Shown here one piece after another: positions 1 to 64,000 of a DNA stretch of 64,000 bases. Below the pieces are notes generated by a model. The model was not told where the DNA came from. It was given only the letters and a program-made list of their open reading frames with translations, and did no database searches. Each line of letters starts with the position of its first letter. Position 1 is the first letter of the stretch. The position numbers and the translations under genes are program-made. The stretch comes from Polyangiales bacterium (GTDB taxonomy: Bacteria; Myxococcota_A; Polyangia; Polyangiales; Ga0077539): the NCBI GenBank assembly GCA_044229975.1, contig JBGARZ010000012.1, positions 256,001 to 320,000 of the forward strand, in the 5' to 3' direction.

Positions 1-1545
1 ATGGTGGCGCGCGGGGACGTCTCCGCGATGACCCACTTCTCGTTTCACGGCGGCATGGCCATGGCGATGCTCGCGTACTCCATCCACGAGGGCAGCACGC
101 GCTTCGACGTCGCAGCCGGGCGCATCGCGGAGACACGCTTCGGCGACTACATCGAGGAGATCGCGCGGGGCGACGCCTGGGGCTGCATGGACATCACCGA
201 GCCCGATGCCGGGTCGGACATGGCGCGGCTGCGCACCCGCGGCGAGCTCGGCGCCGACGGGCAGTGGCGTGTCTACGGAGAGAAGATCTTCATCACCTCG
301 GGACACGGGAAGTTCCACTTCGTCATCGCCCGCACCGAGGAGGCCGGCAGCGGCGACGATGCGTTTGCGGGGCTCAAGGGCCTGTCGATGTTTCTGGTGA
401 AGGCCTTCGACGAGCAGCCCGATGGGACGCGGGTGAGGCACGTCTCGGTGGAGCGGCTGGAGGAGAAGCTCGGGCACCACGGGTCGGTGACGGCGGCGCT
501 GCTCTTCGACGGAGCGCCCGCGCAGCTCATCGGCCAGCGGGGCGAAGGCTTCAAGTACATGCTCGTGCTGATGAACAACGCCCGCGTGGGCGTGGCCTTC
601 GAGTCCATCGGGCTCGCCGAGTGCGCGTTTCGCATGGCGCGGGAGTACGCGGCGGGGAGGCGTTCGATGGGCAAGGCCATCGCGCAGCACGAGATGATCG
701 CCGACCTGCTCGACGAGATGGAGAGCGACCTGCTGGGGCTGCGGGCGCTCGCGGCGACGTCGGCCTTCCACGAAGAGATGGCGCAGAAGATGGCGCTGCT
801 GGAGCGCTTCACCGACACCGGGACGGATGCGGAGAAGGCGCGGGTGAAGCGCGACCTGCCGCGGCACCGGGCGCGCTCGCGGCGGTACACGCCGCTGCTC
901 AAGTACCTCGCGGCGGAGAAGGCCGTGGAGATCGCGCGGCGCAACGTGCAGATCCACGGCGGCGTCGGGTACACGAAGGAGTACGGCGCGGAGAAGCTGC
1001 TGCGCGACGCGCTGGTGCTGCCGATCTACGAGGGGACGAGCCAGATCCAGTCGCTGATGGCGATGAAGGACACGCTGCTCGGCATCATCAAGCGGCCACA
1101 GGCCTTTCTGCGAAAGCTGGGGCAGGCACGGTGGCGGGCGATGACCGCGACAGACGCGCTGGAGAAGCGGCTCGCGGCGGTGTCGGTGCTGTCGCTGTCG
1201 GCACAGCAGCACCTGCTGACGCGCACGGCGGCGGACAAGTTCAAGACCCTGGGCGGGACGCCGGTGGGTGATTGGAAGGCGACGCTGACGAAGGACTGGG
1301 ACCCGAAGCGCGACTTCGCGCTGGCGATGCTGCACGCCGAGCGGCTCACGCGGCTGCTGGCGGACGAGGCCATCGCGGAGATCCTGTGGGAGCAATCGCA
1401 GAAGCACCCCGAGCGGCGCGAGGTGCTGTCGCGCTGGCTCGATCGGTGCGAGCTGCGGGACCGGGCGCTGCACGAGGAGATCACGACGACGGGCGAGCGG
1501 ATGCTGGCGAAGCTGGCGGCGCAGCGGGCGGGGGTGGGGGCGTGA
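1..1545 (+). CDS. Acyl-CoA dehydrogenase (5' part probably outside the window)
   Basis: Motifs ITEPDAGSD, GEKIFITSG, EEKLGHHGS, QIHGGVGY and PIYEGTSQIQ. Confidence 0.93.
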   Translation: MVARGDVSAMTHFSFHGGMAMAMLAYSIHEGSTRFDVAAGRIAETRFGDYIEEIARGDAWGCMDITEPDAGSDMARLRTRGELGADGQWRVYGEKIFITSGHGKFHFVIARTEEAGSGDDAFAGLKGLSMFLVKAFDEQPDGTRVRHVSVERLEEKLGHHGSVTAALLFDGAPAQLIGQRGEGFKYMLVLMNNARVGVAFESIGLAECAFRMAREYAAGRRSMGKAIAQHEMIADLLDEMESDLLGLRALAATSAFHEEMAQKMALLERFTDTGTDAEKARVKRDLPRHRARSRRYTPLLKYLAAEKAVEIARRNVQIHGGVGYTKEYGAEKLLRDALVLPIYEGTSQIQSLMAMKDTLLGIIKRPQAFLRKLGQARWRAMTATDALEKRLAAVSVLSLSAQQHLLTRTAADKFKTLGGTPVGDWKATLTKDWDPKRDFALAMLHAERLTRLLADEAIAEILWEQSQKHPERREVLSRWLDRCELRDRALHEEITTTGERMLAKLAAQRAGVGA

Positions 1546-2453
1546 GCGTCTCCAACCGATTCCTGCTGGACCAGGGGCCGATGCTGGCGACGCTCGCCCG
1601 CGTGGCGGTCTCGTCGTTGCGGAAGCCCACGGTGGGTGGGACGCCGAGCGCGCCTGGGGAATGGCTGGAGGTCGAGCTGCCGCCGCGGCCCGACGCGCTG
1701 GTCAACGCCTACGTGCGCCACGTCGGGGGCGACGTGAGCGCGTACAAGAAGACGCTGCCGGTGCACCTCTTCCCGCAGTGGGCAGTGCCGGTCGCGGCGC
1801 GAACGCTGGAGGGCCTTCCCTACCAGATGGTCAAGGTGCTCAACGCGGGGTGCAGCGTGACGGTCAACGGGCCGCTGCCGCGCGGTGAGGCGCTGGTGGT
1901 GCGGGCGCGGCTGGAGTCCGTGGACGACGACGGGCGACGGGCCATCCTGACGCAGCGGGTGGTCACCGGGACGCGCAGCAGCCCCGACGCGCTGGTGACG
2001 GACATCCGGGCGTATGTTCCGCTGGAGGGCGCGAAGGGCGGGGCGAAGAAGGAGCACCGGGGGGTCGCGCTCGACGCGCGGGAGATCGGGTCGCTGCGGG
2101 TGGGAGCCGACGCCGGGATGGACTTCGCGCGGCTCACGGGCGACCTGAACCCCATCCATTGGCTGGCGCCGTACGCGCGGGCCTTCGGGTACAAGCGGCC
2201 CATCCTGCATGGGTTCGCGACGCTCGCGCGGGCCGTGGAGGTGTTGCAGCGCGGGCGGTTTGCGGGGGACGTGCACCGGCTGCGGACGGTGGACGCGCGC
2301 TTCAGTCGGCCGCTGGTGCTGCCCGCGCGGGTCAATGTGTACCTCGTGGGGAGCGATCGCCTCGCGGTCGCGGATGCGCCGGGGGCGGCGCCGTATCTCG
2401 ATGCGACGTTCTCGGTGTCGGATTCCGGCGCTCTCACGAACGCCGGTTCCTGA
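1542..2453 (+). CDS. MaoC/hotdog (R)-specific enoyl-CoA hydratase/dehydratase
   Basis: FARLTGDLNPIH...ILHG hydratase-2 motif; GTG start overlaps the upstream TGA (GTGA). Confidence 0.88.
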   Translation: MSVSNRFLLDQGPMLATLARVAVSSLRKPTVGGTPSAPGEWLEVELPPRPDALVNAYVRHVGGDVSAYKKTLPVHLFPQWAVPVAARTLEGLPYQMVKVLNAGCSVTVNGPLPRGEALVVRARLESVDDDGRRAILTQRVVTGTRSSPDALVTDIRAYVPLEGAKGGAKKEHRGVALDAREIGSLRVGADAGMDFARLTGDLNPIHWLAPYARAFGYKRPILHGFATLARAVEVLQRGRFAGDVHRLRTVDARFSRPLVLPARVNVYLVGSDRLAVADAPGAAPYLDATFSVSDSGALTNAGS

Positions 2454-2485
2454 AGCCTTTTCATTGTGACTTTGGAGATGAGCTC

Positions 2486-3910
2486 ATGAGTGATCTGCTG
2501 GTCGAACTCGGTCGTAACCCCAACGCGCGGCGCTTCGTGCAGGCGCTCGGGCTGCCACTGCCATTGCCGACGGCGCTGCGGCGCGCGAAGGGTCCATTGC
2601 CGTCGCAACCGCTCACCGATCAGACCGTGGTCGTCGGGGCGAGCGATGCGGGAGAGCTCGTCGACATGCTCGCGGCGACGCTCCCGGCGGCGGGCGCCAA
2701 CCCGGTGCTGGTGCTGTCGCAGACGCAGGCGTTTGCGGCGCCGGGCGAGGCGCATGGGCGTCCGGCGAAGGCGGCGGATGCGTTGCCCGAAGGGGCGCGG
2801 GTCGAGGCGCTGGTCTACGACGCGACGGGGCTCAGCGGCGCGGAAGCGCTCGGGGCCCTGCACAGCTTCTTCCAGCCGTGGGTGGGGCGACTCGCGCGCT
2901 CGGGGCGGGTGCTGGTGCTGGGTCGACCCGTCGACGAAGCGGGGCTGTCGGCCGACGCCGCGGCGGCGCAGTCGTCGCTCGACGGCTTCGTGAAGAGCCT
3001 CGCCAAGGAGCTCGGTCGCAACGGCGTGACGGCCAACCTGCTGCGCGTCGAGACCGGCGCCGAAGCGCTCGCCGGACCGGTGCTGCGATGGGTGCTCTCG
3101 CAGCGATCGGCCTTCGTCTCGGGGCAGCCGCTGCGGGTGTCACGCACTGCCGCCATCGGCGACGTGCAGATCACGGTGCGGCCGCTGGAGAAGCGCGTGG
3201 CCCTGGTGACGGGTGCGGCGCAGGGCATCGGCGCGGCGACGGCGCGGGCGCTCGCGGCGGAGGGCGCCCATGTGCTGTGCCTCGATCGCCCGCAGGAGGA
3301 TGCGGCGACGGCGAAGCTCGCGCGGGACATCCACGGGACGCCGGTGCTGGCCGATCTGTCGGACCTCGACGCGGCGATCGCGACGGTGCGCGCGGCGGTG
3401 GAGGCGCGGGGCGGTATCGACGTGATGGTGCACAACGCGGGCGTGACGCGCGACCGAACGATGGCGCGCATGAAGCGTGAGCACTGGGACGCGGTGCTGG
3501 GCATCAACCTGCGCGCGGTGCTGGCGATGGACGCGGCGCTCGACCCGCTGCTGCGAGAGCGCGGGCGGGTGGTGTGCCTGTCGAGCATCGCGGGCATCTC
3601 CGGCAACGTGGGCCAGACGGCCTACGCCGCGAGCAAGAGCGCGCTCATCGGGTGGGTGCGGGCGCGGGCGAAGGAGACGGCGGCGCGCGGGGTGACCGTC
3701 AACGCGGTGGCGCCGGGCTTCATCGAGACGCGGATGACGGCGGCCGTTCCGGTGGCGATTCGCGAGGCGGGGCGGCGGCTCTCGGCGCTGGGTCAGGGCG
3801 GGATGCCGGAGGATGTCGCGGGGGCCATCACCTTCCTGGCGACGCCGGCGGCGCAGGGGGTGACGGGGCAGGTGTTGCGGGTGTGCGGCGGGGCGTTTCT
3901 GGGTGCGTGA
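2486..3910 (+). CDS. fabG: High-molecular-weight 3-oxoacyl reductase (FabG4-like SDR)
   Basis: Degenerate N-terminal domain plus TGAAQGIG, HNAGVTRD, YAASK and VAPGFIET. Confidence 0.88.
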   Translation: MSDLLVELGRNPNARRFVQALGLPLPLPTALRRAKGPLPSQPLTDQTVVVGASDAGELVDMLAATLPAAGANPVLVLSQTQAFAAPGEAHGRPAKAADALPEGARVEALVYDATGLSGAEALGALHSFFQPWVGRLARSGRVLVLGRPVDEAGLSADAAAAQSSLDGFVKSLAKELGRNGVTANLLRVETGAEALAGPVLRWVLSQRSAFVSGQPLRVSRTAAIGDVQITVRPLEKRVALVTGAAQGIGAATARALAAEGAHVLCLDRPQEDAATAKLARDIHGTPVLADLSDLDAAIATVRAAVEARGGIDVMVHNAGVTRDRTMARMKREHWDAVLGINLRAVLAMDAALDPLLRERGRVVCLSSIAGISGNVGQTAYAASKSALIGWVRARAKETAARGVTVNAVAPGFIETRMTAAVPVAIREAGRRLSALGQGGMPEDVAGAITFLATPAAQGVTGQVLRVCGGAFLGA

Positions 3911-3925
3911 CCGATCGGTAAGGGA

Positions 3926-5230
3926 GTGACGAACATGAACGCGAACAACGGTCGGCGGGCGGTGGTGGTGGCGGGGGCGAGGACGCCGTTCGTGAAGGCG
4001 TTTGGGGAGTTCACGACGATGGACACCATCGCGCTGGGGGCGGCGGCGGCGCGCGGGGCGATGGCGCAGGCGGGCCTCGGCGTGAGGGACATCGACTCGG
4101 TGGTGTGGGGCGGCGTCATCCTGCCGAGCGGGTCGCCCAACGTGGGTCGCGAGATCGCGCTCGACCTGGGGCTCGACCCACGCGCAGAAGCGATGACCGT
4201 GACGCGGGCGTGCGCGTCGGGCTTGCAGGCCATCACGCTGGCGGCGGCGGCCATCGAGCGCGGTGAGGCCGACGTGGTGCTGTGCGGCGGGAGCGACTCG
4301 ACCAGCAACGCGGAGATCAAGCTGCCGCAGAAGGTGGTTCATGCGCTGGCGCCGCTGGCGCTGGGCAAGCCGACGCCCGCGGACTACCTCGGGGTGGTCG
4401 GGAAGATGTGGCCGCCGTCCGAGGTGCTGCCGCGGCAGCCGAGGATCGCCGAGCGCTCGACGGGCGAGGTGATGGGCGAGGCGGCCGAGCGGATGGCGAC
4501 GCGCAACGAGATCAGTCGCGCGGCGCAGGACGAGTTCGCGCTGCGGTCGCACCAGCGGGCGGCGGCGGCGATGGCGAGCGGGCGCTTCGACGACGAGGTG
4601 ATCGCGGTGACCACGCCGGAGGGCAAGACCGTGCACGCCGACGGGCTGGTGCGCGCGGAGAGCTCGCTGGAGAAGCTGGGGAAGCTGCGGGCGGTGTTCA
4701 AGAAGGGCGGAACGCTCACGGCGGGCAACAGCAGCCCGCTGACGGACGGCGGTGCGGCGGTGGTGCTGATGAGCGAGGCGAAGGCGCGCTCACTGGGGCT
4801 CAAGCCGCGGGCGGCGTTTCGGTCGTGGGCCTACGTGGGCGTCGACCCGGCGGACCAGTTGCTGATGGGCCCGGCGCTGGCGATGCCACTGGCGCTGGAG
4901 CGAGCGGGCTTGTCGCTGGCGGACATGGACCTGGTGGACGTTCACGAGGCCTTCGCGGCGCAGGTGCTGAGCGTGCTGAAGATGCTCGGCAGCGAGGCGT
5001 TTGCGAAGGCGCGGCTGGGGCGTGAGAGCGCCGTGGGCGTGGTGGCGGACGAGCGACTCAACGTGCACGGCGGGTCGCTGGCATTGGGTCACCCGTTTGG
5101 CGCGACGGGCGCGCGGATGGTGACGACGATGGCCAACGAGCTGGCGCGGACGGGGAAGAAGACGGCGTTGTTGGGCATCTGCGCGGCGGGCGGACTCGGC
5201 GCGGCGGCGGTGCTCGAACGGGTGGAGTGA
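3926..5230 (+). CDS. Acetyl-CoA C-acyltransferase (thiolase, FadI/FadA2-like)
   Basis: RTPF, RACASG (catalytic Cys), HEAFA, GHPFGATG and ICAAGG. Confidence 0.93.
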   Translation: MTNMNANNGRRAVVVAGARTPFVKAFGEFTTMDTIALGAAAARGAMAQAGLGVRDIDSVVWGGVILPSGSPNVGREIALDLGLDPRAEAMTVTRACASGLQAITLAAAAIERGEADVVLCGGSDSTSNAEIKLPQKVVHALAPLALGKPTPADYLGVVGKMWPPSEVLPRQPRIAERSTGEVMGEAAERMATRNEISRAAQDEFALRSHQRAAAAMASGRFDDEVIAVTTPEGKTVHADGLVRAESSLEKLGKLRAVFKKGGTLTAGNSSPLTDGGAAVVLMSEAKARSLGLKPRAAFRSWAYVGVDPADQLLMGPALAMPLALERAGLSLADMDLVDVHEAFAAQVLSVLKMLGSEAFAKARLGRESAVGVVADERLNVHGGSLALGHPFGATGARMVTTMANELARTGKKTALLGICAAGGLGAAAVLERVE

Positions 5231-5368
5231 TGTCTCATCGCGACGACGTGTGCGGCTTCGAGACGACACCCGCGCTCGTCTCCCATCGCGCAAACCCACG
5301 GTGACTCCGCGCTGGCCGACGCCGTGCACGGGGCTCCGATCGTTCTTCCAACGAACGGAGTCCACGCC

Positions 5369-6142
5369 ATGAAGCACACCATCCTCTCTCTCGCGTTGCT
5401 CTCCCTCTCGGCCGTCGCGTGCGGCGGTGATTCCGCCGACGCCGAGGAGATCAACACCTCCGCCGACGCCATCGAAGGAACCTCCGACACGCAGGCCCTC
5501 GTCACCGCCGCCGTCGACCCGGTGACGGCCGCGACCACGCCCGAGGCCGCCGCGACCATGGCCGCCACCGCGGCGTCGACCTACTACCAGCCCGCGGGCT
5601 GCGTGGTGGCCACGACGTCAGGCGCCACGGCGACGTACCAGTTCACCAGCTGTCGCGGGCCGTACGGGCTCGTCAACGTCAACGGCTCGCTCACCGCGCG
5701 CTACGTCGCGCGCACCGCCACCGGCTGGACCGTCCAGGTCACGGGAGCGCTCCAGGCCAACAGCACCACGCTGCGCCCCGACGTGACGGCCACGGTGTCG
5801 AGCGCGGGCGCCACCCGCACGGCCACCATGACGCTGGCGGGCGGCGGAACGGGTCGTCGCGGCGTGGAATACACCAACCGCGGGACATACACGGCGACCT
5901 GGGACGGCACCTGCTTCGGCATCAACGGCTCGGTCACGAGCACCTCGTCGTCGGCGGGCGCGGTGACCTTCACGGCCAGCAACTACCGTCGCTGTCGCGG
6001 CGCGTGCCCCGACGCGGGCGGCGTCGTGTCGGTGTCGGGTGAGAGCGGGACGGTGACGGTCACGTACTCGGGCGGGGCGACGGCGATGGTGACGGGGGCG
6101 CGCACCAGCACGGTGCGGCTGTTCTGCTCGACCGGGAGCTGA
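5369..6142 (+). CDS. Hypothetical Thr/Ser/Gly-rich lipoprotein
   Basis: MKHTILSLALLSLSAVAC lipobox-like signal; GGAG upstream of ATG. Confidence 0.75.
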   Translation: MKHTILSLALLSLSAVACGGDSADAEEINTSADAIEGTSDTQALVTAAVDPVTAATTPEAAATMAATAASTYYQPAGCVVATTSGATATYQFTSCRGPYGLVNVNGSLTARYVARTATGWTVQVTGALQANSTTLRPDVTATVSSAGATRTATMTLAGGGTGRRGVEYTNRGTYTATWDGTCFGINGSVTSTSSSAGAVTFTASNYRRCRGACPDAGGVVSVSGESGTVTVTYSGGATAMVTGARTSTVRLFCSTGS

Positions 6143-6144
6143 CC

Positions 6145-7608
6145 CTACGGCGGGATGGACTCGCAGCGACCAGTCGCGGTCGCGCACACCAGCGGCTCGC
6201 AGCAGTCGGCGTCGGTGCGGCACATCCCGCAGCTCCCGCCCACGCAGGCCTGGCTCGTGCGGCACGAACCACATCGACGACACACCGTCGGCGGCGGCTC
6301 TTCGGGGCAGTCGTCGCCCGCCCGCAAGATCGACCGGTCGTAGTGAACGTCGAGGTCGCCGCCGGTGATGATGTCGTTGGCGAAGAGGGCGCCGTGGAGG
6401 TTCATGTACCCGGCGATGGTGACGGCCGCGCGCGGGGCGTAGACGTTGCCCACGAAGCGCGACGCGCCCAGCAGCGTGAACCCGCGGTTGCCGCCGATGT
6501 AGATGCGAACGCCCGATGGGCGGCTTGTTCCGCCCATGCGGAGGTAGCCCGCGCCGAGGACCGATCCGGCGATGAAGACGTCGAGCTCACCGCGCGGACC
6601 GAGCTCCACGTTGAAGAAGCCGCCGAGGTCGAAGTCGCCGCCGATGAAGAGGGCGGTGCGACCCTCCACGCGGAGCTCGATGCTGCCGAGGCCCGCGACG
6701 CGCTCGGCGTAGAAGCGGCCGCACGGGAGCGTGGTGACCTGCCGCCCGATGACGGCGTTGAAGCGCGTCGGGTCGAAGAGGCCGTCGACGTTGTCGTTGC
6801 GGGTCTGGGCGTCGCGCACGGCCGCGGCGGCGTCGAAGATCTCGCTCGCGCCGCACGCGCACGGCGGGTCGATGGTGATGTTGGCGCGCGAGCGGGTTCC
6901 GGCGACGCGGATGACGCCGATGGCGAGGGCGCCGTTCTGGTGGACGAGGTCGCCGCCGACGTCCATGGGGCCGAGGGCGGTGATGTTGCTGCGGACGCGG
7001 GCGTTGCGGTCGATGTCGAGGGTTCCGACGACCTCCAGCGGGCCGCCGAGGTTGAAGTCGTGGTCGAGGTTGTGCGCGCCGACGAGGCGCAGCGGCGAGA
7101 TGCCCGCCATGGTGAGCGTGTCGCCGATCTGGCTGTACCCGATGATGGAGTAGTTGCCGTTGACGCCCACGGCGCCGCCGCGCTCGCGGCCCATCATCGG
7201 GCCGCGCGACGAGTCGTAGGAGTCGGTGCGCAGGAAGCCCGCGAGCCCGAGGTTGTTGCAGCTACACAGCGAGTAGCGGAACACCGACTCCGCCAGACGC
7301 CCCGCGCAGCGCATGGCGCCGGGCGGCCCTACCTGCACGGGAGGACCAGAGCCCTCGCAGAACATCGCGCGGGTCAAGCCGACATCGGGGGTGCCGGCGT
7401 CGACGGGCTCCTCGGGGCGATCGGCCGCGGGTACGTCGAGCGCGCCGACGTCGAAGGTCGGAACGGGGACGTCGGCGCGGGGGAGGCCGAGGTCGGGGCG
7501 GGGTGTTCCGGAGTCGGCGCCGACGACGACGGTTTGTTCGGCCGCGCACCCAAGCGCGATCGAGCCGAATGCGAGTCGGACGAGCAGGCGGGCTGGACCA
7601 GCGTTCAC
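6145..7608 (-). CDS. Secreted lipoprotein with PD-rich linker, probable beta-helical domain and Cys-rich tail
   Basis: ALGC lipobox, FVGNVYAP...GALFA-type repeats and C-terminal CRTDADCC cluster. Confidence 0.7.
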   Translation of the reverse strand: MNAGPARLLVRLAFGSIALGCAAEQTVVVGADSGTPRPDLGLPRADVPVPTFDVGALDVPAADRPEEPVDAGTPDVGLTRAMFCEGSGPPVQVGPPGAMRCAGRLAESVFRYSLCSCNNLGLAGFLRTDSYDSSRGPMMGRERGGAVGVNGNYSIIGYSQIGDTLTMAGISPLRLVGAHNLDHDFNLGGPLEVVGTLDIDRNARVRSNITALGPMDVGGDLVHQNGALAIGVIRVAGTRSRANITIDPPCACGASEIFDAAAAVRDAQTRNDNVDGLFDPTRFNAVIGRQVTTLPCGRFYAERVAGLGSIELRVEGRTALFIGGDFDLGGFFNVELGPRGELDVFIAGSVLGAGYLRMGGTSRPSGVRIYIGGNRGFTLLGASRFVGNVYAPRAAVTIAGYMNLHGALFANDIITGGDLDVHYDRSILRAGDDCPEEPPPTVCRRCGSCRTSQACVGGSCGMCRTDADCCEPLVCATATGRCESIPP

Positions 7609-7651
7609 GGAGACCTCCCTGTCGTGGGCGACGGTACACCCGAGGCGGCAG

Positions 7652-7772
7652 GGTGGGGACGGTTTCAGCTTTTCAAGTTGTTACGAATGAGCGCGCCCGT
7701 AACAACTTGAAAAGCTGAGACCGTCCCCACCGCCTCCCGCAACCAACAAGGTGAAACGCTGAAACCGTCCCC
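7652..7772. repeat. 34-bp inverted repeat plus a third degenerate copy (REP/REPIN-like)
   Basis: 7652-7685 GGTGGGGACGGTTTCAGCTTTTCAAGTTGTTACG vs 7698-7731 (1 mismatch, 12-bp loop); third copy AACAAGGTGAAACGCTGAAACCGTCCCC at 7745-7772. Confidence 0.9.
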
Positions 7773-7777
7773 GGCGC

Positions 7778-8860
7778 TCAGCGCGCGGCGGGCGGAGCGG
7801 CGGGGGGATCGGGCGTGTACGCGCCGAACGCCGCCGCATCGACAATGGCGGCGATGAAGTACCCGACGCCCATGCCGATGTAGATCGGGACGTTGACGTC
7901 GCTGGCGTTGGCCGACTCCGCGGTGAGGTACCCACCAAGCGCGCCGAGTCCGACGACGCCCGCGCGCAGACCGACGGACGCGAGCGCCGTGAGCGGGCGG
8001 GCGTGCGCGGCGTGGATGATGGGCGCGCCCACCGAGCCGATGACCGCGCCGGTGACCACCGCCTCGGACGACTCCAGGCCCGCGCCCGCACCGATGAGGC
8101 CGGCGCCCAGGAGGTCGGTGAGCAGGAGCTGCCAGCGGTACGACACCTCCGGCGGCGGCGCAGGCGGCAGCACGACGGGCGGTCGCACCGGCGCGACGAC
8201 CACGACGGGCGGCGGCAGCGGGCGCGGCGGCGGCGGCGCGGGGAGCACCGGCGCGGGAGGCGGTGGCGGCGGCGGCAGCGGGCGGAAGCTCACCCGGAGC
8301 TGCTGCTCGGTGCGCGCGAAGACCTCCACGCCCGAGCGGAACGTCACCATCCCATCGGCCTCGGCCACCACCTCGGCGTGACCCGTGGAGACCGCAAACG
8401 GAGCCGTCCACTGCGCCACCGGAACCTCGCGACCGTTGAGGGTCACGCGAAACCCGGGCGGGGTGATCTCCGGGAGCACCAGGCGAAGGCGACCCACCTG
8501 CGACTCGGTCTGCGTGACGACGGCCTGGCAGGCGGCCACGATGCGGACCCGGTTGCGGAGCGCGCGGTCGTTGCCCGCGTCGACGAGGCAGAGCGTGGCG
8601 GCGTCGAGGGCCTCGATGGTCTGCCCGAGCGCGAGGTGCTCCTGCGCGACGAGCATGCGGAGCGACGGGCTCCAGCGAAACTCGCCCGCCTGGAGTCCGA
8701 AGGCGAGGGCCTGGGCGTGCAGCCCCTCGCGCTGGGCGGTGTCGGCCTGCTGAACGAGCGTGCGCCGCGCGGCTTCGTTGGGCCCCGTCTGCGCCGCGGC
8801 GGGGAGCGCGAGGGCGGCGAGGGCGGAGCAGAGGGCGAGGGCGGGTGCGGTGCGCGTCAT
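7778..8860 (-). CDS. Secreted TPR/PEGA-like protein with Pro-rich linker and hydrophobic C-terminus
   Basis: Signal peptide ending AAAQ, helical N-terminus, beta domain, PPPP linker and Gly-rich hydrophobic helices. Confidence 0.7.
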   Translation of the reverse strand: MTRTAPALALCSALAALALPAAAQTGPNEAARRTLVQQADTAQREGLHAQALAFGLQAGEFRWSPSLRMLVAQEHLALGQTIEALDAATLCLVDAGNDRALRNRVRIVAACQAVVTQTESQVGRLRLVLPEITPPGFRVTLNGREVPVAQWTAPFAVSTGHAEVVAEADGMVTFRSGVEVFARTEQQLRVSFRPLPPPPPPPAPVLPAPPPPRPLPPPVVVVAPVRPPVVLPPAPPPEVSYRWQLLLTDLLGAGLIGAGAGLESSEAVVTGAVIGSVGAPIIHAAHARPLTALASVGLRAGVVGLGALGGYLTAESANASDVNVPIYIGMGVGYFIAAIVDAAAFGAYTPDPPAAPPAAR

Positions 8861-8945
8861 GGCCGACGGGAGTGATAACCGATGCCGGGGAAAGTCGCCT
8901 CGCTCCATGCTCGTGGATGGCCGGACGAGGCCGCGCGCTTCACCG

Positions 8946-9770
8946 CTACTTGATGATGACGAAGGTCTGCTGGTTGAGGGCGACGAGGGTTCCGCGGGCG
9001 GTCCAGAGCTCGCGAAACTCGGCGACGAAGCCCTCGTGGGTGGCGGGCGACGACGAGCGGTAGAAGAGCGGTTCGGCCGGGTCGAGCGTCGCCGGGTCGG
9101 CCAGCAGTTGCAGCGTGAACGCCACCGTCGCCATGGGCCGCGGCGTCGTCTCCATGGCGTAGATGGCAGGCCAGTAGGCGTCCATGAGCCCGATGACCTC
9201 GGGCACGCCCAACGCGACGGTCTTCGTGAGCCGAACCCAGCCCTCGGCCCCCGACTTCGGACCGCCGCTGAAGGGCCACGGACCCGTCGCGCGAAACTCC
9301 ATCATCCGCGCGAAGTGTGGCCCCATCGGCGGGCGCACCGGGATCACGTCCACCTCCGTCCATGGGGTCGTCGGAACGGGTGACACGAGGGTGGTTCCGT
9401 CGCGCTCGGTGGTGCGCGCCTTCCCCATGACGGCGCTGGCGTGGGCGAGCACCTCTCCGTTCTGCGCGAGCCATGCTTGCCAGCTCGACACGCCGTTGCC
9501 GCGGCGCAGTGCCTTCACCGTGACCTCGGCCGCCCCCGGTTGAACGGGACCCACGATCTCACCGCTCAGCGAGCGCAACGTGCGGTCGGCGTCGGGCTCG
9601 GCGTGGAGCGTGGCGCGGGCGAGGGTTCCGAGGACGAGGCCACCGAAGGCGCCGCGACCCTGCTGCCAGCCATCGGGGATGGAGGCGAGATAGCGGCCGT
9701 CGCCGTCGGGCTCGACGTGCGAGGCGAGGAGGAAATCGTCGGTGGTGGGCGGGGCGAGCTCGTCGGTCAT
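8946..9770 (-). CDS. Acyl-CoA thioesterase (TesB-like double hotdog)
   Basis: WQQGRGAFGG, DAYWP and ELWTARGTLVA motifs. Confidence 0.85.
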   Translation of the reverse strand: MTDELAPPTTDDFLLASHVEPDGDGRYLASIPDGWQQGRGAFGGLVLGTLARATLHAEPDADRTLRSLSGEIVGPVQPGAAEVTVKALRRGNGVSSWQAWLAQNGEVLAHASAVMGKARTTERDGTTLVSPVPTTPWTEVDVIPVRPPMGPHFARMMEFRATGPWPFSGGPKSGAEGWVRLTKTVALGVPEVIGLMDAYWPAIYAMETTPRPMATVAFTLQLLADPATLDPAEPLFYRSSSPATHEGFVAEFRELWTARGTLVALNQQTFVIIK

Positions 9771-9813
9771 CGCCCGGTCATAGGGGCGCTGCGGCGCGCG
9801 TGGGAAGAGGCTT

Positions 9814-10626
9814 CTACGGGGTGAGCACTTCCACGAACTCTGCGACCACCCGCACCTCGGCGGCGTCGCTCTCGCGAAGCTCGATGGGCTTGTACTCGGC
9901 GTTGTCGGGGAGCAGGCGCACCCGCCTCGGGGAGAGGCGCTCGAAGCGCTTCACGGTGTAGCTGGTTCCGGTGTCGGCGTCGTGGATGCCACCGTGCTGG
10001 ACGAGCAGGGTGCGACCCTGGAGGTCATCGGGCAGCCGCATGTTGAAGAGGCAGTGCGACCCGTCGGGTATGCGGGGCTCCATGGAGCGGCCGACGACAC
10101 GCGCGACGAAGAGGTTCTTGTGGGCTCTGCGTGATCGGCCCAGCGAGACCCAGGTGACGGTCGGGTCGGTGGGGCCGGGCATGAAGCCGCCTGCGGCGAG
10201 GTCGATGCCGATGAGCGGGACACACGTGACGTAGCGCTCCGTCGCGCGGGGGTGGACGACCTTGAGCGGTGCATCGTCCGCGGCGTCGTCGGCGACGGTG
10301 CGCGGGCTCTGTTGGGCGGCGAGCAGGAGCGCTTCGAGGGCGGCGGCAGTGAGGCCGCGGGTCGCGTCGATGAGGGCGGCGCGGGTGCCGTGCTCGGGGA
10401 AGTTCACGAGGTCGAGCACCTCGACGTTGAGCCGATCGGCGATGGCCTTGAGCGACTGGATGGTCGGGCGAACGCGGCCGTTCTCGATGTCGGAGAGGTG
10501 GCCCTTGGCGATGGTGTCGCTCTCGTGGGCGAGCTTCTCCAGGGTCTTGCCGCGCTCCAGTCGGAGTCCCCTCACCCGCCGACCGATGGCCTCCGAGAGT
10601 GGATCAGGCTCGTCCAACCTCGGCAT
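9814..10626 (-). CDS. XRE-HTH plus S24 peptidase (LexA/CI-like) repressor
   Basis: N-terminal HTH (LSDIENGRVRPTIQSL); AAG candidate cleavage site; VGRSMEP (Ser) and YTVKRF (Lys). Confidence 0.88.
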   Translation of the reverse strand: MPRLDEPDPLSEAIGRRVRGLRLERGKTLEKLAHESDTIAKGHLSDIENGRVRPTIQSLKAIADRLNVEVLDLVNFPEHGTRAALIDATRGLTAAALEALLLAAQQSPRTVADDAADDAPLKVVHPRATERYVTCVPLIGIDLAAGGFMPGPTDPTVTWVSLGRSRRAHKNLFVARVVGRSMEPRIPDGSHCLFNMRLPDDLQGRTLLVQHGGIHDADTGTSYTVKRFERLSPRRVRLLPDNAEYKPIELRESDAAEVRVVAEFVEVLTP

Positions 10627-10725
10627 CGGGCGGGATCGTAGGGAGGCGCACCAACGACTCGTTCGTCGAGACGATCACAACCAATCACCCGTCATCTCCG
10701 CGGAAGAGACGAAGCGATAACTGGC

Positions 10726-10759
10726 CTTGCCGAAGGCATGGCGGTAGAACTTCGGCAAG
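10726..10759. promoter_or_regulatory. Candidate operator: perfect 10-bp inverted repeat
   Basis: CTTGCCGAAG-N14-CTTCGGCAAG between the divergent repressor and the sspB start. Confidence 0.5.
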
Positions 10760-10766
10760 ACGAACC

Positions 10767-11708
10767 ATGGCCGCCGGAAATGCGCGAGGAGCCACCGAGG
10801 GCGGGCGGCGAGAGGTGGGTTCGACGGTGTCCTTCTCCGGGCACGAGAGCTTCCCGCTGCGCTACGGATGGCCGAAGAAGTGCGTCGACGCGGTGGCGAA
10901 AGACCCCGACGTCTTCAACCGCGACGAGGCCATGGTCACGCTCGGCGTCGGCAAGAACATGGTCAAGGCCATCCGCCACTGGGGCCTCGCCACCCGGGTC
11001 ATCGAGGCCCGCGGCCGCACCCTCCAGGTGTCTGCCCTGGGTCACGCGCTCTTCGACGACGACGGCGCTGATCCCTTCCTCGAAGACCCGCGCACCCCGT
11101 GGTTGCTTCACTGGTTCATCAGCACCCACGCCGATCGCGCCACCACCTGGAGCTGGTGCTTCGGATCGCTCCAGCGCCAGGGCTTCACCCGCGACGACCT
11201 GCTGCGCGACCTCCAGGCCGCCCACGTCTCCGCCCGCACCACGCCGGCGACCCTCGCCCGCGACGTCGAGGTCTTCCTGCGTACGTACACACCCGCCCGC
11301 GCGACCCGCGCCGTCGCCATCGAGGACACCCTCGACTGCCCGCTGGTCGAGTTGCGCCTCCTTCGCGAAGACGTCGCCGAGCGGCGCTATGAGTTCGTTC
11401 GGGGGCCGAAGCCTACCCTCGACGACGTCACCTTCGGCTTCGCGGTGCTGGAGTTCTGGCAACGCGTCGCACCCGAGCGAGAGACGCTCAGCGTCGACGA
11501 CCTCGCGCGCCACCCGGGGTCGCCCGGCCGGGTGTTCCGGCTCGATGATGACTCGCTCGCGGCGCGCCTCGAACACGTTGTCCGCTGGTCGCACGGCGCG
11601 CTTCTGCACGACGACACCGCGGGCGTCCGGCAGCTCCTTCGCAAGAAGCGCGTCGACCCGGTGGCGTGGCTACTGACGGAGCTGCGGCGAGAGGGCGCAC
11701 GCGCGTGA
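10767..11708 (+). CDS. sspB: DUF4007 family protein (SspB-like; start may be GTG 10815)
   Basis: FSGHESFPLRYGWPKK, LGVGKNMVKAIRHW, DPFLED and WLLHW are DUF4007 signatures; context with ATPase and PAPS reductase. Confidence 0.85.
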   Translation: MAAGNARGATEGGRREVGSTVSFSGHESFPLRYGWPKKCVDAVAKDPDVFNRDEAMVTLGVGKNMVKAIRHWGLATRVIEARGRTLQVSALGHALFDDDGADPFLEDPRTPWLLHWFISTHADRATTWSWCFGSLQRQGFTRDDLLRDLQAAHVSARTTPATLARDVEVFLRTYTPARATRAVAIEDTLDCPLVELRLLREDVAERRYEFVRGPKPTLDDVTFGFAVLEFWQRVAPERETLSVDDLARHPGSPGRVFRLDDDSLAARLEHVVRWSHGALLHDDTAGVRQLLRKKRVDPVAWLLTELRREGARA

Positions 11709-14700
11709 CGCGGCCCGGTGATCTGTTCGAGGTGCAGCGGAGGTTCTTCCGCTCGGTACATCTCGCGACCGATTCGCAGCGCCACGACGCGAGCGAGGGC
11801 TACGTGCTCACGCCGCTCGGACGAGGAACCCTCGGGCGCATCCTCGACGGCCTCGGCGAGGGGCGCACCGAGCGGGCATGGACGCTGACGGGCCCCTACG
11901 GCGTCGGGAAGTCGGCCTTCGTGGTGCTGCTCGCGCAGCTTCTGTGCGCGGGCTCCGACGCGAGCACCAACACCGCGATGCGGGTGCTGCACGACGGCGA
12001 GCGGACGCTGGAGCGGCGCTTTCACAAGCTGCGCGACGGCAACCGCGGCTTCTGCCCGGTGCTCGTCAGCGGAACCTACGGTCCCCTCCTCCCCCCTCTC
12101 CTCGAAGCCGTCGAGCGCTCGGTGCTCGCGATGACCCGCACGAGCGCCCGGCAGCAACAGTTCTTGAAGGAGCTTCGCTCGCTGCGCTCGAGCCGCGCGA
12201 AGGCCGCCGAGCTGCACCGCCGCGTGGTGCGACTCTTCCAGGACCTCACCGAGCTGGTGGGGCAGCGCCACGGCGGCGTGCTGCTCGTGGTCGACGAGCT
12301 CGGCAAGTGCCTGGAGTACGCCGCGCGAGGAGCGGGCCACGCCGACGAGGTGTTTCTCCTGCAAGAGCTCGCCGAGGCGGCGTCGCGCAGCGGAGAGCGC
12401 CCGATGGTGGTCGTCACGCTCCTGCACCAGGCCTTCGATCGATACGCCAAAGACCTCTCCGCCGAGACGCGCGCCGAGTGGTCGAAGGTGCAGGGCCGCT
12501 TCGAGGACGTCGCCTTCCTCGACGCCCCCGGTGAGCTGCTGCGCCTCGCAGCGCGCACCCTCCACCGCCGCGCGCCCTCCACCGCCGCTCGCTACCAGCA
12601 CTGGGACGCCCTCGCCGAGAAGGCCATCGCGCTCGGGCTCGCTCCGCCCGAGCAGGGCCCGACCTTGCGTCAGCTCGCGCCGTTGCACCCCACCGTTGCG
12701 CTGCTTCTGCCGTCTCTCTGCCGCGGTCCGCTCGCGCAAAACGAGCGGTCGCTCTTCGGCTTCCTGACCTCCACGGCCGACGGGGCCTTCGGCGCCTTCC
12801 TCGCGGCCGACCACGCATCGAGCGCGCCCTCGTACACCCTCGACCAGCTCTACGACTTCATCGTCGCAACCCTCGGCCCCGCGCAGTACACGCTCGCCGC
12901 GGGTCGCCGCTGGGCGGCCATCGACGAGGCCGTTGCCCGTCTGTCCGGCGACGAGCCCGCCCTCTCGGCGCGGCTGCTCAAGGCCATCGGGTTGCTCGGT
13001 CTGTTGGGCTCGCGTGCGGTGCGATCGTCGCGCGAGACGCTGTGCTTCGCGCTCGTCGACGAGGTCACTTCCGAAGCGGAAGTAGGCGCCGCGCTCGATC
13101 GGCTCGCGGCGGCGTCGCAGGTGGTGTTTCGTCGGCACAGCGACGCGTACGCGCTGTGGGAGGGCAGCGACGTCGACCTCGACCAGCACTTCGACGAGGC
13201 CCGCCAGCGGCCGCCCGGTCTGGAGGAGGTGTCGGCGCTGCTCGGCGAGCGGATGCTCTTGCGTCCGTACATCGCGCGGCGGCACTTCTTCGAGACGGGG
13301 ACGCTGCGGCACTTCGACGTGACGTTCCGCACGTCCAATGGGGTGTCGTCAGCGCTCGCGGACGACGAGCTCGACGGGGCCGACGGGCGCATCGTGTACC
13401 TGCTACCGGAGGGGTCGGAGTCGCACGACGACCTCACGGGCCTGGCCGTCGGGGCGGCGCGGCGAGCGGACGTGGTGTTTGGTGTTCCGCGCGAGGCGAG
13501 GCAGCTCCTGGCGGGGTTGCATGACTGGTGCGCGTGGGAGTCGGTGCGCAGCCACGTAGGGGCGCTGGCGAACGATCCAGTGGCGCGGCGCGAGCTGTCG
13601 GCGCGGATCCACTTCGCCAACGACCGGCTCGACGCGGCGGTGCAGTCCTGCTTCGGGCTCGCGGGCGGAGCGCGGGTCGACTGGGTTCACGATGGAGCCC
13701 CGACGGGGTGGAGCGGCGCGCGGGCGCTCTCGCGGGCGCTGTCGGCGGTGTGCGATCGGACCTTCCCCGAGGCGCCGGTGGTGCGAAACGAGCTGCTCAA
13801 CCGTCGCTCGCTCTCGTCCGCGGCGGCGGCGGCGCGGCGCTCGTTGCTCGACGCGATGATGGCGCACCCGCACGAGGCCCGACTGGGCATCGAGGGGACC
13901 CCGCCGGAGTTCAGCATGTACGCGTCGGTGCTCGCCGCCGGGGGCCTGCACCGCGAGCGCGACGGGCGTTGGTCGTTTGGTCCGCCGCCGGAGGACGACC
14001 CGCTGCGGCTGCGGCCGGCGTGGGATCGCATCGAGCAGTTTCTCGACACCACGGAGGACGGACAGCGGCCCGTCCGTGAGCTCTTCGACGCGCTGGCGCG
14101 CCGGCCCATCGGGCTGCGCGAGGGTCCGGTGCCGGTGTTGTTCTTTGCGGTGGTGTTGTCGACGCCCGGCGAGGTGGCGCTCTTCGAGGACGGGAGCTTC
14201 GTGCCCGAGCTGAGCGACGCGGTGGTCGAGCGGCTGTTGCGTCGCGTCGATCACTTCACGGTGGCGCGGCATCGGCTCGACGGTCACCGGCTGGCGGTGC
14301 TGGGTGCGCTGCGCTCGACGCTGGGGTTGGAGGGTGAGCCCGAGGGGGCGATCGCGACGGTGCGGGCCATCGTACGGAAGGTGGGGCAGCTCCCGCGGTA
14401 CAGCCGGAGCACACGCCAGGTGGGGGCGGCGGCGTTGGCGGTGCGCGAGGCGATCCTCGGGGCGCGCGACCCGTTGCGGTTGTTGTTCCGTGATCTGCCG
14501 ACGGCGCTCGGACTCCCGGTCGTCGACCGCGGCGAGAGCGGTGACGTCGGAGCGTACCCGGCGCAGATGGCGGCGGCGTTGGGTGAGCTGGCGGGAGCGC
14601 ACCCGGCGCTGCTCGACGCGGTCGAGCGCAAGGTGGCCGCGGCGCTGGAGGTGTCGGGAGAGGGCGCGTTTTTGCGGGCGGAGCTGACGGCGCGGGCGCG

Positions 14701-15076
14701 GCGGGTGGCGGGGGTGGCGAGCGACCTGCGCTTGAAGGCTTTTCTCGGGCGGACCATGGAGGAGCGGGCGTCGCGGACGGACTGGCTGGAGGGCGTCGCG
14801 ATGGTGGTGGGCAACCGCCCTCCGTCGGAGTGGACCGACGGCGAGGTGGCGCGCTTCGAGGTGGGCCTGGAGGAGGTGCGGATGATGTTCCAGCGGGCCG
14901 AGGAGCTCATGACGGTGCCGCGCGCGCGGGTGATGAAGGTCGATGAGCCGGGGGCGCTGGAGGGGGCGGAGCGAGAGATCTTGCGGCTGCTGGAGGGGCG
15001 ATTCGGGGGCGAGCGCGGGGCGTGGCGGGCGGCGCTGGAGCGAGCGTTGAACGCGGCGCAGGAGGCGGGGCGGTGA
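11705..15076 (+). CDS. sspC: Large P-loop ATPase (SspC-like)
   Basis: Walker A GPYGVGKS, Walker B LLVVDELGK, EWSKVQGRF, PLHP and QNERSLFGFL; GTGA overlap with sspB. Confidence 0.82.
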   Translation: MTRPGDLFEVQRRFFRSVHLATDSQRHDASEGYVLTPLGRGTLGRILDGLGEGRTERAWTLTGPYGVGKSAFVVLLAQLLCAGSDASTNTAMRVLHDGERTLERRFHKLRDGNRGFCPVLVSGTYGPLLPPLLEAVERSVLAMTRTSARQQQFLKELRSLRSSRAKAAELHRRVVRLFQDLTELVGQRHGGVLLVVDELGKCLEYAARGAGHADEVFLLQELAEAASRSGERPMVVVTLLHQAFDRYAKDLSAETRAEWSKVQGRFEDVAFLDAPGELLRLAARTLHRRAPSTAARYQHWDALAEKAIALGLAPPEQGPTLRQLAPLHPTVALLLPSLCRGPLAQNERSLFGFLTSTADGAFGAFLAADHASSAPSYTLDQLYDFIVATLGPAQYTLAAGRRWAAIDEAVARLSGDEPALSARLLKAIGLLGLLGSRAVRSSRETLCFALVDEVTSEAEVGAALDRLAAASQVVFRRHSDAYALWEGSDVDLDQHFDEARQRPPGLEEVSALLGERMLLRPYIARRHFFETGTLRHFDVTFRTSNGVSSALADDELDGADGRIVYLLPEGSESHDDLTGLAVGAARRADVVFGVPREARQLLAGLHDWCAWESVRSHVGALANDPVARRELSARIHFANDRLDAAVQSCFGLAGGARVDWVHDGAPTGWSGARALSRALSAVCDRTFPEAPVVRNELLNRRSLSSAAAAARRSLLDAMMAHPHEARLGIEGTPPEFSMYASVLAAGGLHRERDGRWSFGPPPEDDPLRLRPAWDRIEQFLDTTEDGQRPVRELFDALARRPIGLREGPVPVLFFAVVLSTPGEVALFEDGSFVPELSDAVVERLLRRVDHFTVARHRLDGHRLAVLGALRSTLGLEGEPEGAIATVRAIVRKVGQLPRYSRSTRQVGAAALAVREAILGARDPLRLLFRDLPTALGLPVVDRGESGDVGAYPAQMAAALGELAGAHPALLDAVERKVAAALEVSGEGAFLRAELTARARRVAGVASDLRLKAFLGRTMEERASRTDWLEGVAMVVGNRPPSEWTDGEVARFEVGLEEVRMMFQRAEELMTVPRARVMKVDEPGALEGAEREILRLLEGRFGGERGAWRAALERALNAAQEAGR

Positions 15077-15882
15077 GCGCCACGGAGAAGCCGGTGCGGC
15101 ACGTGCTGGGGTTGTCGGGAGGGAAGGACTCCTCGGCGCTGGCGATCTACATGCGCGAGCGGGTTCCGGAGATGGAGTACGTCTTTTGCGATACGGGGAA
15201 GGAGCTCCCCGAGACGTACGAGTTTCTCACGAAGATGGAGGCGTATCTCGGCAAGCCGATCCAGCGGCTGATGAGCGAGCGGGACTTCGATCACTACCTG
15301 GATGTGTTCAATGGGTATCTCCCGTCGAGCCGGATGCGGTGGTGCACGCGGCTGCTGAAGCTGAAGCCCTTCGAGCAGTACGTGGGCGACGACCGGGTGG
15401 TGAACTACGTGGGGATTCGCGCGGACGAGCAGCGCGAGGGGTACATCTCGACGAAGCCCAACATCACGTCGGTGTTTCCCTTCCGGGAGGACGGGCTGGT
15501 GAAGGCCGACGTGCTTCGGATATTGGAAGAGAGCGGGGTGGGGATTCCGGGGTACTACCGGTGGCGGTCGCGGTCGGGGTGCTCGTTCTGCTTCTTCCAG
15601 CGGAAGGAAGAGTGGGTGGGGCTCAAGCGGGAGCACCCGGACTTGTTTGAAGAGGCCAAAGGCTACGAGAAGACGGACGCGACGACAGGGGAGCGGTTCA
15701 CGTGGCGCAAGGGCGAGACGCTGGACGAACTGGTGGCCAGGGAAGAGGCCCGGGGCGGGGAGGAGAAGCGGCCCGAGCGCGCGGTGAAGCGGAAGAATCT
15801 GCCGCTGGTGAGCGTGTTTGCGGACGAGGGCGATGGGGACGAGGACGAGGATGAGCGGCCGTGTCTGATTTGTGAGTTGTAG
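15073..15882 (+). CDS. sspD: PAPS-reductase family protein (SspD-like)
   Basis: PP-loop LSGGKDS, CDTGKE, RWCTRLLKLKPF, GIRADE, SRSGCSFCFFQ and terminal CLIC; GTGA overlap with sspC. Confidence 0.87.
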   Translation: MSATEKPVRHVLGLSGGKDSSALAIYMRERVPEMEYVFCDTGKELPETYEFLTKMEAYLGKPIQRLMSERDFDHYLDVFNGYLPSSRMRWCTRLLKLKPFEQYVGDDRVVNYVGIRADEQREGYISTKPNITSVFPFREDGLVKADVLRILEESGVGIPGYYRWRSRSGCSFCFFQRKEEWVGLKREHPDLFEEAKGYEKTDATTGERFTWRKGETLDELVAREEARGGEEKRPERAVKRKNLPLVSVFADEGDGDEDEDERPCLICEL

Positions 15883-15893
15883 GGAGGACGGGC

Positions 15894-16535
15894 TTGAACT
15901 TCCCATTTCCTAGTTACCGCTTTGACGAGCTTGACCAAGCTCCTGATCAACCTGGCATTTACGCTTGGTACCATGAAGTCCGCCTCACCAGTGCCGACAT
16001 CGACCAGTTTGTGCAGCAGATCAAGAAGCTAGAGACCGGGGCGCGACCGCCAGTGGTCGAGAGCTACCTCCGCGAGCGAGTCTTCGATCCGTACAAGGAG
16101 TCACCGTACCAGATCGCGCTGCGGGGAGGGCTGAAGCCGGAGTACGGCGGGCACGTCAACCACCAGCCTCGGGTTTCGAAGACGACGATAGAGACGCTGG
16201 CAGAGAAACCCGACGGGATTCGCGAGATTCGTGATCTGCTGAAGCGAATGGTGCCGGTGTTTGCGAGTCCTATCTACATTGGGGTAGCGACCCGCTCCCT
16301 GCGCACCCGCCTATTGCAACACCAGACACTTCTGGTCGAGTATCGAGAAACGCCTGCGGCAGCAATCCCTGACGACGAAGACCACTCCTTTGCCTATGAG
16401 GCGATCTGCGAGCGCGGTTTGTCGCCTTTAGAGCTGATTGTCTACGCCATGGAGACGCCGGTGTCGCGCGAAATGCAGCTTGCCGCCGAGTACATCTTTA
16501 ATCGCATCAACTACCCGCTCTGCGGGCGAAGGTAA
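15894..16535 (+). CDS. GIY-YIG nuclease-like protein
   Basis: PGIYAWY ... PIYIGVA, LRTRLLQH, late AEY..N..YP; GGGAGG RBS before a TTG start. Confidence 0.75.
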   Translation: MNFPFPSYRFDELDQAPDQPGIYAWYHEVRLTSADIDQFVQQIKKLETGARPPVVESYLRERVFDPYKESPYQIALRGGLKPEYGGHVNHQPRVSKTTIETLAEKPDGIREIRDLLKRMVPVFASPIYIGVATRSLRTRLLQHQTLLVEYRETPAAAIPDDEDHSFAYEAICERGLSPLELIVYAMETPVSREMQLAAEYIFNRINYPLCGRR

Positions 16536-16540
16536 CGCTG

Positions 16541-18754
16541 ATGATCCCGAAAGCACCCAAGAAGCAGAGCGCGCTCGACCTGACCATCAAAGGATCCATG
16601 GGCGATTTCGTCGTATCGCAAGGAGGAACTTCCTCGGTGCGAGTCAACTATCTCCTGAGCCACATCGGGCTGGAGCTCGAAGGCGATCATCAAGAGCGCC
16701 TGCTGTCACGCATCGCCCCGTTTCGTGAGGTATTCGATACCCGAACGTTGGACTTCGACCAGATCATGCAGCGAGACATCGACGACTCGCGCGTCTCGGC
16801 TGACCTTATCCGATATCTACTAGAGAAGGCCAATACGGGATTGGTCAAGCTCTTCCCACCGATCATCGTAGTGCTGCTACCGACGGACGCGGGTGGCAAG
16901 CCCGCGTCCTTCTACCCACCGGTCGAGGGCGCGACCATTGAACAAGATGAGTCTCAATTCGAGGTGGTGCGCTCTGGAGCAGTCGGGCAGGAGGTATTTG
17001 AACTGCGACGCTGGCTTGTCGACGGGATGCCCCAGTCGCACGATTTCGCCGAGTTGCGCATCAACACCAATCGCTGCAAGTTGGTCATCGTCGATGGCCA
17101 GCACCGCGCGATGAGCTTGCTGGCGTTGTACCGCAACATCAAGGGCTGGCCCGAGCGCACCCGCAACGTTGAACCCTATTACAAAATCTGGACGCGTGCC
17201 CGGATCATGGATTTCGACCTGCACCGCGCCAAGATGCCGATCATGTTCTGCGTCTTTCCACAGCTCGACGGGCAGCAGGACAACGCCCAGCTCAAGGTTC
17301 ATGAGGCGTGTCGATCGATCTTCCTGGCTCTGAACAAGAACGCTCGCCCGGTTACGCGTTCGCGCAACATCTTGCTGGACGATCGGGATGTGGTCGCAAT
17401 GTTCCTGCGCGAGATCCTCGGATACATCAAGGACCGCAACATTGGCACCATGGAGAGCATTCGGCTGCCTGCGGTCGAGCTAGACAATGACAAGAACCAA
17501 TCGGTGTTGAAGTCACCGGTCGCCATCACTGGCGTTACCCATCTCAACGGGCTCGTCGAGCGCCTGATGCTCGCGATTCCCCCTCAGCCGGGGCTGACGG
17601 TCAAGGCACAGAACCTCTGGCTGAGCACGCGTCTCGACAAGTGCTTTGCTCGTCTGGGGGTTCAGGATCAACTCACGCCTGACATCGAGAAACGTGTACG
17701 TCGGGACGCGTGCGATCGCGAAGTGATGTCGGTTCTGCGGAGCGCCTTCGAGGTGGTCTATCGGCCGGTGCTTGTTCGCGGACTCGACGCTTTCGCGCCG
17801 TATCGCGTTCACCACGAGGCGTCTACGGCCATGCACATGAAGTTGGACGCAGGAGCAACGTCCGATTTCTATCGAGCGATCCTGTTTGAGGGCGAAGGCA
17901 TGAACCGGGTCTTCGAGGACTTCCAGAAGCGTCTCGGAGAAATGCTGGACGACGACGAGTTCGCGACGCCCGAGCTCAAGCAGACGCGCGACGAGTTCAC
18001 CGGTCGACAGGCCAGCCTCGCCAAGGAGGTAGAGGAATTTCAAACTGACCGTGTGACCCGACTGCTCGGTGACGTGCCGAAGGAACTCGCGGGTAGTCCG
18101 AAGATCCAAAAATGGATCAACGACGACCTCTATGGAGACACGCTGACGACCGCAGCGTTTCAGAACGCGCTGTTTTTGACGTTTTTCGGAGTCATCGAAC
18201 AGATCAACAGCGACCGATCGAGGCCACCCGCTGCGGCGCCCGCGCTGACGGCGGTAGAGATCGGCGAGATGTTCGAGGGCTACCTCTCAGACCTCAACGC
18301 GTTCTTCTCTCCCAAAAAGCGGGCGGGATTGGAGAACCTCGTTGCGGTGTTCCACGGCGAGCTTCGTTCTGATGGCGCGCTGATCGCGACCAACGCCAAC
18401 CTCAAGAAGATCCTGTTGCCCACGGAGCTCAAGCCCGATGAGTGGCCGAAGTTCCGCGCCATGTTGCAAGAACTCTGGCACCCGGCCCTGCCAGAAGCGC
18501 GCAGCCTGTTGGTGGCACACCGAGACATGGTGCGACGACAAGCGCTCGAACGTTACATCGCCCGGGCGGTCACTGAGTTCTGTCGGGACAAGGCGATTCG
18601 CGAGAAGGACCTTGGCGCCCCTGAACGTGAGCAGATCGAGCAGACCTGCACCGACCGGCTCGTGAAGGGGCTCTCGGCGCTAGGTTCTAAGGTGAACGCG
18701 GACGACCTACTGAAGAGCGTGCGCGCGACGCCCCCAGAGCAAACGGAGGAGTGA
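16541..18754 (+). CDS. DGQHR-domain (DndB/ParB-like) protein with long helical C-terminus
   Basis: IMQRDID..RV, FPPIIV, VIVDGQHR and IFLALNKNARPV; 5-bp gap after the GIY-YIG gene. Confidence 0.85.
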   Translation: MIPKAPKKQSALDLTIKGSMGDFVVSQGGTSSVRVNYLLSHIGLELEGDHQERLLSRIAPFREVFDTRTLDFDQIMQRDIDDSRVSADLIRYLLEKANTGLVKLFPPIIVVLLPTDAGGKPASFYPPVEGATIEQDESQFEVVRSGAVGQEVFELRRWLVDGMPQSHDFAELRINTNRCKLVIVDGQHRAMSLLALYRNIKGWPERTRNVEPYYKIWTRARIMDFDLHRAKMPIMFCVFPQLDGQQDNAQLKVHEACRSIFLALNKNARPVTRSRNILLDDRDVVAMFLREILGYIKDRNIGTMESIRLPAVELDNDKNQSVLKSPVAITGVTHLNGLVERLMLAIPPQPGLTVKAQNLWLSTRLDKCFARLGVQDQLTPDIEKRVRRDACDREVMSVLRSAFEVVYRPVLVRGLDAFAPYRVHHEASTAMHMKLDAGATSDFYRAILFEGEGMNRVFEDFQKRLGEMLDDDEFATPELKQTRDEFTGRQASLAKEVEEFQTDRVTRLLGDVPKELAGSPKIQKWINDDLYGDTLTTAAFQNALFLTFFGVIEQINSDRSRPPAAAPALTAVEIGEMFEGYLSDLNAFFSPKKRAGLENLVAVFHGELRSDGALIATNANLKKILLPTELKPDEWPKFRAMLQELWHPALPEARSLLVAHRDMVRRQALERYIARAVTEFCRDKAIREKDLGAPEREQIEQTCTDRLVKGLSALGSKVNADDLLKSVRATPPEQTEE

Positions 18755-18777
18755 CCGCCACAGGGTGACCCATCACC

Positions 18778-19113
18778 TCAAGCCGCCGCGTAGTCCCCAA
18801 ACCGTCGCCGGCTCAGGTGCTGAAACGCCAGCACGATGCGGTCCTTGGGGACGCCGGCCGCTTCGAGGTCGCGCGCGATGCCGCGCTCGGTTCCGTCGTG
18901 CTGGATCCATATCTTGCCGTCGATGATATCGACGTGAAGTAGCGGCGCGTGGACGCGCTTCGGCCCCTCCCACCCAACGGCCATGAGCAGGTAGTGGTCC
19001 TGCGCGCGGTCGAAAACCGTCGAGAGCGCGATGTCCCCGTAGGACACCGGCACACGCGTTTCCTCAGTCAAAAGGCTCTCGATCAGATCGCGCCACTCGG
19101 CTGGGGCATCCAT
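18778..19113 (-). CDS. xisI: XisI family protein
   Basis: FDRAQDHYLLM..GW..KRVH..LHVDIIDGKIWIQHDGTE..AGVPKDRIVLAF. Confidence 0.92.
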   Translation of the reverse strand: MDAPAEWRDLIESLLTEETRVPVSYGDIALSTVFDRAQDHYLLMAVGWEGPKRVHAPLLHVDIIDGKIWIQHDGTERGIARDLEAAGVPKDRIVLAFQHLSRRRFGDYAAA

Positions 19114-19517
19114 CGGACGATCCTTTCCTGCGCGGGGTCGAAACACAAGATGCGATCGAGCGCGTGTTGCAACGCCACCTCGCCAATCGGCTCCTGAAAC
19201 AGGGTGTTCCACACGTCGTCGGGTACCGCAACGAAGAGCATGCGCCCGGGGTCCTGCTGCGCAAGCAGAGCGCGGTAGAGCACGTGCTGACCCACGGTCT
19301 GTTCCAGTGCCTCTACATCGGAGGGACCGCCGAAGGTCTTGATCTCCACGGCAATGCGCAGAGTGCCCTTCTCCGCTGCGAGCATCCGCTCGGCGCCGAG
19401 GTCGACGTAAAGGTTGCGGCGACCGGACGTCACCCGCAGCGGATCATGCGTCACCGTCCACCCATCGTGGATCAGCGCGTTTTTCAGTGCAGCGTGCAGA
19501 CGGTCTCTTGCGGGCAT
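19083..19517 (-). CDS. xisH: XisH family protein (PD-(D/E)XK-like)
   Basis: MPARD..H..KNAL..DGW.VT.DPL, YVDLGAE, IAVEIKTF and GQ..LYR..L; overlaps xisI. Confidence 0.92.
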   Translation of the reverse strand: MPARDRLHAALKNALIHDGWTVTHDPLRVTSGRRNLYVDLGAERMLAAEKGTLRIAVEIKTFGGPSDVEALEQTVGQHVLYRALLAQQDPGRMLFVAVPDDVWNTLFQEPIGEVALQHALDRILCFDPAQERIVRWMPQPSGAI

Positions 19518-19580
19518 GACTTGTGATCCAGTGCGAGGCTGTCCGTCGCACGCCCACGGCATGCCGGTCAACGCGCCCCC

Positions 19581-20420
19581 TCACCGCGCGCACCGAAACC
19601 CCACGAACGCGCTCCGGTACCCCATCTCGTAGCGCCCGCGCCCCAGCAGCTCGCCCGCCGTCCTGTCGCCGTCCGTCCACCCGTGCCCGCGCACCACGTG
19701 CGCCACCCTCACCGTGTCGTCGGGCCGCAGCACCCGGTCGGCCGTCCACTCCGCGACGTTGCCCGCCACGTCGAGCACCCCGTACGCTGACGCGTCCGCC
19801 GCGAAGCTCCCCACCGGCGCCGTCGCCCCGAAGCCGTCGTCCGCCGTCCGCCACGACCGGTGCTCCGCCCCGTGGCTCGCGAACCACCGCACGCACTCCG
19901 GCCCGCACAGGCTCGCCCGCGCCGCGTCCGCCGTCCGCTCGTCGCCCCATGGGTAGCGCCGCTCGTCGTCGCCCCGCGCCGCGTGCTCCCACTCCGCCTC
20001 CGTCGGCAGCCGCGCCCCGCGCCACCGGCAGTACGCGTCGGCGTTGCGCCAGTCGACGCAGTTCATCGGGTGCGCCTCCCCTCCGGCCCGCCCGAGGTTG
20101 CACGCCGGGTCGAGCGAACGCCGCACCGCCGCCGTCACCCCCGCCCACGCGACGGCGCGCTGGGGCGCGCAACGCCCCGCCGCCACGCAGGCCCGGTACG
20201 CCCGCACCGTCACCTCCGTGCGGTCGATGCAGTACGCCGCGAGCTCCACCTGCCGACGCGGGTTGTCCGGGCCGTGCACGTCGTCGCGCGAGCCGATCCA
20301 CGCCCGCGACGCGGCTAACCCCACCATCCCGTCTGGGCACTCCACCCCGCTCTGCGCCTCGACCGCGCCCGCGCCGAGCACCAGCGCCACCAGCGCCACC
20401 AGCACCACCCACGCCCTCAC
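19581..20420 (-). CDS. Exported FGE/SUMF1-fold (formylglycine-generating enzyme family) protein
   Basis: Signal peptide; IDRTEVT, PMNCVDW, RLPTEAEWEHAARG, GNVAEW and GFRCAR; GTG overlaps the methyltransferase stop. Confidence 0.87.
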   Translation of the reverse strand: MRAWVVLVALVALVLGAGAVEAQSGVECPDGMVGLAASRAWIGSRDDVHGPDNPRRQVELAAYCIDRTEVTVRAYRACVAAGRCAPQRAVAWAGVTAAVRRSLDPACNLGRAGGEAHPMNCVDWRNADAYCRWRGARLPTEAEWEHAARGDDERRYPWGDERTADAARASLCGPECVRWFASHGAEHRSWRTADDGFGATAPVGSFAADASAYGVLDVAGNVAEWTADRVLRPDDTVRVAHVVRGHGWTDGDRTAGELLGRGRYEMGYRSAFVGFRCAR

Positions 20421-22477
20421 GCCACCACCCGCATCCCCGCGGGCGCCGTCATCCCCGCGAGCACCCCCCGCATCGCCTCCAGCCCCGGCCCGTACCCGCT
20501 CCAGTCCACCCCTTCGCCCGCCGCCACCCGCAGCGCCTCGTCGAACCCCCGCTGCCCCGCGTACCCCTCCATCGCCGCGTGCATGTACCGCGACTTCATC
20601 CACAGCGGCTGCGGCTCATACTCGCCCCCGTATGCGTAGTAGCTCACCTGCTGCCGCCGCAGGTCGATCTTCACCCGCTCCACCATCAGCGGAACCGCGC
20701 TCCCCTCGTAGTCGTCGTACCGCATCAGGCTCACCTTCCCGGAGCCGATGTGCAGCTTCACCACGTCGGCGTTTTGCGCCTCGCCGTACAGCTTGCCCGC
20801 GCACCCCACGTAGACCCTCAGCGCCGGCGGCAGCTCGTTGACCAACCTTGCATCCACCTGCAACGACTCGCCCGCCACCAGCGCCCCGATGCCCTGCGCC
20901 GCGGCCGCCTCGCACGCGGCCTCCACCGCCCGCGCGTCGCGCAGCGAAAACAGTAGCCGCTGCCCCGCCTCCGCCGCCTTCGCCTGCGACCCCCAGAACT
21001 CCCGCACATCCCTCGCCGCCCGCGCGCCCAACGCCCCCGCCGACCGCCTCCGCTCGAAGAGGTTCAACGCAAAGAACACCGACAGATCCCCCACGCGCCG
21101 CACCCGCGCCTGCTCCAGCTCTTCCGCGCCGCGCTCCTCCGTCAGACGCCGCAGCACCACTGCCGCCGACGCCACGTCGCGCGTCAGTTCGCCCATCCGC
21201 GCGAACTCCTCCTCGCGCGGAGCCCTCCCGATCGCCACGCACGCCCGCCAGAACTCCTCCACCAGCTCGGCGTGACGCTCCCATCGCGTCGGCGCCTTCG
21301 GCTTCGCCACCCGCGGCGCGCGCGGCTCTCGCGCCGGTCGTTCCACCGCGGGCCGCACCGGCATCGCCCCGAAGCGACCCGACGACCGCTGCCGCTCTTC
21401 GAGGAAGTCCTGCTCGTCCTCGTCGCGACGAAACACGAAGAACAACCCCGGCCCCACCGACACCGGCTCGCGACCGAGCGCCGCCGCGACGTAGTCGCCG
21501 AGCTCTTCGTGGCCGAAGTACTTCTGGAAGGTGCTGCGCGACGTGAGCACCCCATCACCAAACGCCCGGTGCTGCTCGCTCGCCGCGCGCCCGCCGAGAA
21601 TCGCCGACACCGCCAGCACCTTGCGGGCGAGCCCGTACGCGCGGGTGAGCGCCTCGCGCCGCTCGTCGGGGTCTTCGATGACGTTGAGGACGAAGCCCAG
21701 GTTGACCACGTCGGCCTCGGCGCGCGGAGCATCGGGGCGGTAGTACGGGTCCCAACCATCGGCCGTGACGCCGCTCGCCGCGAGCGCCGCGAGGTCGTCG
21801 CCGCGCCCGCAGCCGTAGTCGAAGACGCTCAGCGCCGCCCCGAGGTACCCGTGCCGCCACAGCGCCTGCATCGGCGTCGACAGCGCGCGTCGCGCCATGG
21901 CCGTGCGGTGACGCAACACCTCGGCCGACTCGACGGTCTCCAACGGCACCAGCGAGTGCCCCTCCACCCGCAGCCCCTTCGCCCGAACGATCTCCTCCCA
22001 CTGCCTCCGATGCCCGATCACCAATGGGTTGGCGAAGAGACCATGGCCCTCGGCCGCCGCCGTGAGCGCCGCAAACGCCGCGCGATGCGGGTCGTCGGTC
22101 GGTAGCAGCAGCTCCTTGCGGTGCAGCACCGGGGGATTGCGCGCGAGGTCGTAGGTGCGGTGCTCGCAGCGACGCTCGGCGAGGTCGATGGTCCAGGCGT
22201 CGGAGAGCAGCGGGAAGGGGCGCTCGAAGAAGTCAGGGTACGAGAGCAGCGACAACCGCCGCGCGTCGGGCGCCAGCTTGAGCACGTTGAAGCCCTCAGC
22301 CGGACCACCCACCGCCGCCACCTCTGCGCGCAGGTACGCCAGCGTCTCGTCGGGCACCGCGCTCAGATGCACGTAGCGCGCGCCGCCGACCACCTTGCCC
22401 GCGGTGATGCCACCGACGTGCGACCGCCACCGCCCCAACGCCTCGCCGTCTTCATCGCGGGGATCGGTCGTCGCCAT
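20417..22477 (-). CDS. DNA phosphorothioation-associated putative methyltransferase
   Basis: HRTAMAR..LS.P, VFDYGCGRGDD, GWDPYYRP, ADVVNLGFVLNVIED..ER, DGVLT.R.TFQKY and NPPVLHRKE. Confidence 0.88.
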   Translation of the reverse strand: MATTDPRDEDGEALGRWRSHVGGITAGKVVGGARYVHLSAVPDETLAYLRAEVAAVGGPAEGFNVLKLAPDARRLSLLSYPDFFERPFPLLSDAWTIDLAERRCEHRTYDLARNPPVLHRKELLLPTDDPHRAAFAALTAAAEGHGLFANPLVIGHRRQWEEIVRAKGLRVEGHSLVPLETVESAEVLRHRTAMARRALSTPMQALWRHGYLGAALSVFDYGCGRGDDLAALAASGVTADGWDPYYRPDAPRAEADVVNLGFVLNVIEDPDERREALTRAYGLARKVLAVSAILGGRAASEQHRAFGDGVLTSRSTFQKYFGHEELGDYVAAALGREPVSVGPGLFFVFRRDEDEQDFLEERQRSSGRFGAMPVRPAVERPAREPRAPRVAKPKAPTRWERHAELVEEFWRACVAIGRAPREEEFARMGELTRDVASAAVVLRRLTEERGAEELEQARVRRVGDLSVFFALNLFERRRSAGALGARAARDVREFWGSQAKAAEAGQRLLFSLRDARAVEAACEAAAAQGIGALVAGESLQVDARLVNELPPALRVYVGCAGKLYGEAQNADVVKLHIGSGKVSLMRYDDYEGSAVPLMVERVKIDLRRQQVSYYAYGGEYEPQPLWMKSRYMHAAMEGYAGQRGFDEALRVAAGEGVDWSGYGPGLEAMRGVLAGMTAPAGMRVVA

Positions 22478-22569
22478 GGCTTCCGCGGTCGATGGTACTT
22501 GAAGCCTACCGGGTCGATCTGGCGCCTTGACGCGACCTCTCCGCTCACCCTTCCATGCCGACACTCCTG

Positions 22570-24690
22570 ATGCGCTCCCACCGCGCGATGCGCCTCGCCT
22601 GGACCGTCGTTCTTGCCCTGCTCGCGGGTGTCTCGGCGTCGCGTCCCTTCCGCGAGACGGACGTCTTCTGGCACCTCTCCCTCGGCCGCGCGGTGCTCCG
22701 CCACGGCGCCCGCGTCGTCCCCGAACCCCACGCCTTCCCCGCCTACGGTCGCCCCTGCACCGCCCAGGAGTGGCTCTGGGACGTCGCCACCTTCGCCCTC
22801 CACCGCGCCCTCGGCTGGACCGCCCTCGTCTGGCTCATCATCGCCCTCGCCGTCGCTACCGCAGTGCTCGTCGCGCGCGCCCTCTCCGCCGGTCGCGACG
22901 ACCCCCACCCCGGCGCCTTTGCCCTCGTCTCCGCGCTCGCCATGGTCGGCGCCCGCAACGCCCTCCACGAGCGCCCCGAGTGCGCCTCGATGGTGCTGCT
23001 CCCGGCGTTCATGCTCGTCGCCCGCGCGTACGCCGACGCACCCGCGCGCCGCCTGCGCCTCGGCGCCGCCCTCGTCGCGCTCGAACTCCTCTGGGCGCAG
23101 GTGCACCCCACCTTCGTCCTCGCGCCCGCCGTCTTCGTCCTCACCGTGCTCTTCGGGCGACCCATCGATCGCGCCTCCCTCCGCGACCACGGCCTCGTCG
23201 CCGCCGCGCTCGTCGTCGGCCTCGCCAGCAGCGCGTTCGGGCTCCGCGTCGTTCACAACGTGCTCGCCCACGCGGGCGGCGATGCCGCGCAGCACATCAC
23301 CGACATGGCCGCGCCGACGTGGGCGTTCTTCCACCCGCTGCGCATGGAACCGGGCGCCCTCTTCGCCGCGCTGCTCTCGCTCGGCGTCGCGGGGATGCTC
23401 GTCACCCGGCGTGTCCCGTGGCGCGAGCTCTCCCTCGCCGCCTTGGGAACCGCCCTCGTCGCCACCGCCGTCCGCGGCGTCGCGCCCGCCAGTGTCCTCG
23501 CTGCGCCCTTCGCGCTCGATGGTGCGCTCGCTCTCTTCGCGCTGGCGTCGTCGCGTGTGCAGGCGGCGCTCATCCCCGTCGCCCTCGCCGCGGCCGGTGC
23601 GCTGCTCTTCCACGATGCCAGGCCGTCGCTGCCGTTCTTCCCGCCGTCGGCCGCTACGGCGCTCGCACCCGGCTGGTATCCGCGCGCCGCGGCCGCGTGG
23701 CTGCGCCGCGTCCCGCCCGGGACCCGGGTGTTCACCACCTACGCGTCGGGAGCGCCGCTCGGCTTCTGGCTCGACGGGCGCGTCCACACCTTCGTCGACT
23801 CCCGAACGCCGCTCTACTTCGACGACGCCGAGTACGGCCTCGCCCGCGCCGCGTGGTTTCAATCCGGCGCCCTCGCGCGCACCGTCGATCGCTACGCCAC
23901 GCCCGTCGCCGTGGTCGAGCGCGACGCCGCGGTGTGCGAGCTGCTGCGCGCCGACGCACGGTGGTACCCGGTGGTCGTCGACGCCCGCACCACCACCTTC
24001 GTGCGCCGCGAAACGCCCCTCGACGCCACGCCTGTCACCCGCATGGCGGCGTGCGGCGCCGACTACCTCGCGCCCGACGCCTGCGCTGACGGTGGCGTGG
24101 TGCTGAGCAACGAGATCGCCGCCATCGCTCGTGACGCCGACGCTGCCTTCGTGCGCTACCTCCGCGCCGAGCGCGCGGTGCGATGCCGCATTGCTGGGGT
24201 GACGGTCGCGGCCGTGCGGGCGATGGTTCCGTCGGCGGAGGAGGCGGCGGTGTTTGCGGTGCAGCGCGACACGCTCATGGCGAAGGTGCTGGTCGCCGAA
24301 GGGCGCCTCGACGAGGCCTACGAGCTGGCCGTCGACATGGTGCGCCGCGGCGACGCGCTCGCATATCACACGGTGCTGGCACCGCTTGCCGCGCGACGCG
24401 ATCAGACGCGACTACGTGGGCTGCTCGAACCGGTGGCGCGCACCCTGGGCGACGACACGCCGGGGGATGTCAGGGCGCTGCTGGCGCAGCTCTGCGTCGC
24501 ACGTCGCGACGTCGAGGGGGCCCGCTTCCACGCGCTGCGGGCGGCGGCGATGGGGTCGGCGTCGGCGGTTCCGACGCTGTGCTGGTTGCGGGCGCGTCAC
24601 CCGGATGCGGCGGCGCGTGCCGACGCCGACGCGTGGCTCGCGACGATGCAGCGGGAGCGACCGGATCTCACCTGTCCTGCGCGGCGGTGA
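22570..24690 (+). CDS. Multi-pass membrane protein, GT-C-like, with C-terminal helical/TPR-like domain
   Basis: DVFWHLSLGR, EWLW, ERP, LWAQVH and FVDSR motifs; many hydrophobic helices. Confidence 0.7.
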   Translation: MRSHRAMRLAWTVVLALLAGVSASRPFRETDVFWHLSLGRAVLRHGARVVPEPHAFPAYGRPCTAQEWLWDVATFALHRALGWTALVWLIIALAVATAVLVARALSAGRDDPHPGAFALVSALAMVGARNALHERPECASMVLLPAFMLVARAYADAPARRLRLGAALVALELLWAQVHPTFVLAPAVFVLTVLFGRPIDRASLRDHGLVAAALVVGLASSAFGLRVVHNVLAHAGGDAAQHITDMAAPTWAFFHPLRMEPGALFAALLSLGVAGMLVTRRVPWRELSLAALGTALVATAVRGVAPASVLAAPFALDGALALFALASSRVQAALIPVALAAAGALLFHDARPSLPFFPPSAATALAPGWYPRAAAAWLRRVPPGTRVFTTYASGAPLGFWLDGRVHTFVDSRTPLYFDDAEYGLARAAWFQSGALARTVDRYATPVAVVERDAAVCELLRADARWYPVVVDARTTTFVRRETPLDATPVTRMAACGADYLAPDACADGGVVLSNEIAAIARDADAAFVRYLRAERAVRCRIAGVTVAAVRAMVPSAEEAAVFAVQRDTLMAKVLVAEGRLDEAYELAVDMVRRGDALAYHTVLAPLAARRDQTRLRGLLEPVARTLGDDTPGDVRALLAQLCVARRDVEGARFHALRAAAMGSASAVPTLCWLRARHPDAAARADADAWLATMQRERPDLTCPARR

Positions 24691-24695
24691 GGCCG

Positions 24696-25655
24696 TCAGC
24701 CGAGCAGCTCGTCCGCCGACGCTGCCGTGAAGAGCCGCTCCGACCACGTCGTCAGCCGATCGACGTCCGACTCCGTGGCGACGAGTGCTGCCTGCTCTTC
24801 GGTGAGCGCGATGCCCCGCAATCGGCACCCCTCCAGGAGGTTGCGCGCCGTCACCACCTGCATCCGCGCGAGCTGGTCGACCACGTCCGAGCGCTGTCGC
24901 TCCGCTTCCGAGCGCTGCCGCTCCGCTTCCGAGCGCTGCCGCTCCGCCTCGTCGAGCGCTCCCTGTCGTTCGTCTGCGAGGGATTGCAGGCGGGCCACGA
25001 GCTCGCTTTCACTCGGCACCATGGACTGGTTGACGAAGAACCGCAGCCGCAGTTGCACGATCGCGAGATCGAGCCCGAGCACATTCGATCGCAGATACCC
25101 GCCCTGCGGAACAATCGGTTGATAGGTGCGGGTCCCGGGAGGCAGGCGCCATCCACGGAGGACGCCGCGCCGACAGTCGAAGCTGAAGTATTCGGGGATG
25201 CCCACGCGGGCGTAGTCGCGGACGTTCTCCACGACGTCCTTGTGCTTGCGCCCGAGGTTGCGCACCTCGACCACGAAGTCGACGCCGCGCTTCTCGTTCT
25301 GGACGATCCAGCTCTCGGGCTCGTAGTCCGGGTCGCAGTCGAGCACCGCCATCACGTCGGGCACGATGACCGCCTCGCCCGGATAGAACACCCCGAGCTC
25401 ACTGGCGAGCAGCACCCCGCGTCCCAGCCGACGGAAGTGAGCGTCGAGGTCGGCGGCAATACCCATCTTGCGCTTGGAGTGCTTCACGCCCTCGGTCATC
25501 GCCTCGCGGTACTCGTCGAGCACGGCCTCGATGCGCTCCACCACGGCGTCGCGCTCGCTCGGCGACAACCGACCCCAGGTCTCCTCGTCCGGGAACACGA
25601 TGCGCGGGTCGTCCCACACCCGAGGCGTCGCCGTGCGCTGTGATCCGAAGGTCAT
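24696..25655 (-). CDS. Uma2 family endonuclease with coiled-coil tail
   Basis: VPDVMAV, DFVVEV, DYARVGIPEYF and EAERQRS x3. Confidence 0.85.
   Translation of the reverse strand: MTFGSQRTATPRVWDDPRIVFPDEETWGRLSPSERDAVVERIEAVLDEYREAMTEGVKHSKRKMGIAADLDAHFRRLGRGVLLASELGVFYPGEAVIVPDVMAVLDCDPDYEPESWIVQNEKRGVDFVVEVRNLGRKHKDVVENVRDYARVGIPEYFSFDCRRGVLRGWRLPPGTRTYQPIVPQGGYLRSNVLGLDLAIVQLRLRFFVNQSMVPSESELVARLQSLADERQGALDEAERQRSEAERQRSEAERQRSDVVDQLARMQVVTARNLLEGCRLRGIALTEEQAALVATESDVDRLTTWSERLFTAASADELLG
24886..24948. repeat. 3 x 21-bp coding tandem repeat (EAERQRS)
   Basis: TCCGAGCGCTGYCGCTCCGCY repeated three times. Confidence 0.9.
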
Positions 25656-25722
25656 GGTCGGTCCATGGTACCGCCGCGGGACGCTCGTTCGCCATCGGTC
25701 ATCGACGTGATACGAGCGCGCG

Positions 25723-27084
25723 GTGCATCGACCACGGCGCCCTCTCTCCGTCGCCCTCCTCTTCGGCAGCATCGTTGTCGGTTGCGTGGACGACCCACCC
25801 ACGACCGACGCTGCGCTTCAAGACGACGCCGCAGACGTAGCCCCGCTGGACGTCACGCGTAGCGATGTCTCCGTCGTCGATGTCTCCGTCGTCGACGTCC
25901 CCGTCGTCGACGTCCCTGCCCTCGACACACCCTCTCCGCACGACGTCGCGTTTGCGCCCGATGCCTCCATCGACATTGGCGTCGCGCCCGCGCTCGATGT
26001 CCCCGTCGACATCCCCATCGATGCCCCCGACGCGCCCACTCTCGACCGCCCCGACGCCCCCGCAGTCGACGTCCCCATCGACATCCCCATCGACGCCCCG
26101 CGCCCCGACCCGCTCGCCACGCTCGGTGAGTGTCTCGGCTCCTCCGCCCCGCTCACCATCTCGCGCCAGATGCCCTTCGTGTCGGTCCCCATTGGTGGGC
26201 TCCGTGGTGAGTTCGTCCTCGACCACGGAACCACCTTCTCCAGCATCGACCTCGCCGCCTTCCCCTCGCCCGGCCCCGCCACCTCGGGCTGCGACCCCAC
26301 GCGCCTCGGCGTCACCTGCACCGTCGACGCCTTCTCCTTCTTCGCCCCCGCCTCGCCCGTGCGCCTCGTCACGGCCGACTTCCGCGCCGTCGCCGCCTCC
26401 GTCCGCCAGGCCGGCATCGTCGGAACCGACTTCACCAGCCTCCGCGTCGTCGCCCTCTCCTACGCCACCGCGCGCCTCTTCGTCAGCAACACCACACCCC
26501 GCTGCACCGACGCGGCGTGGCGCTCGGCCGGCTTCGTCGCGCTCTCCTCCGCGGGCTTCTTCAGCGACGACCTCTCCACCCTCAACCCCATGACCACCGT
26601 CGACTCCAGCGCCGCGCCCGCCGCGCGCGTCCCCAACGTGCCGACGGTCACCGTGCGCCTCGCAGACACCACCGCCGTCGCCCAGCTCGACACCGGCTTC
26701 GACGATGCGCTCGTCCCCTTCTCGGTCAACGTCAATGACGCCTTCTACCGCGCCATCATCGCGCGTGACCCCGGCGCCCTCGTGCGCGACGCCGCCCACG
26801 ACCTCGCGCTCACCACCTGCGTCGTCGGCCTGAGCGAGTCCGTCGACGCGTACTCCATCGGTGCAGGCCGCGCGCTGGAGTTCGTCGACGACCGCGGCGC
26901 CGTCGCGAGGCGCTACCCCGGAGCGACCATCTTCGTGAAGCGCACCCCCACCGCCGCTCGCACCTGCGGCGGCATCGGAACCTGGACCGCTCCCGCCGCC
27001 CAGATCGCGGGGTCGTTCTTCGTGGACTTCGGGGCGGTGGTGTTCGACCCGTTCAGCGCGCGCGTGTGGGTGCAGCCGCGGTGA
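25723..27084 (+). CDS. Lipoprotein with PD/VD-repeat stalk and putative two-lobed aspartic-protease fold
   Basis: VVGC lipobox; FVLDHGT, GIVGTDF, AQLDTG and IAGSFF..VVFD motifs. Confidence 0.65.
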   Translation: MHRPRRPLSVALLFGSIVVGCVDDPPTTDAALQDDAADVAPLDVTRSDVSVVDVSVVDVPVVDVPALDTPSPHDVAFAPDASIDIGVAPALDVPVDIPIDAPDAPTLDRPDAPAVDVPIDIPIDAPRPDPLATLGECLGSSAPLTISRQMPFVSVPIGGLRGEFVLDHGTTFSSIDLAAFPSPGPATSGCDPTRLGVTCTVDAFSFFAPASPVRLVTADFRAVAASVRQAGIVGTDFTSLRVVALSYATARLFVSNTTPRCTDAAWRSAGFVALSSAGFFSDDLSTLNPMTTVDSSAAPAARVPNVPTVTVRLADTTAVAQLDTGFDDALVPFSVNVNDAFYRAIIARDPGALVRDAAHDLALTTCVVGLSESVDAYSIGAGRALEFVDDRGAVARRYPGATIFVKRTPTAARTCGGIGTWTAPAAQIAGSFFVDFGAVVFDPFSARVWVQPR

Positions 27085-27847
27085 TCGGACGCTTCGGCGC
27101 GACGGCCTCGTGGCTCTCGGTCACCCGCCGCGCGAGCTCCTTCCACGACACCTTCGCGCCGTCGACGCGCATCGCGAGCCATCCCTTCGCGCCGATGTAC
27201 GGCGGCAGGTAGTAGCGCTTCGGGTGAGCCTCCACGAGCTCCGCGGCCTCGTCCCGATCCGCGCGGAAGCACACCGCCACGATGCCGTCGCGGTGCACGT
27301 TGTCGTAGAAGTACGCGTAGGGCTTCTTGCCGACGCGAAACGCCGTCTGCCACGACGAGGTCTCGGTCACCGACCCGGGCAGCGCCTCGCAGATCGCCGT
27401 GATCCGCGCGAGCGCATCGCGCACCACTTCGGGATCGGTCGTCGGGTACACCACTGCCTTCGGTGGGGGCTTGGGCTTCGCGGCCACGAGGCTCTTCGGA
27501 CACACCGAGCGCCACGCCTCCTCGACGATGATCGCGAGCGCCTCGAAGTCCGTCGTCGGCCGCTCCAACCGAACGCCCACCCACCCCTTCACGCCCACGT
27601 ACGGCGGGACGAAGTACACGTCGGGATCAGCCTTCGTGAGACGCCGCTGCTCGTCGAGCGTCGACTTGCACCACACCGCCACGCGCCCATCACCGTGATG
27701 GTCGTTGGCGAAGGTCACGAACCCCTTGCCCTTCACATGGAAGAACGGAGCGCCGTGGGAGAGCTTCTCTTCGGTCCCGGCGAAGTCGAAACAGATCTGT
27801 CGAACGCGGGTGAGCAGAGCCTCGGTCGGGTCGGTCGGTTTCGCCAC
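27053..27847 (-). CDS. Tandem double MmcQ/YjbR-domain protein
   Basis: Two repeats of (R/A)IC..(F/L).G..E ... Y..PPY.G.KGW. Confidence 0.82.
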   Translation of the reverse strand: MAKPTDPTEALLTRVRQICFDFAGTEEKLSHGAPFFHVKGKGFVTFANDHHGDGRVAVWCKSTLDEQRRLTKADPDVYFVPPYVGVKGWVGVRLERPTTDFEALAIIVEEAWRSVCPKSLVAAKPKPPPKAVVYPTTDPEVVRDALARITAICEALPGSVTETSSWQTAFRVGKKPYAYFYDNVHRDGIVAVCFRADRDEAAELVEAHPKRYYLPPYIGAKGWLAMRVDGAKVSWKELARRVTESHEAVAPKRPITAAAPTRAR

Positions 27848-27873
27848 GCGCGGACTCTATCGCAGCACCCTTC

Positions 27874-28797
27874 TCATGTCGGCGCCCCCGCGAGCCGCAG
27901 CCTCCCCGGCTGCACGGTGAACGTCACCGGCGCCCTCCCCGGCGCCTCGCCGTCGAGGTCGAGCCACGCCGTGTGTTCGATCACCTCGACCCTCACCTCC
28001 GTGACCTTCGCGATCAGCGCGCCAGGGACGCGGCCGTGCGTCCCTCGGTACAGGTGGTGCCCGTGGGTGAGCGCGTGCGTGAGCCCGAGGTGCGGCATCA
28101 CCACCAGGTCAAGGGCGCCGTCGTCGAGCAGCGCGTCGGGGCAGAAGCGCATCCCGCCACCCGCATAGCGCCCATTGCCCACCACCACGAAGGAGATGGC
28201 GTGCACCCCGAGGTCGCGGCCGTCCGCCGTGATGCGCACGCGCGCCGGGTCGTAGCGGAGCATCGCCTGGATGGTTCCGACCGCGAAGGAGACGCCGCCG
28301 CCGAAGCGCTTGCCCGACGCGTTGACGAGGCGGTCCACGAGGCCCGTCACGCCGCACGACGCGAGGTTGATGAACCACCGCGTCGCGAGGCTCTCGTCGT
28401 CGCAGGTGTACTCCGCGTGGCCAACATCGATGGCCCGCGTCTCGCGCTCGCGCAACGCACGCAACGCCTCGCCGAGCGTCGCGACGCCGATGGTGCGTCG
28501 CAGGTCGCTGCCTGTGCCCGCGGGCAACACACCGAACGCCACGCCTGCGCCGTCGGGGTGCCCCATGAGACCGTTGACCACCTCGTGGTGGGTGCCGTCG
28601 CCGCCCAGTGAGAGCACCCGCTCGGCGCCTCCGTCCACGGCGTCGTGGGCGAGGGCTTGAGCCTCACTGGAGCGCGTCGTCTCGACGTACTCGAAGGCGC
28701 CGAGCGCCTCGCGGATGGTGCGACGGATGGCATCACGATCGCGGCCCACCCGCCCAGCGCCCGCGGTCGGGTTGGCGATGACGACGGTGCGGCTCAC
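27874..28797 (-). CDS. Diacylglycerol kinase family lipid kinase
   Basis: ANPTAG, GGDGT..EVVNG, PAGTGSD, GNGRYAGGG and DLDGE. Confidence 0.92.
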   Translation of the reverse strand: MSRTVVIANPTAGAGRVGRDRDAIRRTIREALGAFEYVETTRSSEAQALAHDAVDGGAERVLSLGGDGTHHEVVNGLMGHPDGAGVAFGVLPAGTGSDLRRTIGVATLGEALRALRERETRAIDVGHAEYTCDDESLATRWFINLASCGVTGLVDRLVNASGKRFGGGVSFAVGTIQAMLRYDPARVRITADGRDLGVHAISFVVVGNGRYAGGGMRFCPDALLDDGALDLVVMPHLGLTHALTHGHHLYRGTHGRVPGALIAKVTEVRVEVIEHTAWLDLDGEAPGRAPVTFTVQPGRLRLAGAPT

Positions 28798-29540
28798 GGG
28801 CGGTCGTACCCCGGGACGAGCGTCTTGAACCACCGGTCACAGTGCGGGAAGAAGCCAGCGAAGTTGCCGCGGATCTTCGCGTGGTGGGCATCATGGTGGC
28901 GCGCACCGTCACTGCCCGGGAAGAGCTTCGACGGCGTCCAGGGGAGCTCGTAGCCGCAGTGACCTTCGGCGGCCTCCCATTGGCGGAAGGCGATCCAGAC
29001 CCAGACGGTGACGATGTGGGCGCCGAAGAGCGCAGGGCCCGCGAGCATGAGCAGCCCCGTGGTCACGAACTCCACCGGGTGCATGTAGTGCCCGGTGATG
29101 GCCCACGGCGTGACGATGCGGTGGTGCACGCCGTGGATGTGCTTGAAGAGCCAGCGCGTGTGCATCGCACGGTGCACCCAGTAGTAGAGGAAGTCGTCGA
29201 GCGCGGCGAAGGCGAGCACCTGGAGGGCGATGATCCAGAGCGGCGGCAGCGGGCCAAGCTGCACACGCGACGGGCGAAGCCACGGCCACGCCGCGACGAT
29301 GACCGCGGCGAGCGCGGCGTTGTTGACGAGCCAGCGGGCGATGGAGGGGAGCACGAGGGTCTGCGCGCGCGGCCGACGGGACTGGAGGCGGAAGCGGCGC
29401 AGGGACGGCGGGTCGCGCCACGCGAGCACGGTGAGGGGCGTCGCGAAGAGGAGGAAGGCGCCGACGCTCACGAGCTGACCACCGACGGCGAGGGAGCGGA
29501 AGAGTGGGTCTTGCCAGAGCCCGTTCCACGGGGTGCTCAT
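28794..29540 (-). CDS. Sterol desaturase/fatty-acid hydroxylase family
   Basis: His boxes YWVHRAMH, IHGVHH, HCGY and HHDAHH. Confidence 0.9.
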   Translation of the reverse strand: MSTPWNGLWQDPLFRSLAVGGQLVSVGAFLLFATPLTVLAWRDPPSLRRFRLQSRRPRAQTLVLPSIARWLVNNAALAAVIVAAWPWLRPSRVQLGPLPPLWIIALQVLAFAALDDFLYYWVHRAMHTRWLFKHIHGVHHRIVTPWAITGHYMHPVEFVTTGLLMLAGPALFGAHIVTVWVWIAFRQWEAAEGHCGYELPWTPSKLFPGSDGARHHDAHHAKIRGNFAGFFPHCDRWFKTLVPGYDRP

Positions 29541-29668
29541 CGCGGCGGAGGATAGTGGATGTGGGCGATGGGGTGGTCTGTGAGAAATCTCATCGCCCTG
29601 TCGATCTCGACCAACGTCGATCGTCGTCCGGGTGGGCCATGACGGTCCCGCCGAAGGAAACACCTCCC

Positions 29669-30097
29669 ATGCGATTCATCATCACCGCCACCACCGACCC
29701 CAACGCCCCGAAGGCCGAAGCCCACCACGACCCGGCGCTCTTCGCCGCGTACATGAAGTTCAACGAGGAGATGCACCGCGCCGGCGTCCTCATCGCCTCC
29801 GAGGGGCTCAACCCGGCGCACAAGGGCGCGCGCATCGGCGTCGTCAACGGCAGGCGCGTCGTGCTCGACGGCCCCTTCACCGAGACCAAGGAGCTCGTCG
29901 GCGGCTTCTATCTCATCCAGGTCGCCTCCCTCGACGAGGCCATCTCCTGGGCACTGCGCTGCCCCACTGGCTCCGGCATCGACGACCTCCTCGCCATCCA
30001 CGCCATGACCGACGAGGGAGACCTCCCGCCCGAGGTGCTTGCGACCATCCGCGAGCTCGCCCCGTCGTGGAGCGCGACCTGGTCGAAGCCCCGCTGA
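29669..30097 (+). CDS. YciI family protein
   Basis: EGL.P, VLDGPFTETKELVGGFY; AAGGA RBS. Confidence 0.9.
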   Translation: MRFIITATTDPNAPKAEAHHDPALFAAYMKFNEEMHRAGVLIASEGLNPAHKGARIGVVNGRRVVLDGPFTETKELVGGFYLIQVASLDEAISWALRCPTGSGIDDLLAIHAMTDEGDLPPEVLATIRELAPSWSATWSKPR

Positions 30098-30170
30098 CCC
30101 GGCGGGTCGGAGCTCACCGGGCGCGCTTGTGTGCGCCACCCCCGATCGCATCTACACTGCGCGCCGCGCG

Positions 30171-31325
30171 ATGGCCGGCACACGCCCCACCCGACCCCAG
30201 GACCCCATCGCCCGCGGCATTGGGGCCGTCGTCGCGGGGCGTTTTCGCCTCGACGCCCCGCTGGGCCACGGGGGCATGGGCGTCGTGTGGAGCGCGACGC
30301 AGCTCGTGCTCGACCGCCCCGTCGCCCTGAAGCTCGTGCGCCCCGAAGACCTCGGCGACCCCGCCCGGCGCGACGCCCTGCTCGACGAGGCCCGTGCCGC
30401 CGCGAAGGTCTCCCACCCCCACCTCGCGGCCGTCTTCGACGCGGGCCTCGACGACGACGGGAGCGCCTTCTTCGCGATGGAACGCCTCGACGGAGAAGAC
30501 CTGCGCGCCCTGCTCGCGCGCCGCGGACGACTGCGCCCCGACGAGGCCCTCGACCTGCTGCTCCCGGCGCTCGACGCGCTCGCCGCGGTGCACGCCGCCG
30601 GGCTCGTGCACCGCGACGTCAAGCCCGAGAACCTCCACGTCACGCACGCACCCTCCGGCGCGTCGCGCTGCGCCCTCGTCGACTTCGGCATCGCCAGCGC
30701 CGTCGACCGCGACGACGACGACGCCACCGGAACCCTCGCCTACCTCGCGCCCGAGCGCCTCCGCGGTGGCGCGGCGGCGAGCCCCGGCGACGACCTCTGG
30801 TCCTTCGCGGTGGTGCTCTACGAGGCCCTCGCCGGGAGGGCTCCCTTCGTCGGGGCACATCGTCAGGCCCTCACCGACGCCATCGAGCGCGGCGCTTTTC
30901 CTCCGCTGCGCGACCTCGCCCCGACGGTTCCGCCCGCGCTCGCGACGCTCGTGCACCGGGCGCTCGCGCGAGACCCCTCGCAGCGTCCCGCGTCGGCCCG
31001 CACGCTCCACGACGAGCTCGCCGGTCTCCGCGCCCGCCCCTCGCGGCGGCGCCTCGCGGCCCTCGCGGCCTTCGCGCTCGCAGCGCCCGCGGTGTGGTTT
31101 CTGCGGCCCGTACGCGAGCCCGCCTTGCCTCGGACGACGAGCGCGGTGCCGACGATCGTCCCCGTCGAAGCGACCTCGACCGCGACCTCGGACGTACCCG
31201 CTCCCGCCGCGCCGCTGCGCCCCGTGACGGTGGCTCCGCGACGCCCCACCGGACGCGCGGCTCCGACCCCCGCCGAACGCCCATGGTTGCAGCCGCTGCC
31301 GGGCAAGCTCCGGGGGACGCCGTGA
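30171..31325 (+). CDS. Membrane-anchored Ser/Thr protein kinase
   Basis: GHGGMG.V, VALK, HRDVKPEN, DFG and GTLAYLAPE, followed by a TM segment. Confidence 0.92.
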   Translation: MAGTRPTRPQDPIARGIGAVVAGRFRLDAPLGHGGMGVVWSATQLVLDRPVALKLVRPEDLGDPARRDALLDEARAAAKVSHPHLAAVFDAGLDDDGSAFFAMERLDGEDLRALLARRGRLRPDEALDLLLPALDALAAVHAAGLVHRDVKPENLHVTHAPSGASRCALVDFGIASAVDRDDDDATGTLAYLAPERLRGGAAASPGDDLWSFAVVLYEALAGRAPFVGAHRQALTDAIERGAFPPLRDLAPTVPPALATLVHRALARDPSQRPASARTLHDELAGLRARPSRRRLAALAAFALAAPAVWFLRPVREPALPRTTSAVPTIVPVEATSTATSDVPAPAAPLRPVTVAPRRPTGRAAPTPAERPWLQPLPGKLRGTP

Positions 31326-32269
31326 CCTCCTCGCGGCGCGTTGCGGCCTGCTTCGTCGCGCTCGTCCTCGCCGGGTCGTCGGCCCGCGCGCAGGAGGCAC
31401 CGCCCTCGCCCGCGGCGCTCCAGGGGCTCTTCGACCGCGCGGTGGAGCTCAGCCGCGCCGAGCGCCACGACGAGGCCATCGCCCTCTACGAGCAGGTGCT
31501 GCGCCACGACGACGAGCCCCGCGTGCGGCGCAACCTCGCCCTCGCCTACCGCGCCCGCGGCCGCGACGTGGAGGCCGTCGAGCAGCTCGATCGCTACCTC
31601 GCCGCACCGCTCCCGGAAGACCGCGACCACCTGCGTGAGCTGCACACCCTGCTGGACGACCTGCGCGCCCGCCTCGCGTCGGTAACGGTGCGGGTCACCC
31701 CCGCCGACGCCGAGCTACGCGTCGACGGCAGAGCCCGCCCGGGCGCGCGTGAGCTCTCCCTCACCGCGGGCCCCCACACGCTCGAACTCACCCGTCCCGG
31801 TCACCGCTCCCTGCGCCGCGAGCTCGACCTGCGCCCCGGTCAGCGCGCGGAGCTCGACGTCACGCTCGAAGCGCTCCCCGCCCTGGCGTCTCTGCGCGTG
31901 GTGCCGACACCAGAGCAGGCGTCCATCGCCGTCGATGGACACCACCGCGGCACCGGCGTCGTGGCGTTGGAGCTCACCCCCGGCGCGCACCTCGTGGAGG
32001 CCAGCGCGCCGTCGCACGAGGGCGCTCGACGCGCAGTGACCCTGGGGCCGGGGCAGACGCTGCTGCTCGATCTCAGGCTCGCGCGAATTGCCGAGCCGAC
32101 GCCCGCGCGACCGCGTTGGGCGATGCCCGTGGCGATCGCCTCCTCGGTGGTCGTCGTCGCGGGCGTCGTCGCCGCGGTGCTCGCGCTCACCCTCGACCGC
32201 GAGGAGCCCGCGCCTACGCGAGACCCCGCGAGCCTCGCCCCCGATTGGGGCACCTTCCGTATGCCGTGA
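31322..32269 (+). CDS. TPR plus two PEGA-domain protein
   Basis: Signal peptide, TPR-like helices, two P..A...VDG....GPH PEGA repeats and a C-terminal TM; GTGA overlap with the kinase. Confidence 0.82.
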   Translation: MTSSRRVAACFVALVLAGSSARAQEAPPSPAALQGLFDRAVELSRAERHDEAIALYEQVLRHDDEPRVRRNLALAYRARGRDVEAVEQLDRYLAAPLPEDRDHLRELHTLLDDLRARLASVTVRVTPADAELRVDGRARPGARELSLTAGPHTLELTRPGHRSLRRELDLRPGQRAELDVTLEALPALASLRVVPTPEQASIAVDGHHRGTGVVALELTPGAHLVEASAPSHEGARRAVTLGPGQTLLLDLRLARIAEPTPARPRWAMPVAIASSVVVVAGVVAAVLALTLDREEPAPTRDPASLAPDWGTFRMP

Positions 32270-32306
32270 ACCAGTACCATCCCACAGGGGACTCCAAGGG
32301 CTGATG

Positions 32307-32502
32307 GGCAAGCACCCACTCAGGTCAGCCCAACGCCCCTCGGCGTCGCGAAGCGACGGGGCGACCGCTCACCTCTCGGTCACCGTCCGAACGCCGGACG
32401 TCGCACGCGCCTGAACGGAGCCCCGAGTGACTGGAATGTCCGCGTCTCCCCGTCGCTTCGCGACGGTGAGGGGCGTTGGGTTGACGTGAGTGGATGCTTG
32501 CC
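32307..32502. repeat. 59-bp imperfect inverted repeat between convergent genes
   Basis: 32307-32365 vs 32444-32502 (about 6 mismatches); weaker outer extension CCAC.GGGGACT / AGTCCCC.GTGG. Confidence 0.85.
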
Positions 32503-32547
32503 GACCCACTCCTCAAGTCCCCGGTGGAGAGGTTTGAGAGTCGGGGT

Positions 32548-34356
32548 CTACCAGCGCACGCGCGTCGGCGTGCACGATCGCGCAGCAGCGGTCCCGTCGC
32601 CGAGCTGCCCGAGGTCGTTGGCGCCCCAGCACCACACCTCGGCGTCGCCGCGCAGGGCGCACGCGAAGGCCGATCCGGTGACCACCTGACGGACGTCGGT
32701 GAGACCCGCCACGCGCGAGGGCGATCGCACCCGATCGGTCGACGCGACCTCGACGCCCGTCTGGCACTGCTCGGACATCCCCCAGCACGCGACGGTGTTG
32801 CCTTCCTCCAGCGCGCACGCGAAGCCGAACCCGACGCTCACGTCCGCCGCACGGAGGCTCGCGATGGGCGTACCGGGCGCCGCGCGATCGACCCCGGCGG
32901 GATCACCCGTGCCGAGCAGGCCACCCTCACCCCAGCAGCGTACGGCGTGGGTTCCGCGCTCCAGAGCGCAGGTGAGGCCGTGGTTGATGTTGCCAGCGGT
33001 CACGATGCGGTCCACCGCCGGGAGACCAGCGATCGCCGTCGGGGTGGTGCGGCAGAGCGTGGACCCCGGGCACGCCATGGAGGCCCCCGACGCCTGCCCG
33101 AAGCGGTTGGCGCCCCAGCAGTACGCACCGCCGGCAGCGGTCCACGCGCAGACGTTCTGGTAGCCCGCCGCGAGGCCCGCGACGCCGCTCCCGAGGCCGC
33201 CGACCGTCACCGGTGCGTCGCGGTCCGTCGTGGTCCCGTCGCCGAGGGTGCCCGCGCGGTTCTCGCCGACGCAGCGCACCGCGCCGTCGCGCTGGAGCGC
33301 GCAGGCGAAGCGCAACCCGACCGCCAGCGACTGCACACCGGTGAAGCCCGCGACGCCGGGGAGCTCGACGCCCGTGCAGCGCATCGCGCCGTCGTTCAAG
33401 ACACAGGTACCGTTGGTGCCGAGGCTCACATCGTCCGTGAACCCGAAGGACGACGCCCTCACCGGGCGCGACACCCGATCGGTGCCTGTGGCGACCCCGA
33501 GGTTTCCCGCGACGCTCGACCCCCAGCAGCGGAGCGTTCCGTCGCTCATGCGCGCGCAGACGCTCCCGGCTCCGGCCGACAGCGAAAAGATTCGCACCGG
33601 TGCGCACGGCCCCGGGAAGCAGCCTTCGAGCATGCCGCAGCGGCGGTCGCAGGCCCCGCAGTGGCGCACGTCCCTGATGAGGTCGGTGCAGACCCCGTCG
33701 CCCTCGCAGGCCGTGCAGCCGTCGACGGCGTCCGCGACGTCGCGCACGTCGGGCACGTCGGCAGGGGCGTCTCGGGCGTCGTCGTTCGCGTCGCGCGGGA
33801 CGTCGACGGCGGCGTCACGGGTCGTCGCACCGGCGTCGGGGTCGAGGTCCGTGTAGCCGCCCTCGGGGAGTGCCGCGTAGTCGAGCAGCGGGCGCCGCAG
33901 GATGGGCTGCGCGCAGGTTCCGTCGCCGCCGCAGGTGGCACCCGCCGGACAGGACGGAACGCCCACACACCGCGCGTTGAGGTCGAAGACCGCCAGCAGC
34001 GTTCGCCCCTCGATGAACTCCACGGTGCCGAGCTGCGTGAAGGTGGCCCCGCTCTCCAGCTCGGCGACCACCTGGATGTTCACCGGCGCCGCCGTGCCAG
34101 GCCGCGCCGGGTGCACGGCGAACTCCCCCGGAAACGAGCTGCGCCCGGGCCCGAGGAAGCAGCGCTCCCCCTCGCCGAAGGGCCGCGGCGCGCCCGGTGT
34201 CTGCAACGTCCACCGCACGCAGCGCAGGCGCGGCGGGCGGTTGGCGTCCGTCGACTGCACGCGGACCACGATGACCGTGGGGCTCGTCGCCACGGACGTC
34301 TCGAAGAGCTTGCACGACGCACACGCGAGCGCGAGGCAGAGGACGCCGCGCCTCAC
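32548..34356 (-). CDS. RCC1-repeat secreted/lipoprotein
   Basis: Repeated FACAL...V.CWG.N..GQLG units; Cys-rich HCGAC module. Confidence 0.85.
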   Translation of the reverse strand: MRRGVLCLALACASCKLFETSVATSPTVIVVRVQSTDANRPPRLRCVRWTLQTPGAPRPFGEGERCFLGPGRSSFPGEFAVHPARPGTAAPVNIQVVAELESGATFTQLGTVEFIEGRTLLAVFDLNARCVGVPSCPAGATCGGDGTCAQPILRRPLLDYAALPEGGYTDLDPDAGATTRDAAVDVPRDANDDARDAPADVPDVRDVADAVDGCTACEGDGVCTDLIRDVRHCGACDRRCGMLEGCFPGPCAPVRIFSLSAGAGSVCARMSDGTLRCWGSSVAGNLGVATGTDRVSRPVRASSFGFTDDVSLGTNGTCVLNDGAMRCTGVELPGVAGFTGVQSLAVGLRFACALQRDGAVRCVGENRAGTLGDGTTTDRDAPVTVGGLGSGVAGLAAGYQNVCAWTAAGGAYCWGANRFGQASGASMACPGSTLCRTTPTAIAGLPAVDRIVTAGNINHGLTCALERGTHAVRCWGEGGLLGTGDPAGVDRAAPGTPIASLRAADVSVGFGFACALEEGNTVACWGMSEQCQTGVEVASTDRVRSPSRVAGLTDVRQVVTGSAFACALRGDAEVWCWGANDLGQLGDGTAAARSCTPTRVRW

Positions 34357-36062
34357 AGCGGCACCTCCACCCGCGCCGGTGCGCAGTCGTCCGCGGCGCG
34401 CGAACGCCCGTCACCGAGCTGCCCCTGCGCCCCTTCGCCCCAACAGCGCACCTCGCGCTCGCCAGTGATCGCACACGCATGCGCGGCGCCCACGGCGAGC
34501 ACCCGCGCGCCGGAGACCGGCACGTCCACGGGTCGATCGGCGGTGGCTCCGACGGCGCGACCGAGTCGGCAGCGGTCGGCGGCGCCCCAGCAGCGCACGG
34601 CACCGTCGCGGGTGAGCGCGCAGGCGTAGCGCTCGCCGACCTGCACGTCGGTCGCAAGCGTTCCCTCGATGGCGGCCCCCGGCGCGACGACCTCCGCAGA
34701 CGACCCGCCCGGTCCGAGGCCCACGTAGGACCGCGTCCCCCAGCAGCGCACGGCGCCCGCGCGATCGACGGCGCACCCGAGGCCCCACGGGTCTCCCACA
34801 GCGCTCGCCCTCGCATCGACGCGCAGCACGTCCGCGAGACCCGGCAAGGTCTCGGCGCGCCCGCGGCACCGTGTCGGTGAGCAGCTCAGGAGCGTGGCGT
34901 CGGTCTCGTCGACCCCGAGCACGCCGCCGATCGACAAGCCCCAGCACGCGACGCGCCCGTCGGTCACCGCGCAGGAGACGTCCCCGTGCGCCGACACCTG
35001 CTGCGCCGTTGCGAGGCCCTCGACCGTCGCGAGGGACTGCGGGCTCTCGGTGAGCGCCTCGCCAGACTGCCCGTGGAGGTTGTCCCCGGCGCAGCGCACC
35101 GCGCCGTCGTCGAGCAGCGCGCACGCGTGGGCCCGCCCCACGGTCACCGCCGTCGCCCCGCGCAGCCGCTGCCACGACGCGGGAATCGATCGCGACGGCC
35201 GGCACAGCACGCTCCCGTCGACGCGCGCCGCGCACACGAACGACGACAGCGCCAGCGAGCGCGTCCCATCGAGCTCGGTGACCCGCTCAGGCGAGGGCAC
35301 CGCGCGCCCGTCGGCGGAGGCAGACCAGACGTCCGCGCCCCAGCACCAGACCTTCCCCTCGCGCGACCACGCGCAGGTGCTCGCGGCCCCCGCGGCGAGG
35401 CCCACCAGTCGATCGCAGGCGGCGCCCACGCACCCCGCGTCGGTCGTACGGGTGGCTGCGTCCGTCGCGTCCGCGCCCTCCGTCGTCGCGTCGACGCTCG
35501 CGTCCGATGGGGTCGACGCGTCGAAGGGAGGCGGCGTGCGCGTGGGGTCGGTGTAGTCGGGAAGGGGGTCGCGGCGAATCGGAACGCAGCGCCCACCGGC
35601 CCCGCAGGTCTGGTCCGTGGGGCACGGCGCGCGACCCACGCAGCCGCCGAAGAGGTCCATCAGCAGCAGGGTGGTGGCGCCGCGGCGGAAGTGGACCTCG
35701 GCGATCTGCACCACGGGCTCGGCGCCTTCGCGCTCGCCGATGACGCGCACGAGCTGTGAGGCGTCGAGCGAGAGTGGGCCCGGCAGCAGCCAGAGGTTGG
35801 TCGGGGCCAGCGGGCGCTCGCCCTCGCCGAGGGTTCTCCCTTCGCGAAGCCACGGGCGATCCGCGTCGCCCGAGGTGACCTCCACGCGCACGCCGGTGAG
35901 GCTCTCGGCGGTGGCTCCGTCGGTGGCCTGGATGCGCACCACGATGCGCGTGCCGGGCGGGACCGTGAGCTCGGTGGTGGAGTCGCACGCGGCCGCGACG
36001 AGCAGCGCGAGCGTCGGGAGGCGCCACGCGCCCGGGGGTCTCGTCGTCGGGTGTCCGCCCAT
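34353..36062 (-). CDS. RCC1-repeat lipoprotein
   Basis: VAAAC lipobox; HACAL..G.VRCWG..GQLGDG repeats; overlaps the next gene. Confidence 0.85.
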   Translation of the reverse strand: MGGHPTTRPPGAWRLPTLALLVAAACDSTTELTVPPGTRIVVRIQATDGATAESLTGVRVEVTSGDADRPWLREGRTLGEGERPLAPTNLWLLPGPLSLDASQLVRVIGEREGAEPVVQIAEVHFRRGATTLLLMDLFGGCVGRAPCPTDQTCGAGGRCVPIRRDPLPDYTDPTRTPPPFDASTPSDASVDATTEGADATDAATRTTDAGCVGAACDRLVGLAAGAASTCAWSREGKVWCWGADVWSASADGRAVPSPERVTELDGTRSLALSSFVCAARVDGSVLCRPSRSIPASWQRLRGATAVTVGRAHACALLDDGAVRCAGDNLHGQSGEALTESPQSLATVEGLATAQQVSAHGDVSCAVTDGRVACWGLSIGGVLGVDETDATLLSCSPTRCRGRAETLPGLADVLRVDARASAVGDPWGLGCAVDRAGAVRCWGTRSYVGLGPGGSSAEVVAPGAAIEGTLATDVQVGERYACALTRDGAVRCWGAADRCRLGRAVGATADRPVDVPVSGARVLAVGAAHACAITGEREVRCWGEGAQGQLGDGRSRAADDCAPARVEVPL

Positions 36063-36113
36063 CGCGGCGCGACGATGCGTGCGAGGCCCCCGGAGCGTCA
36101 ACACGGGATGTTC

Positions 36114-37847
36114 TCAGCGGGCGGCGGTCGGCACGAAGCCTTCGAGGCGGTAGATGGTGTAGCCGTCGCGGGTGGTTCCGTTGGTGATGCGCTCACCCGA
36201 CCAGCGCACGCTGCTCACCGGGATGGACCAACCCGGGTCCGTCGTCGCGAAGTTGTCGCCTCGCCCGGGGTGGAACCACGAGTACAGCGGCACGGTGTTG
36301 GCCGGCTGCGGACGCCGCGGGTCGTAGACGTACCCTTCGAGGCGGTACTGCGTGTAGCCGTCCTGGGTCATGCCGCCGACGATGTGCTCGCCGTTCCAGG
36401 TGACGGTGGCGGGGTTGGTCGACCAGCGCGGATCGGTACTGACGAAGTTGTCCTCGCGCGCGCCGCTGTGCCAGCTCCACAGCGGGAGCGTTCCTGCGGG
36501 CTGCGCCTGCCGCGGCGGAAAGACGTAGCCCTCCAGGCGGAACATCCGCGCGTCGGCCTCCTGCTCACGCGGCGGGTCGAGCCGCACGCCGCTGACGTCG
36601 GGCGCGACGCCGCGCGGGTCGGAGGTCCAGCGCGGGTCGGACGTGAAGAAGTTGTCCCCGCGCGACGGGCTGAACCAGTTGTAGACCGGCAGGCGATCGC
36701 TGGCCGCACGCGACTCGGCGTAGAGCACGTTGTTGAGCCACTCGCCGATGGGCGCCGCGGCGCGACGATCGACGCCCGCCGGGTCGTACGGGAAGGTCAA
36801 CAGCGAGCCCGCGCGCCGGAGGTTGATCCCCGTGAGGGTGTAGCGACCGCCGCCCGCTTCGGTTCCCTGGCAGATGCCCGCGACGTAGTTGCGCAGCACG
36901 CCGTCCGCCCCGCGCCGCTGCATGAACAGCGGGCTCCCGGAGTCGCCGCCCTCGACCGTCGACCCACCGGCGCCAGCCACGCGGAGCATCACGAGGTCCA
37001 TGCGAAGCGGGTACTCGCCGTAGCTCATGCCCACCGCGCGACGCGTGGGGTTGGCGGGCGAGAAGCCCACGGCGCGGTAGGTCTGCGTCGAGAGGAAGGC
37101 GCGCACCTCGGCCTCGGAGTCGAAGAGGTGCGACAGCACCGGCATGGGCGTGGCGGTGGTGGCGGCGACCGGCGCGTCGAGCTCCATGATCGCGATGTCC
37201 GCGTAGCCCGGGATGCTGTACCGCGAGGAGGTCGCCGTCCCGATGGGCGAGGCGTGCGACGGGCCGAAGTTCACGCGAAACTTCGGCTCCTTGAAGAAGC
37301 ACCGCTGCGTCGAGGCCTGCCACGTCCACGCGCCGCAGCGGGTCACGCCTTCACAGGCCGCCTGACAGGCGGCCGCCGTCGCGAGGGTGGCCGTGGTGTA
37401 GTTGAAGTCCGTGATGATGCGGTCGGCGTAGCGGATCGCGTTGCCCTTGTAGCCAGAGGTCCAGCCGGGGTTGGGGGTCGCGTTGGGCATGTTGTACGTG
37501 CGCCACGTCGGCGTGCGGCTGTCCCACAGGCCCGAGTCGCCGGGGATGTTGGTGCCGTTGAGGCAGTGACCCGCGGTGAGCACGAGCCGAGGGCTCACCA
37601 GCACGCCGGTGCAGTGCGTTGCGCCGGGGTTCGAGCCGATGCTCACCACGGCGTTGTTGGGCAGCGCCGACGGGTCGGATGCGGCGCCTGTGAGCTCGCC
37701 GACCTGCGTGTCCATCTCCTCCTCCCATTGCCCGTCGACGGGCGCGCACGAGGCGCCGATCGCAGTGAGGGTGATCGCCGCCATCGCCCGCAAGGGGCGC
37801 CGCGCGCGGAGTGGGTTGTGGCCGGTCGAACGCTTCGTCGTCTTCAT
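36114..37847 (-). CDS. Trypsin-like S1 serine protease lipoprotein with PAN/apple insert and C-terminal repeats (DUF5648-like)
   Basis: CTGVLVSPRLVLTAGHC, DIAIM and GDSGSP; ACQAAC....CGAWTW....CFFK; three PLY.W....R.DNF...RLEG repeats. Confidence 0.85.
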   Translation of the reverse strand: MKTTKRSTGHNPLRARRPLRAMAAITLTAIGASCAPVDGQWEEEMDTQVGELTGAASDPSALPNNAVVSIGSNPGATHCTGVLVSPRLVLTAGHCLNGTNIPGDSGLWDSRTPTWRTYNMPNATPNPGWTSGYKGNAIRYADRIITDFNYTTATLATAAACQAACEGVTRCGAWTWQASTQRCFFKEPKFRVNFGPSHASPIGTATSSRYSIPGYADIAIMELDAPVAATTATPMPVLSHLFDSEAEVRAFLSTQTYRAVGFSPANPTRRAVGMSYGEYPLRMDLVMLRVAGAGGSTVEGGDSGSPLFMQRRGADGVLRNYVAGICQGTEAGGGRYTLTGINLRRAGSLLTFPYDPAGVDRRAAAPIGEWLNNVLYAESRAASDRLPVYNWFSPSRGDNFFTSDPRWTSDPRGVAPDVSGVRLDPPREQEADARMFRLEGYVFPPRQAQPAGTLPLWSWHSGAREDNFVSTDPRWSTNPATVTWNGEHIVGGMTQDGYTQYRLEGYVYDPRRPQPANTVPLYSWFHPGRGDNFATTDPGWSIPVSSVRWSGERITNGTTRDGYTIYRLEGFVPTAAR

Positions 37848-37907
37848 CGGTTGCTCTGCTCCATTGGGCGGGACGCTTCGTGGCCCCGCCGATGGAGCAC
37901 CCTCTTC

Positions 37908-37922
37908 GCAGGGTGCGTGCCA
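37908..37922 (-). promoter_or_regulatory. Sigma54 (-24/-12) promoter for the protease gene
   Basis: Minus strand TGGCACGCACCCTGC (GG-N10-GC), about 60 bp upstream of the ATG, next to a divergent enhancer-binding protein gene. Confidence 0.7.
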
Positions 37923-38028
37923 CGCGCATCTCCCAGGTTTTCTCGCTGGAGAGGGCCGCCGGTCGGGGAGCAGGATCGCCGTCGGGGATTGCGATCCCCG
38001 CGACGGGGCGTGTGATAGGGAGCGAGCG

Positions 38029-39780
38029 ATGAGCCTGGTGGTGCGGTTGTATGCGTCGGGTCTCGCGGTGCCGACGACGGTGACGCTGGCGCCCAACACG
38101 GGCGCGCTGGTGGGTCGTCGACCGCACGGCGACCCGTGGTCGACGCGGGCGCTGCCGGGTCGCGCAGAGGGCGCGACGCAGGTGACGATGCCGTCCGGCA
38201 CGGTGAGCGAAAACCACCTGTGGCTCTGGTACGACGGCACCTCACTGCACGGCGTGGACCTCGGGAGCACCAACGGAACACGCTGGCGTCTCGCGCCGGG
38301 CTGCGCCGTCCATGCGTCGGCGGACACACCCGCGGAGCTCGATCTGGGCGAGGTGTCGGCGGCGCCGCCCGATCATCCCGAGGCGGCGCAGTGGGAGGAC
38401 GAGGCGGGCTTCCGCGAGGCGGTGCGCTCGTCGGTGGCGGAGTGGATGGCGCAGCGCGGGCTCGCGGCGCGAGTGGCCGTCGAGCGCGAGGGGACGGAGG
38501 GCGCCGGGCGGGCGCTGGCGCCGCTCGGAGAGGGGTGGTTTCTCGCGGTGGAGGACGCGCGGGCGGCGCGGGCGGCGCGAACGGAGTTCCCTGCCTTCGC
38601 GCGGGCGCTGGAGGTGGTGCGCGCGTACGCGCGCTCGCAGCGGGGCGAGCTGGAGGTCGAGCGCGACAGCGGGCACGACGACCTGGTGCTCGCGTCGGCG
38701 ACGATGCGAACGCTGCACCGTCGCATCTGCCGCGCGGCTCGACACGGGCTCGGGGGGATCCTGCAAGGCGAGTCGGGCGTGGGGAAGAGCGCGCTGGCCC
38801 GGTGCTTCCACGAGCACTCCGAGCGACGTGGTGCCCCGTATCTGGAGACCAACCTCGCGGAGGACTCGGACGACCGCACGCTCTTCCTCGTGAAGCTCTT
38901 CGGGGCGCGCGCCGGGGCGGCGTCGGGCATCACCCGCGACCGCGTCGGGCTGGTGCGCGGCGCCCACCGGGGGACGCTCTTCCTCGACGAGGTCGGGAGC
39001 CTGCCGCTGGAGGTGCAGGGGGTGTTGCTGCGCTTCCTCGACACCGGCGAGTACCGGCGCCTCGGAGACGCGGGCGACGCGCCGCCCGAGCGCGCGGACG
39101 TGCGCGTGGTGGCAGGCACCAACGTCGACCTGCGCGCGGCGGTGCGCAAAGGAACCTTCCGCGAAGACCTCTGGTGGCGCCTCTCGGGCGTGGTGGTGGA
39201 GATCCCCCCGCTGCGCGAGCGACGCGACGACGTGCGCGCCTTCCTGGCGGGCGAGCGGATCGACCTCGGCGACGGACCCATCGCGGTGCCGGAGCTGCTG
39301 TCCATCGACGCACGCGCGGTGATGGAGGGGCACCCATGGCCGGGCAACTTCCGCGAGCTCAAGGGCTTCGTGGCGCGGCTGCCGTTGTTCACCGACGGTG
39401 CACCGCTCACGGGGGCGCAGTGCCGCGCGGCGCTCGACGCGGGCGCCCTGGTGCGCAGCGAGCCGCCGCCTCCGCCCGAACGGAGCACAGCCCCGACGGG
39501 CCACTGGGACGACCTGATGCCGAGGGCGCTGAAGCTCCTCCCGCGGTTGCTGGCGCAGCGAGGCCGAGACCCGGCGGTGCTCGACGTGCAGGTGCTCACC
39601 GAGGAGGTGTTGTTGCCGCTGTGCCTCGCCCGCGCGCTCGGGGTCGAAGGGTGGGCGACGCTCCCGGCGCGGCCCGAGCCGAGCTACCAGCGCCTCGCCG
39701 AGCGCATCGGGTACCGCGACGGCAAGAGCGTGCGGCAGGGGTTGCAGCGCTACCTGGAGCTACGCGCGCTGGAGGAGTGA
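38029..39780 (+). CDS. FHA plus sigma54-interacting AAA+ enhancer-binding protein
   Basis: VGRR/VSENH/DLGSTNGT (FHA); GESGVGKS, GTLFLDEVG, FREDLWWRL and WPGNFREL. Confidence 0.88.
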   Translation: MSLVVRLYASGLAVPTTVTLAPNTGALVGRRPHGDPWSTRALPGRAEGATQVTMPSGTVSENHLWLWYDGTSLHGVDLGSTNGTRWRLAPGCAVHASADTPAELDLGEVSAAPPDHPEAAQWEDEAGFREAVRSSVAEWMAQRGLAARVAVEREGTEGAGRALAPLGEGWFLAVEDARAARAARTEFPAFARALEVVRAYARSQRGELEVERDSGHDDLVLASATMRTLHRRICRAARHGLGGILQGESGVGKSALARCFHEHSERRGAPYLETNLAEDSDDRTLFLVKLFGARAGAASGITRDRVGLVRGAHRGTLFLDEVGSLPLEVQGVLLRFLDTGEYRRLGDAGDAPPERADVRVVAGTNVDLRAAVRKGTFREDLWWRLSGVVVEIPPLRERRDDVRAFLAGERIDLGDGPIAVPELLSIDARAVMEGHPWPGNFRELKGFVARLPLFTDGAPLTGAQCRAALDAGALVRSEPPPPPERSTAPTGHWDDLMPRALKLLPRLLAQRGRDPAVLDVQVLTEEVLLPLCLARALGVEGWATLPARPEPSYQRLAERIGYRDGKSVRQGLQRYLELRALEE

Positions 39781-39787
39781 CGGCGGG

Positions 39788-41347
39788 TCAGTCCAACAAC
39801 CGCGCGACCGCCTCGGACAGCGCCGCCGCGTCGTGGGGCTTCGCGAGGAAGCCGCGCACGCCGAGGTCGAGGATGGCCTGCGCCTCGTCGTTGAGCGCAT
39901 ACCCGCTCACCAACAACACCGGGATCGCCGCGTCGTGCTCTCGCAGCGCGAGGTACGTATCGCGACCGCCCATGCGCGGCATGTTCATGTCGAGCACCAC
40001 CGCGGCGAGCTCACCGTGGTGGCGCTCGTAGCGCTCCACGGCCTCGACGCCGTCGGCGGCCTCGATCACCTCGTAGCCGCTGGTGCGCAGCGCGAGGGCG
40101 GCGGCCGCGCGCACCAGGGCCTCGTCCTCCACGAGCAGCACCTTGCCCTGACCGGGTCGCAGCACGCGCGACGCGGCGGGCGGGGAGGACTCCGGGCGCG
40201 GTCCGGCGGCGGCCGGGAGCAGCACGCGCATGGTGGTTCCGCGCGGGTGGTTGGGCGCGACCTCGACGGCGCCGCGGTGGCTCTGCGCGACGCCGTAGAC
40301 CACCGCGAGCCCGAGGCCGGTGCCCGCGCCCGAACCCGTCGCGCGGGTGGTGAAGTACGGCTCGAAGATGCGGTCGCGCAGGGCGGGGTCGATGCCCGTC
40401 CCGGTGTCGCAGACCTCTAGCGCGGCGTGCGGTCCGGGCGCGAGGGGCGGCAGCGTTGCGGCGAGGGCGGCGTCGACGTCGACCGCACGCGTGCGAACGG
40501 TGATGGTGCCAGCGCCCTCGATGGCGTCGCGAGCGTTGAGGAGGAGGTTCATGATGACCTGCTCCAACTGGGTGACGTCGCCGACGACGTCGACGGGGTC
40601 GCCTTCGAAGCGCACCTCGATGCGGCGGTCGACGGTGCGGCCGACGATCTCGGCGACGGAGCGCGCGGCGGCGTCGAGGGCGACGCGCTGCGAGAGGTTC
40701 TTGCCGCGGCGGGCGAAGCCGAGGAGCGAGCGGGTGAGCTTCGCGGCGCTGTCGGTGACCTGGTCGATCTGCCCGAAGGCCGCGAGCCGCGCGGGGTCGG
40801 CCTCCCCCGCGCGCAGGAGAGACGACAGGATCTTGATGGTCGCGAGGAGGTTGTTGAAGTCGTGCGCGACGCCGCCGGCGAGGTTGCCGATGGAGTCCAT
40901 GCGCTGGGCCTGCCGGAGCCGCGCTTCGCCCTCGGCGCGTGCTCGTTCGGCGAGCACCTCGCGGGTGATGTCCGTGAAGCTCTCGACGACGTGGGTGATC
41001 TCCCCGCGCTCGTCGAAGAGCGGCTTCGCGAAGACGCGCAGGTGCACCCGTCCACCATCGTGGCGGTGGATCACCAGGTCGTCGACCACCACCTCCGCCC
41101 GCGCCTCCAGAACGCGCTCGAAGGGCATGCGCCCCTCGGGGTAGGGATCGCCGTCGACGGTGTGCACGCCGTAGGGCCCGACGTAGTTGCCGCGCTCGGC
41201 CTCGGGCGGTCCCTCCAGCCCGAGCACCACGCGAAACTCCCGGTTGGTGTAGACGGTCTCGCCACCCGGCACGGTGCCCACCCAGATCGCGGTGGGGAGC
41301 TCGTCGGCGATCATGGCAATGGAGTCGAGGTCGCGCGGCGTGGTCAT
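39788..41347 (-). CDS. PAS hybrid histidine kinase-receiver
   Basis: AHDFNN, NLLLNARDA, DTGTGI, GTGLGL and receiver LVEDE/VLDMNMP. Confidence 0.93.
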   Translation of the reverse strand: MTTPRDLDSIAMIADELPTAIWVGTVPGGETVYTNREFRVVLGLEGPPEAERGNYVGPYGVHTVDGDPYPEGRMPFERVLEARAEVVVDDLVIHRHDGGRVHLRVFAKPLFDERGEITHVVESFTDITREVLAERARAEGEARLRQAQRMDSIGNLAGGVAHDFNNLLATIKILSSLLRAGEADPARLAAFGQIDQVTDSAAKLTRSLLGFARRGKNLSQRVALDAAARSVAEIVGRTVDRRIEVRFEGDPVDVVGDVTQLEQVIMNLLLNARDAIEGAGTITVRTRAVDVDAALAATLPPLAPGPHAALEVCDTGTGIDPALRDRIFEPYFTTRATGSGAGTGLGLAVVYGVAQSHRGAVEVAPNHPRGTTMRVLLPAAAGPRPESSPPAASRVLRPGQGKVLLVEDEALVRAAAALALRTSGYEVIEAADGVEAVERYERHHGELAAVVLDMNMPRMGGRDTYLALREHDAAIPVLLVSGYALNDEAQAILDLGVRGFLAKPHDAAALSEAVARLLD

Positions 41348-41431
41348 CGGTGGGTCCGTTGGGCGCGCGCAGACTATCGAAGCGCGCCGCGACGGTCACG
41401 GCTTGTTGAGCGCCGCGAGGGTGTGGCAATC

Positions 41432-41872
41432 GTGCACAGCGTGAGCGCGGTGGTGAGGGTGGTGGTGGGGCTGGCGTTGTCGCTTGGACTGGCGGCGTGC
41501 GGTGCGAGTCGCAGGCGCGAGGTGGGTGAGCCGGTGACGATCATCGTGGTTCCGGCGGGGCATCCGGTGCCGGTGTATCAGGGCGTGTGGCCGACGATGA
41601 GGCCGACGCCGGACGCAGGGATGGTGGAGCTGCCGTCGCTGCCCGAGGGGTTGTCCCTCGCCTACGTCGGCGGAACGGTCTTCCAGGTCGGCGTGGACGG
41701 CGGGATCTTCGCCGACGTGACCGAGGTCGCGGACGCGGGGCCCTGCGGCGGGACGCGCGATTGGTGGCACCTCGACGAGGGGGTCTGGCGGACGAATGGA
41801 ACGTTGGTCACTGGGGGCCGCGGCAGCGCCGAGGCCATCGGCCACTGCATCGAGGCGACACGTCCGCGGTGA
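41432..41872 (+). CDS. Hypothetical lipoprotein
   Basis: LAAC lipobox after a hydrophobic stretch; fills the gap between genes. Confidence 0.55.
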   Translation: MHSVSAVVRVVVGLALSLGLAACGASRRREVGEPVTIIVVPAGHPVPVYQGVWPTMRPTPDAGMVELPSLPEGLSLAYVGGTVFQVGVDGGIFADVTEVADAGPCGGTRDWWHLDEGVWRTNGTLVTGGRGSAEAIGHCIEATRPR

Positions 41873-42018
41873 GTCAGCGGTCCGGAACACCTCGACGTGC
41901 TCGCCGCCCGCCAGGGCAAGATCAACGAGGGCCGCGCCCGCGCCCGAGCCGCCACGCCCGAGCCCACCCCGAGCTGACCCGCACTGACGGCGTGATCGCG
42001 GTCCCCTCTCTCAATCCA

Positions 42019-42612
42019 TCAATACAACGGACCCAGCACCAGCCGCGGGTCGGGGTAGATCGTCAGCGCGTGCGCGCGGTCGGCGTCACTCACCGCCCCC
42101 GGCAGGTCGTGCACCTCTGGTCGCACCAATGACAACTGGAAGTGCAGGTGCGGGTTCCATCCGCCGTTTTCGTGGCGGTCGCCGACCCAGGCGATGACCT
42201 CGCCGCGCGCCACGGGCTGCCCCTCGTAGCGCCCCTCCACCGAGCGCGCCGACAGGTGGCCGTGCAGCGCCCACACCGTTCGCCCGTTGATCTCGTGCTG
42301 CGTGACCAGCGTGAAGCCGTAGTCCCCTGGCGCCGGGTTGTCCCCAAACCGGTGCACCACACCGTCCCAGAACGCATGCACCCCCTCCCCCACCGGCGCC
42401 GCGATGTCGACCCCGACGTGCACGTCCCGCGTCCCGGCGAAGAGCGCGGTGGTGTACATCCCGCGGCGCTTCTCGTCGTAGCGACCGACGCCGTACTCCG
42501 ACCGCATCGCCCGTTCGGGGTCGTAGCCCGCGGTGAAGTCGTAGACCTCGTACCCGACTGGCAGATCGATCACCGGGGCGAACACGCAACCGCTCACGTC
42601 GAGGCTCGTCAT
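42019..42612 (-). CDS. M23 (LytM) family peptidase-domain protein
   Basis: HVGVD, YGFT, LHGHL and PHLHFQ. Confidence 0.85.
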   Translation of the reverse strand: MTSLDVSGCVFAPVIDLPVGYEVYDFTAGYDPERAMRSEYGVGRYDEKRRGMYTTALFAGTRDVHVGVDIAAPVGEGVHAFWDGVVHRFGDNPAPGDYGFTLVTQHEINGRTVWALHGHLSARSVEGRYEGQPVARGEVIAWVGDRHENGGWNPHLHFQLSLVRPEVHDLPGAVSDADRAHALTIYPDPRLVLGPLY

Positions 42613-42675
42613 GGCGCGCCGAGGGATACCACCGCCGCAGGGGCGCTGACCTTCGCGGTGTGCGAAGTTCGTGGC

Positions 42676-43344
42676 GTGGACGACGCCCCGACCACCCGCG
42701 CGCCCGACGAGTACGAGCGCCAGTACATGGACGCCGACCGGGCGCTGCTCATCGCGCGGGTGCGGCAGCTCCTGTGGCTGCGCCTCGCGCTCGCGGCCTT
42801 CGTCGCGGCGATGGTGGTCGTCAACGTCCAGCAGCTCATCGTGATCGTCCCGCGGCTGTGGGAGCTGCGGCACGTGGCGCCGGGGGCGGTGGCGGCGTTC
42901 TTCGCGGCGTGCGTTCCGTTCTGGGCGCTGGTGCTGTGGTTTCCGGTGGCCGAGCTCGTGGGCGCCGTCACGCGCGTGGTGCTCACGCCGACGCACCTGC
43001 GGGTGCACCGCGGCTTCGGCACGACGGACATTCCCCTCGACGCCGTCACGGGCGTCGCGGTCGAGCAGACGAAGCGGTGGTTTCCGGCGCGCCTGTCGCG
43101 GCGCGACGCGGTCTACCAGAGCTTCCGCACGAAGGACTCCGTGCGGGTCGAGTGGGTCGATGCGAAGGGCCGACCGCGAAGGTTGTGGGTCTACCTGGAC
43201 GGCGCCGAGGCGCTGCGCGAGCGCATCGAGCGGGCGCGCGGCGGAGGCACCGGGGTGCGCATCGACGTCGGGGCGACGGACGAAGAGACAAGCGACGAGG
43301 AGTGGGCGACGGAGCGCGAGGAGTCAGCGAGGCGGCGCTCTTGA
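42676..43344 (+). CDS. Hypothetical 2-TM protein with PH-like domain
   Basis: Two hydrophobic helices followed by LTPTHLRV...IPLDAV. Confidence 0.6.
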   Translation: MDDAPTTRAPDEYERQYMDADRALLIARVRQLLWLRLALAAFVAAMVVVNVQQLIVIVPRLWELRHVAPGAVAAFFAACVPFWALVLWFPVAELVGAVTRVVLTPTHLRVHRGFGTTDIPLDAVTGVAVEQTKRWFPARLSRRDAVYQSFRTKDSVRVEWVDAKGRPRRLWVYLDGAEALRERIERARGGGTGVRIDVGATDEETSDEEWATEREESARRRS

Positions 43345-43346
43345 GC

Positions 43347-43371
43347 GGGCCGGGGTTCACCGTGCAGGCTC
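43347..43371. repeat. Dispersed copy of a 25-bp core of the 51.5-kb element
   Basis: GGGCCGGGGTTCACCGTGCAGGCTC matches 51537-51561 at 24/25. Confidence 0.8.
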
Positions 43372-44047
43372 AGAGATCCATCACCCCGCGCCCGTTGGCG
43401 CAGCGCACCCGGCGAAACCCGAACGCCCTCAGCCCCGCCCGGCTCTCCGGGCGCGCGATGCTCTCCACCATCTGCTGGTCGCACATCGCCGTGTCGAAGC
43501 GCAGCGAGGTGCTGCGCTCGTCGGCCACGTGAACGCACCCGAGGCCCCGCGGCGACAACTGGTCGATGTCCGCCGCGAGCTCGGTGCGCATCCGCTGCTT
43601 CGTTCGCTCGTCCTCCGAGGCCGCGTCGGCGTGGTCGCGCAGGTGCGTCGAGAGCGCCCTCGCCGCCGCCCCCAACAGGTTGCCCTGCCGACGCCTCACC
43701 TCCGCCATCAACGCCGGCACCGCGGCCCTCTCGGGTGACCCCTCCGGAATCGCCGACGTGTGGTGCTCCACCCCCCCAAACGACCCGCCCGTCTGCGTCT
43801 CCGGGTCGTAGCCCACCGTCAGCGCGCGGCGCGCCTCGGCCAGGTGCTGCGCGGGCGTCATCGCGCGAAAGCGGGCGTGCGCCGCCTCCATCCGCACGCG
43901 CGCTTCTTCAGGCGACACGATGGTTCCGATGGCCACGTCGCTCTCGGTGAGCGCGCGGCCGTAGAGCGCCACCGCCCCCACGCACGCCGCGGGAATGGCC
44001 AACACCAGGGCACCGATGACGACCACCCGACCCGCTGCGTTCGACAT
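43370..44047 (-). CDS. Hypothetical N-terminally anchored protein
   Basis: N-terminal hydrophobic helix; plausible codon usage. Confidence 0.6.
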   Translation of the reverse strand: MSNAAGRVVVIGALVLAIPAACVGAVALYGRALTESDVAIGTIVSPEEARVRMEAAHARFRAMTPAQHLAEARRALTVGYDPETQTGGSFGGVEHHTSAIPEGSPERAAVPALMAEVRRRQGNLLGAAARALSTHLRDHADAASEDERTKQRMRTELAADIDQLSPRGLGCVHVADERSTSLRFDTAMCDQQMVESIARPESRAGLRAFGFRRVRCANGRGVMDL

Positions 44048-44084
44048 GACCGGGACGATACACGCATCCCGGTCGGCGCCGGAC

Positions 44085-46160
44085 CTACCGGACGATGTAC
44101 CGCAAGGTGTAGGTCATACCGCTGCCGCCGATGCGCTCGTCGACCACCAGCGCATGCAGGCCGCGCGCGGTCGTCACGTTGTTGAGCCGCGAGCCGTAGC
44201 TGAGCGTGTCCGCCCCCGAACCCGTACCTCGGCAGTTGCTACCGCCCATGGTTCCGCCGTCGTCGTTGCAGGTGCTCTCGGTGTTGGTCACGGCGCTGCG
44301 GATGTAGATCGCCGGGTCGTAGTTGGTCGTGCCGATGCGCCGCGTGTACGTCCCGCCGTCGCTCGCGCACAGGCTGAAGAACTGCTGCGTCCCGCCGCAC
44401 GTCGTGAACCACCGGACGTCCTCGCCGGACGCCGTCCCGCCGCAGGTTCCGGCGATGCGCCCGGTGCCCACGAGCACCGTCGACGTCGAGCCGTCGCCCC
44501 GGAGCCGATCGGTATAGAAGTACGACCCGAGGTTGCTCGGCAGGTGCTGCACCCGCAGCGTGAAGGTGCCGGTGCCGCAGCCGCCGACCACCACGTACCA
44601 GGTGCCCGCGCCGAGCACGCCCGCGGTCTGTGAGTTGAGCCCGCTGCTGAAGCCCGCCGCGCTCGACGCGCAGCCGCCGTCGTCGTTGCAGAGCCCGAGG
44701 TTGGTGTTGCCCGACCCGGACTGCGCCGCCACCGGGACGCCCATCTCGTTGGTGATGGAGAGCGACGTGTCGAGCGTCGAGCCCGCCGTGTCGAGGTACA
44801 CCACCTCCTGCTGCGCCAGCGTGAAGCGGTACCAGACGTCCGCTCCGCTCGTGCACCCGCACGGAACCGTCGGCCCATCATGCGTCGCACCGGTCGTGGT
44901 CCCGGTGACGGTGGTCTCGGCGGCGCCGAGGGCGATCACCCGCGCGGCCGCCCGCGCGTCGTTGGCAGGCGCGCAGGCCCCGGCCGTACACGACGTCCCG
45001 CTGGCGCACGCCGTCCCGCACGCGCCGCAGTTGGCCGTGTCGGTCTGCACGTTGACGCAGCGGCCCGAGCACTGGGTCTGCCCGGCCGTGCACACGGTGC
45101 TGCACGCGCCCGCGCTGCACGTCGACGGGGCGGTGCAGGCCCGCGCGCACATCCCGCAGTTGGCCGCGTCGGTCTGGAGGTTGACGCAGCGGGTGCCGCA
45201 CAGGGTCTGACCCGTCGGGCACGCGCACGCGCCCGCCACGCAGGACGTCCCGGTCATGCAGGTGGTGCCGCACGCGCCGCAGTTGGCGGGGTCGGTGCGG
45301 GTGTCGAGGCAGCGCCCGGCGCACGCGGTCTGACCCGTCGGGCACGCGCACGCCCCCGCGGTGCAGCGCTGGCCCATGGTGCACGCCGTCCCGCACGCGC
45401 CGCAGTTGGCGCTGTCGGTGGTGACGTCGACGCAGGCCGACATGCCGCCCGACGCGCAGGCCCGGCCGGGCGCGGGGCACGAGCTACGGCACGCGCCCGC
45501 CACGCAGCTCTCGCCCGCGCCGCAGGACATCCCGCACATCCCGCAGTTGCCGAGGTCACCCATCGTGTCGACGCACGCGGCGCCGCAGCGGGTCTGCCCC
45601 GTCGGGCACGCGGCCGGAGAGCACGCGCCCTCGGTGCAGCGCTCGCCCGCGGCGCACGCCTGGCCGCAGCCGCCGCAGTGGGCGGGCGCGATGTTGGTGT
45701 CGACGCACATCCCGCCGCAGTCGATCTGTCCGGTGGTGCACGTCGCAGCGGCCTGGCAGGTGCCGGCCGAGCAGGTCTGCGCGGCCGAGCACGCCTGGCC
45801 GCAGGCGCCGCAGTTGGTGGTGTCGCTGGTGGTGTCGACGCAGGCACCGCCGCAGTCGGTCTGCCCGCCGGGGCAGCGCGCGCGGCACACGGAGGCGGTG
45901 CAGTCCTCGGTGGCGCCGCAGGCGCGGTCGCACGAGCCGCAGTGGAAGCGGTCGCTGGCGAGGTTGAAGCACTCGTTGCCGCAGCGGGCCTGACCCTCCG
46001 GGCAGGTGAGCGGGTTGGTGATGCCCGCGTCGTCGCCGGTGTCACCCGCGGCGCTCGGCACGTCGTCCTCTCCGGTCGGAACCATCGTGTTGCCAGCGCA
46101 GCCGACAAGGGCCACAACGAGGGGAAGAGCGAACCACCGAAGCCAGGGCGCCAGTCGCAT
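44085..46160 (-). CDS. Cys-rich repeat lipoprotein (8 x CVD...NCGACG..C) with C-terminal PPC-like beta domains
   Basis: LVGC lipobox; eight ~40-aa 8-Cys repeats; two D(V/P)..Y/F ... CNDDGG domains. Confidence 0.85.
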   Translation of the reverse strand: MRLAPWLRWFALPLVVALVGCAGNTMVPTGEDDVPSAAGDTGDDAGITNPLTCPEGQARCGNECFNLASDRFHCGSCDRACGATEDCTASVCRARCPGGQTDCGGACVDTTSDTTNCGACGQACSAAQTCSAGTCQAAATCTTGQIDCGGMCVDTNIAPAHCGGCGQACAAGERCTEGACSPAACPTGQTRCGAACVDTMGDLGNCGMCGMSCGAGESCVAGACRSSCPAPGRACASGGMSACVDVTTDSANCGACGTACTMGQRCTAGACACPTGQTACAGRCLDTRTDPANCGACGTTCMTGTSCVAGACACPTGQTLCGTRCVNLQTDAANCGMCARACTAPSTCSAGACSTVCTAGQTQCSGRCVNVQTDTANCGACGTACASGTSCTAGACAPANDARAAARVIALGAAETTVTGTTTGATHDGPTVPCGCTSGADVWYRFTLAQQEVVYLDTAGSTLDTSLSITNEMGVPVAAQSGSGNTNLGLCNDDGGCASSAAGFSSGLNSQTAGVLGAGTWYVVVGGCGTGTFTLRVQHLPSNLGSYFYTDRLRGDGSTSTVLVGTGRIAGTCGGTASGEDVRWFTTCGGTQQFFSLCASDGGTYTRRIGTTNYDPAIYIRSAVTNTESTCNDDGGTMGGSNCRGTGSGADTLSYGSRLNNVTTARGLHALVVDERIGGSGMTYTLRYIVR

Positions 46161-46279
46161 GGGGGCCTCCTAACACGATCGGCGCCGTAGGACAGCGGGG
46201 GGCCCCTCCCTGGCAGCCGTCATGTGTCACGGTCATCGTTCGCCCCACCGCCGACCCACCGAAGAGCTGAAGCCCACCC

Positions 46280-48400
46280 GTGAACCGAACCATCCCCATC
46301 GCCACCCTCCCCTCCACGCTCCGGGTCGAGGACGCCGTCGAGGCCGCGTGCGCGGCTGATATCGCCTTCATCGAGGAGCGATTGCGTCGCGGCACCTCGG
46401 TGCTCGTCGAGTGCGACAAGGAGCTCTCCCTCTACCTCTACCTCGCCGTCCGCGGACGCCTCCGCCGCACCAAGGACGCGCCCAAGCTCGTGGTGGTCGA
46501 TGGCCGCCCGGCGCCGGATGTTCCGTACCGCGGCAACCTCCCGCGCATGTTGGAGCAGCTCACGGAGTCCATCCGCGGCAGCGTCGATCGCACCATCATC
46601 GTGCTGCTCCACCTCGACGTGCTGACCACCACGCACACGGGGCTCACCCTCGAAGCGCGCGAGTCGATTCCGTTGTTGTATGAAAACCCCGAGGCGGTGC
46701 TGCTGGGGTTTCGCGACCCGAGCTTCGAGGTGCCGAAGGTCATCCGCGAGGTGTTTCCGGCGCGGCGGGAGATCACCGGGATTCCGCGCGAGGCGCTGCC
46801 GAAGATCATCACGCAGCGCGAGGCGAAGTCCCTGCACGCGACGGAGTTCGACCCCTTCGGGATGTACAAGTACGTCTCGGGGTTGAACCCCGTCCGGCTG
46901 CGTCGCTTGTTCGGCGAGCTGGAGCTGCGGCGCGAGGCGGGCGCGGGTCGCTCGCTGGCGCAGGAGGTCTATGCGGACATCCGCAAGCAGACGGTCACCG
47001 ACGACATCGAGCTCCCCACGGTCGACCTCGACGCCGACATCGGCGGCTATGGCGAGGTGAAGACGCGGTTGAAGGAAGAGCTCATCGAGCTCATCCAGCG
47101 CAAGGACGCGGTGGGCAGCGAAGGCGACATCGCGGCGATCGAGTCGCTGCTGCCGCGCGGGGTGATCTTCCATGGGCCACCGGGGACGGGGAAGACGTAC
47201 TTCGCCAAGGCCATCGCGACGGCGCTCAACGCGAGCGTGATCATCGTGTCGGGCCCGGAGCTCAAGTCCAAGTGGGTCGGTGAGAGCGAAGAGAATCTTC
47301 GCCGGGTCTTCCGACAGGCGAGGCAGAGCGCGCCCGCGGTGGTGGTGTTCGATGAGATCGACGCCTTCGCGGCGCAGCGCGGGACGTACACCGGGTCGGG
47401 CGTGGAGCACTCGATGGTCAACCAGCTCCTCACGGAGATGGACGGCTTCCGCAAGAACGAGATGGTCTTCGTGGTCGCCACCACGAACTTCCTCACCTCC
47501 GTCGACGGCGCGCTGATGCGTCCGGGGCGCTTCGAGTTTCTCATCGAGATTCCGGCGCCGACGGCGGACGACCGCAAGGCCATCGCGACGATCTACAGCC
47601 AGCGCTTCGGGCTCAACCTGTCCGACGCGGTGATCTCGCACCTCGTTCGCCGCACCGAGGGCCTCGCCGACCGCGAGAAGAACATCCCCTTCTCGGGCGA
47701 CCACCTCCAGTCGGTGTGCCGCGCGCTCAAGCGACAGTCCCTTCGCACGGGGACGACGATGTTTACGACCGAGGACATCGACCGCGCGCTGCAACGGAAG
47801 ACCCGCCGCGCCATCGTGCTGAGCAAGGAGGAGGAGCGGGTGATCGGCGTTCACGAGGCGGGGCACGCGCTCATCGCGATGCTGCTGCCGAAGGCGACAC
47901 CCCCGGAGCGCATCTGCATCGCGCAGGACCAGGAGGGCGCCCTCGGGTACGTGCTGCGGGCGGCTCGCACGCGGCCGTACGTGACGACGGAGGACGAGAT
48001 GCGCGCGGACATCTGCGTGGGCCTCGGGGGCCAGACGGCCGAGCGCATGATGCTGGGCGAGGTGAGCGTCGGGGCCTACGCCGACCTGCAACAGTGCAAC
48101 CTCATCGCGCGGGCCATGGTCGAGGAGTACGGCATGAGCGGGACGCTCGGCGCGCGCGTGATGCTGGAGGACGAGTCGGGCCGCAGCGGGATGGGCGCGA
48201 GCGAGGCGCGGCGGGTGCGCATCGACGCGGCCATCGACGAGATCCTGCGGGCCGAGCAGGCGCGCGCGACGGAGCTGCTGGGCAAGAACCGCGAGCTGCT
48301 CAACGCCCTGTGGACGCTGCTGCTGGAGAAGAAGGTGCTGGAGGGCGAGAGCCTCACGGGCTTCTCCGCGACGGTCACAGGCGCGGCTCCCACTCCGTAG
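46280..48400 (+). CDS. Soluble FtsH-like AAA+ ATPase/M41 metalloprotease
   Basis: GPPGTGKT, VVFDEID, ATTN...MRPGRFE, HEAGH and GAYADL; no TM helix. Confidence 0.85.
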   Translation: MNRTIPIATLPSTLRVEDAVEAACAADIAFIEERLRRGTSVLVECDKELSLYLYLAVRGRLRRTKDAPKLVVVDGRPAPDVPYRGNLPRMLEQLTESIRGSVDRTIIVLLHLDVLTTTHTGLTLEARESIPLLYENPEAVLLGFRDPSFEVPKVIREVFPARREITGIPREALPKIITQREAKSLHATEFDPFGMYKYVSGLNPVRLRRLFGELELRREAGAGRSLAQEVYADIRKQTVTDDIELPTVDLDADIGGYGEVKTRLKEELIELIQRKDAVGSEGDIAAIESLLPRGVIFHGPPGTGKTYFAKAIATALNASVIIVSGPELKSKWVGESEENLRRVFRQARQSAPAVVVFDEIDAFAAQRGTYTGSGVEHSMVNQLLTEMDGFRKNEMVFVVATTNFLTSVDGALMRPGRFEFLIEIPAPTADDRKAIATIYSQRFGLNLSDAVISHLVRRTEGLADREKNIPFSGDHLQSVCRALKRQSLRTGTTMFTTEDIDRALQRKTRRAIVLSKEEERVIGVHEAGHALIAMLLPKATPPERICIAQDQEGALGYVLRAARTRPYVTTEDEMRADICVGLGGQTAERMMLGEVSVGAYADLQQCNLIARAMVEEYGMSGTLGARVMLEDESGRSGMGASEARRVRIDAAIDEILRAEQARATELLGKNRELLNALWTLLLEKKVLEGESLTGFSATVTGAAPTP

Positions 48401-48532
48401 GCATCCGCCCTTCATCCGCCCACTGCGGGCGCGCAACGACCCCCTCGACGCCGCGTTGGTCTTCGCGGTACCCCATCGAAGGTCAACGACCGCCGAGCAC
48501 CCGGCATCGGCTCCTGTTGCGTCTCACCCGGA

Positions 48533-51493
48533 ATGCCCAGCGCCCCCACCAGAGAACTGCGCGAGGAGCTCGTCGCCGCCGCAACCGTCGGCGCGGCGTT
48601 CTTCGTCGTCACCCTCGGGAGCGTCGCCCTCACCGCCGGGCAGGAGAACGTCGCGGCCCTCCGCCTCGGCGGCGCCATCCTCCTCGGCGTGCTGCTGCGT
48701 CGGCCGCCCGCGCGTCCGTGGCTGTTCTTCGCGTTCTCCTTCGTCGCGCTCTTCGTCACGGTCACCGTCGCCGGCCGTCCCTGGTGGTCCGCCGCCGTCA
48801 CCACGACCCTGCGCATCGGCGAGATCGCCCTCGCCTACGTCCTCCTGCGCGCGCACGCCCCGGCCGTCGCCGGGCTCCGCAGCCTCACCGCCCTCGCCCG
48901 CGTCGGCGCCGTGGCCGTCCTCGCGACGCCCCTCCTCGGCGGCGTCGCCGGGGCGGGCATCCTGCACCTCGGCCGCGGCACCCCCTTCCGTGTCACGTTC
49001 GTCAACTGGTGGATGGGCAACGCCTTCGGGATGCTCGCCGTCCTCCCGCTGGTGCTCGCGTGGTCGCCCGAGCGCCTGCGCTCCCTGCGCGCCCACGCCG
49101 GCCGCGCCCTCGTCGGGCTCGTCACGACCCTCGCCACCACCGCCGTCGCGCTGGAGTTCATGGCGCGGCCCTTCGTGGTGCTCACCCTGCCGCTGGTGAT
49201 CGTCGCGCTCACCCTCGGGCTCTTCGAGACGACGCTCGTCTGCGCGCTCAACGCCGTGCTCGTGGTGACCCTGCGCTCCCTCGACGGGCTCGGCGTGCTG
49301 CACGTCCCCGGGGCCGACCACCTCGGCGAGCTCACCCACGCGCAGGTGCAGTTCTTCTGCGCCATCGGGCTCGTGGCGCCGCTCACCGCGAGCGTCCTCA
49401 ACGCCCAGCGCGCGGAGGCGGCGCGGCTGCTGGCGGAGAGCGAGGCGCGCATCCAGGCGATCACCGACAACATCCCGGCCCTCATCGGCTACCTCGACGC
49501 CGACCTGCGCTACCGCTTCAACAACCTCGCCTACGAGTCGTGGATGAAGCTCCCGCGGTCGGCCTACGAGGGCCGCACCCCCGCGGAGGTCTACGGCGAC
49601 GAGGTGGCCGCCCCGATGATGGCGTTGCTGCGCGAGGTGCTGGGTGGAGGGCGCCAGGAGTTCGAGCGCACGCTCCCCACCGGGCGCGTGGTCTCGACGG
49701 TGCTGGTTCCCGATGAGCGCGACGGCGCGGTGCACGGCGTCTACCTGCTCTCCTTCGACGTGACCGAGCGGCGCGCCGTGGAGGAGGCCCTCTTCCGCGA
49801 GAAGGAGCGCGCCGAGGTGACGCTGCGCTCCATCGGCGACGGGGTGGTGACCGTCGACCTCGCGGGCAACGTCGACTACCTCAACCCGGTCGCCGAGGTG
49901 ATGACCGGGTGGTCGCTCGACGAGGCCCGCGGCCGCCCCTCCAGCGAGGTGATGCGCCTCGTCGACGAGAGCGGCGAGGAGACGGGATTGTCCCCGCTCA
50001 GGCTCGCCGTGCAGGAAGACCGCATCCTCGGCCTCGCCAGCGACGCGCTGCTCGAACGTCGCGACGGGTACCGCTCGCCGGTGGAGGACTCCGCGGCGCC
50101 CATCCACGACCGCGACGGCAACGTCATCGGCGGCGTGATGGTCTTCCACGACGTGAGCGAGGCGCGCGCGATGTCCATCAAGATGTCGCACCTCGCGCAG
50201 CACGATCACCTCACGGGCCTGCCCAACCGCATCCTGCTGCAAGACCGCTTCGCGCAGGCCGTGGCGCGGGGGAAGCGGGAGTCGACGTGCCTGGCGCTGA
50301 TGTTCCTCGACCTCGACGGCTTCAAGCACATCAACGACTCGCTCGGTCACGAGGTGGGCGACCTGCTGCTGAAGGAGGTCACCGCGCGGCTCACCCGCGT
50401 GGTGCGCGCGTCGGACACGGTGAGCAGGCAGGGTGGTGATGAGTTCGTGATCCTGCTGCCGCGGGTGCGGGAGGTCGCCGACGCGGCGCTCGTCGCGGAG
50501 AAGCTGCTGGAGGCGGTGCGGCGGCCGGTGGTCATCGAGGGCGCCGAGCTCAACGTGACGTTGAGCATCGGGGTGAGCCTCTACCCCAACGACGGAACCG
50601 ACCCCGCGGTGTTGATGAAGCACGCCGACGCGGCGATGTACCAGGCCAAGCAGGGCGGTCGCGACCAGTGCCGCTTCTACACGAAGGAGATCAGCGAGCG
50701 CGCCGACCGGCGATTGATGCTGGAGAGCAGCCTGCACCAGGCGCTGCGCAACCGGGAGTTCGCGGTGCACTACCAGCCCAAGGTGGGCTCGGCCGACGCG
50801 GCCATCACGGGCATGGAGGCGCTGGTGCGCTGGCGGCGCCCGACGGGCGAGGTGGTGCCGCCGGGGGAGTTCATCCACATCGCGGAGGAGAGCGGCCTCA
50901 TCGGGCGCATCGACCTGTGGGTGCTCGAAGAGGCGTGCCGGCAGAACCGCGCGTGGCAGGACGCAGGGCTCTTGTCCGTGCCGGTGGCGGTGAACCTCTC
51001 GATGGCCTCGTTGGAGGTCGATCGTTTCCTGGAGCAGCTCGGGTTGATCCTGGAGCGCACCGGCCTCGCGCCCGAGTGGCTGGAGATCGAGTTCACCGAG
51101 AGCCAGATGTTGAAGGACACGGCGCGCTTCGAGCAGCTCATCGCGGGCGTGACGGGCCGCGGGGTGAAGGTCGCCATCGACGACTTCGGCACCGGGTACT
51201 CCAGCCTCAGCTACCTGTGCCGCTACCCCTTCAACATCCTGAAGATCGATCGTTCGTTCGTGAACGATCTCGGCGGCGGGCACCGGCAGGTGGCGCTGGT
51301 CGACGCCATCGTCCGCATGGCCGACGCGCTGGGCTACCGCGTCGTCGCCGAAGGGGTCGAGACCCCGGAGCAGGAGACGCTGCTGCGCGGCATGAAGTGC
51401 CACGAATTGCAGGGGTATCGGTACAGCCGACCCGTGCCACCGGATGAGTTCGTGGGACTGCTGCGGCGGCGGTCGATCATGCCGGCGGCGTAG
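48533..51493 (+). CDS. MASE1-PAS-PAS-GGDEF-EAL c-di-GMP enzyme
   Basis: N-terminal TM region with WWMGN, HDHLTGLPNR, GGDEF, EALVRW, DDFGTGYSS and AEGVE. Confidence 0.93.
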   Translation: MPSAPTRELREELVAAATVGAAFFVVTLGSVALTAGQENVAALRLGGAILLGVLLRRPPARPWLFFAFSFVALFVTVTVAGRPWWSAAVTTTLRIGEIALAYVLLRAHAPAVAGLRSLTALARVGAVAVLATPLLGGVAGAGILHLGRGTPFRVTFVNWWMGNAFGMLAVLPLVLAWSPERLRSLRAHAGRALVGLVTTLATTAVALEFMARPFVVLTLPLVIVALTLGLFETTLVCALNAVLVVTLRSLDGLGVLHVPGADHLGELTHAQVQFFCAIGLVAPLTASVLNAQRAEAARLLAESEARIQAITDNIPALIGYLDADLRYRFNNLAYESWMKLPRSAYEGRTPAEVYGDEVAAPMMALLREVLGGGRQEFERTLPTGRVVSTVLVPDERDGAVHGVYLLSFDVTERRAVEEALFREKERAEVTLRSIGDGVVTVDLAGNVDYLNPVAEVMTGWSLDEARGRPSSEVMRLVDESGEETGLSPLRLAVQEDRILGLASDALLERRDGYRSPVEDSAAPIHDRDGNVIGGVMVFHDVSEARAMSIKMSHLAQHDHLTGLPNRILLQDRFAQAVARGKRESTCLALMFLDLDGFKHINDSLGHEVGDLLLKEVTARLTRVVRASDTVSRQGGDEFVILLPRVREVADAALVAEKLLEAVRRPVVIEGAELNVTLSIGVSLYPNDGTDPAVLMKHADAAMYQAKQGGRDQCRFYTKEISERADRRLMLESSLHQALRNREFAVHYQPKVGSADAAITGMEALVRWRRPTGEVVPPGEFIHIAEESGLIGRIDLWVLEEACRQNRAWQDAGLLSVPVAVNLSMASLEVDRFLEQLGLILERTGLAPEWLEIEFTESQMLKDTARFEQLIAGVTGRGVKVAIDDFGTGYSSLSYLCRYPFNILKIDRSFVNDLGGGHRQVALVDAIVRMADALGYRVVAEGVETPEQETLLRGMKCHELQGYRYSRPVPPDEFVGLLRRRSIMPAA

Positions 51494-51506
51494 GCGCCCT
51501 CTCATG

Positions 51507-51812
51507 CCGATTCACCCCTTGGACGTTCGCAAGGTGGGGCCGGGGTTCACGGTGCAGGCTCCGCGTCCGTCGCGCTCCGTTCACCCCGGGCAATGGTAGG
51601 GGGGTCACCCCGCCGCTGCGCGACGGGGTTGCAGGCCCGAGATCCATCGCGATCCCGATCAACGAAGCGGGGGCAGTGACTTCCGTTGCAACCCCATCGC
51701 AGAGCGATGGGGTGACCCCCTACCATTGCCCGGGGTGAACGGAGCGCGACGGACGCAGAGCCTGCACCGTGAACCCCGGCCCCACCTTGCGAACGTCCAA
51801 GGGGTGAATCGG
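51507..51812. repeat. ~127-bp-arm inverted repeat (REPIN/MITE-like)
   Basis: 51507-51633 vs 51687-51812 nearly identical in reverse complement; contains GTAG-GGG..TCACCCC REP-like motif. Confidence 0.92.
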
Positions 51813-51814
51813 TA

Positions 51815-53869
51815 CTACCGCCGCACCAGCGACGACACCGCCGCGAGCAGCGCGCCCAGGTCCACCGGCTTCGAGACGTACCCGTCGAATCCTGCCCGCT
51901 GCGCGCTCGCGCGGTCTTCGGCGCGCGCGTACGCCGTCACCGCGAGCACCCGCGTCGCCCCGCCCCCGTCGGGCGGCAGCGCGCGCACGCGGCGCAGCAG
52001 CTCGTACCCGTCGACCGAGGGCATCCCGATGTCGGACACCAGCACGTCGGGGCGCGTCCGTACGAGCAGCTCCAGCGCCTCCACCGCCGACCCCACCGTC
52101 GTCACGCGGGCGCCCGCCGTCTCCAGCATGAACGCCACCAGCGCACGCGCGTCGGGCTCGTCGTCGACCACCAGCGCTCGCACCCCCGTGAGCACCGGGC
52201 CATCCGGCGCAGACGGCTCGTCCGCCGACGCTGGGCCCGGGCGGTCGGACGCTGGTCCCTCCTCGTCGTCCCGCAGCGGCAGCCGCACCCGAAACACCGC
52301 CCCGCGGCCCAACCCATCGCTCGCGGCGGACACCGAGCCACCGTGCACGTTCACGAGCTGACGAACGATCGCCAGCCCCAACCCGAGGCCCCCGTGCGCG
52401 CGGCTCATGGTGCTGTCCGCCTGCCGGAAGCGGTCGAACACATGCGGCAGAAACTCCGGCGCGATGCCGCTCCCCGTGTCGCTCACCTCGACCTCCGCGA
52501 ACCCATCGCGGGCGAAGAGACGCAGCGCGACCCTGCCGCCCTTCGAGGTGAATTTCAGGGCGTTGGAGAGGAGGTTCCAGGCCACCTGCTGGAGGCGGTC
52601 GGGGTCGCCGTGGATGCGCCCGACGTCCGCGTCGAGCGCCGCGGTGAGCTCGATGCCCTTGGCCTCCGCCGTCGGCCGCACCGCGTCCATCGCGGCCAGC
52701 AACACCTCGCGCATCCCCACCGGGCGAAACTCCACCCGCAGCTTGCCGGAGATGATCCGCGACACGTCGAGGATGTCCTCGATGATCTGCGCCTGCGCCT
52801 TCGCGTTGCGCTCGATGGTCTCGATGGCCCGCTGCCGGCGGTCGGGCGAGATCTGCGCGCCGAGCAGCATCCGCGACCACCCGAGAATCGCCGTCAGCGG
52901 CGTGCGCAGCTCGTGCGACACCGTCGCCAGGAACTCGTCCTTCATCCGGTTGGCCGCCTCGGACTCCCGCAGCGCGGCCTGCTCGCGCGCCCGCAGCGAC
53001 GCCCGCTCGGTGATGTCCGTCAGCGACACCACGCACCCGAGCGCCTGGCCCTCCGCGCTCACCAGCGGGCCCGCCGACGCCAGCAGGCTCGCGTCGCTCC
53101 CGTCCGCGCGGGCCATGGTCACTTCGACCCCGCTCAGCACCTCGCCCCGCAGCGCGGCGCCCGGGATGCCGCCCTCCCCCAACGCATCGCCGCGCAGTGG
53201 AAACGCCATCGCGAAGGGTCGCAGCAGCGGGTTGTGCGCCGCCAGCCGGTGCGCGCCGCGGCTCGCCCGGATGACCCGCGCGTGGGGGTCGCACACCACG
53301 ATCGCCTCGGTGCTCTGCTCCAGGATGGAGGCCGCGAGGCGCTCGGCCGCCACGATGGCCTGGTTGCGCTTCTGGTCGGTGAGGTCGGTCACCACGAGGC
53401 ACACGCCCGGGACCTCCCCCTCGCCGCTCGCCGTCGCCGACAGGTGCACCGGCACGACGGCCCCGACCGCGCTGACCAGCTCGAGCTCGGCGCGCGCCGT
53501 CTCTGGCGCGACGAGGCCCAGCAGCGCGTCGAAGGTGGGCCGCCACGACGTCCGCACGAAGCGGTGCACCTGCGAGCCCGTCACCCGCGCGAGCGGCGTC
53601 GCCACCATCGCGGCGAAGCGGCGGTTGCAGTAGAGCACCGTTCCGTCGAGGCCCACGATGGCCGCGCCCTCGTCCATGGTCTCCACCAGCCGCCGGTACC
53701 GATGATCGGCGCCCTGGAGCGTGAACACCTTCTCCCCTTCGGGAGAGTGCACCACCAGCGCGTCGACGTGGCCCGAGCGGATGGCGTCGAGCGTCTGCTC
53801 GGCCTCCTCCAGGCGCTCGCGCAGCGCCTCGATTTCGGCCTTCGTGTCGGCGCGCGTCCTTCGCGCCAT
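51815..53869 (-). CDS. PAS-PAS hybrid histidine kinase-receiver (kai-associated)
   Basis: LDAIRSGHVDALVV N-terminus, SHELRTPL, NALKF, GGLGLGL and receiver VVDDE/SDIGMP. Confidence 0.92.
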   Translation of the reverse strand: MARRTRADTKAEIEALRERLEEAEQTLDAIRSGHVDALVVHSPEGEKVFTLQGADHRYRRLVETMDEGAAIVGLDGTVLYCNRRFAAMVATPLARVTGSQVHRFVRTSWRPTFDALLGLVAPETARAELELVSAVGAVVPVHLSATASGEGEVPGVCLVVTDLTDQKRNQAIVAAERLAASILEQSTEAIVVCDPHARVIRASRGAHRLAAHNPLLRPFAMAFPLRGDALGEGGIPGAALRGEVLSGVEVTMARADGSDASLLASAGPLVSAEGQALGCVVSLTDITERASLRAREQAALRESEAANRMKDEFLATVSHELRTPLTAILGWSRMLLGAQISPDRRQRAIETIERNAKAQAQIIEDILDVSRIISGKLRVEFRPVGMREVLLAAMDAVRPTAEAKGIELTAALDADVGRIHGDPDRLQQVAWNLLSNALKFTSKGGRVALRLFARDGFAEVEVSDTGSGIAPEFLPHVFDRFRQADSTMSRAHGGLGLGLAIVRQLVNVHGGSVSAASDGLGRGAVFRVRLPLRDDEEGPASDRPGPASADEPSAPDGPVLTGVRALVVDDEPDARALVAFMLETAGARVTTVGSAVEALELLVRTRPDVLVSDIGMPSVDGYELLRRVRALPPDGGGATRVLAVTAYARAEDRASAQRAGFDGYVSKPVDLGALLAAVSSLVRR

Positions 53870-54210
53870 CAGCCATCCCCTCGGGGCTGGAGGTTGAGCC
53901 CGTGGAGCACGCGGGCCGTGTCGGAGAGGTCGCCGATGAGCCGCCGCAGCGGCCCCGGGCTCTCCCGGATGAGCGTCGGCACCGCGAGGATCTGCTCCGC
54001 CTTGGCGCGCTCGGGCTCTTGATAGACGTCGATCACTTCGAGCTGGTAGCGGCCCTTCAGGTAGGCCGCGCACACGGCCTTGAGGTTGACGAGCGCGCGC
54101 ATCGACTGGGGCGTCCCTCCCGCGACGTACAGCCGCAGCACGTAGCGCGACGACGCGGTTCCTGCGAGCGCAGCCTCGAAGGCAGTCGACGAGCTCTTCG
54201 AGGGCTTCAC
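53869..54210 (-). CDS. kaiB: KaiB-like protein (second copy)
   Basis: [16 protein letters not shown] and [19 protein letters not shown]. Confidence 0.92.
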
Positions 54211-54563
54211 GGCGCGCGCTTGCGGGTCGAGGGCGGCGGCACCGGGCGGAGGTTCAACCCCACCAGCACGCGCTCGGTGTTGGAGAAGTCCCCGATGATC
54301 TTCTTCACCGGCGGCGGGAGCTGCCGCACCAGCGTGGGAACCGCGAGGATCTGATCACCTCGCGCCAGCGCCGGGTTGATGAGCAGGTCGACGACCTCGA
54401 TGCGGTAGCGCCCTTTGAGGTGCTCCTCGCAGATGCGCTTGAGGTTGGCGAAGGCCTCCAGGCTGCGAGGCGTCTGCCCGGCGACGTAGAGCCGCAGCTC
54501 CCACTGCTCCGGCTCGGGGGCCTTCGCCTTCGCCGCGGCGGCCCTCTTGCGCGGGGCGCTCAC
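54207..54563 (-). CDS. kaiB: KaiB-like protein
   Basis: [25 protein letters not shown]...[23 protein letters not shown] overlaps the kaiC stop. Confidence 0.92.
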
Positions 54564-56350
54564 GGCTTCCTCTTCGGCGCCACCAGGGCGGCCGTGTGCT
54601 TGCGCGCGCCCGTGCCGCTGGTGCGCAGCCGACGGATCTCCTCGCGGTCGGAGCCGATGCGGGCCTCGCGCCCGGCGGCCTCGTCGATGGCGCTGGTCAT
54701 CTCGTCGACCTCCGCGGCGAACTCGGCTTGCAGCGCCAGGAGCTGCGCCTCGAAGGCCGCGCGCCGGCGGGTGAGGGTGCGCTGTCGACGGTCGGCCTCC
54801 TGTCGGCGCGTGAGGGCGGCGGCTTCGTCGGCCGCCACCTGGGCGACGCGGGCGGTGCCGGTGAGCACCCCGCCGGGGACGGAGTACACCTCGACGAGCT
54901 CGACGCCGTGGTCGGAGATCACGAACTCCCGCACCTGGTTGGAGTGGGCCATGCCGCGGGACTTCACGACGTAGAGCCCGCGGTTGCGCTCGCCCCCGGC
55001 CTCCAGGTCGCGGAGCTGGAACCACGTGTCGATGAGGGACGAGATGCCGATGGTGGAGTCCTCGGCGCTGGGGTTGTCGGTGAGCGACGTGAGGAGCGTG
55101 GAGATGCCCTTCACCTTCAGGCGGTCGAAGAGGCGCACCAGCATGGCCTTCACGTCGTGGGCGGTGCCCGCCGTGAGGAGGCTGGAGATGGGGTCGACGA
55201 CGACGATCTGCGGCGCGATCTCGTCGACGGTCTGGTGCATGCTGATGAGGTGCATCTCCAGGCCGAAGAGCGTCGGGCGCGCGGCCTGGAAGCGCAGCAG
55301 GCCCTTCTTCACCCAGGCGTCGAGGTCGATGCCGATGGAGCGCATGTTGCGGACGACCTGCGCGGGTGACTCCTCCAGGGCGAAGTACACGCACGACTCT
55401 CCCCGCCGACACGCGGCGTCGACGAAGGACGCGGCGACGCTGGTCTTGCCGGTGCCCGCGGTGCCCGAGATGAGAACGCTCGACCCGCGGTAGTAGCCTT
55501 TGCCGCCGAGCATGTCGTCGAGGCGCGCGATGCCCGTGGAGACGCGGTCGGTGGACACCTCGTAGTCGAGGCCGAGGGCGGTGACGGGCAGCACCGACAA
55601 ACCCCCGTTGGCGATGAGGAAGGGGTACTCGTTGGTTCCGTGGGAGGAGCCGCGGTACTTCACGATGCGGAGGCGGCGGGTGGACACCTGCTCGACGACG
55701 CGGTGGTCGAGCACGATCACGCAGTCCGAGACGTACTCTTCCAGGCCGTAGCGGGTGAGCGTTCCTTCGAGGCGCTCGGCGGTGATGACCGCGGTGACGC
55801 CGCGCTCCTTCAGCCAACGAAAGAGCCGACGTATTTCGCCGCGCAGCATGAGGGCGTCGCTGAAGCCGCCGAAGAGAACCTCCAGGGTGTCGAGCACGAT
55901 GCGCTTCGCGCCGACGGCGTCGATGGCCGCCCCGAGGCGCACGAAGAGCCCTTCGAGGCTGTACTCGCCGGTCTCCTCGATCTCGTGCGGGTCGACGTGG
56001 ATGTAGTCGACGGCCATGAGCTTCTTGGCGCAGAGGCCGTCGAGGTCGAAGCCCAGCGAGGCGACGTTGGCGGAGAGTTCGTCGGCGGTCTCCTCGAAGG
56101 CGACAAAGACGCCGGGCTCGCCGTAGCGCGTCGCACCGCGGACGAGAAACTCCATGGCGAGGAGGGTCTTGCCGCAGCCCGGACCGCCCGAGACGAGCGT
56201 GGGGCGACCGGCGGGGAGTCCGCCGCCGGTGAGCTGGTCGAGCCCGTCGATGCCCGTCGCCGCCTTGGCGATCATGCGGGGCGACGAAGGAGTGGTTCGG
56301 GTGGGGCGAGGAGGACGAGCGGGAGGGAGTGAGCGTTTCTTTGGCTTCAT
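54560..56350 (-). CDS. kaiC: KaiC (KaiC2-type) double RecA-like ATPase; start may be 56275
   Basis: GGPGCGKT and [10 protein letters not shown] motifs, ISSLIDTW phosphosite region, [14 protein letters not shown] and C-terminal coiled coil. Confidence 0.95.
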
Positions 56351-56444
56351 GGTGTTGGCGCACCGGGTGCCGTAGGCCGCGCGCTCCCACGAGCGTGTCC
56401 TGCATCGGTGACATCCAACTGGTTGGTGACCTCCCCGCGAGGCG

Positions 56445-57443
56445 TCAACGGGGGGCGATGGCGACGGCCTCGACCGGAGGAATCGACAGCAACGTCGCTC
56501 GTTCGAGCACCCCGGTGGGTCCCATGTCCCAGAGCCTCGTCTGCTGCGGGGCATCGGGGACGCCCGCCTCGTCGACGCGCGCCGAGAAGGCCAGCGGACG
56601 AAACGGCAGCTCCAGCCACCACTTGATGTCCTCGACCACGAGCCATCGACCGTCGACGCGCTTGCTCCACCGGAAGCGCGGGAAGTCACACGCCGCGAGA
56701 AAGGCCCTTAGCAGCGGGTCGCGCCGCGCCACCGTCGCCGCCTCGTCGTCGCGCCCGGAGTCCACGCGCTGCCACCGCGCGAAGCCGAGCGGCGTCGCGG
56801 CCCCGACGAGGTACTGCGACCCGAGGTCGACGATGACCAGCCAGCGCCACGGGGCCAGGAGGCGCGGTTCGAGCACCGGCTCGACGCCTGGGTGACCGAG
56901 CGCGGAGAGCTCGCGGCGCGCTCGCGCGGTGAGCCACGATCGCACCGCGACGGCCGTGAGCAGGTACGCGCCGACGGCCGACAGCGCGATGAGGTGACGA
57001 CCGCCGAAGAGCCCGGCGGCGAGCAGCGCGAGGACGATCGGGTCGACGATGAAGTGCGATCGCGTGGTGAGGCGCGCGGGGGAGAAGGGGAAGCCGAGGG
57101 CGGTTCCGAAGCTGGTGACGACGTCGAGGAGCAGGTGCGTGGCGATGGCGGCGACGGCGGCGAGCGCGAGGCGAACGACACCAGCACCGGCCGCGGGCGT
57201 GAGGAGGGCGACGGCCACGACGGGGATGGCGAGCGCGAAGGCGGGCAGGGCGCCGTGGAGGGCGACGCGGTGGTAGCGCCAGCCGGCGAGCTTGCCGCGG
57301 ATCTCGACGAGGGCGTCGAGGTCGGGCGCGACGCCCGCGACGGCGCCGACGAGGGTCATGGCGGTGGCGAGGGCGGGGCGATCGGCGGGGGCGAAGCAGC
57401 GGGCCGCGAGGGCGCCGGCGAGCGCGTGGGCGATCAGGTCCAC
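56445..57443 (-). CDS. Membrane metal-dependent hydrolase (YdjM-like)
   Basis: D..AHAL.G, APDLD, HR...H, HLLLD..TSFGT and FIVDP. Confidence 0.8.
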   Translation of the reverse strand: MDLIAHALAGALAARCFAPADRPALATAMTLVGAVAGVAPDLDALVEIRGKLAGWRYHRVALHGALPAFALAIPVVAVALLTPAAGAGVVRLALAAVAAIATHLLLDVVTSFGTALGFPFSPARLTTRSHFIVDPIVLALLAAGLFGGRHLIALSAVGAYLLTAVAVRSWLTARARRELSALGHPGVEPVLEPRLLAPWRWLVIVDLGSQYLVGAATPLGFARWQRVDSGRDDEAATVARRDPLLRAFLAACDFPRFRWSKRVDGRWLVVEDIKWWLELPFRPLAFSARVDEAGVPDAPQQTRLWDMGPTGVLERATLLSIPPVEAVAIAPR

Positions 57444-58267
57444 GCGTGGCCCCGATCGTTGCGGCCGAGGGTGTGGAGCACCGGGCGGCCGTCGCGGGAG
57501 AGGGCGACCTGGGACACGCGCGCGCCGACGGTGGCGTGGAGGCGGTCTTCGCAGCGGTCCATGAGCTCCTCGTCGCCGCCGGGGGTGCGGGCGAGGGGCG
57601 CGAGGATGCGGGCGCGCACGGTGAGACCGAAGGTGGGGAGCACACCGCCGCGGCCGAGAAATTTCGCGATCTCCTCGAAGACCACGGGGATGACCACGGC
57701 GTCGGGCGCTCCGGCGAGGAGGGCGCGCAGGCCGGGTCGGTGGAAGGTGGCGATGGACTCGTCGCCCCAGGGCTTGCGGCCTTCGGGGAAGATGATGGCG
57801 CCGCGGCGGCGCTCGGTGATGCGCTGACCGAGCGCGTGGAGGCGGGCTTCGTTGCCCTCGCGGTCGCCGCGCTGGAGGATGAGGGAGCCGGTTCCGCGGA
57901 GGAAGACGCTGACGGTGGGGCACCAGCGGTCGAGGCCCGCGCGGGCGACGTAGGCGGGCGAGTCTTCCATGAAGACGCACGCGCCCAGGAGCAGGTCGAC
58001 GGGCGGCTGGTGGTTGGCGACGACGATGAAGGGCGCGTGGCCGACGGCCGCGGGCATCGCGCCTTCGACCTCGAAGCGCATGCGAAACACCACGCGGAAG
58101 ATGGCGAGGTACGCGCGCGCCGTGGCGGCCACCGCGCGATAGAAGGCGGGCTCACCGCCGAAGCGCAGCGCGAGGTGCATGCGCAGGTCGTACGCAAACA
58201 GAACGATCACGATGAAGGGCGCCGCGACCGCGAGGGTCGCGAGGTCGAGGGCGCGACGCGGGCTCAC
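57434..58267 (-). CDS. Lysophospholipid/glycerolipid acyltransferase
   Basis: VVANHQPPVD and IIFPEG. Confidence 0.85.
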   Translation of the reverse strand: MSPRRALDLATLAVAAPFIVIVLFAYDLRMHLALRFGGEPAFYRAVAATARAYLAIFRVVFRMRFEVEGAMPAAVGHAPFIVVANHQPPVDLLLGACVFMEDSPAYVARAGLDRWCPTVSVFLRGTGSLILQRGDREGNEARLHALGQRITERRRGAIIFPEGRKPWGDESIATFHRPGLRALLAGAPDAVVIPVVFEEIAKFLGRGGVLPTFGLTVRARILAPLARTPGGDEELMDRCEDRLHATVGARVSQVALSRDGRPVLHTLGRNDRGHAWT

Positions 58268-59466
58268 GCCGACACCGCCACGGCGAAGGACGACGCACGG
58301 GCCGCGGGGACGCGTGATGAGCGGGTGAGGCGTGGACCGAAGAAGCGCTCGACGAAGGCGGCGCCGGGGGCGGAGCGGGCGGCGGCGAGGGCGGCGTGTT
58401 GCCAGCGCGCGAGGAGGGCGGGGTCGGCGGCGAGGCGTTCGAGGGAGAGGGCGGCGAGCTCGGTGTCGCGGGTGGCGGCGCCGGCACCGAGGGACTCGAC
58501 GAGGCGGGCGTGGGGCGCCTCGTGGGCGTGCCAGTCGAAGGCGACGACGGGGGTTCCGGCGGTGAGGGATTCGGTGACGGACATGGGGCCCGCGCGGAGG
58601 AGCGAGACGTCGGCGGCGGCGAGGCGGTCGGGGAGGTCGGCGACGAAGCCGTGGACGCGGAGCTCGACGTGGCGCAGTGAGCGAGCGAGGGCGGTGAGCG
58701 AGCGGCGGAGGTCTTCGCCGTGGCCGCAGACGGCGTCGATGACGAGGGAGGCGCCGAGGGGGCCCGCGTCGAGGCGGCGCAGGAGGGGGATGAGACGGGA
58801 GGCGCTGGTTCCGTCGGCACCGGCGACGGCGGCGACGCGGAGGCGACCGTCGGCAGAGGGCGCGCGGGTGGTCGCGGCGGAGCGGCAGGGCAGCAGCGGG
58901 ATGCGAACGACGCGCTCGGGTGCGATGCCGACCTCGCGGGCGCGAGCGACGGCGGCATCGGACGCGACGACGTAGCAGTCGGCCTCGGCGAACCACGCGT
59001 GATGGGGTTCGTAGTCGAGCATGACGACGGCGGTGCGGGGGCGGACGGGGAAGGAGCGCGCGAGGGCGTCGAGGCAGTGGGCGGTGGAGAAGTGGGTGGC
59101 GACGAGGAGGTCGGGGGCGAAGGGGAGGCGAGCGCGCAGGCGCGGGGTGTAGAGGGCGCGCACGACGGGCGAGAGGGCGCGCACGACGGAGCGATGGTCG
59201 GTGCCGTTGTAGAAGGCGCGCCAGAGGGCGTCGGAGTGGGCGCGGACGCGGGCGAGGAAGGGGAGCGAGCGGATCCAACCGCGGTCGTAGAGGTCGACGG
59301 TGTGTTGCTCGACGCCGTCGCCGAATGCGTCGGTGGCGAGCGACGCGAGGGCGCGGGCGGAGGCGTGGTGGGCGCCGCCGCTACCGGCGCTGAGGTAGGC
59401 GATGCGGCGCGGCGGAGGGACCAGGGTGGGGGCCGAAGCGGGGTTGGACGGACGAGGGCTGAACAT
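58264..59466 (-). CDS. MGDG-synthase/UgtP-like glycosyltransferase (GT28)
   Basis: SAGSGGAHH, VATHF, VCG, VHGFV, RAGPMSVTE and GTP. Confidence 0.8.
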   Translation of the reverse strand: MFSPRPSNPASAPTLVPPPRRIAYLSAGSGGAHHASARALASLATDAFGDGVEQHTVDLYDRGWIRSLPFLARVRAHSDALWRAFYNGTDHRSVVRALSPVVRALYTPRLRARLPFAPDLLVATHFSTAHCLDALARSFPVRPRTAVVMLDYEPHHAWFAEADCYVVASDAAVARAREVGIAPERVVRIPLLPCRSAATTRAPSADGRLRVAAVAGADGTSASRLIPLLRRLDAGPLGASLVIDAVCGHGEDLRRSLTALARSLRHVELRVHGFVADLPDRLAAADVSLLRAGPMSVTESLTAGTPVVAFDWHAHEAPHARLVESLGAGAATRDTELAALSLERLAADPALLARWQHAALAAARSAPGAAFVERFFGPRLTRSSRVPAARASSFAVAVSA

Positions 59467-59580
59467 GGGTGTGACGCTCCTCCGGGGACACGCGGTGGTG
59501 AGCCGATGGCCCCGACGGAGAGGCGTTGAGCACGAAGAGGACCAACCGCGATGACAGCGGATTTGCGCGGTGGCGAGAGG

Positions 59581-59632
59581 GGATTGCGCAGGGCGATTGC
59601 ACAAGCGGGTTGTGCAGTGGGGTTGCGCACGG
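59581..59632. repeat. 4 x 13-bp direct repeat with TTGYRCA core, candidate regulator site
   Basis: TTGCGCA 59584, TTGCACA 59597, TTGTGCA 59610 and TTGCGCA 59623. Confidence 0.7.
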
Positions 59633-59826
59633 GGCGGGCGGGCGGGGTAGCGGGGCGAGCGGTGGGCGGGGGGCGGGCGGGCGGTCACTGGGGGCCACGC
59701 CGCGGCGTCCGCGCGGCGCACGACGGTCACATCAACGCGCCCGACCTTGCTGAGATCCGGACATGCCTCCTATAAGCGACCGTCGTTCGGATCACGGCGG
59801 GTGGTCGTCGCCTCGGAGGAGCATTC

Positions 59827-61710
59827 ATGCGGCGGATGGCCAGCGGACTGACGGCGACGATGCTCGCCGCAATCGTCGTCGCCGGGTGTGAGCGCCCGCG
59901 CACGGAGCTGGTGGTGCGCGTCGACTCCGAGGTCGCGTGGGGACCATCCGCGACGGTGCAGGCCATCACGCTCACGGTTCGACGCGGCGGCCCGTCTGGG
60001 GTCCTGCGCAGCCAGCGCACGACGACGCTCGGCACGGACGACGGACGCCTCCCGCTGCCACTCCGGGTGGGGGTGCTTGCCTCGGACGACGACACCGAGA
60101 CGCCCGTCTGGCTGGAGGCGCTCGGGTGCAGCAACCCCAACGGCTGCACGCCCGCGACGGCGGTGGTCGCGCAGCGCGCGGTGGTGCGCTTCGGCCGGCG
60201 GCAGACGGTGGAGGTGCCGCTGCTGCTGGCGTCGGCGTGCGTGGGCGTCGTGTGTCGGAGCGATCAGCGCTGCGAGGCGGGGCAGTGTGAGGCGGCGACG
60301 ACGGCGCCCGTCGGCGGCGTGGACGCGGGCACGCGGGACGCCGTGGTCGATCGGGTGACGGCGGTCGACAGCGGGACGACGGATCTCGGGAGTGATGTGG
60401 GCGGCACGGACGCGGTGGCGTTTGACGGGCCCTCGAGTTGCGGCGCGTTGGAACTCTCCTGCGGAGGCGCCTGCCGCCGGGTGCTCACCGATCCGATGCA
60501 CTGCGGCGACTGCAACGTGATGTGCCCCACGGTCGCTGGCGCGACGGCGACGTGCATGGGCGGGCGCTGCGGGTACTCGTGCGACGGTGCCCACGCCGAC
60601 TGCGACGAGCGCGCGAGCAATGGGTGTGAGTCCGAGCGAGCCGTGGACCACGCGAACTGCGGCCGGTGCGGGATGGCGTGTACCGACGCCCAGGAGTGTC
60701 GCGATGGCGCGTGCGGCGCGTGCGGGACTGGCCGTGAGTGGTGCACGGGACTCGGCTGCACAACCCTCCGAGACAACGACATGAATTGCGGAGGATGCGG
60801 CACTGTTTGCCCGCTCGGATATGTCTGCCGAGGGTTCTCCTGCACCGCCAACGTCTGCGACGCGGGAGTGCCAGTGGATGCGGAGGGGCGCGCGATCTGG
60901 TTGCAGTGCCCGGGCGGGTGCGTGGACACGGAGCACGACCCACGAAACTGCGGGCGTTGCGGGAACGTCTGCCCGCCGGAAAACGCCACTTGTTACGGTG
61001 GTGGGTGTCGGGATGGGATGTGCCCCCAGGGCTTCCGTCTGCTGCCCGCAGGTTCGTTCATGATGGGTGGCGACGACGCAGGTCCCTTGCACCGCGTCAC
61101 CTTCGCCCGCGCCTCTTGCATCATGGATCACGAGGTCACGGCAGTGGAGTATTCCAACTGTCGCGACCGTGGGTGCGTGGAACCCACGACAAGCGCAGCG
61201 TGCCCTTCGTCGACGCTAAACTGGCCCACCACGGGGCATGATTGGCTGTCGGTAAACTGTCTGCCGTGGTCGGCCGCTGATGCCTACTGCCGCACGATGG
61301 TCGGTCGTCTGCCGACCGAAGCTGAGTGGGAGTACGCCGCACGCGGTACCGACGGTCGCGCATACCCGTGGGGCAACGCGGCACCCTCCGTCACAGACAC
61401 CCCGCAGCGCCTTTGTTGGAATCGAACGGACGGCTCCTGCGACTGGCGAGAGTTCACGGCGGGCGCGTCTGCGTTTCACGCCTTTCACATGGCGGGCAAC
61501 CTCGCCGAGTGGGTCGCGGATTGGCACGGCGCGTATCCATCGGGCGCGCAATCCGACCCGCGCGGGCCTTCCTCAGGGACGGAGCGAGTGGTGCGTGGCG
61601 GCTCGTGGATGCAATCGACGCCGAGTGCGTTTACAGCCACGGCGCGAGCAAGTGCTCCTCCCACTACGGCGAGCGCGGCCTACGGGTTCCGCTGCATCTG
61701 GACGCCTTGA
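59827..61710 (+). CDS. Cys-rich lipoprotein with C-terminal FGE/SUMF1-fold domain
   Basis: GGAGG RBS, VAGC lipobox, NCG.CG repeats, RLPTEAEWEYAARG, GNLAEW, VVRGGSW and GFRC. Confidence 0.88.
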   Translation: MRRMASGLTATMLAAIVVAGCERPRTELVVRVDSEVAWGPSATVQAITLTVRRGGPSGVLRSQRTTTLGTDDGRLPLPLRVGVLASDDDTETPVWLEALGCSNPNGCTPATAVVAQRAVVRFGRRQTVEVPLLLASACVGVVCRSDQRCEAGQCEAATTAPVGGVDAGTRDAVVDRVTAVDSGTTDLGSDVGGTDAVAFDGPSSCGALELSCGGACRRVLTDPMHCGDCNVMCPTVAGATATCMGGRCGYSCDGAHADCDERASNGCESERAVDHANCGRCGMACTDAQECRDGACGACGTGREWCTGLGCTTLRDNDMNCGGCGTVCPLGYVCRGFSCTANVCDAGVPVDAEGRAIWLQCPGGCVDTEHDPRNCGRCGNVCPPENATCYGGGCRDGMCPQGFRLLPAGSFMMGGDDAGPLHRVTFARASCIMDHEVTAVEYSNCRDRGCVEPTTSAACPSSTLNWPTTGHDWLSVNCLPWSAADAYCRTMVGRLPTEAEWEYAARGTDGRAYPWGNAAPSVTDTPQRLCWNRTDGSCDWREFTAGASAFHAFHMAGNLAEWVADWHGAYPSGAQSDPRGPSSGTERVVRGGSWMQSTPSAFTATARASAPPTTASAAYGFRCIWTP

Positions 61711-61736
61711 GTGGTTCAGTAGCGCGCTGCCAACCC

Positions 61737-61941
61737 TTGGGTTGCCCGACTCCCCTGCTTGAACCGCCGGACTTCCTCTGGTGAGCCGCGCGCCTCTTCC
61801 CCATGAGCCGCCGAGCTCCTGCCCCATCAGTTGAGCGCCTGTCGCTCGCCAGTCGCCCGTCTCCCGCTTGTGAGTCGCTTGCCTCCTCCCGCCGAGTCAC
61901 CCACCTCCCGCCCGTGAGTTGCCCGCCTCCTCCCGGTGAGG
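61737..61941. repeat. Degenerate 22-bp tandem array (about 9 units)
   Basis: Unit starts at 61737, 61759, 61781, 61803, 61826, 61848, 61870, 61892 and 61914; consensus ~GTGAGYYGCCCGCCTCCYSCCS. Confidence 0.65.
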
Positions 61942-62005
61942 GTCGCGACCCCCATGCCAACGGTCGCCCACCGCCTGATCGCACAATTCGTCATCCCGTA
62001 CGAAA

Positions 62006-62290
62006 GCCCCGGCGACTGCGGGCCTGACCGTTGCGCGCCGCGCTGACGCTGCGGCGTGGCCCCGGTGACTGCGGGCCTGACCGTTGCGCACCGCGCTGAC
62101 GCCGCGGCGTAAGGCCGGTGACTGCGGACCCGACCGTTGCGCGCCGCGCTGACGCTGCGGCGTGGGCCCCGGTGACTGCGAGCCTGACCGTCGCGCGCCG
62201 CGCTGACGCTGCGGCGTAAGCCCGGGTACTGCGGACCTGACCGTTGCGCGCGGCGCGGACGCCGCGGCGTGGGCCCACCCACTGCGGGCC
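62006..62290. repeat. 53-bp tandem array (5 units plus a partial)
   Basis: ACTGCG anchor at 62015, 62068, 62121, 62175, 62228 and 62281; each unit carries the palindrome ACGCYGCGGCGT. Confidence 0.92.
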
Positions 62291-62295
62291 CCGGC

Positions 62296-63102
62296 TCACT
62301 CCACCGTCGCGAAGAACTCCTCCAGCGCGCTCGTCACCGCCGCGGGCTCCTCCAGCGTCGTCGTGTGCCCCGCGCGGGCGACCGCGACGAAGCGCGCCCC
62401 CGCGATGCCCTCCGCCGTGCGCCTCGCTCGCGCTGCGACCACGGCCCGATCGCCCTCCCCCGAGATCACCTGCGTCGGCGTCTTGATGCGCCCGAGGAGG
62501 TGCGTCACCGGGCGGCGCATGAGCACACCCTCGATGGCCACCTCCACGGCGCGCGGATCGAGGGCCGCCAGCTCCGCGCGCAGTGCCTCGCGCTCGACGA
62601 CGCGCGCCGGGTCGGTGAGGAAGTCCTCGCCAAACATGATCCGCATGACCCGCGACGACAGCGGACCAACCCCGAAGGCGCGCGCCCCGAGGGTCATCGC
62701 GCGGTACTTCGGGATGCTCGCCCGTGGCTCGGCGTCGGCCGCGCTGGCGATGAGGGTGAGCGAGCGCAGCAGGTCGGGGCGGTAGACCGCGAGGCGCAGC
62801 CCGACGAAGCCGCCCATGGAGAGCCCGACGAAGTGGCACGGGCCCACGCCGAGCGCCTCGATGACGGCGGCGGCGTCGTCGGCGAGCGTGTCCATGTCGC
62901 ATCCCTCGCGGGTGAAGGCGCTGCGGCCCTGCGAGCGGAAGTCGAAGCGCACGCACCGTCGCGTGCCCCGCAGCGCCGCCACCTGCGGCTCGAACATCGC
63001 GCCGCTCCAGAGCAGCCCGTGCGCGAACACCACCGGGGTCAGCGCGCCGTCGCCGGTGTCTTCGTAGTAGAGGTCGGCGCCGTGGACGTTGAGGCGGGGC
63101 AT
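62296..63102 (-). CDS. Alpha/beta hydrolase (enol-lactonase-like)
   Basis: FAHG, DFRSQG, GLSMGG, GEGD and GH. Confidence 0.9.
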   Translation of the reverse strand: MPRLNVHGADLYYEDTGDGALTPVVFAHGLLWSGAMFEPQVAALRGTRRCVRFDFRSQGRSAFTREGCDMDTLADDAAAVIEALGVGPCHFVGLSMGGFVGLRLAVYRPDLLRSLTLIASAADAEPRASIPKYRAMTLGARAFGVGPLSSRVMRIMFGEDFLTDPARVVEREALRAELAALDPRAVEVAIEGVLMRRPVTHLLGRIKTPTQVISGEGDRAVVAARARRTAEGIAGARFVAVARAGHTTTLEEPAAVTSALEEFFATVE

Positions 63103-63231
63103 CGCGTGGGTGCATCGCCCGGACGACGCCACGCGGTCAACTGCGACGAACTGACGTTCGGGGGAGGCGTCACGTGACGAAGCCCCGCGTTGCACCCGCG
63201 CGCGCCCTGCGTGTAGCTTCCGCCGTCGACA

Positions 63232-63513
63232 ATGCACGCGGTGGTTCCACGCAACGGGGTGCGCTACGAGCTGACGTTTCGCGAAGGCGACGCGGCCTCC
63301 GCCCGCTATGACGCCGAGGTCTTCGCCAACGGCGTCACCGGCCGCGCCCTCGTCCACATCCGCCGCGACGGCGCCTCCGTCGAGGGCCCTCCCTCGGACA
63401 TCGCCGACGCCCACCTCGCGCAGCTCCTCGCGCTCGCCAAGACCCTCGGCAAGCGCGACGACGCCCCGTGGCCGCGGCGCATCAACCGATGGCGCTCTCC
63501 CGGCGTCCGCTGA
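63232..63513 (+). CDS. Small hypothetical protein
   Basis: 93-aa ORF with host-like codon usage ending WPRRINRWR; overlaps the next gene. Confidence 0.6.
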   Translation: MHAVVPRNGVRYELTFREGDAASARYDAEVFANGVTGRALVHIRRDGASVEGPPSDIADAHLAQLLALAKTLGKRDDAPWPRRINRWRSPGVR

Positions 63514-64000
63514 CCATCGCGCGACCCGCGGCGCTCGCCCTCGCGGCCGCGCTCGCCGTCCCGTCGGTGGCGCGCGCGCAGACCGCCGACGCCCCCGAGG
63601 TCGCCCTCGTCACCATCGGCCCCGGCGACGACGTCTTCTCGCGCTTCGGCCACGCCGCCCTCTGCGTGCGCGACCCCGCCACCCCGCAGGGCCGCTGTTA
63701 CAACTACGGAACCGCCGACTTCACCACGCCCGCCCCCCTCACCTGGGCGGTGCTCCGCGGCCGCGGCCGCTTCTGGGTCTCCATCGTCGACGAGCCCGCC
63801 ATGGTCGCCCACTACGCCCGCGTCGAAGACCGCACCGTCTGGCGCCAGGTGCTCGCGCTCCCGCCCGAAGCGCGCCGCCGCCTCGCCGATCGCCTCGCCT
63901 GGGACGCCCTGCCCGCCCATCGCCACTACGTCTATCACCACTATCGCGACAACTGCACGACGCGCCTCCGCGACCACCTCGACGCCGTCTCCGACCACGC
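63489..64000 (+). CDS. DUF4105/Lnb-like exported protein (runs off the window; absent from the ORF track)
   Basis: Own translation: signal peptide ..ARAQ, VTIGPG..FSRFGHAAL, YNYG and YHHYRDNCTTR. Confidence 0.82.
   Translation, partial: MALSRRPLTIARPAALALAAALAVPSVARAQTADAPEVALVTIGPGDDVFSRFGHAALCVRDPATPQGRCYNYGTADFTTPAPLTWAVLRGRGRFWVSIVDEPAMVAHYARVEDRTVWRQVLALPPEARRRLADRLAWDALPAHRHYVYHHYRDNCTTRLRDHLDAVSDH

Follow-up and report, generated by a model that had tools for sequence, protein, structure and literature searches.

Two described effectors of DNA phosphorothioate (PT) systems, SspE and DndI, combine a nickase with a ParB-like NTPase, and in both the PT-sensing tyrosine precedes a QR motif (Y63/Y30 in SspE and Y25 in DndI) (PMC13251355, PMC11662687). 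A survey of 2,678 sspBCD loci found 83.9% of them without SspE and SspFGH and asked about further restriction partners (Wang et al. 2021, PMC8092258). The motifs QR, DGQHR and FxxxN are those of DGQHR/DndB proteins (PMC4619093).

Here we describe, in a 64,000-nucleotide stretch of a Polyangiales genome (the window), an ssp operon in which sspB, sspC and sspD are followed by genes for a 213-aa protein predicted to be a GIY-YIG nuclease and a 737-aa DGQHR protein (together, the pair). The pair is real and widespread, a module that partners PT systems and apparently has no name. Read from context and folds, it is probably a PT-gated anti-phage nuclease module that resembles SspE and DndI in logic and is a member of neither. 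The features of the locus are as follows.

9814-10626, minus strand: divergent gene for a regulator with XRE-HTH and S24 peptidase domains (Pfam; synteny in L017 and L083)
10767-11708, plus strand: sspB (DUF4007), 313 aa from ATG (Pfam DUF4007 2e-80, PADLOC SspB 1e-93)
11705-15076, plus strand: sspC ATPase, 1123 aa (PADLOC SspC 8e-287)
15073-15882, plus strand: sspD, PAPS-reductase family, 269 aa (PADLOC SspD 1e-114, PAPS_reduct 6e-13)
15894-16535, plus strand: predicted divergent GIY-YIG nuclease, 213 aa, TTG start after GGAGGA (predicted fold, residue conservation)
16541-18754, plus strand: long DGQHR protein, 737 aa (Pfam DndB, hhalign, structure model)
20417-22564, minus strand: PT-associated putative methyltransferase, start maybe internal (TIGR04096 1e-159)

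The five plus-strand genes are tightly coupled, with GTGA overlaps at 11705-11708 (sspB/sspC) and 15073-15076 (sspC/sspD), a gap of 11 bp between sspD and the 213-aa gene and one of 5 bp between the 213-aa and 737-aa genes, as a first-pass annotation of the same DNA had described. That annotation had also named the DUF4007, ATPase and PAPS-reductase proteins SspB, SspC and SspD, which the PADLOC matches confirm. On the strength of these matches, the first three genes are predicted to encode an intact SspBCD, the PT writer, with SspB as its subunit for DNA recognition and nicking. The start codon of sspB is uncertain, the DUF4007 match starting near 10833. GC content steps down along the operon, from 0.71-0.73 in sspB and sspC to 0.64 in sspD and 0.58-0.60 in the GIY-YIG and DGQHR genes. 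The XRE-S24 gene upstream of sspB is also kept in two close relatives (L017 and L083), and its product is a putative regulator. The methyltransferase gene lies 1.7 kb downstream of the operon, and its family (TIGR04096) is present in 15 of the 59 loci that hold both the pair and ssp genes. The GC step and these two flanking genes had been missed by the first-pass annotation. PADLOC matched no BREX type 4 gene (pglZ, brxL, brxP or brxC) in the ten genes across 9814-22564, and a scan of the locus found no Rfam family, tRNA or sigma-70-like promoter, with terminators at chance level.

The host genome (10.0 Mb, 71% GC, 93% complete; the window is on its contig C4) has one sspBCD, and close homologues carry the labels Polyangiales, Myxococcota or delta proteobacterium. 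Cysteine desulfurase homologues are found elsewhere in the genome (on C38, 43%, and on C31, 36%, against an SspA-type query), none of them adjoining the operon. Within this 93% of the genome we found neither a full-length SspE match nor dndC, and tblastn with 13 SspF/G proteins found no SspF/G.

The 213-aa protein matches no Pfam, PADLOC or NCBIfam model; homologues number 76 among 308 candidates. Its GIY-YIG identity, first suggested from the letters, is upheld by both fold and residues. The structure model (pLDDT 93.5) has GIY-YIG proteins as all six of its best structural matches, with the next row at Z 4.3. Five of the six are titled GIY-YIG-type nucleases, and the sixth, 2lwf, is a GIY-YIG domain. 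The closest is UvrC (1ycz; Z 8.9, rmsd 2.4, 85 aligned), followed by I-TevI (Z 8.7), T4 EndoII (8.1), Eco29kI (7.7) and PD-T4-3 (5.5). The GIY motif stands at residues 21-23 and the YIG motif at 128-130, and the roughly 100, mostly helical residues between them are the likely reason why Pfam misses the protein. The GIY-YIG catalytic residues G21, Y23, Y128, G130, R139 (the central Arg), H143 and E199 (the C-terminal Glu) are conserved in 122-125 of 125 GIY sequences and N203 in 101 of 125; H143 and N203 presumably play the parts of the GIY-YIG His and Asn. The protein is predicted to be an active nuclease.

For the 737-aa protein, the DGQHR identity given in the first-pass annotation likewise stands: it matches Pfam DndB at 1.8e-7 (31 bits, cut-off 29.1), and the DGQHR motif is present in 218 of 218 long DGQHR proteins. 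The match to TIGR03187 (7e-9) is below the model cut-off, and the DndB equivalog TIGR03233 (~355 aa) gives 16 bits for a cut-off of 328. Of 7999 candidates scored, 436 are homologues, and a profile search with the family returned 319 representatives at E<=1e-30. Across 71 sequences Q77 and R78, D185-R189 (DGQHR) and N265 are invariant and F261 is nearly so. With hhalign, the family profile aligns to a DndB-like set at 97.6% (about residues 36-344), compared to 4%, at the motif only, for six SspE-type proteins. The residue before QR is M in 145 of the 218 proteins, L in 56, V in 7, I in 5, other or unmatched in 5 and Y in none, where the position equivalent to the SspE/DndI tyrosine was matched by motif and not by superposition. 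The earlier idea of a two-gene analogue of SspE is thus retained for the architecture, but not for the PT-sensing tyrosine or for the profile, which is DndB-like.

The model of the 737-aa protein (pLDDT 89.3) consists of a DndB-type, putatively ParB/Srx-like N-domain (~15-345) and a helical C-terminal region. ParB-like fold matches are weak (Z 4.1-4.8); those of the N-domain to PadC (Z 4.8, rmsd 3.1, 99 aligned) and to the SspE structure (Z 4.2, rmsd 5.0, 155 aligned) are within noise for this model. With the whole model, Foldseek returned nothing at E<=0.001 and the best VIA-align match (Z 5.4) falls on a short C-terminal hairpin; neither program gave a clear structural match for the helical C-terminal half. 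An ESM Atlas search with residues 300-737 gave leads only, at 0.85, and a PDB sequence search with the profile gave nothing useful.

Pfam detected no nuclease motif or domain in the 737-aa protein and no DUF262 or DUF1524 (GmrSD_N/C) at the locus, and PADLOC SspE was also unmatched. This HMM and PADLOC check yielded no match to any effector model, in agreement with the first-pass view that the pair is not a described effector. Neither PADLOC 2.0 nor NCBIfam has a system name for it, RefSeq calls its homologues 'DndB' or 'hypothetical protein', and we found no published description of a GIY-YIG and long DGQHR pair in a search that covered mostly papers free of subscription. Existing resources pass over the pair (PADLOC 2.0, NCBIfam, Pfam) or take it for DndB.

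The two genes travel together. In our genome survey (79 loci, from the best 80 of 105 confirmed), the GIY gene is directly upstream of the DGQHR gene in 66 of the 73 loci with at least 500 bp upstream. Seen from the GIY side, the DGQHR gene comes next in all 62 metagenome loci that extend 400 bp or more downstream. The gap between the two is at most 30 nt in 117 of 122. The pair also recurs beside sspBCD: ssp genes are found at 59 of 67 pair loci, at 42 of the 45 where at least 7 kb is present on both sides, and at 18 of 19 long metagenome pair loci, the nineteenth (L199) being a dnd locus. At least four gene orders are seen, including B-C-D-GIY-DGQ (30), convergent (12) and GIY-DGQ-B-C-D (4). 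Record titles cover Alpha-, Beta- and Gammaproteobacteria, Cyanobacteria, Actinomycetota, Planctomycetota, Verrucomicrobia, Acidobacteriota, Poribacteria and others. For one sample of 300 genomes of the cyanobacterial phylum, the long DGQHR protein is found in 5 of the 18 with a strong sspD match and in 0 of the 282 others (Fisher p 4e-7, inflated by kinship, relatives not being independent).

The pair is small, and its carriers include cultured strains and plasmids, among them a plasmid locus of Asticcacaulis excentricus CB 48. On a Trichormus plasmid, for which the PLSDB table lists sspBCD, the GIY gene has an in-frame stop. Searches for pair homologues gave no match in GenBank phages and 2 loci in IMG/VR.

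The first-pass annotation had presented the pair as part of an SspBCD module. The pair is not Ssp-specific, since dndABCD(E) adjoins it in three loci (L199, L208 and L134); in the Nonomuraea locus L208 the pair precedes dndABCDE. Eight pairs are not linked to ssp genes. Four of these have ssp elsewhere in the genome and 2 have dndC, while in the draft genomes G003 and G815, which carry the pair, neither sspD nor dndC was seen.

Such carriers with no writer detected would suit a defence pair that acts independently of PT and covers the gaps of PT writers, for example an abortive back-up, or a split GmrSD-like type IV system that targets phage DNA with modified bases. The structural match to PD-T4-3, a 5hmC-specific GIY-YIG nuclease, the missing PT-sensing tyrosine and a tree independent of that of SspBCD (see below) point the same way, and URI/GIY-YIG genes that stand alone at the borders of Dnd loci have been proposed as suicide back-ups (PMC10853773; section 17 of that paper mentions neither the pair nor Ssp loci). 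Nevertheless, the linkage to PT genes (42/45; 5/18 against 0/282) is far above ordinary island clustering, it spans Ssp, Dnd and PT-binding nucleases, and for 6 of the 8 unlinked pairs the genome encodes a writer at another place. We regard PT-independent action as unlikely, if still worth keeping in mind.

The DGQHR gene can also be found without its partner. At three loci without ssp (L057, L068 and L079) it abuts a gene for the PT-binding endonuclease NF045808; the GIY gene is kept in only one of the three, and no sspD turned up in their genomes. In L079 an HNH fusion to the DGQHR protein was considered and rejected, the HNH being a separate gene on the opposite strand. In total, 7 loci have the DGQHR gene with neither GIY nor ssp nearby, 5 of them with an HNH neighbour that is in 2 cases the PT-binding endonuclease, and in 6 of the 7 genomes neither sspD nor dndC was seen. 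Beside ssp genes, the DGQHR gene lacks GIY in L108, L111 and L119.

The three loci with NF045808 would be expected of an enzyme that, like the SBD-HNH enzymes, cuts incoming DNA with a foreign PT pattern. Most copies, however, lie in or beside the cell's own writer operon, and GIY is present at only one of the three loci. We give this explanation a slim chance.

Comparison of close relatives suggests how the pair came to its place. Same-genus genomes G374 and G001 show 75% DNA identity through sspBCD and diverge exactly at the sspD stop. In G001, sspD is followed by sspF (in two ORFs), sspG and sspH, and the pair sits elsewhere (L002). In G374, an SF2 helicase gene comes next and runs into the contig end. 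The gene order of the window recurs in L017. Near-identical ssp operons of relatives thus part at this stop codon, with SspFGH or a helicase gene beyond it, which indicates an exchangeable effector slot. The claim that the pair replaces SspE or SspFGH is in part sustained: neither was found in the host genome and SspFGH takes the same slot in G001, but 3 of the 59 loci with pair and ssp genes have SspE too. Several pair loci also hold a helicase and a MORC gene. With such stacking at some loci, the pair need not be the main effector. No SspF/G was seen in any pair locus fetched. A helicase-MORC-PLD trio was considered as SspFGH and rejected. The PADLOC neighbour scans took in 131 of the 228 ORFs picked in one round and 120 of the 220 picked in another.

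Gene trees separate the two modules. Over 45 loci, tree distances correlate strongly for GIY and DGQHR (rho 0.91) and for SspC and SspD (0.92), and not for DGQHR and SspC (0.02). With the deep clade removed and the loci dereplicated to 17, the values are 0.62, 0.85 and 0.01, respectively. GIY and SspC give a weak signal (0.22, n=38), and the tips agree, L017 being the nearest relative for all five genes. That the trees agree within modules and not between them suggests that the pair and SspBCD may have been re-associated repeatedly, through the PT mark and not through a protein interface with SspBCD.

These results also bear on a regulatory or housekeeping role, in which the DndB-like protein would hold down ssp expression or PT density, while oxidised or excess PT sites would be nicked or repaired by the nuclease. 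DndB, the closest profile, is described as a negative (transcriptional) regulator, the nuclease finds its closest structural match in the repair enzyme UvrC, and beside ssp the DGQHR gene can be kept where GIY is absent. Yet ordinary-length DndB-like genes accompany the pair in 8 of the 59 ssp loci, with true dndB in L199 and L208; the slot is shared with SspFGH; and a regulator would be expected to track the operon tree, which the pair does not. A role of this kind is thus quite improbable.

Next, we estimated how often the pair accompanies ssp genes with a tally of 40 loci, drawn from four phylum samples on sspD alone and surveyed within about 10 kb; the tally left out the centre genomes and 11 small genomes with weaker PAPS-reductase matches, of which 7 were fetched and sspB was not seen. 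SspFG(H) was found at 9 loci, SspE at 2, the pair at 7, a long DGQHR alone at 3, a helicase with MORC at 12 and none of these at 10, counts that come from small samples with some contigs cut. Three of the 7 pairs are close and 4 belong to a divergent subfamily, one with a barely recognised GIY. The pair never overlaps the known effectors in this tally and is found at 7 of 29 sampled ssp loci without SspE and SspFGH, about a quarter; at the 12 Pseudomonadota loci it was not found. Its presence at 7 of 40 loci picked by sspD makes the pair a candidate for part of the gap left by SspE and SspFGH, and it could explain part of the 84% of sspBCD loci without a known effector.

In the PT-gated mechanism that we favour, SspBCD and a distant IscS-type desulfurase would place PT, expected as C-ps-CA, in one strand of the host DNA. 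Binding of DNA would fall to the long DGQHR protein, its ParB-like domain hydrolysing NTP in a PT-sensitive manner. This protein would control the separate GIY-YIG nuclease, which would nick invader DNA lacking the mark and let go of marked host DNA. We lean slightly to a DndI-like mode, with the nuclease on by default and PT sparing self; in the SspE-like alternative, PT would turn the nuclease on. The lean comes from the missing GIY in all 7 lone-DGQHR loci without ssp and is weakened by incomplete genomes. The PT-gated reading draws on the gene identities and folds, the tight pairing, the linkage to PT writers, the separate evolutionary history and the exchange with SspFGH in the slot, with SspE and DndI as precedents. 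The absence of the PT-sensing tyrosine (0/218) means that PT sensing would need another pocket. This absence, the regulatory role of the nearest family, DndB, the DGQHR genes without GIY, the in-frame stop in GIY on the Trichormus plasmid, the stacking with SspE or with helicase and MORC genes, the weak ParB-like fold matches and the carriers without a detected writer all speak against the PT-gated reading.

A more specific proposal has, in our view, a little under an even chance: that this is a new PT-reading restriction module, the first to bring together a GIY-YIG nuclease and a sensor of DndB type whose sulfur pocket does without the tyrosine. As a mobile cassette it would serve Ssp writers and Dnd writers alike, and it would occupy about one in four of the ssp loci without SspE and SspFGH. 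If true, DGQHR proteins can read the backbone mark directly, and PT immunity gains a further class of nuclease and a new pocket for sensing sulfur.

Set against known systems, the locus can be compared to SspABCD-SspE, with which it shares the writer genes and, beside sspBCD, a DGQ(Q/H)R domain (here a putative ParB-like NTPase) plus a nuclease. SspE, however, is one DUF262+HNH chain with a P-x-Y-Q pocket (PMC13251355), whereas the pair consists of two genes, with a DndB-type DGQHR domain, M or L in place of Y and a GIY-YIG nuclease. IscS-DndBCDE-DndI comes closest to the preferred mode: its nickase is gated by a ParB-like ATPase and leaves PT-marked self DNA intact. DndI fuses DUF262 and HNH in one protein, has Y25 and belongs with Dnd (PMC11662687), while the pair is split, GIY-YIG-based and mostly linked to Ssp. 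SspFGH takes the same slot after sspD in the relative G001, but the pair proteins match no PADLOC SspF, SspG or SspH model. GmrSD and BrxU type IV systems join a ParB-like domain to a nuclease, sometimes in two genes (PMC4619093), an arrangement that the pair may share; the pair differs in having no detected DUF262 or DUF1524 and in using a GIY-YIG nuclease. Finally, the 737-aa protein has the QR, DGQHR and FxxxN motifs of DndB/DpdB (PF14072, TIGR03187), but it is about twice as long, is coupled to a nuclease and co-occurs with true dndB.

The GIY-YIG and DGQHR pair found directly 3′ of sspD is also represented by a divergent subfamily, which adjoins sspBCD in four loci from other genomes (L084, L085, L087 and L125). 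Its DGQHR protein is 600-690 aa long and carries an LFQRD-type motif, and the GIY-YIG partner is divergent as well. At a Scytonema locus (L023:6502-12361) the pair is present twice as convergent copies, one of them divergent.

DGQHR genes are also found with other partners. At three loci (L003:3214-4452, L004 and L052:5978-7291) a close homologue of the DGQHR gene has an HNH gene upstream instead of the GIY-YIG gene; sspD was not found in these three genomes, one of which has dndC. At two cyanobacterial ssp loci (L108 and L111), MNT(-HEPN) genes occupy the usual GIY-YIG position and the long DGQHR gene is followed by brxL.

DndB is described for Dnd systems. Shorter DndB-like genes adjoin sspBCD in L011-L014, L020, L053, L058, L072, L092, L114 and L123, with a length of about 410-480 aa in the loci checked. 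In small cyanobacterial-phylum genomes (L128, L130 and L131), an SspD-like gene adjoins a short SspC-like ATPase gene, with no sspB seen; related matches are multi-copy in some such genomes.

Elsewhere in the window's own genome (G000) we list two genes:

C33:262797-263684, homologous (34%) to an HNH endonuclease that binds PT-DNA
C9:6640-7242, second, distant PAPS-reductase-like gene

The window itself contains:

18778-19571 (-), XisH/XisI pair, convergent with the DGQHR gene
24696-25802 (-), Uma2-family gene, whose product has a short peptide repeated at its C-terminus
44085-46160 (-), 691-aa ORF with cysteine-rich Stig1-like repeats
54207-56414 (-), 735-aa ORF, with a KaiB domain at its C-terminus

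Finally, genes for an SF2 helicase and a MORC/GHKL ATPase (with or without a PLD-like gene) lie downstream of sspD in 12 of the 40 loci sampled by sspD alone, for example:

L010:12267-16683, helicase and MORC/GHKL (and PLD-like) set
L207:14355-18912, helicase and MORC/GHKL (and PLD-like) set

This set, a good match to none of PADLOC's systems, is a candidate second effector module, and follows sspD in these 40 loci more commonly than SspFGH or SspE.
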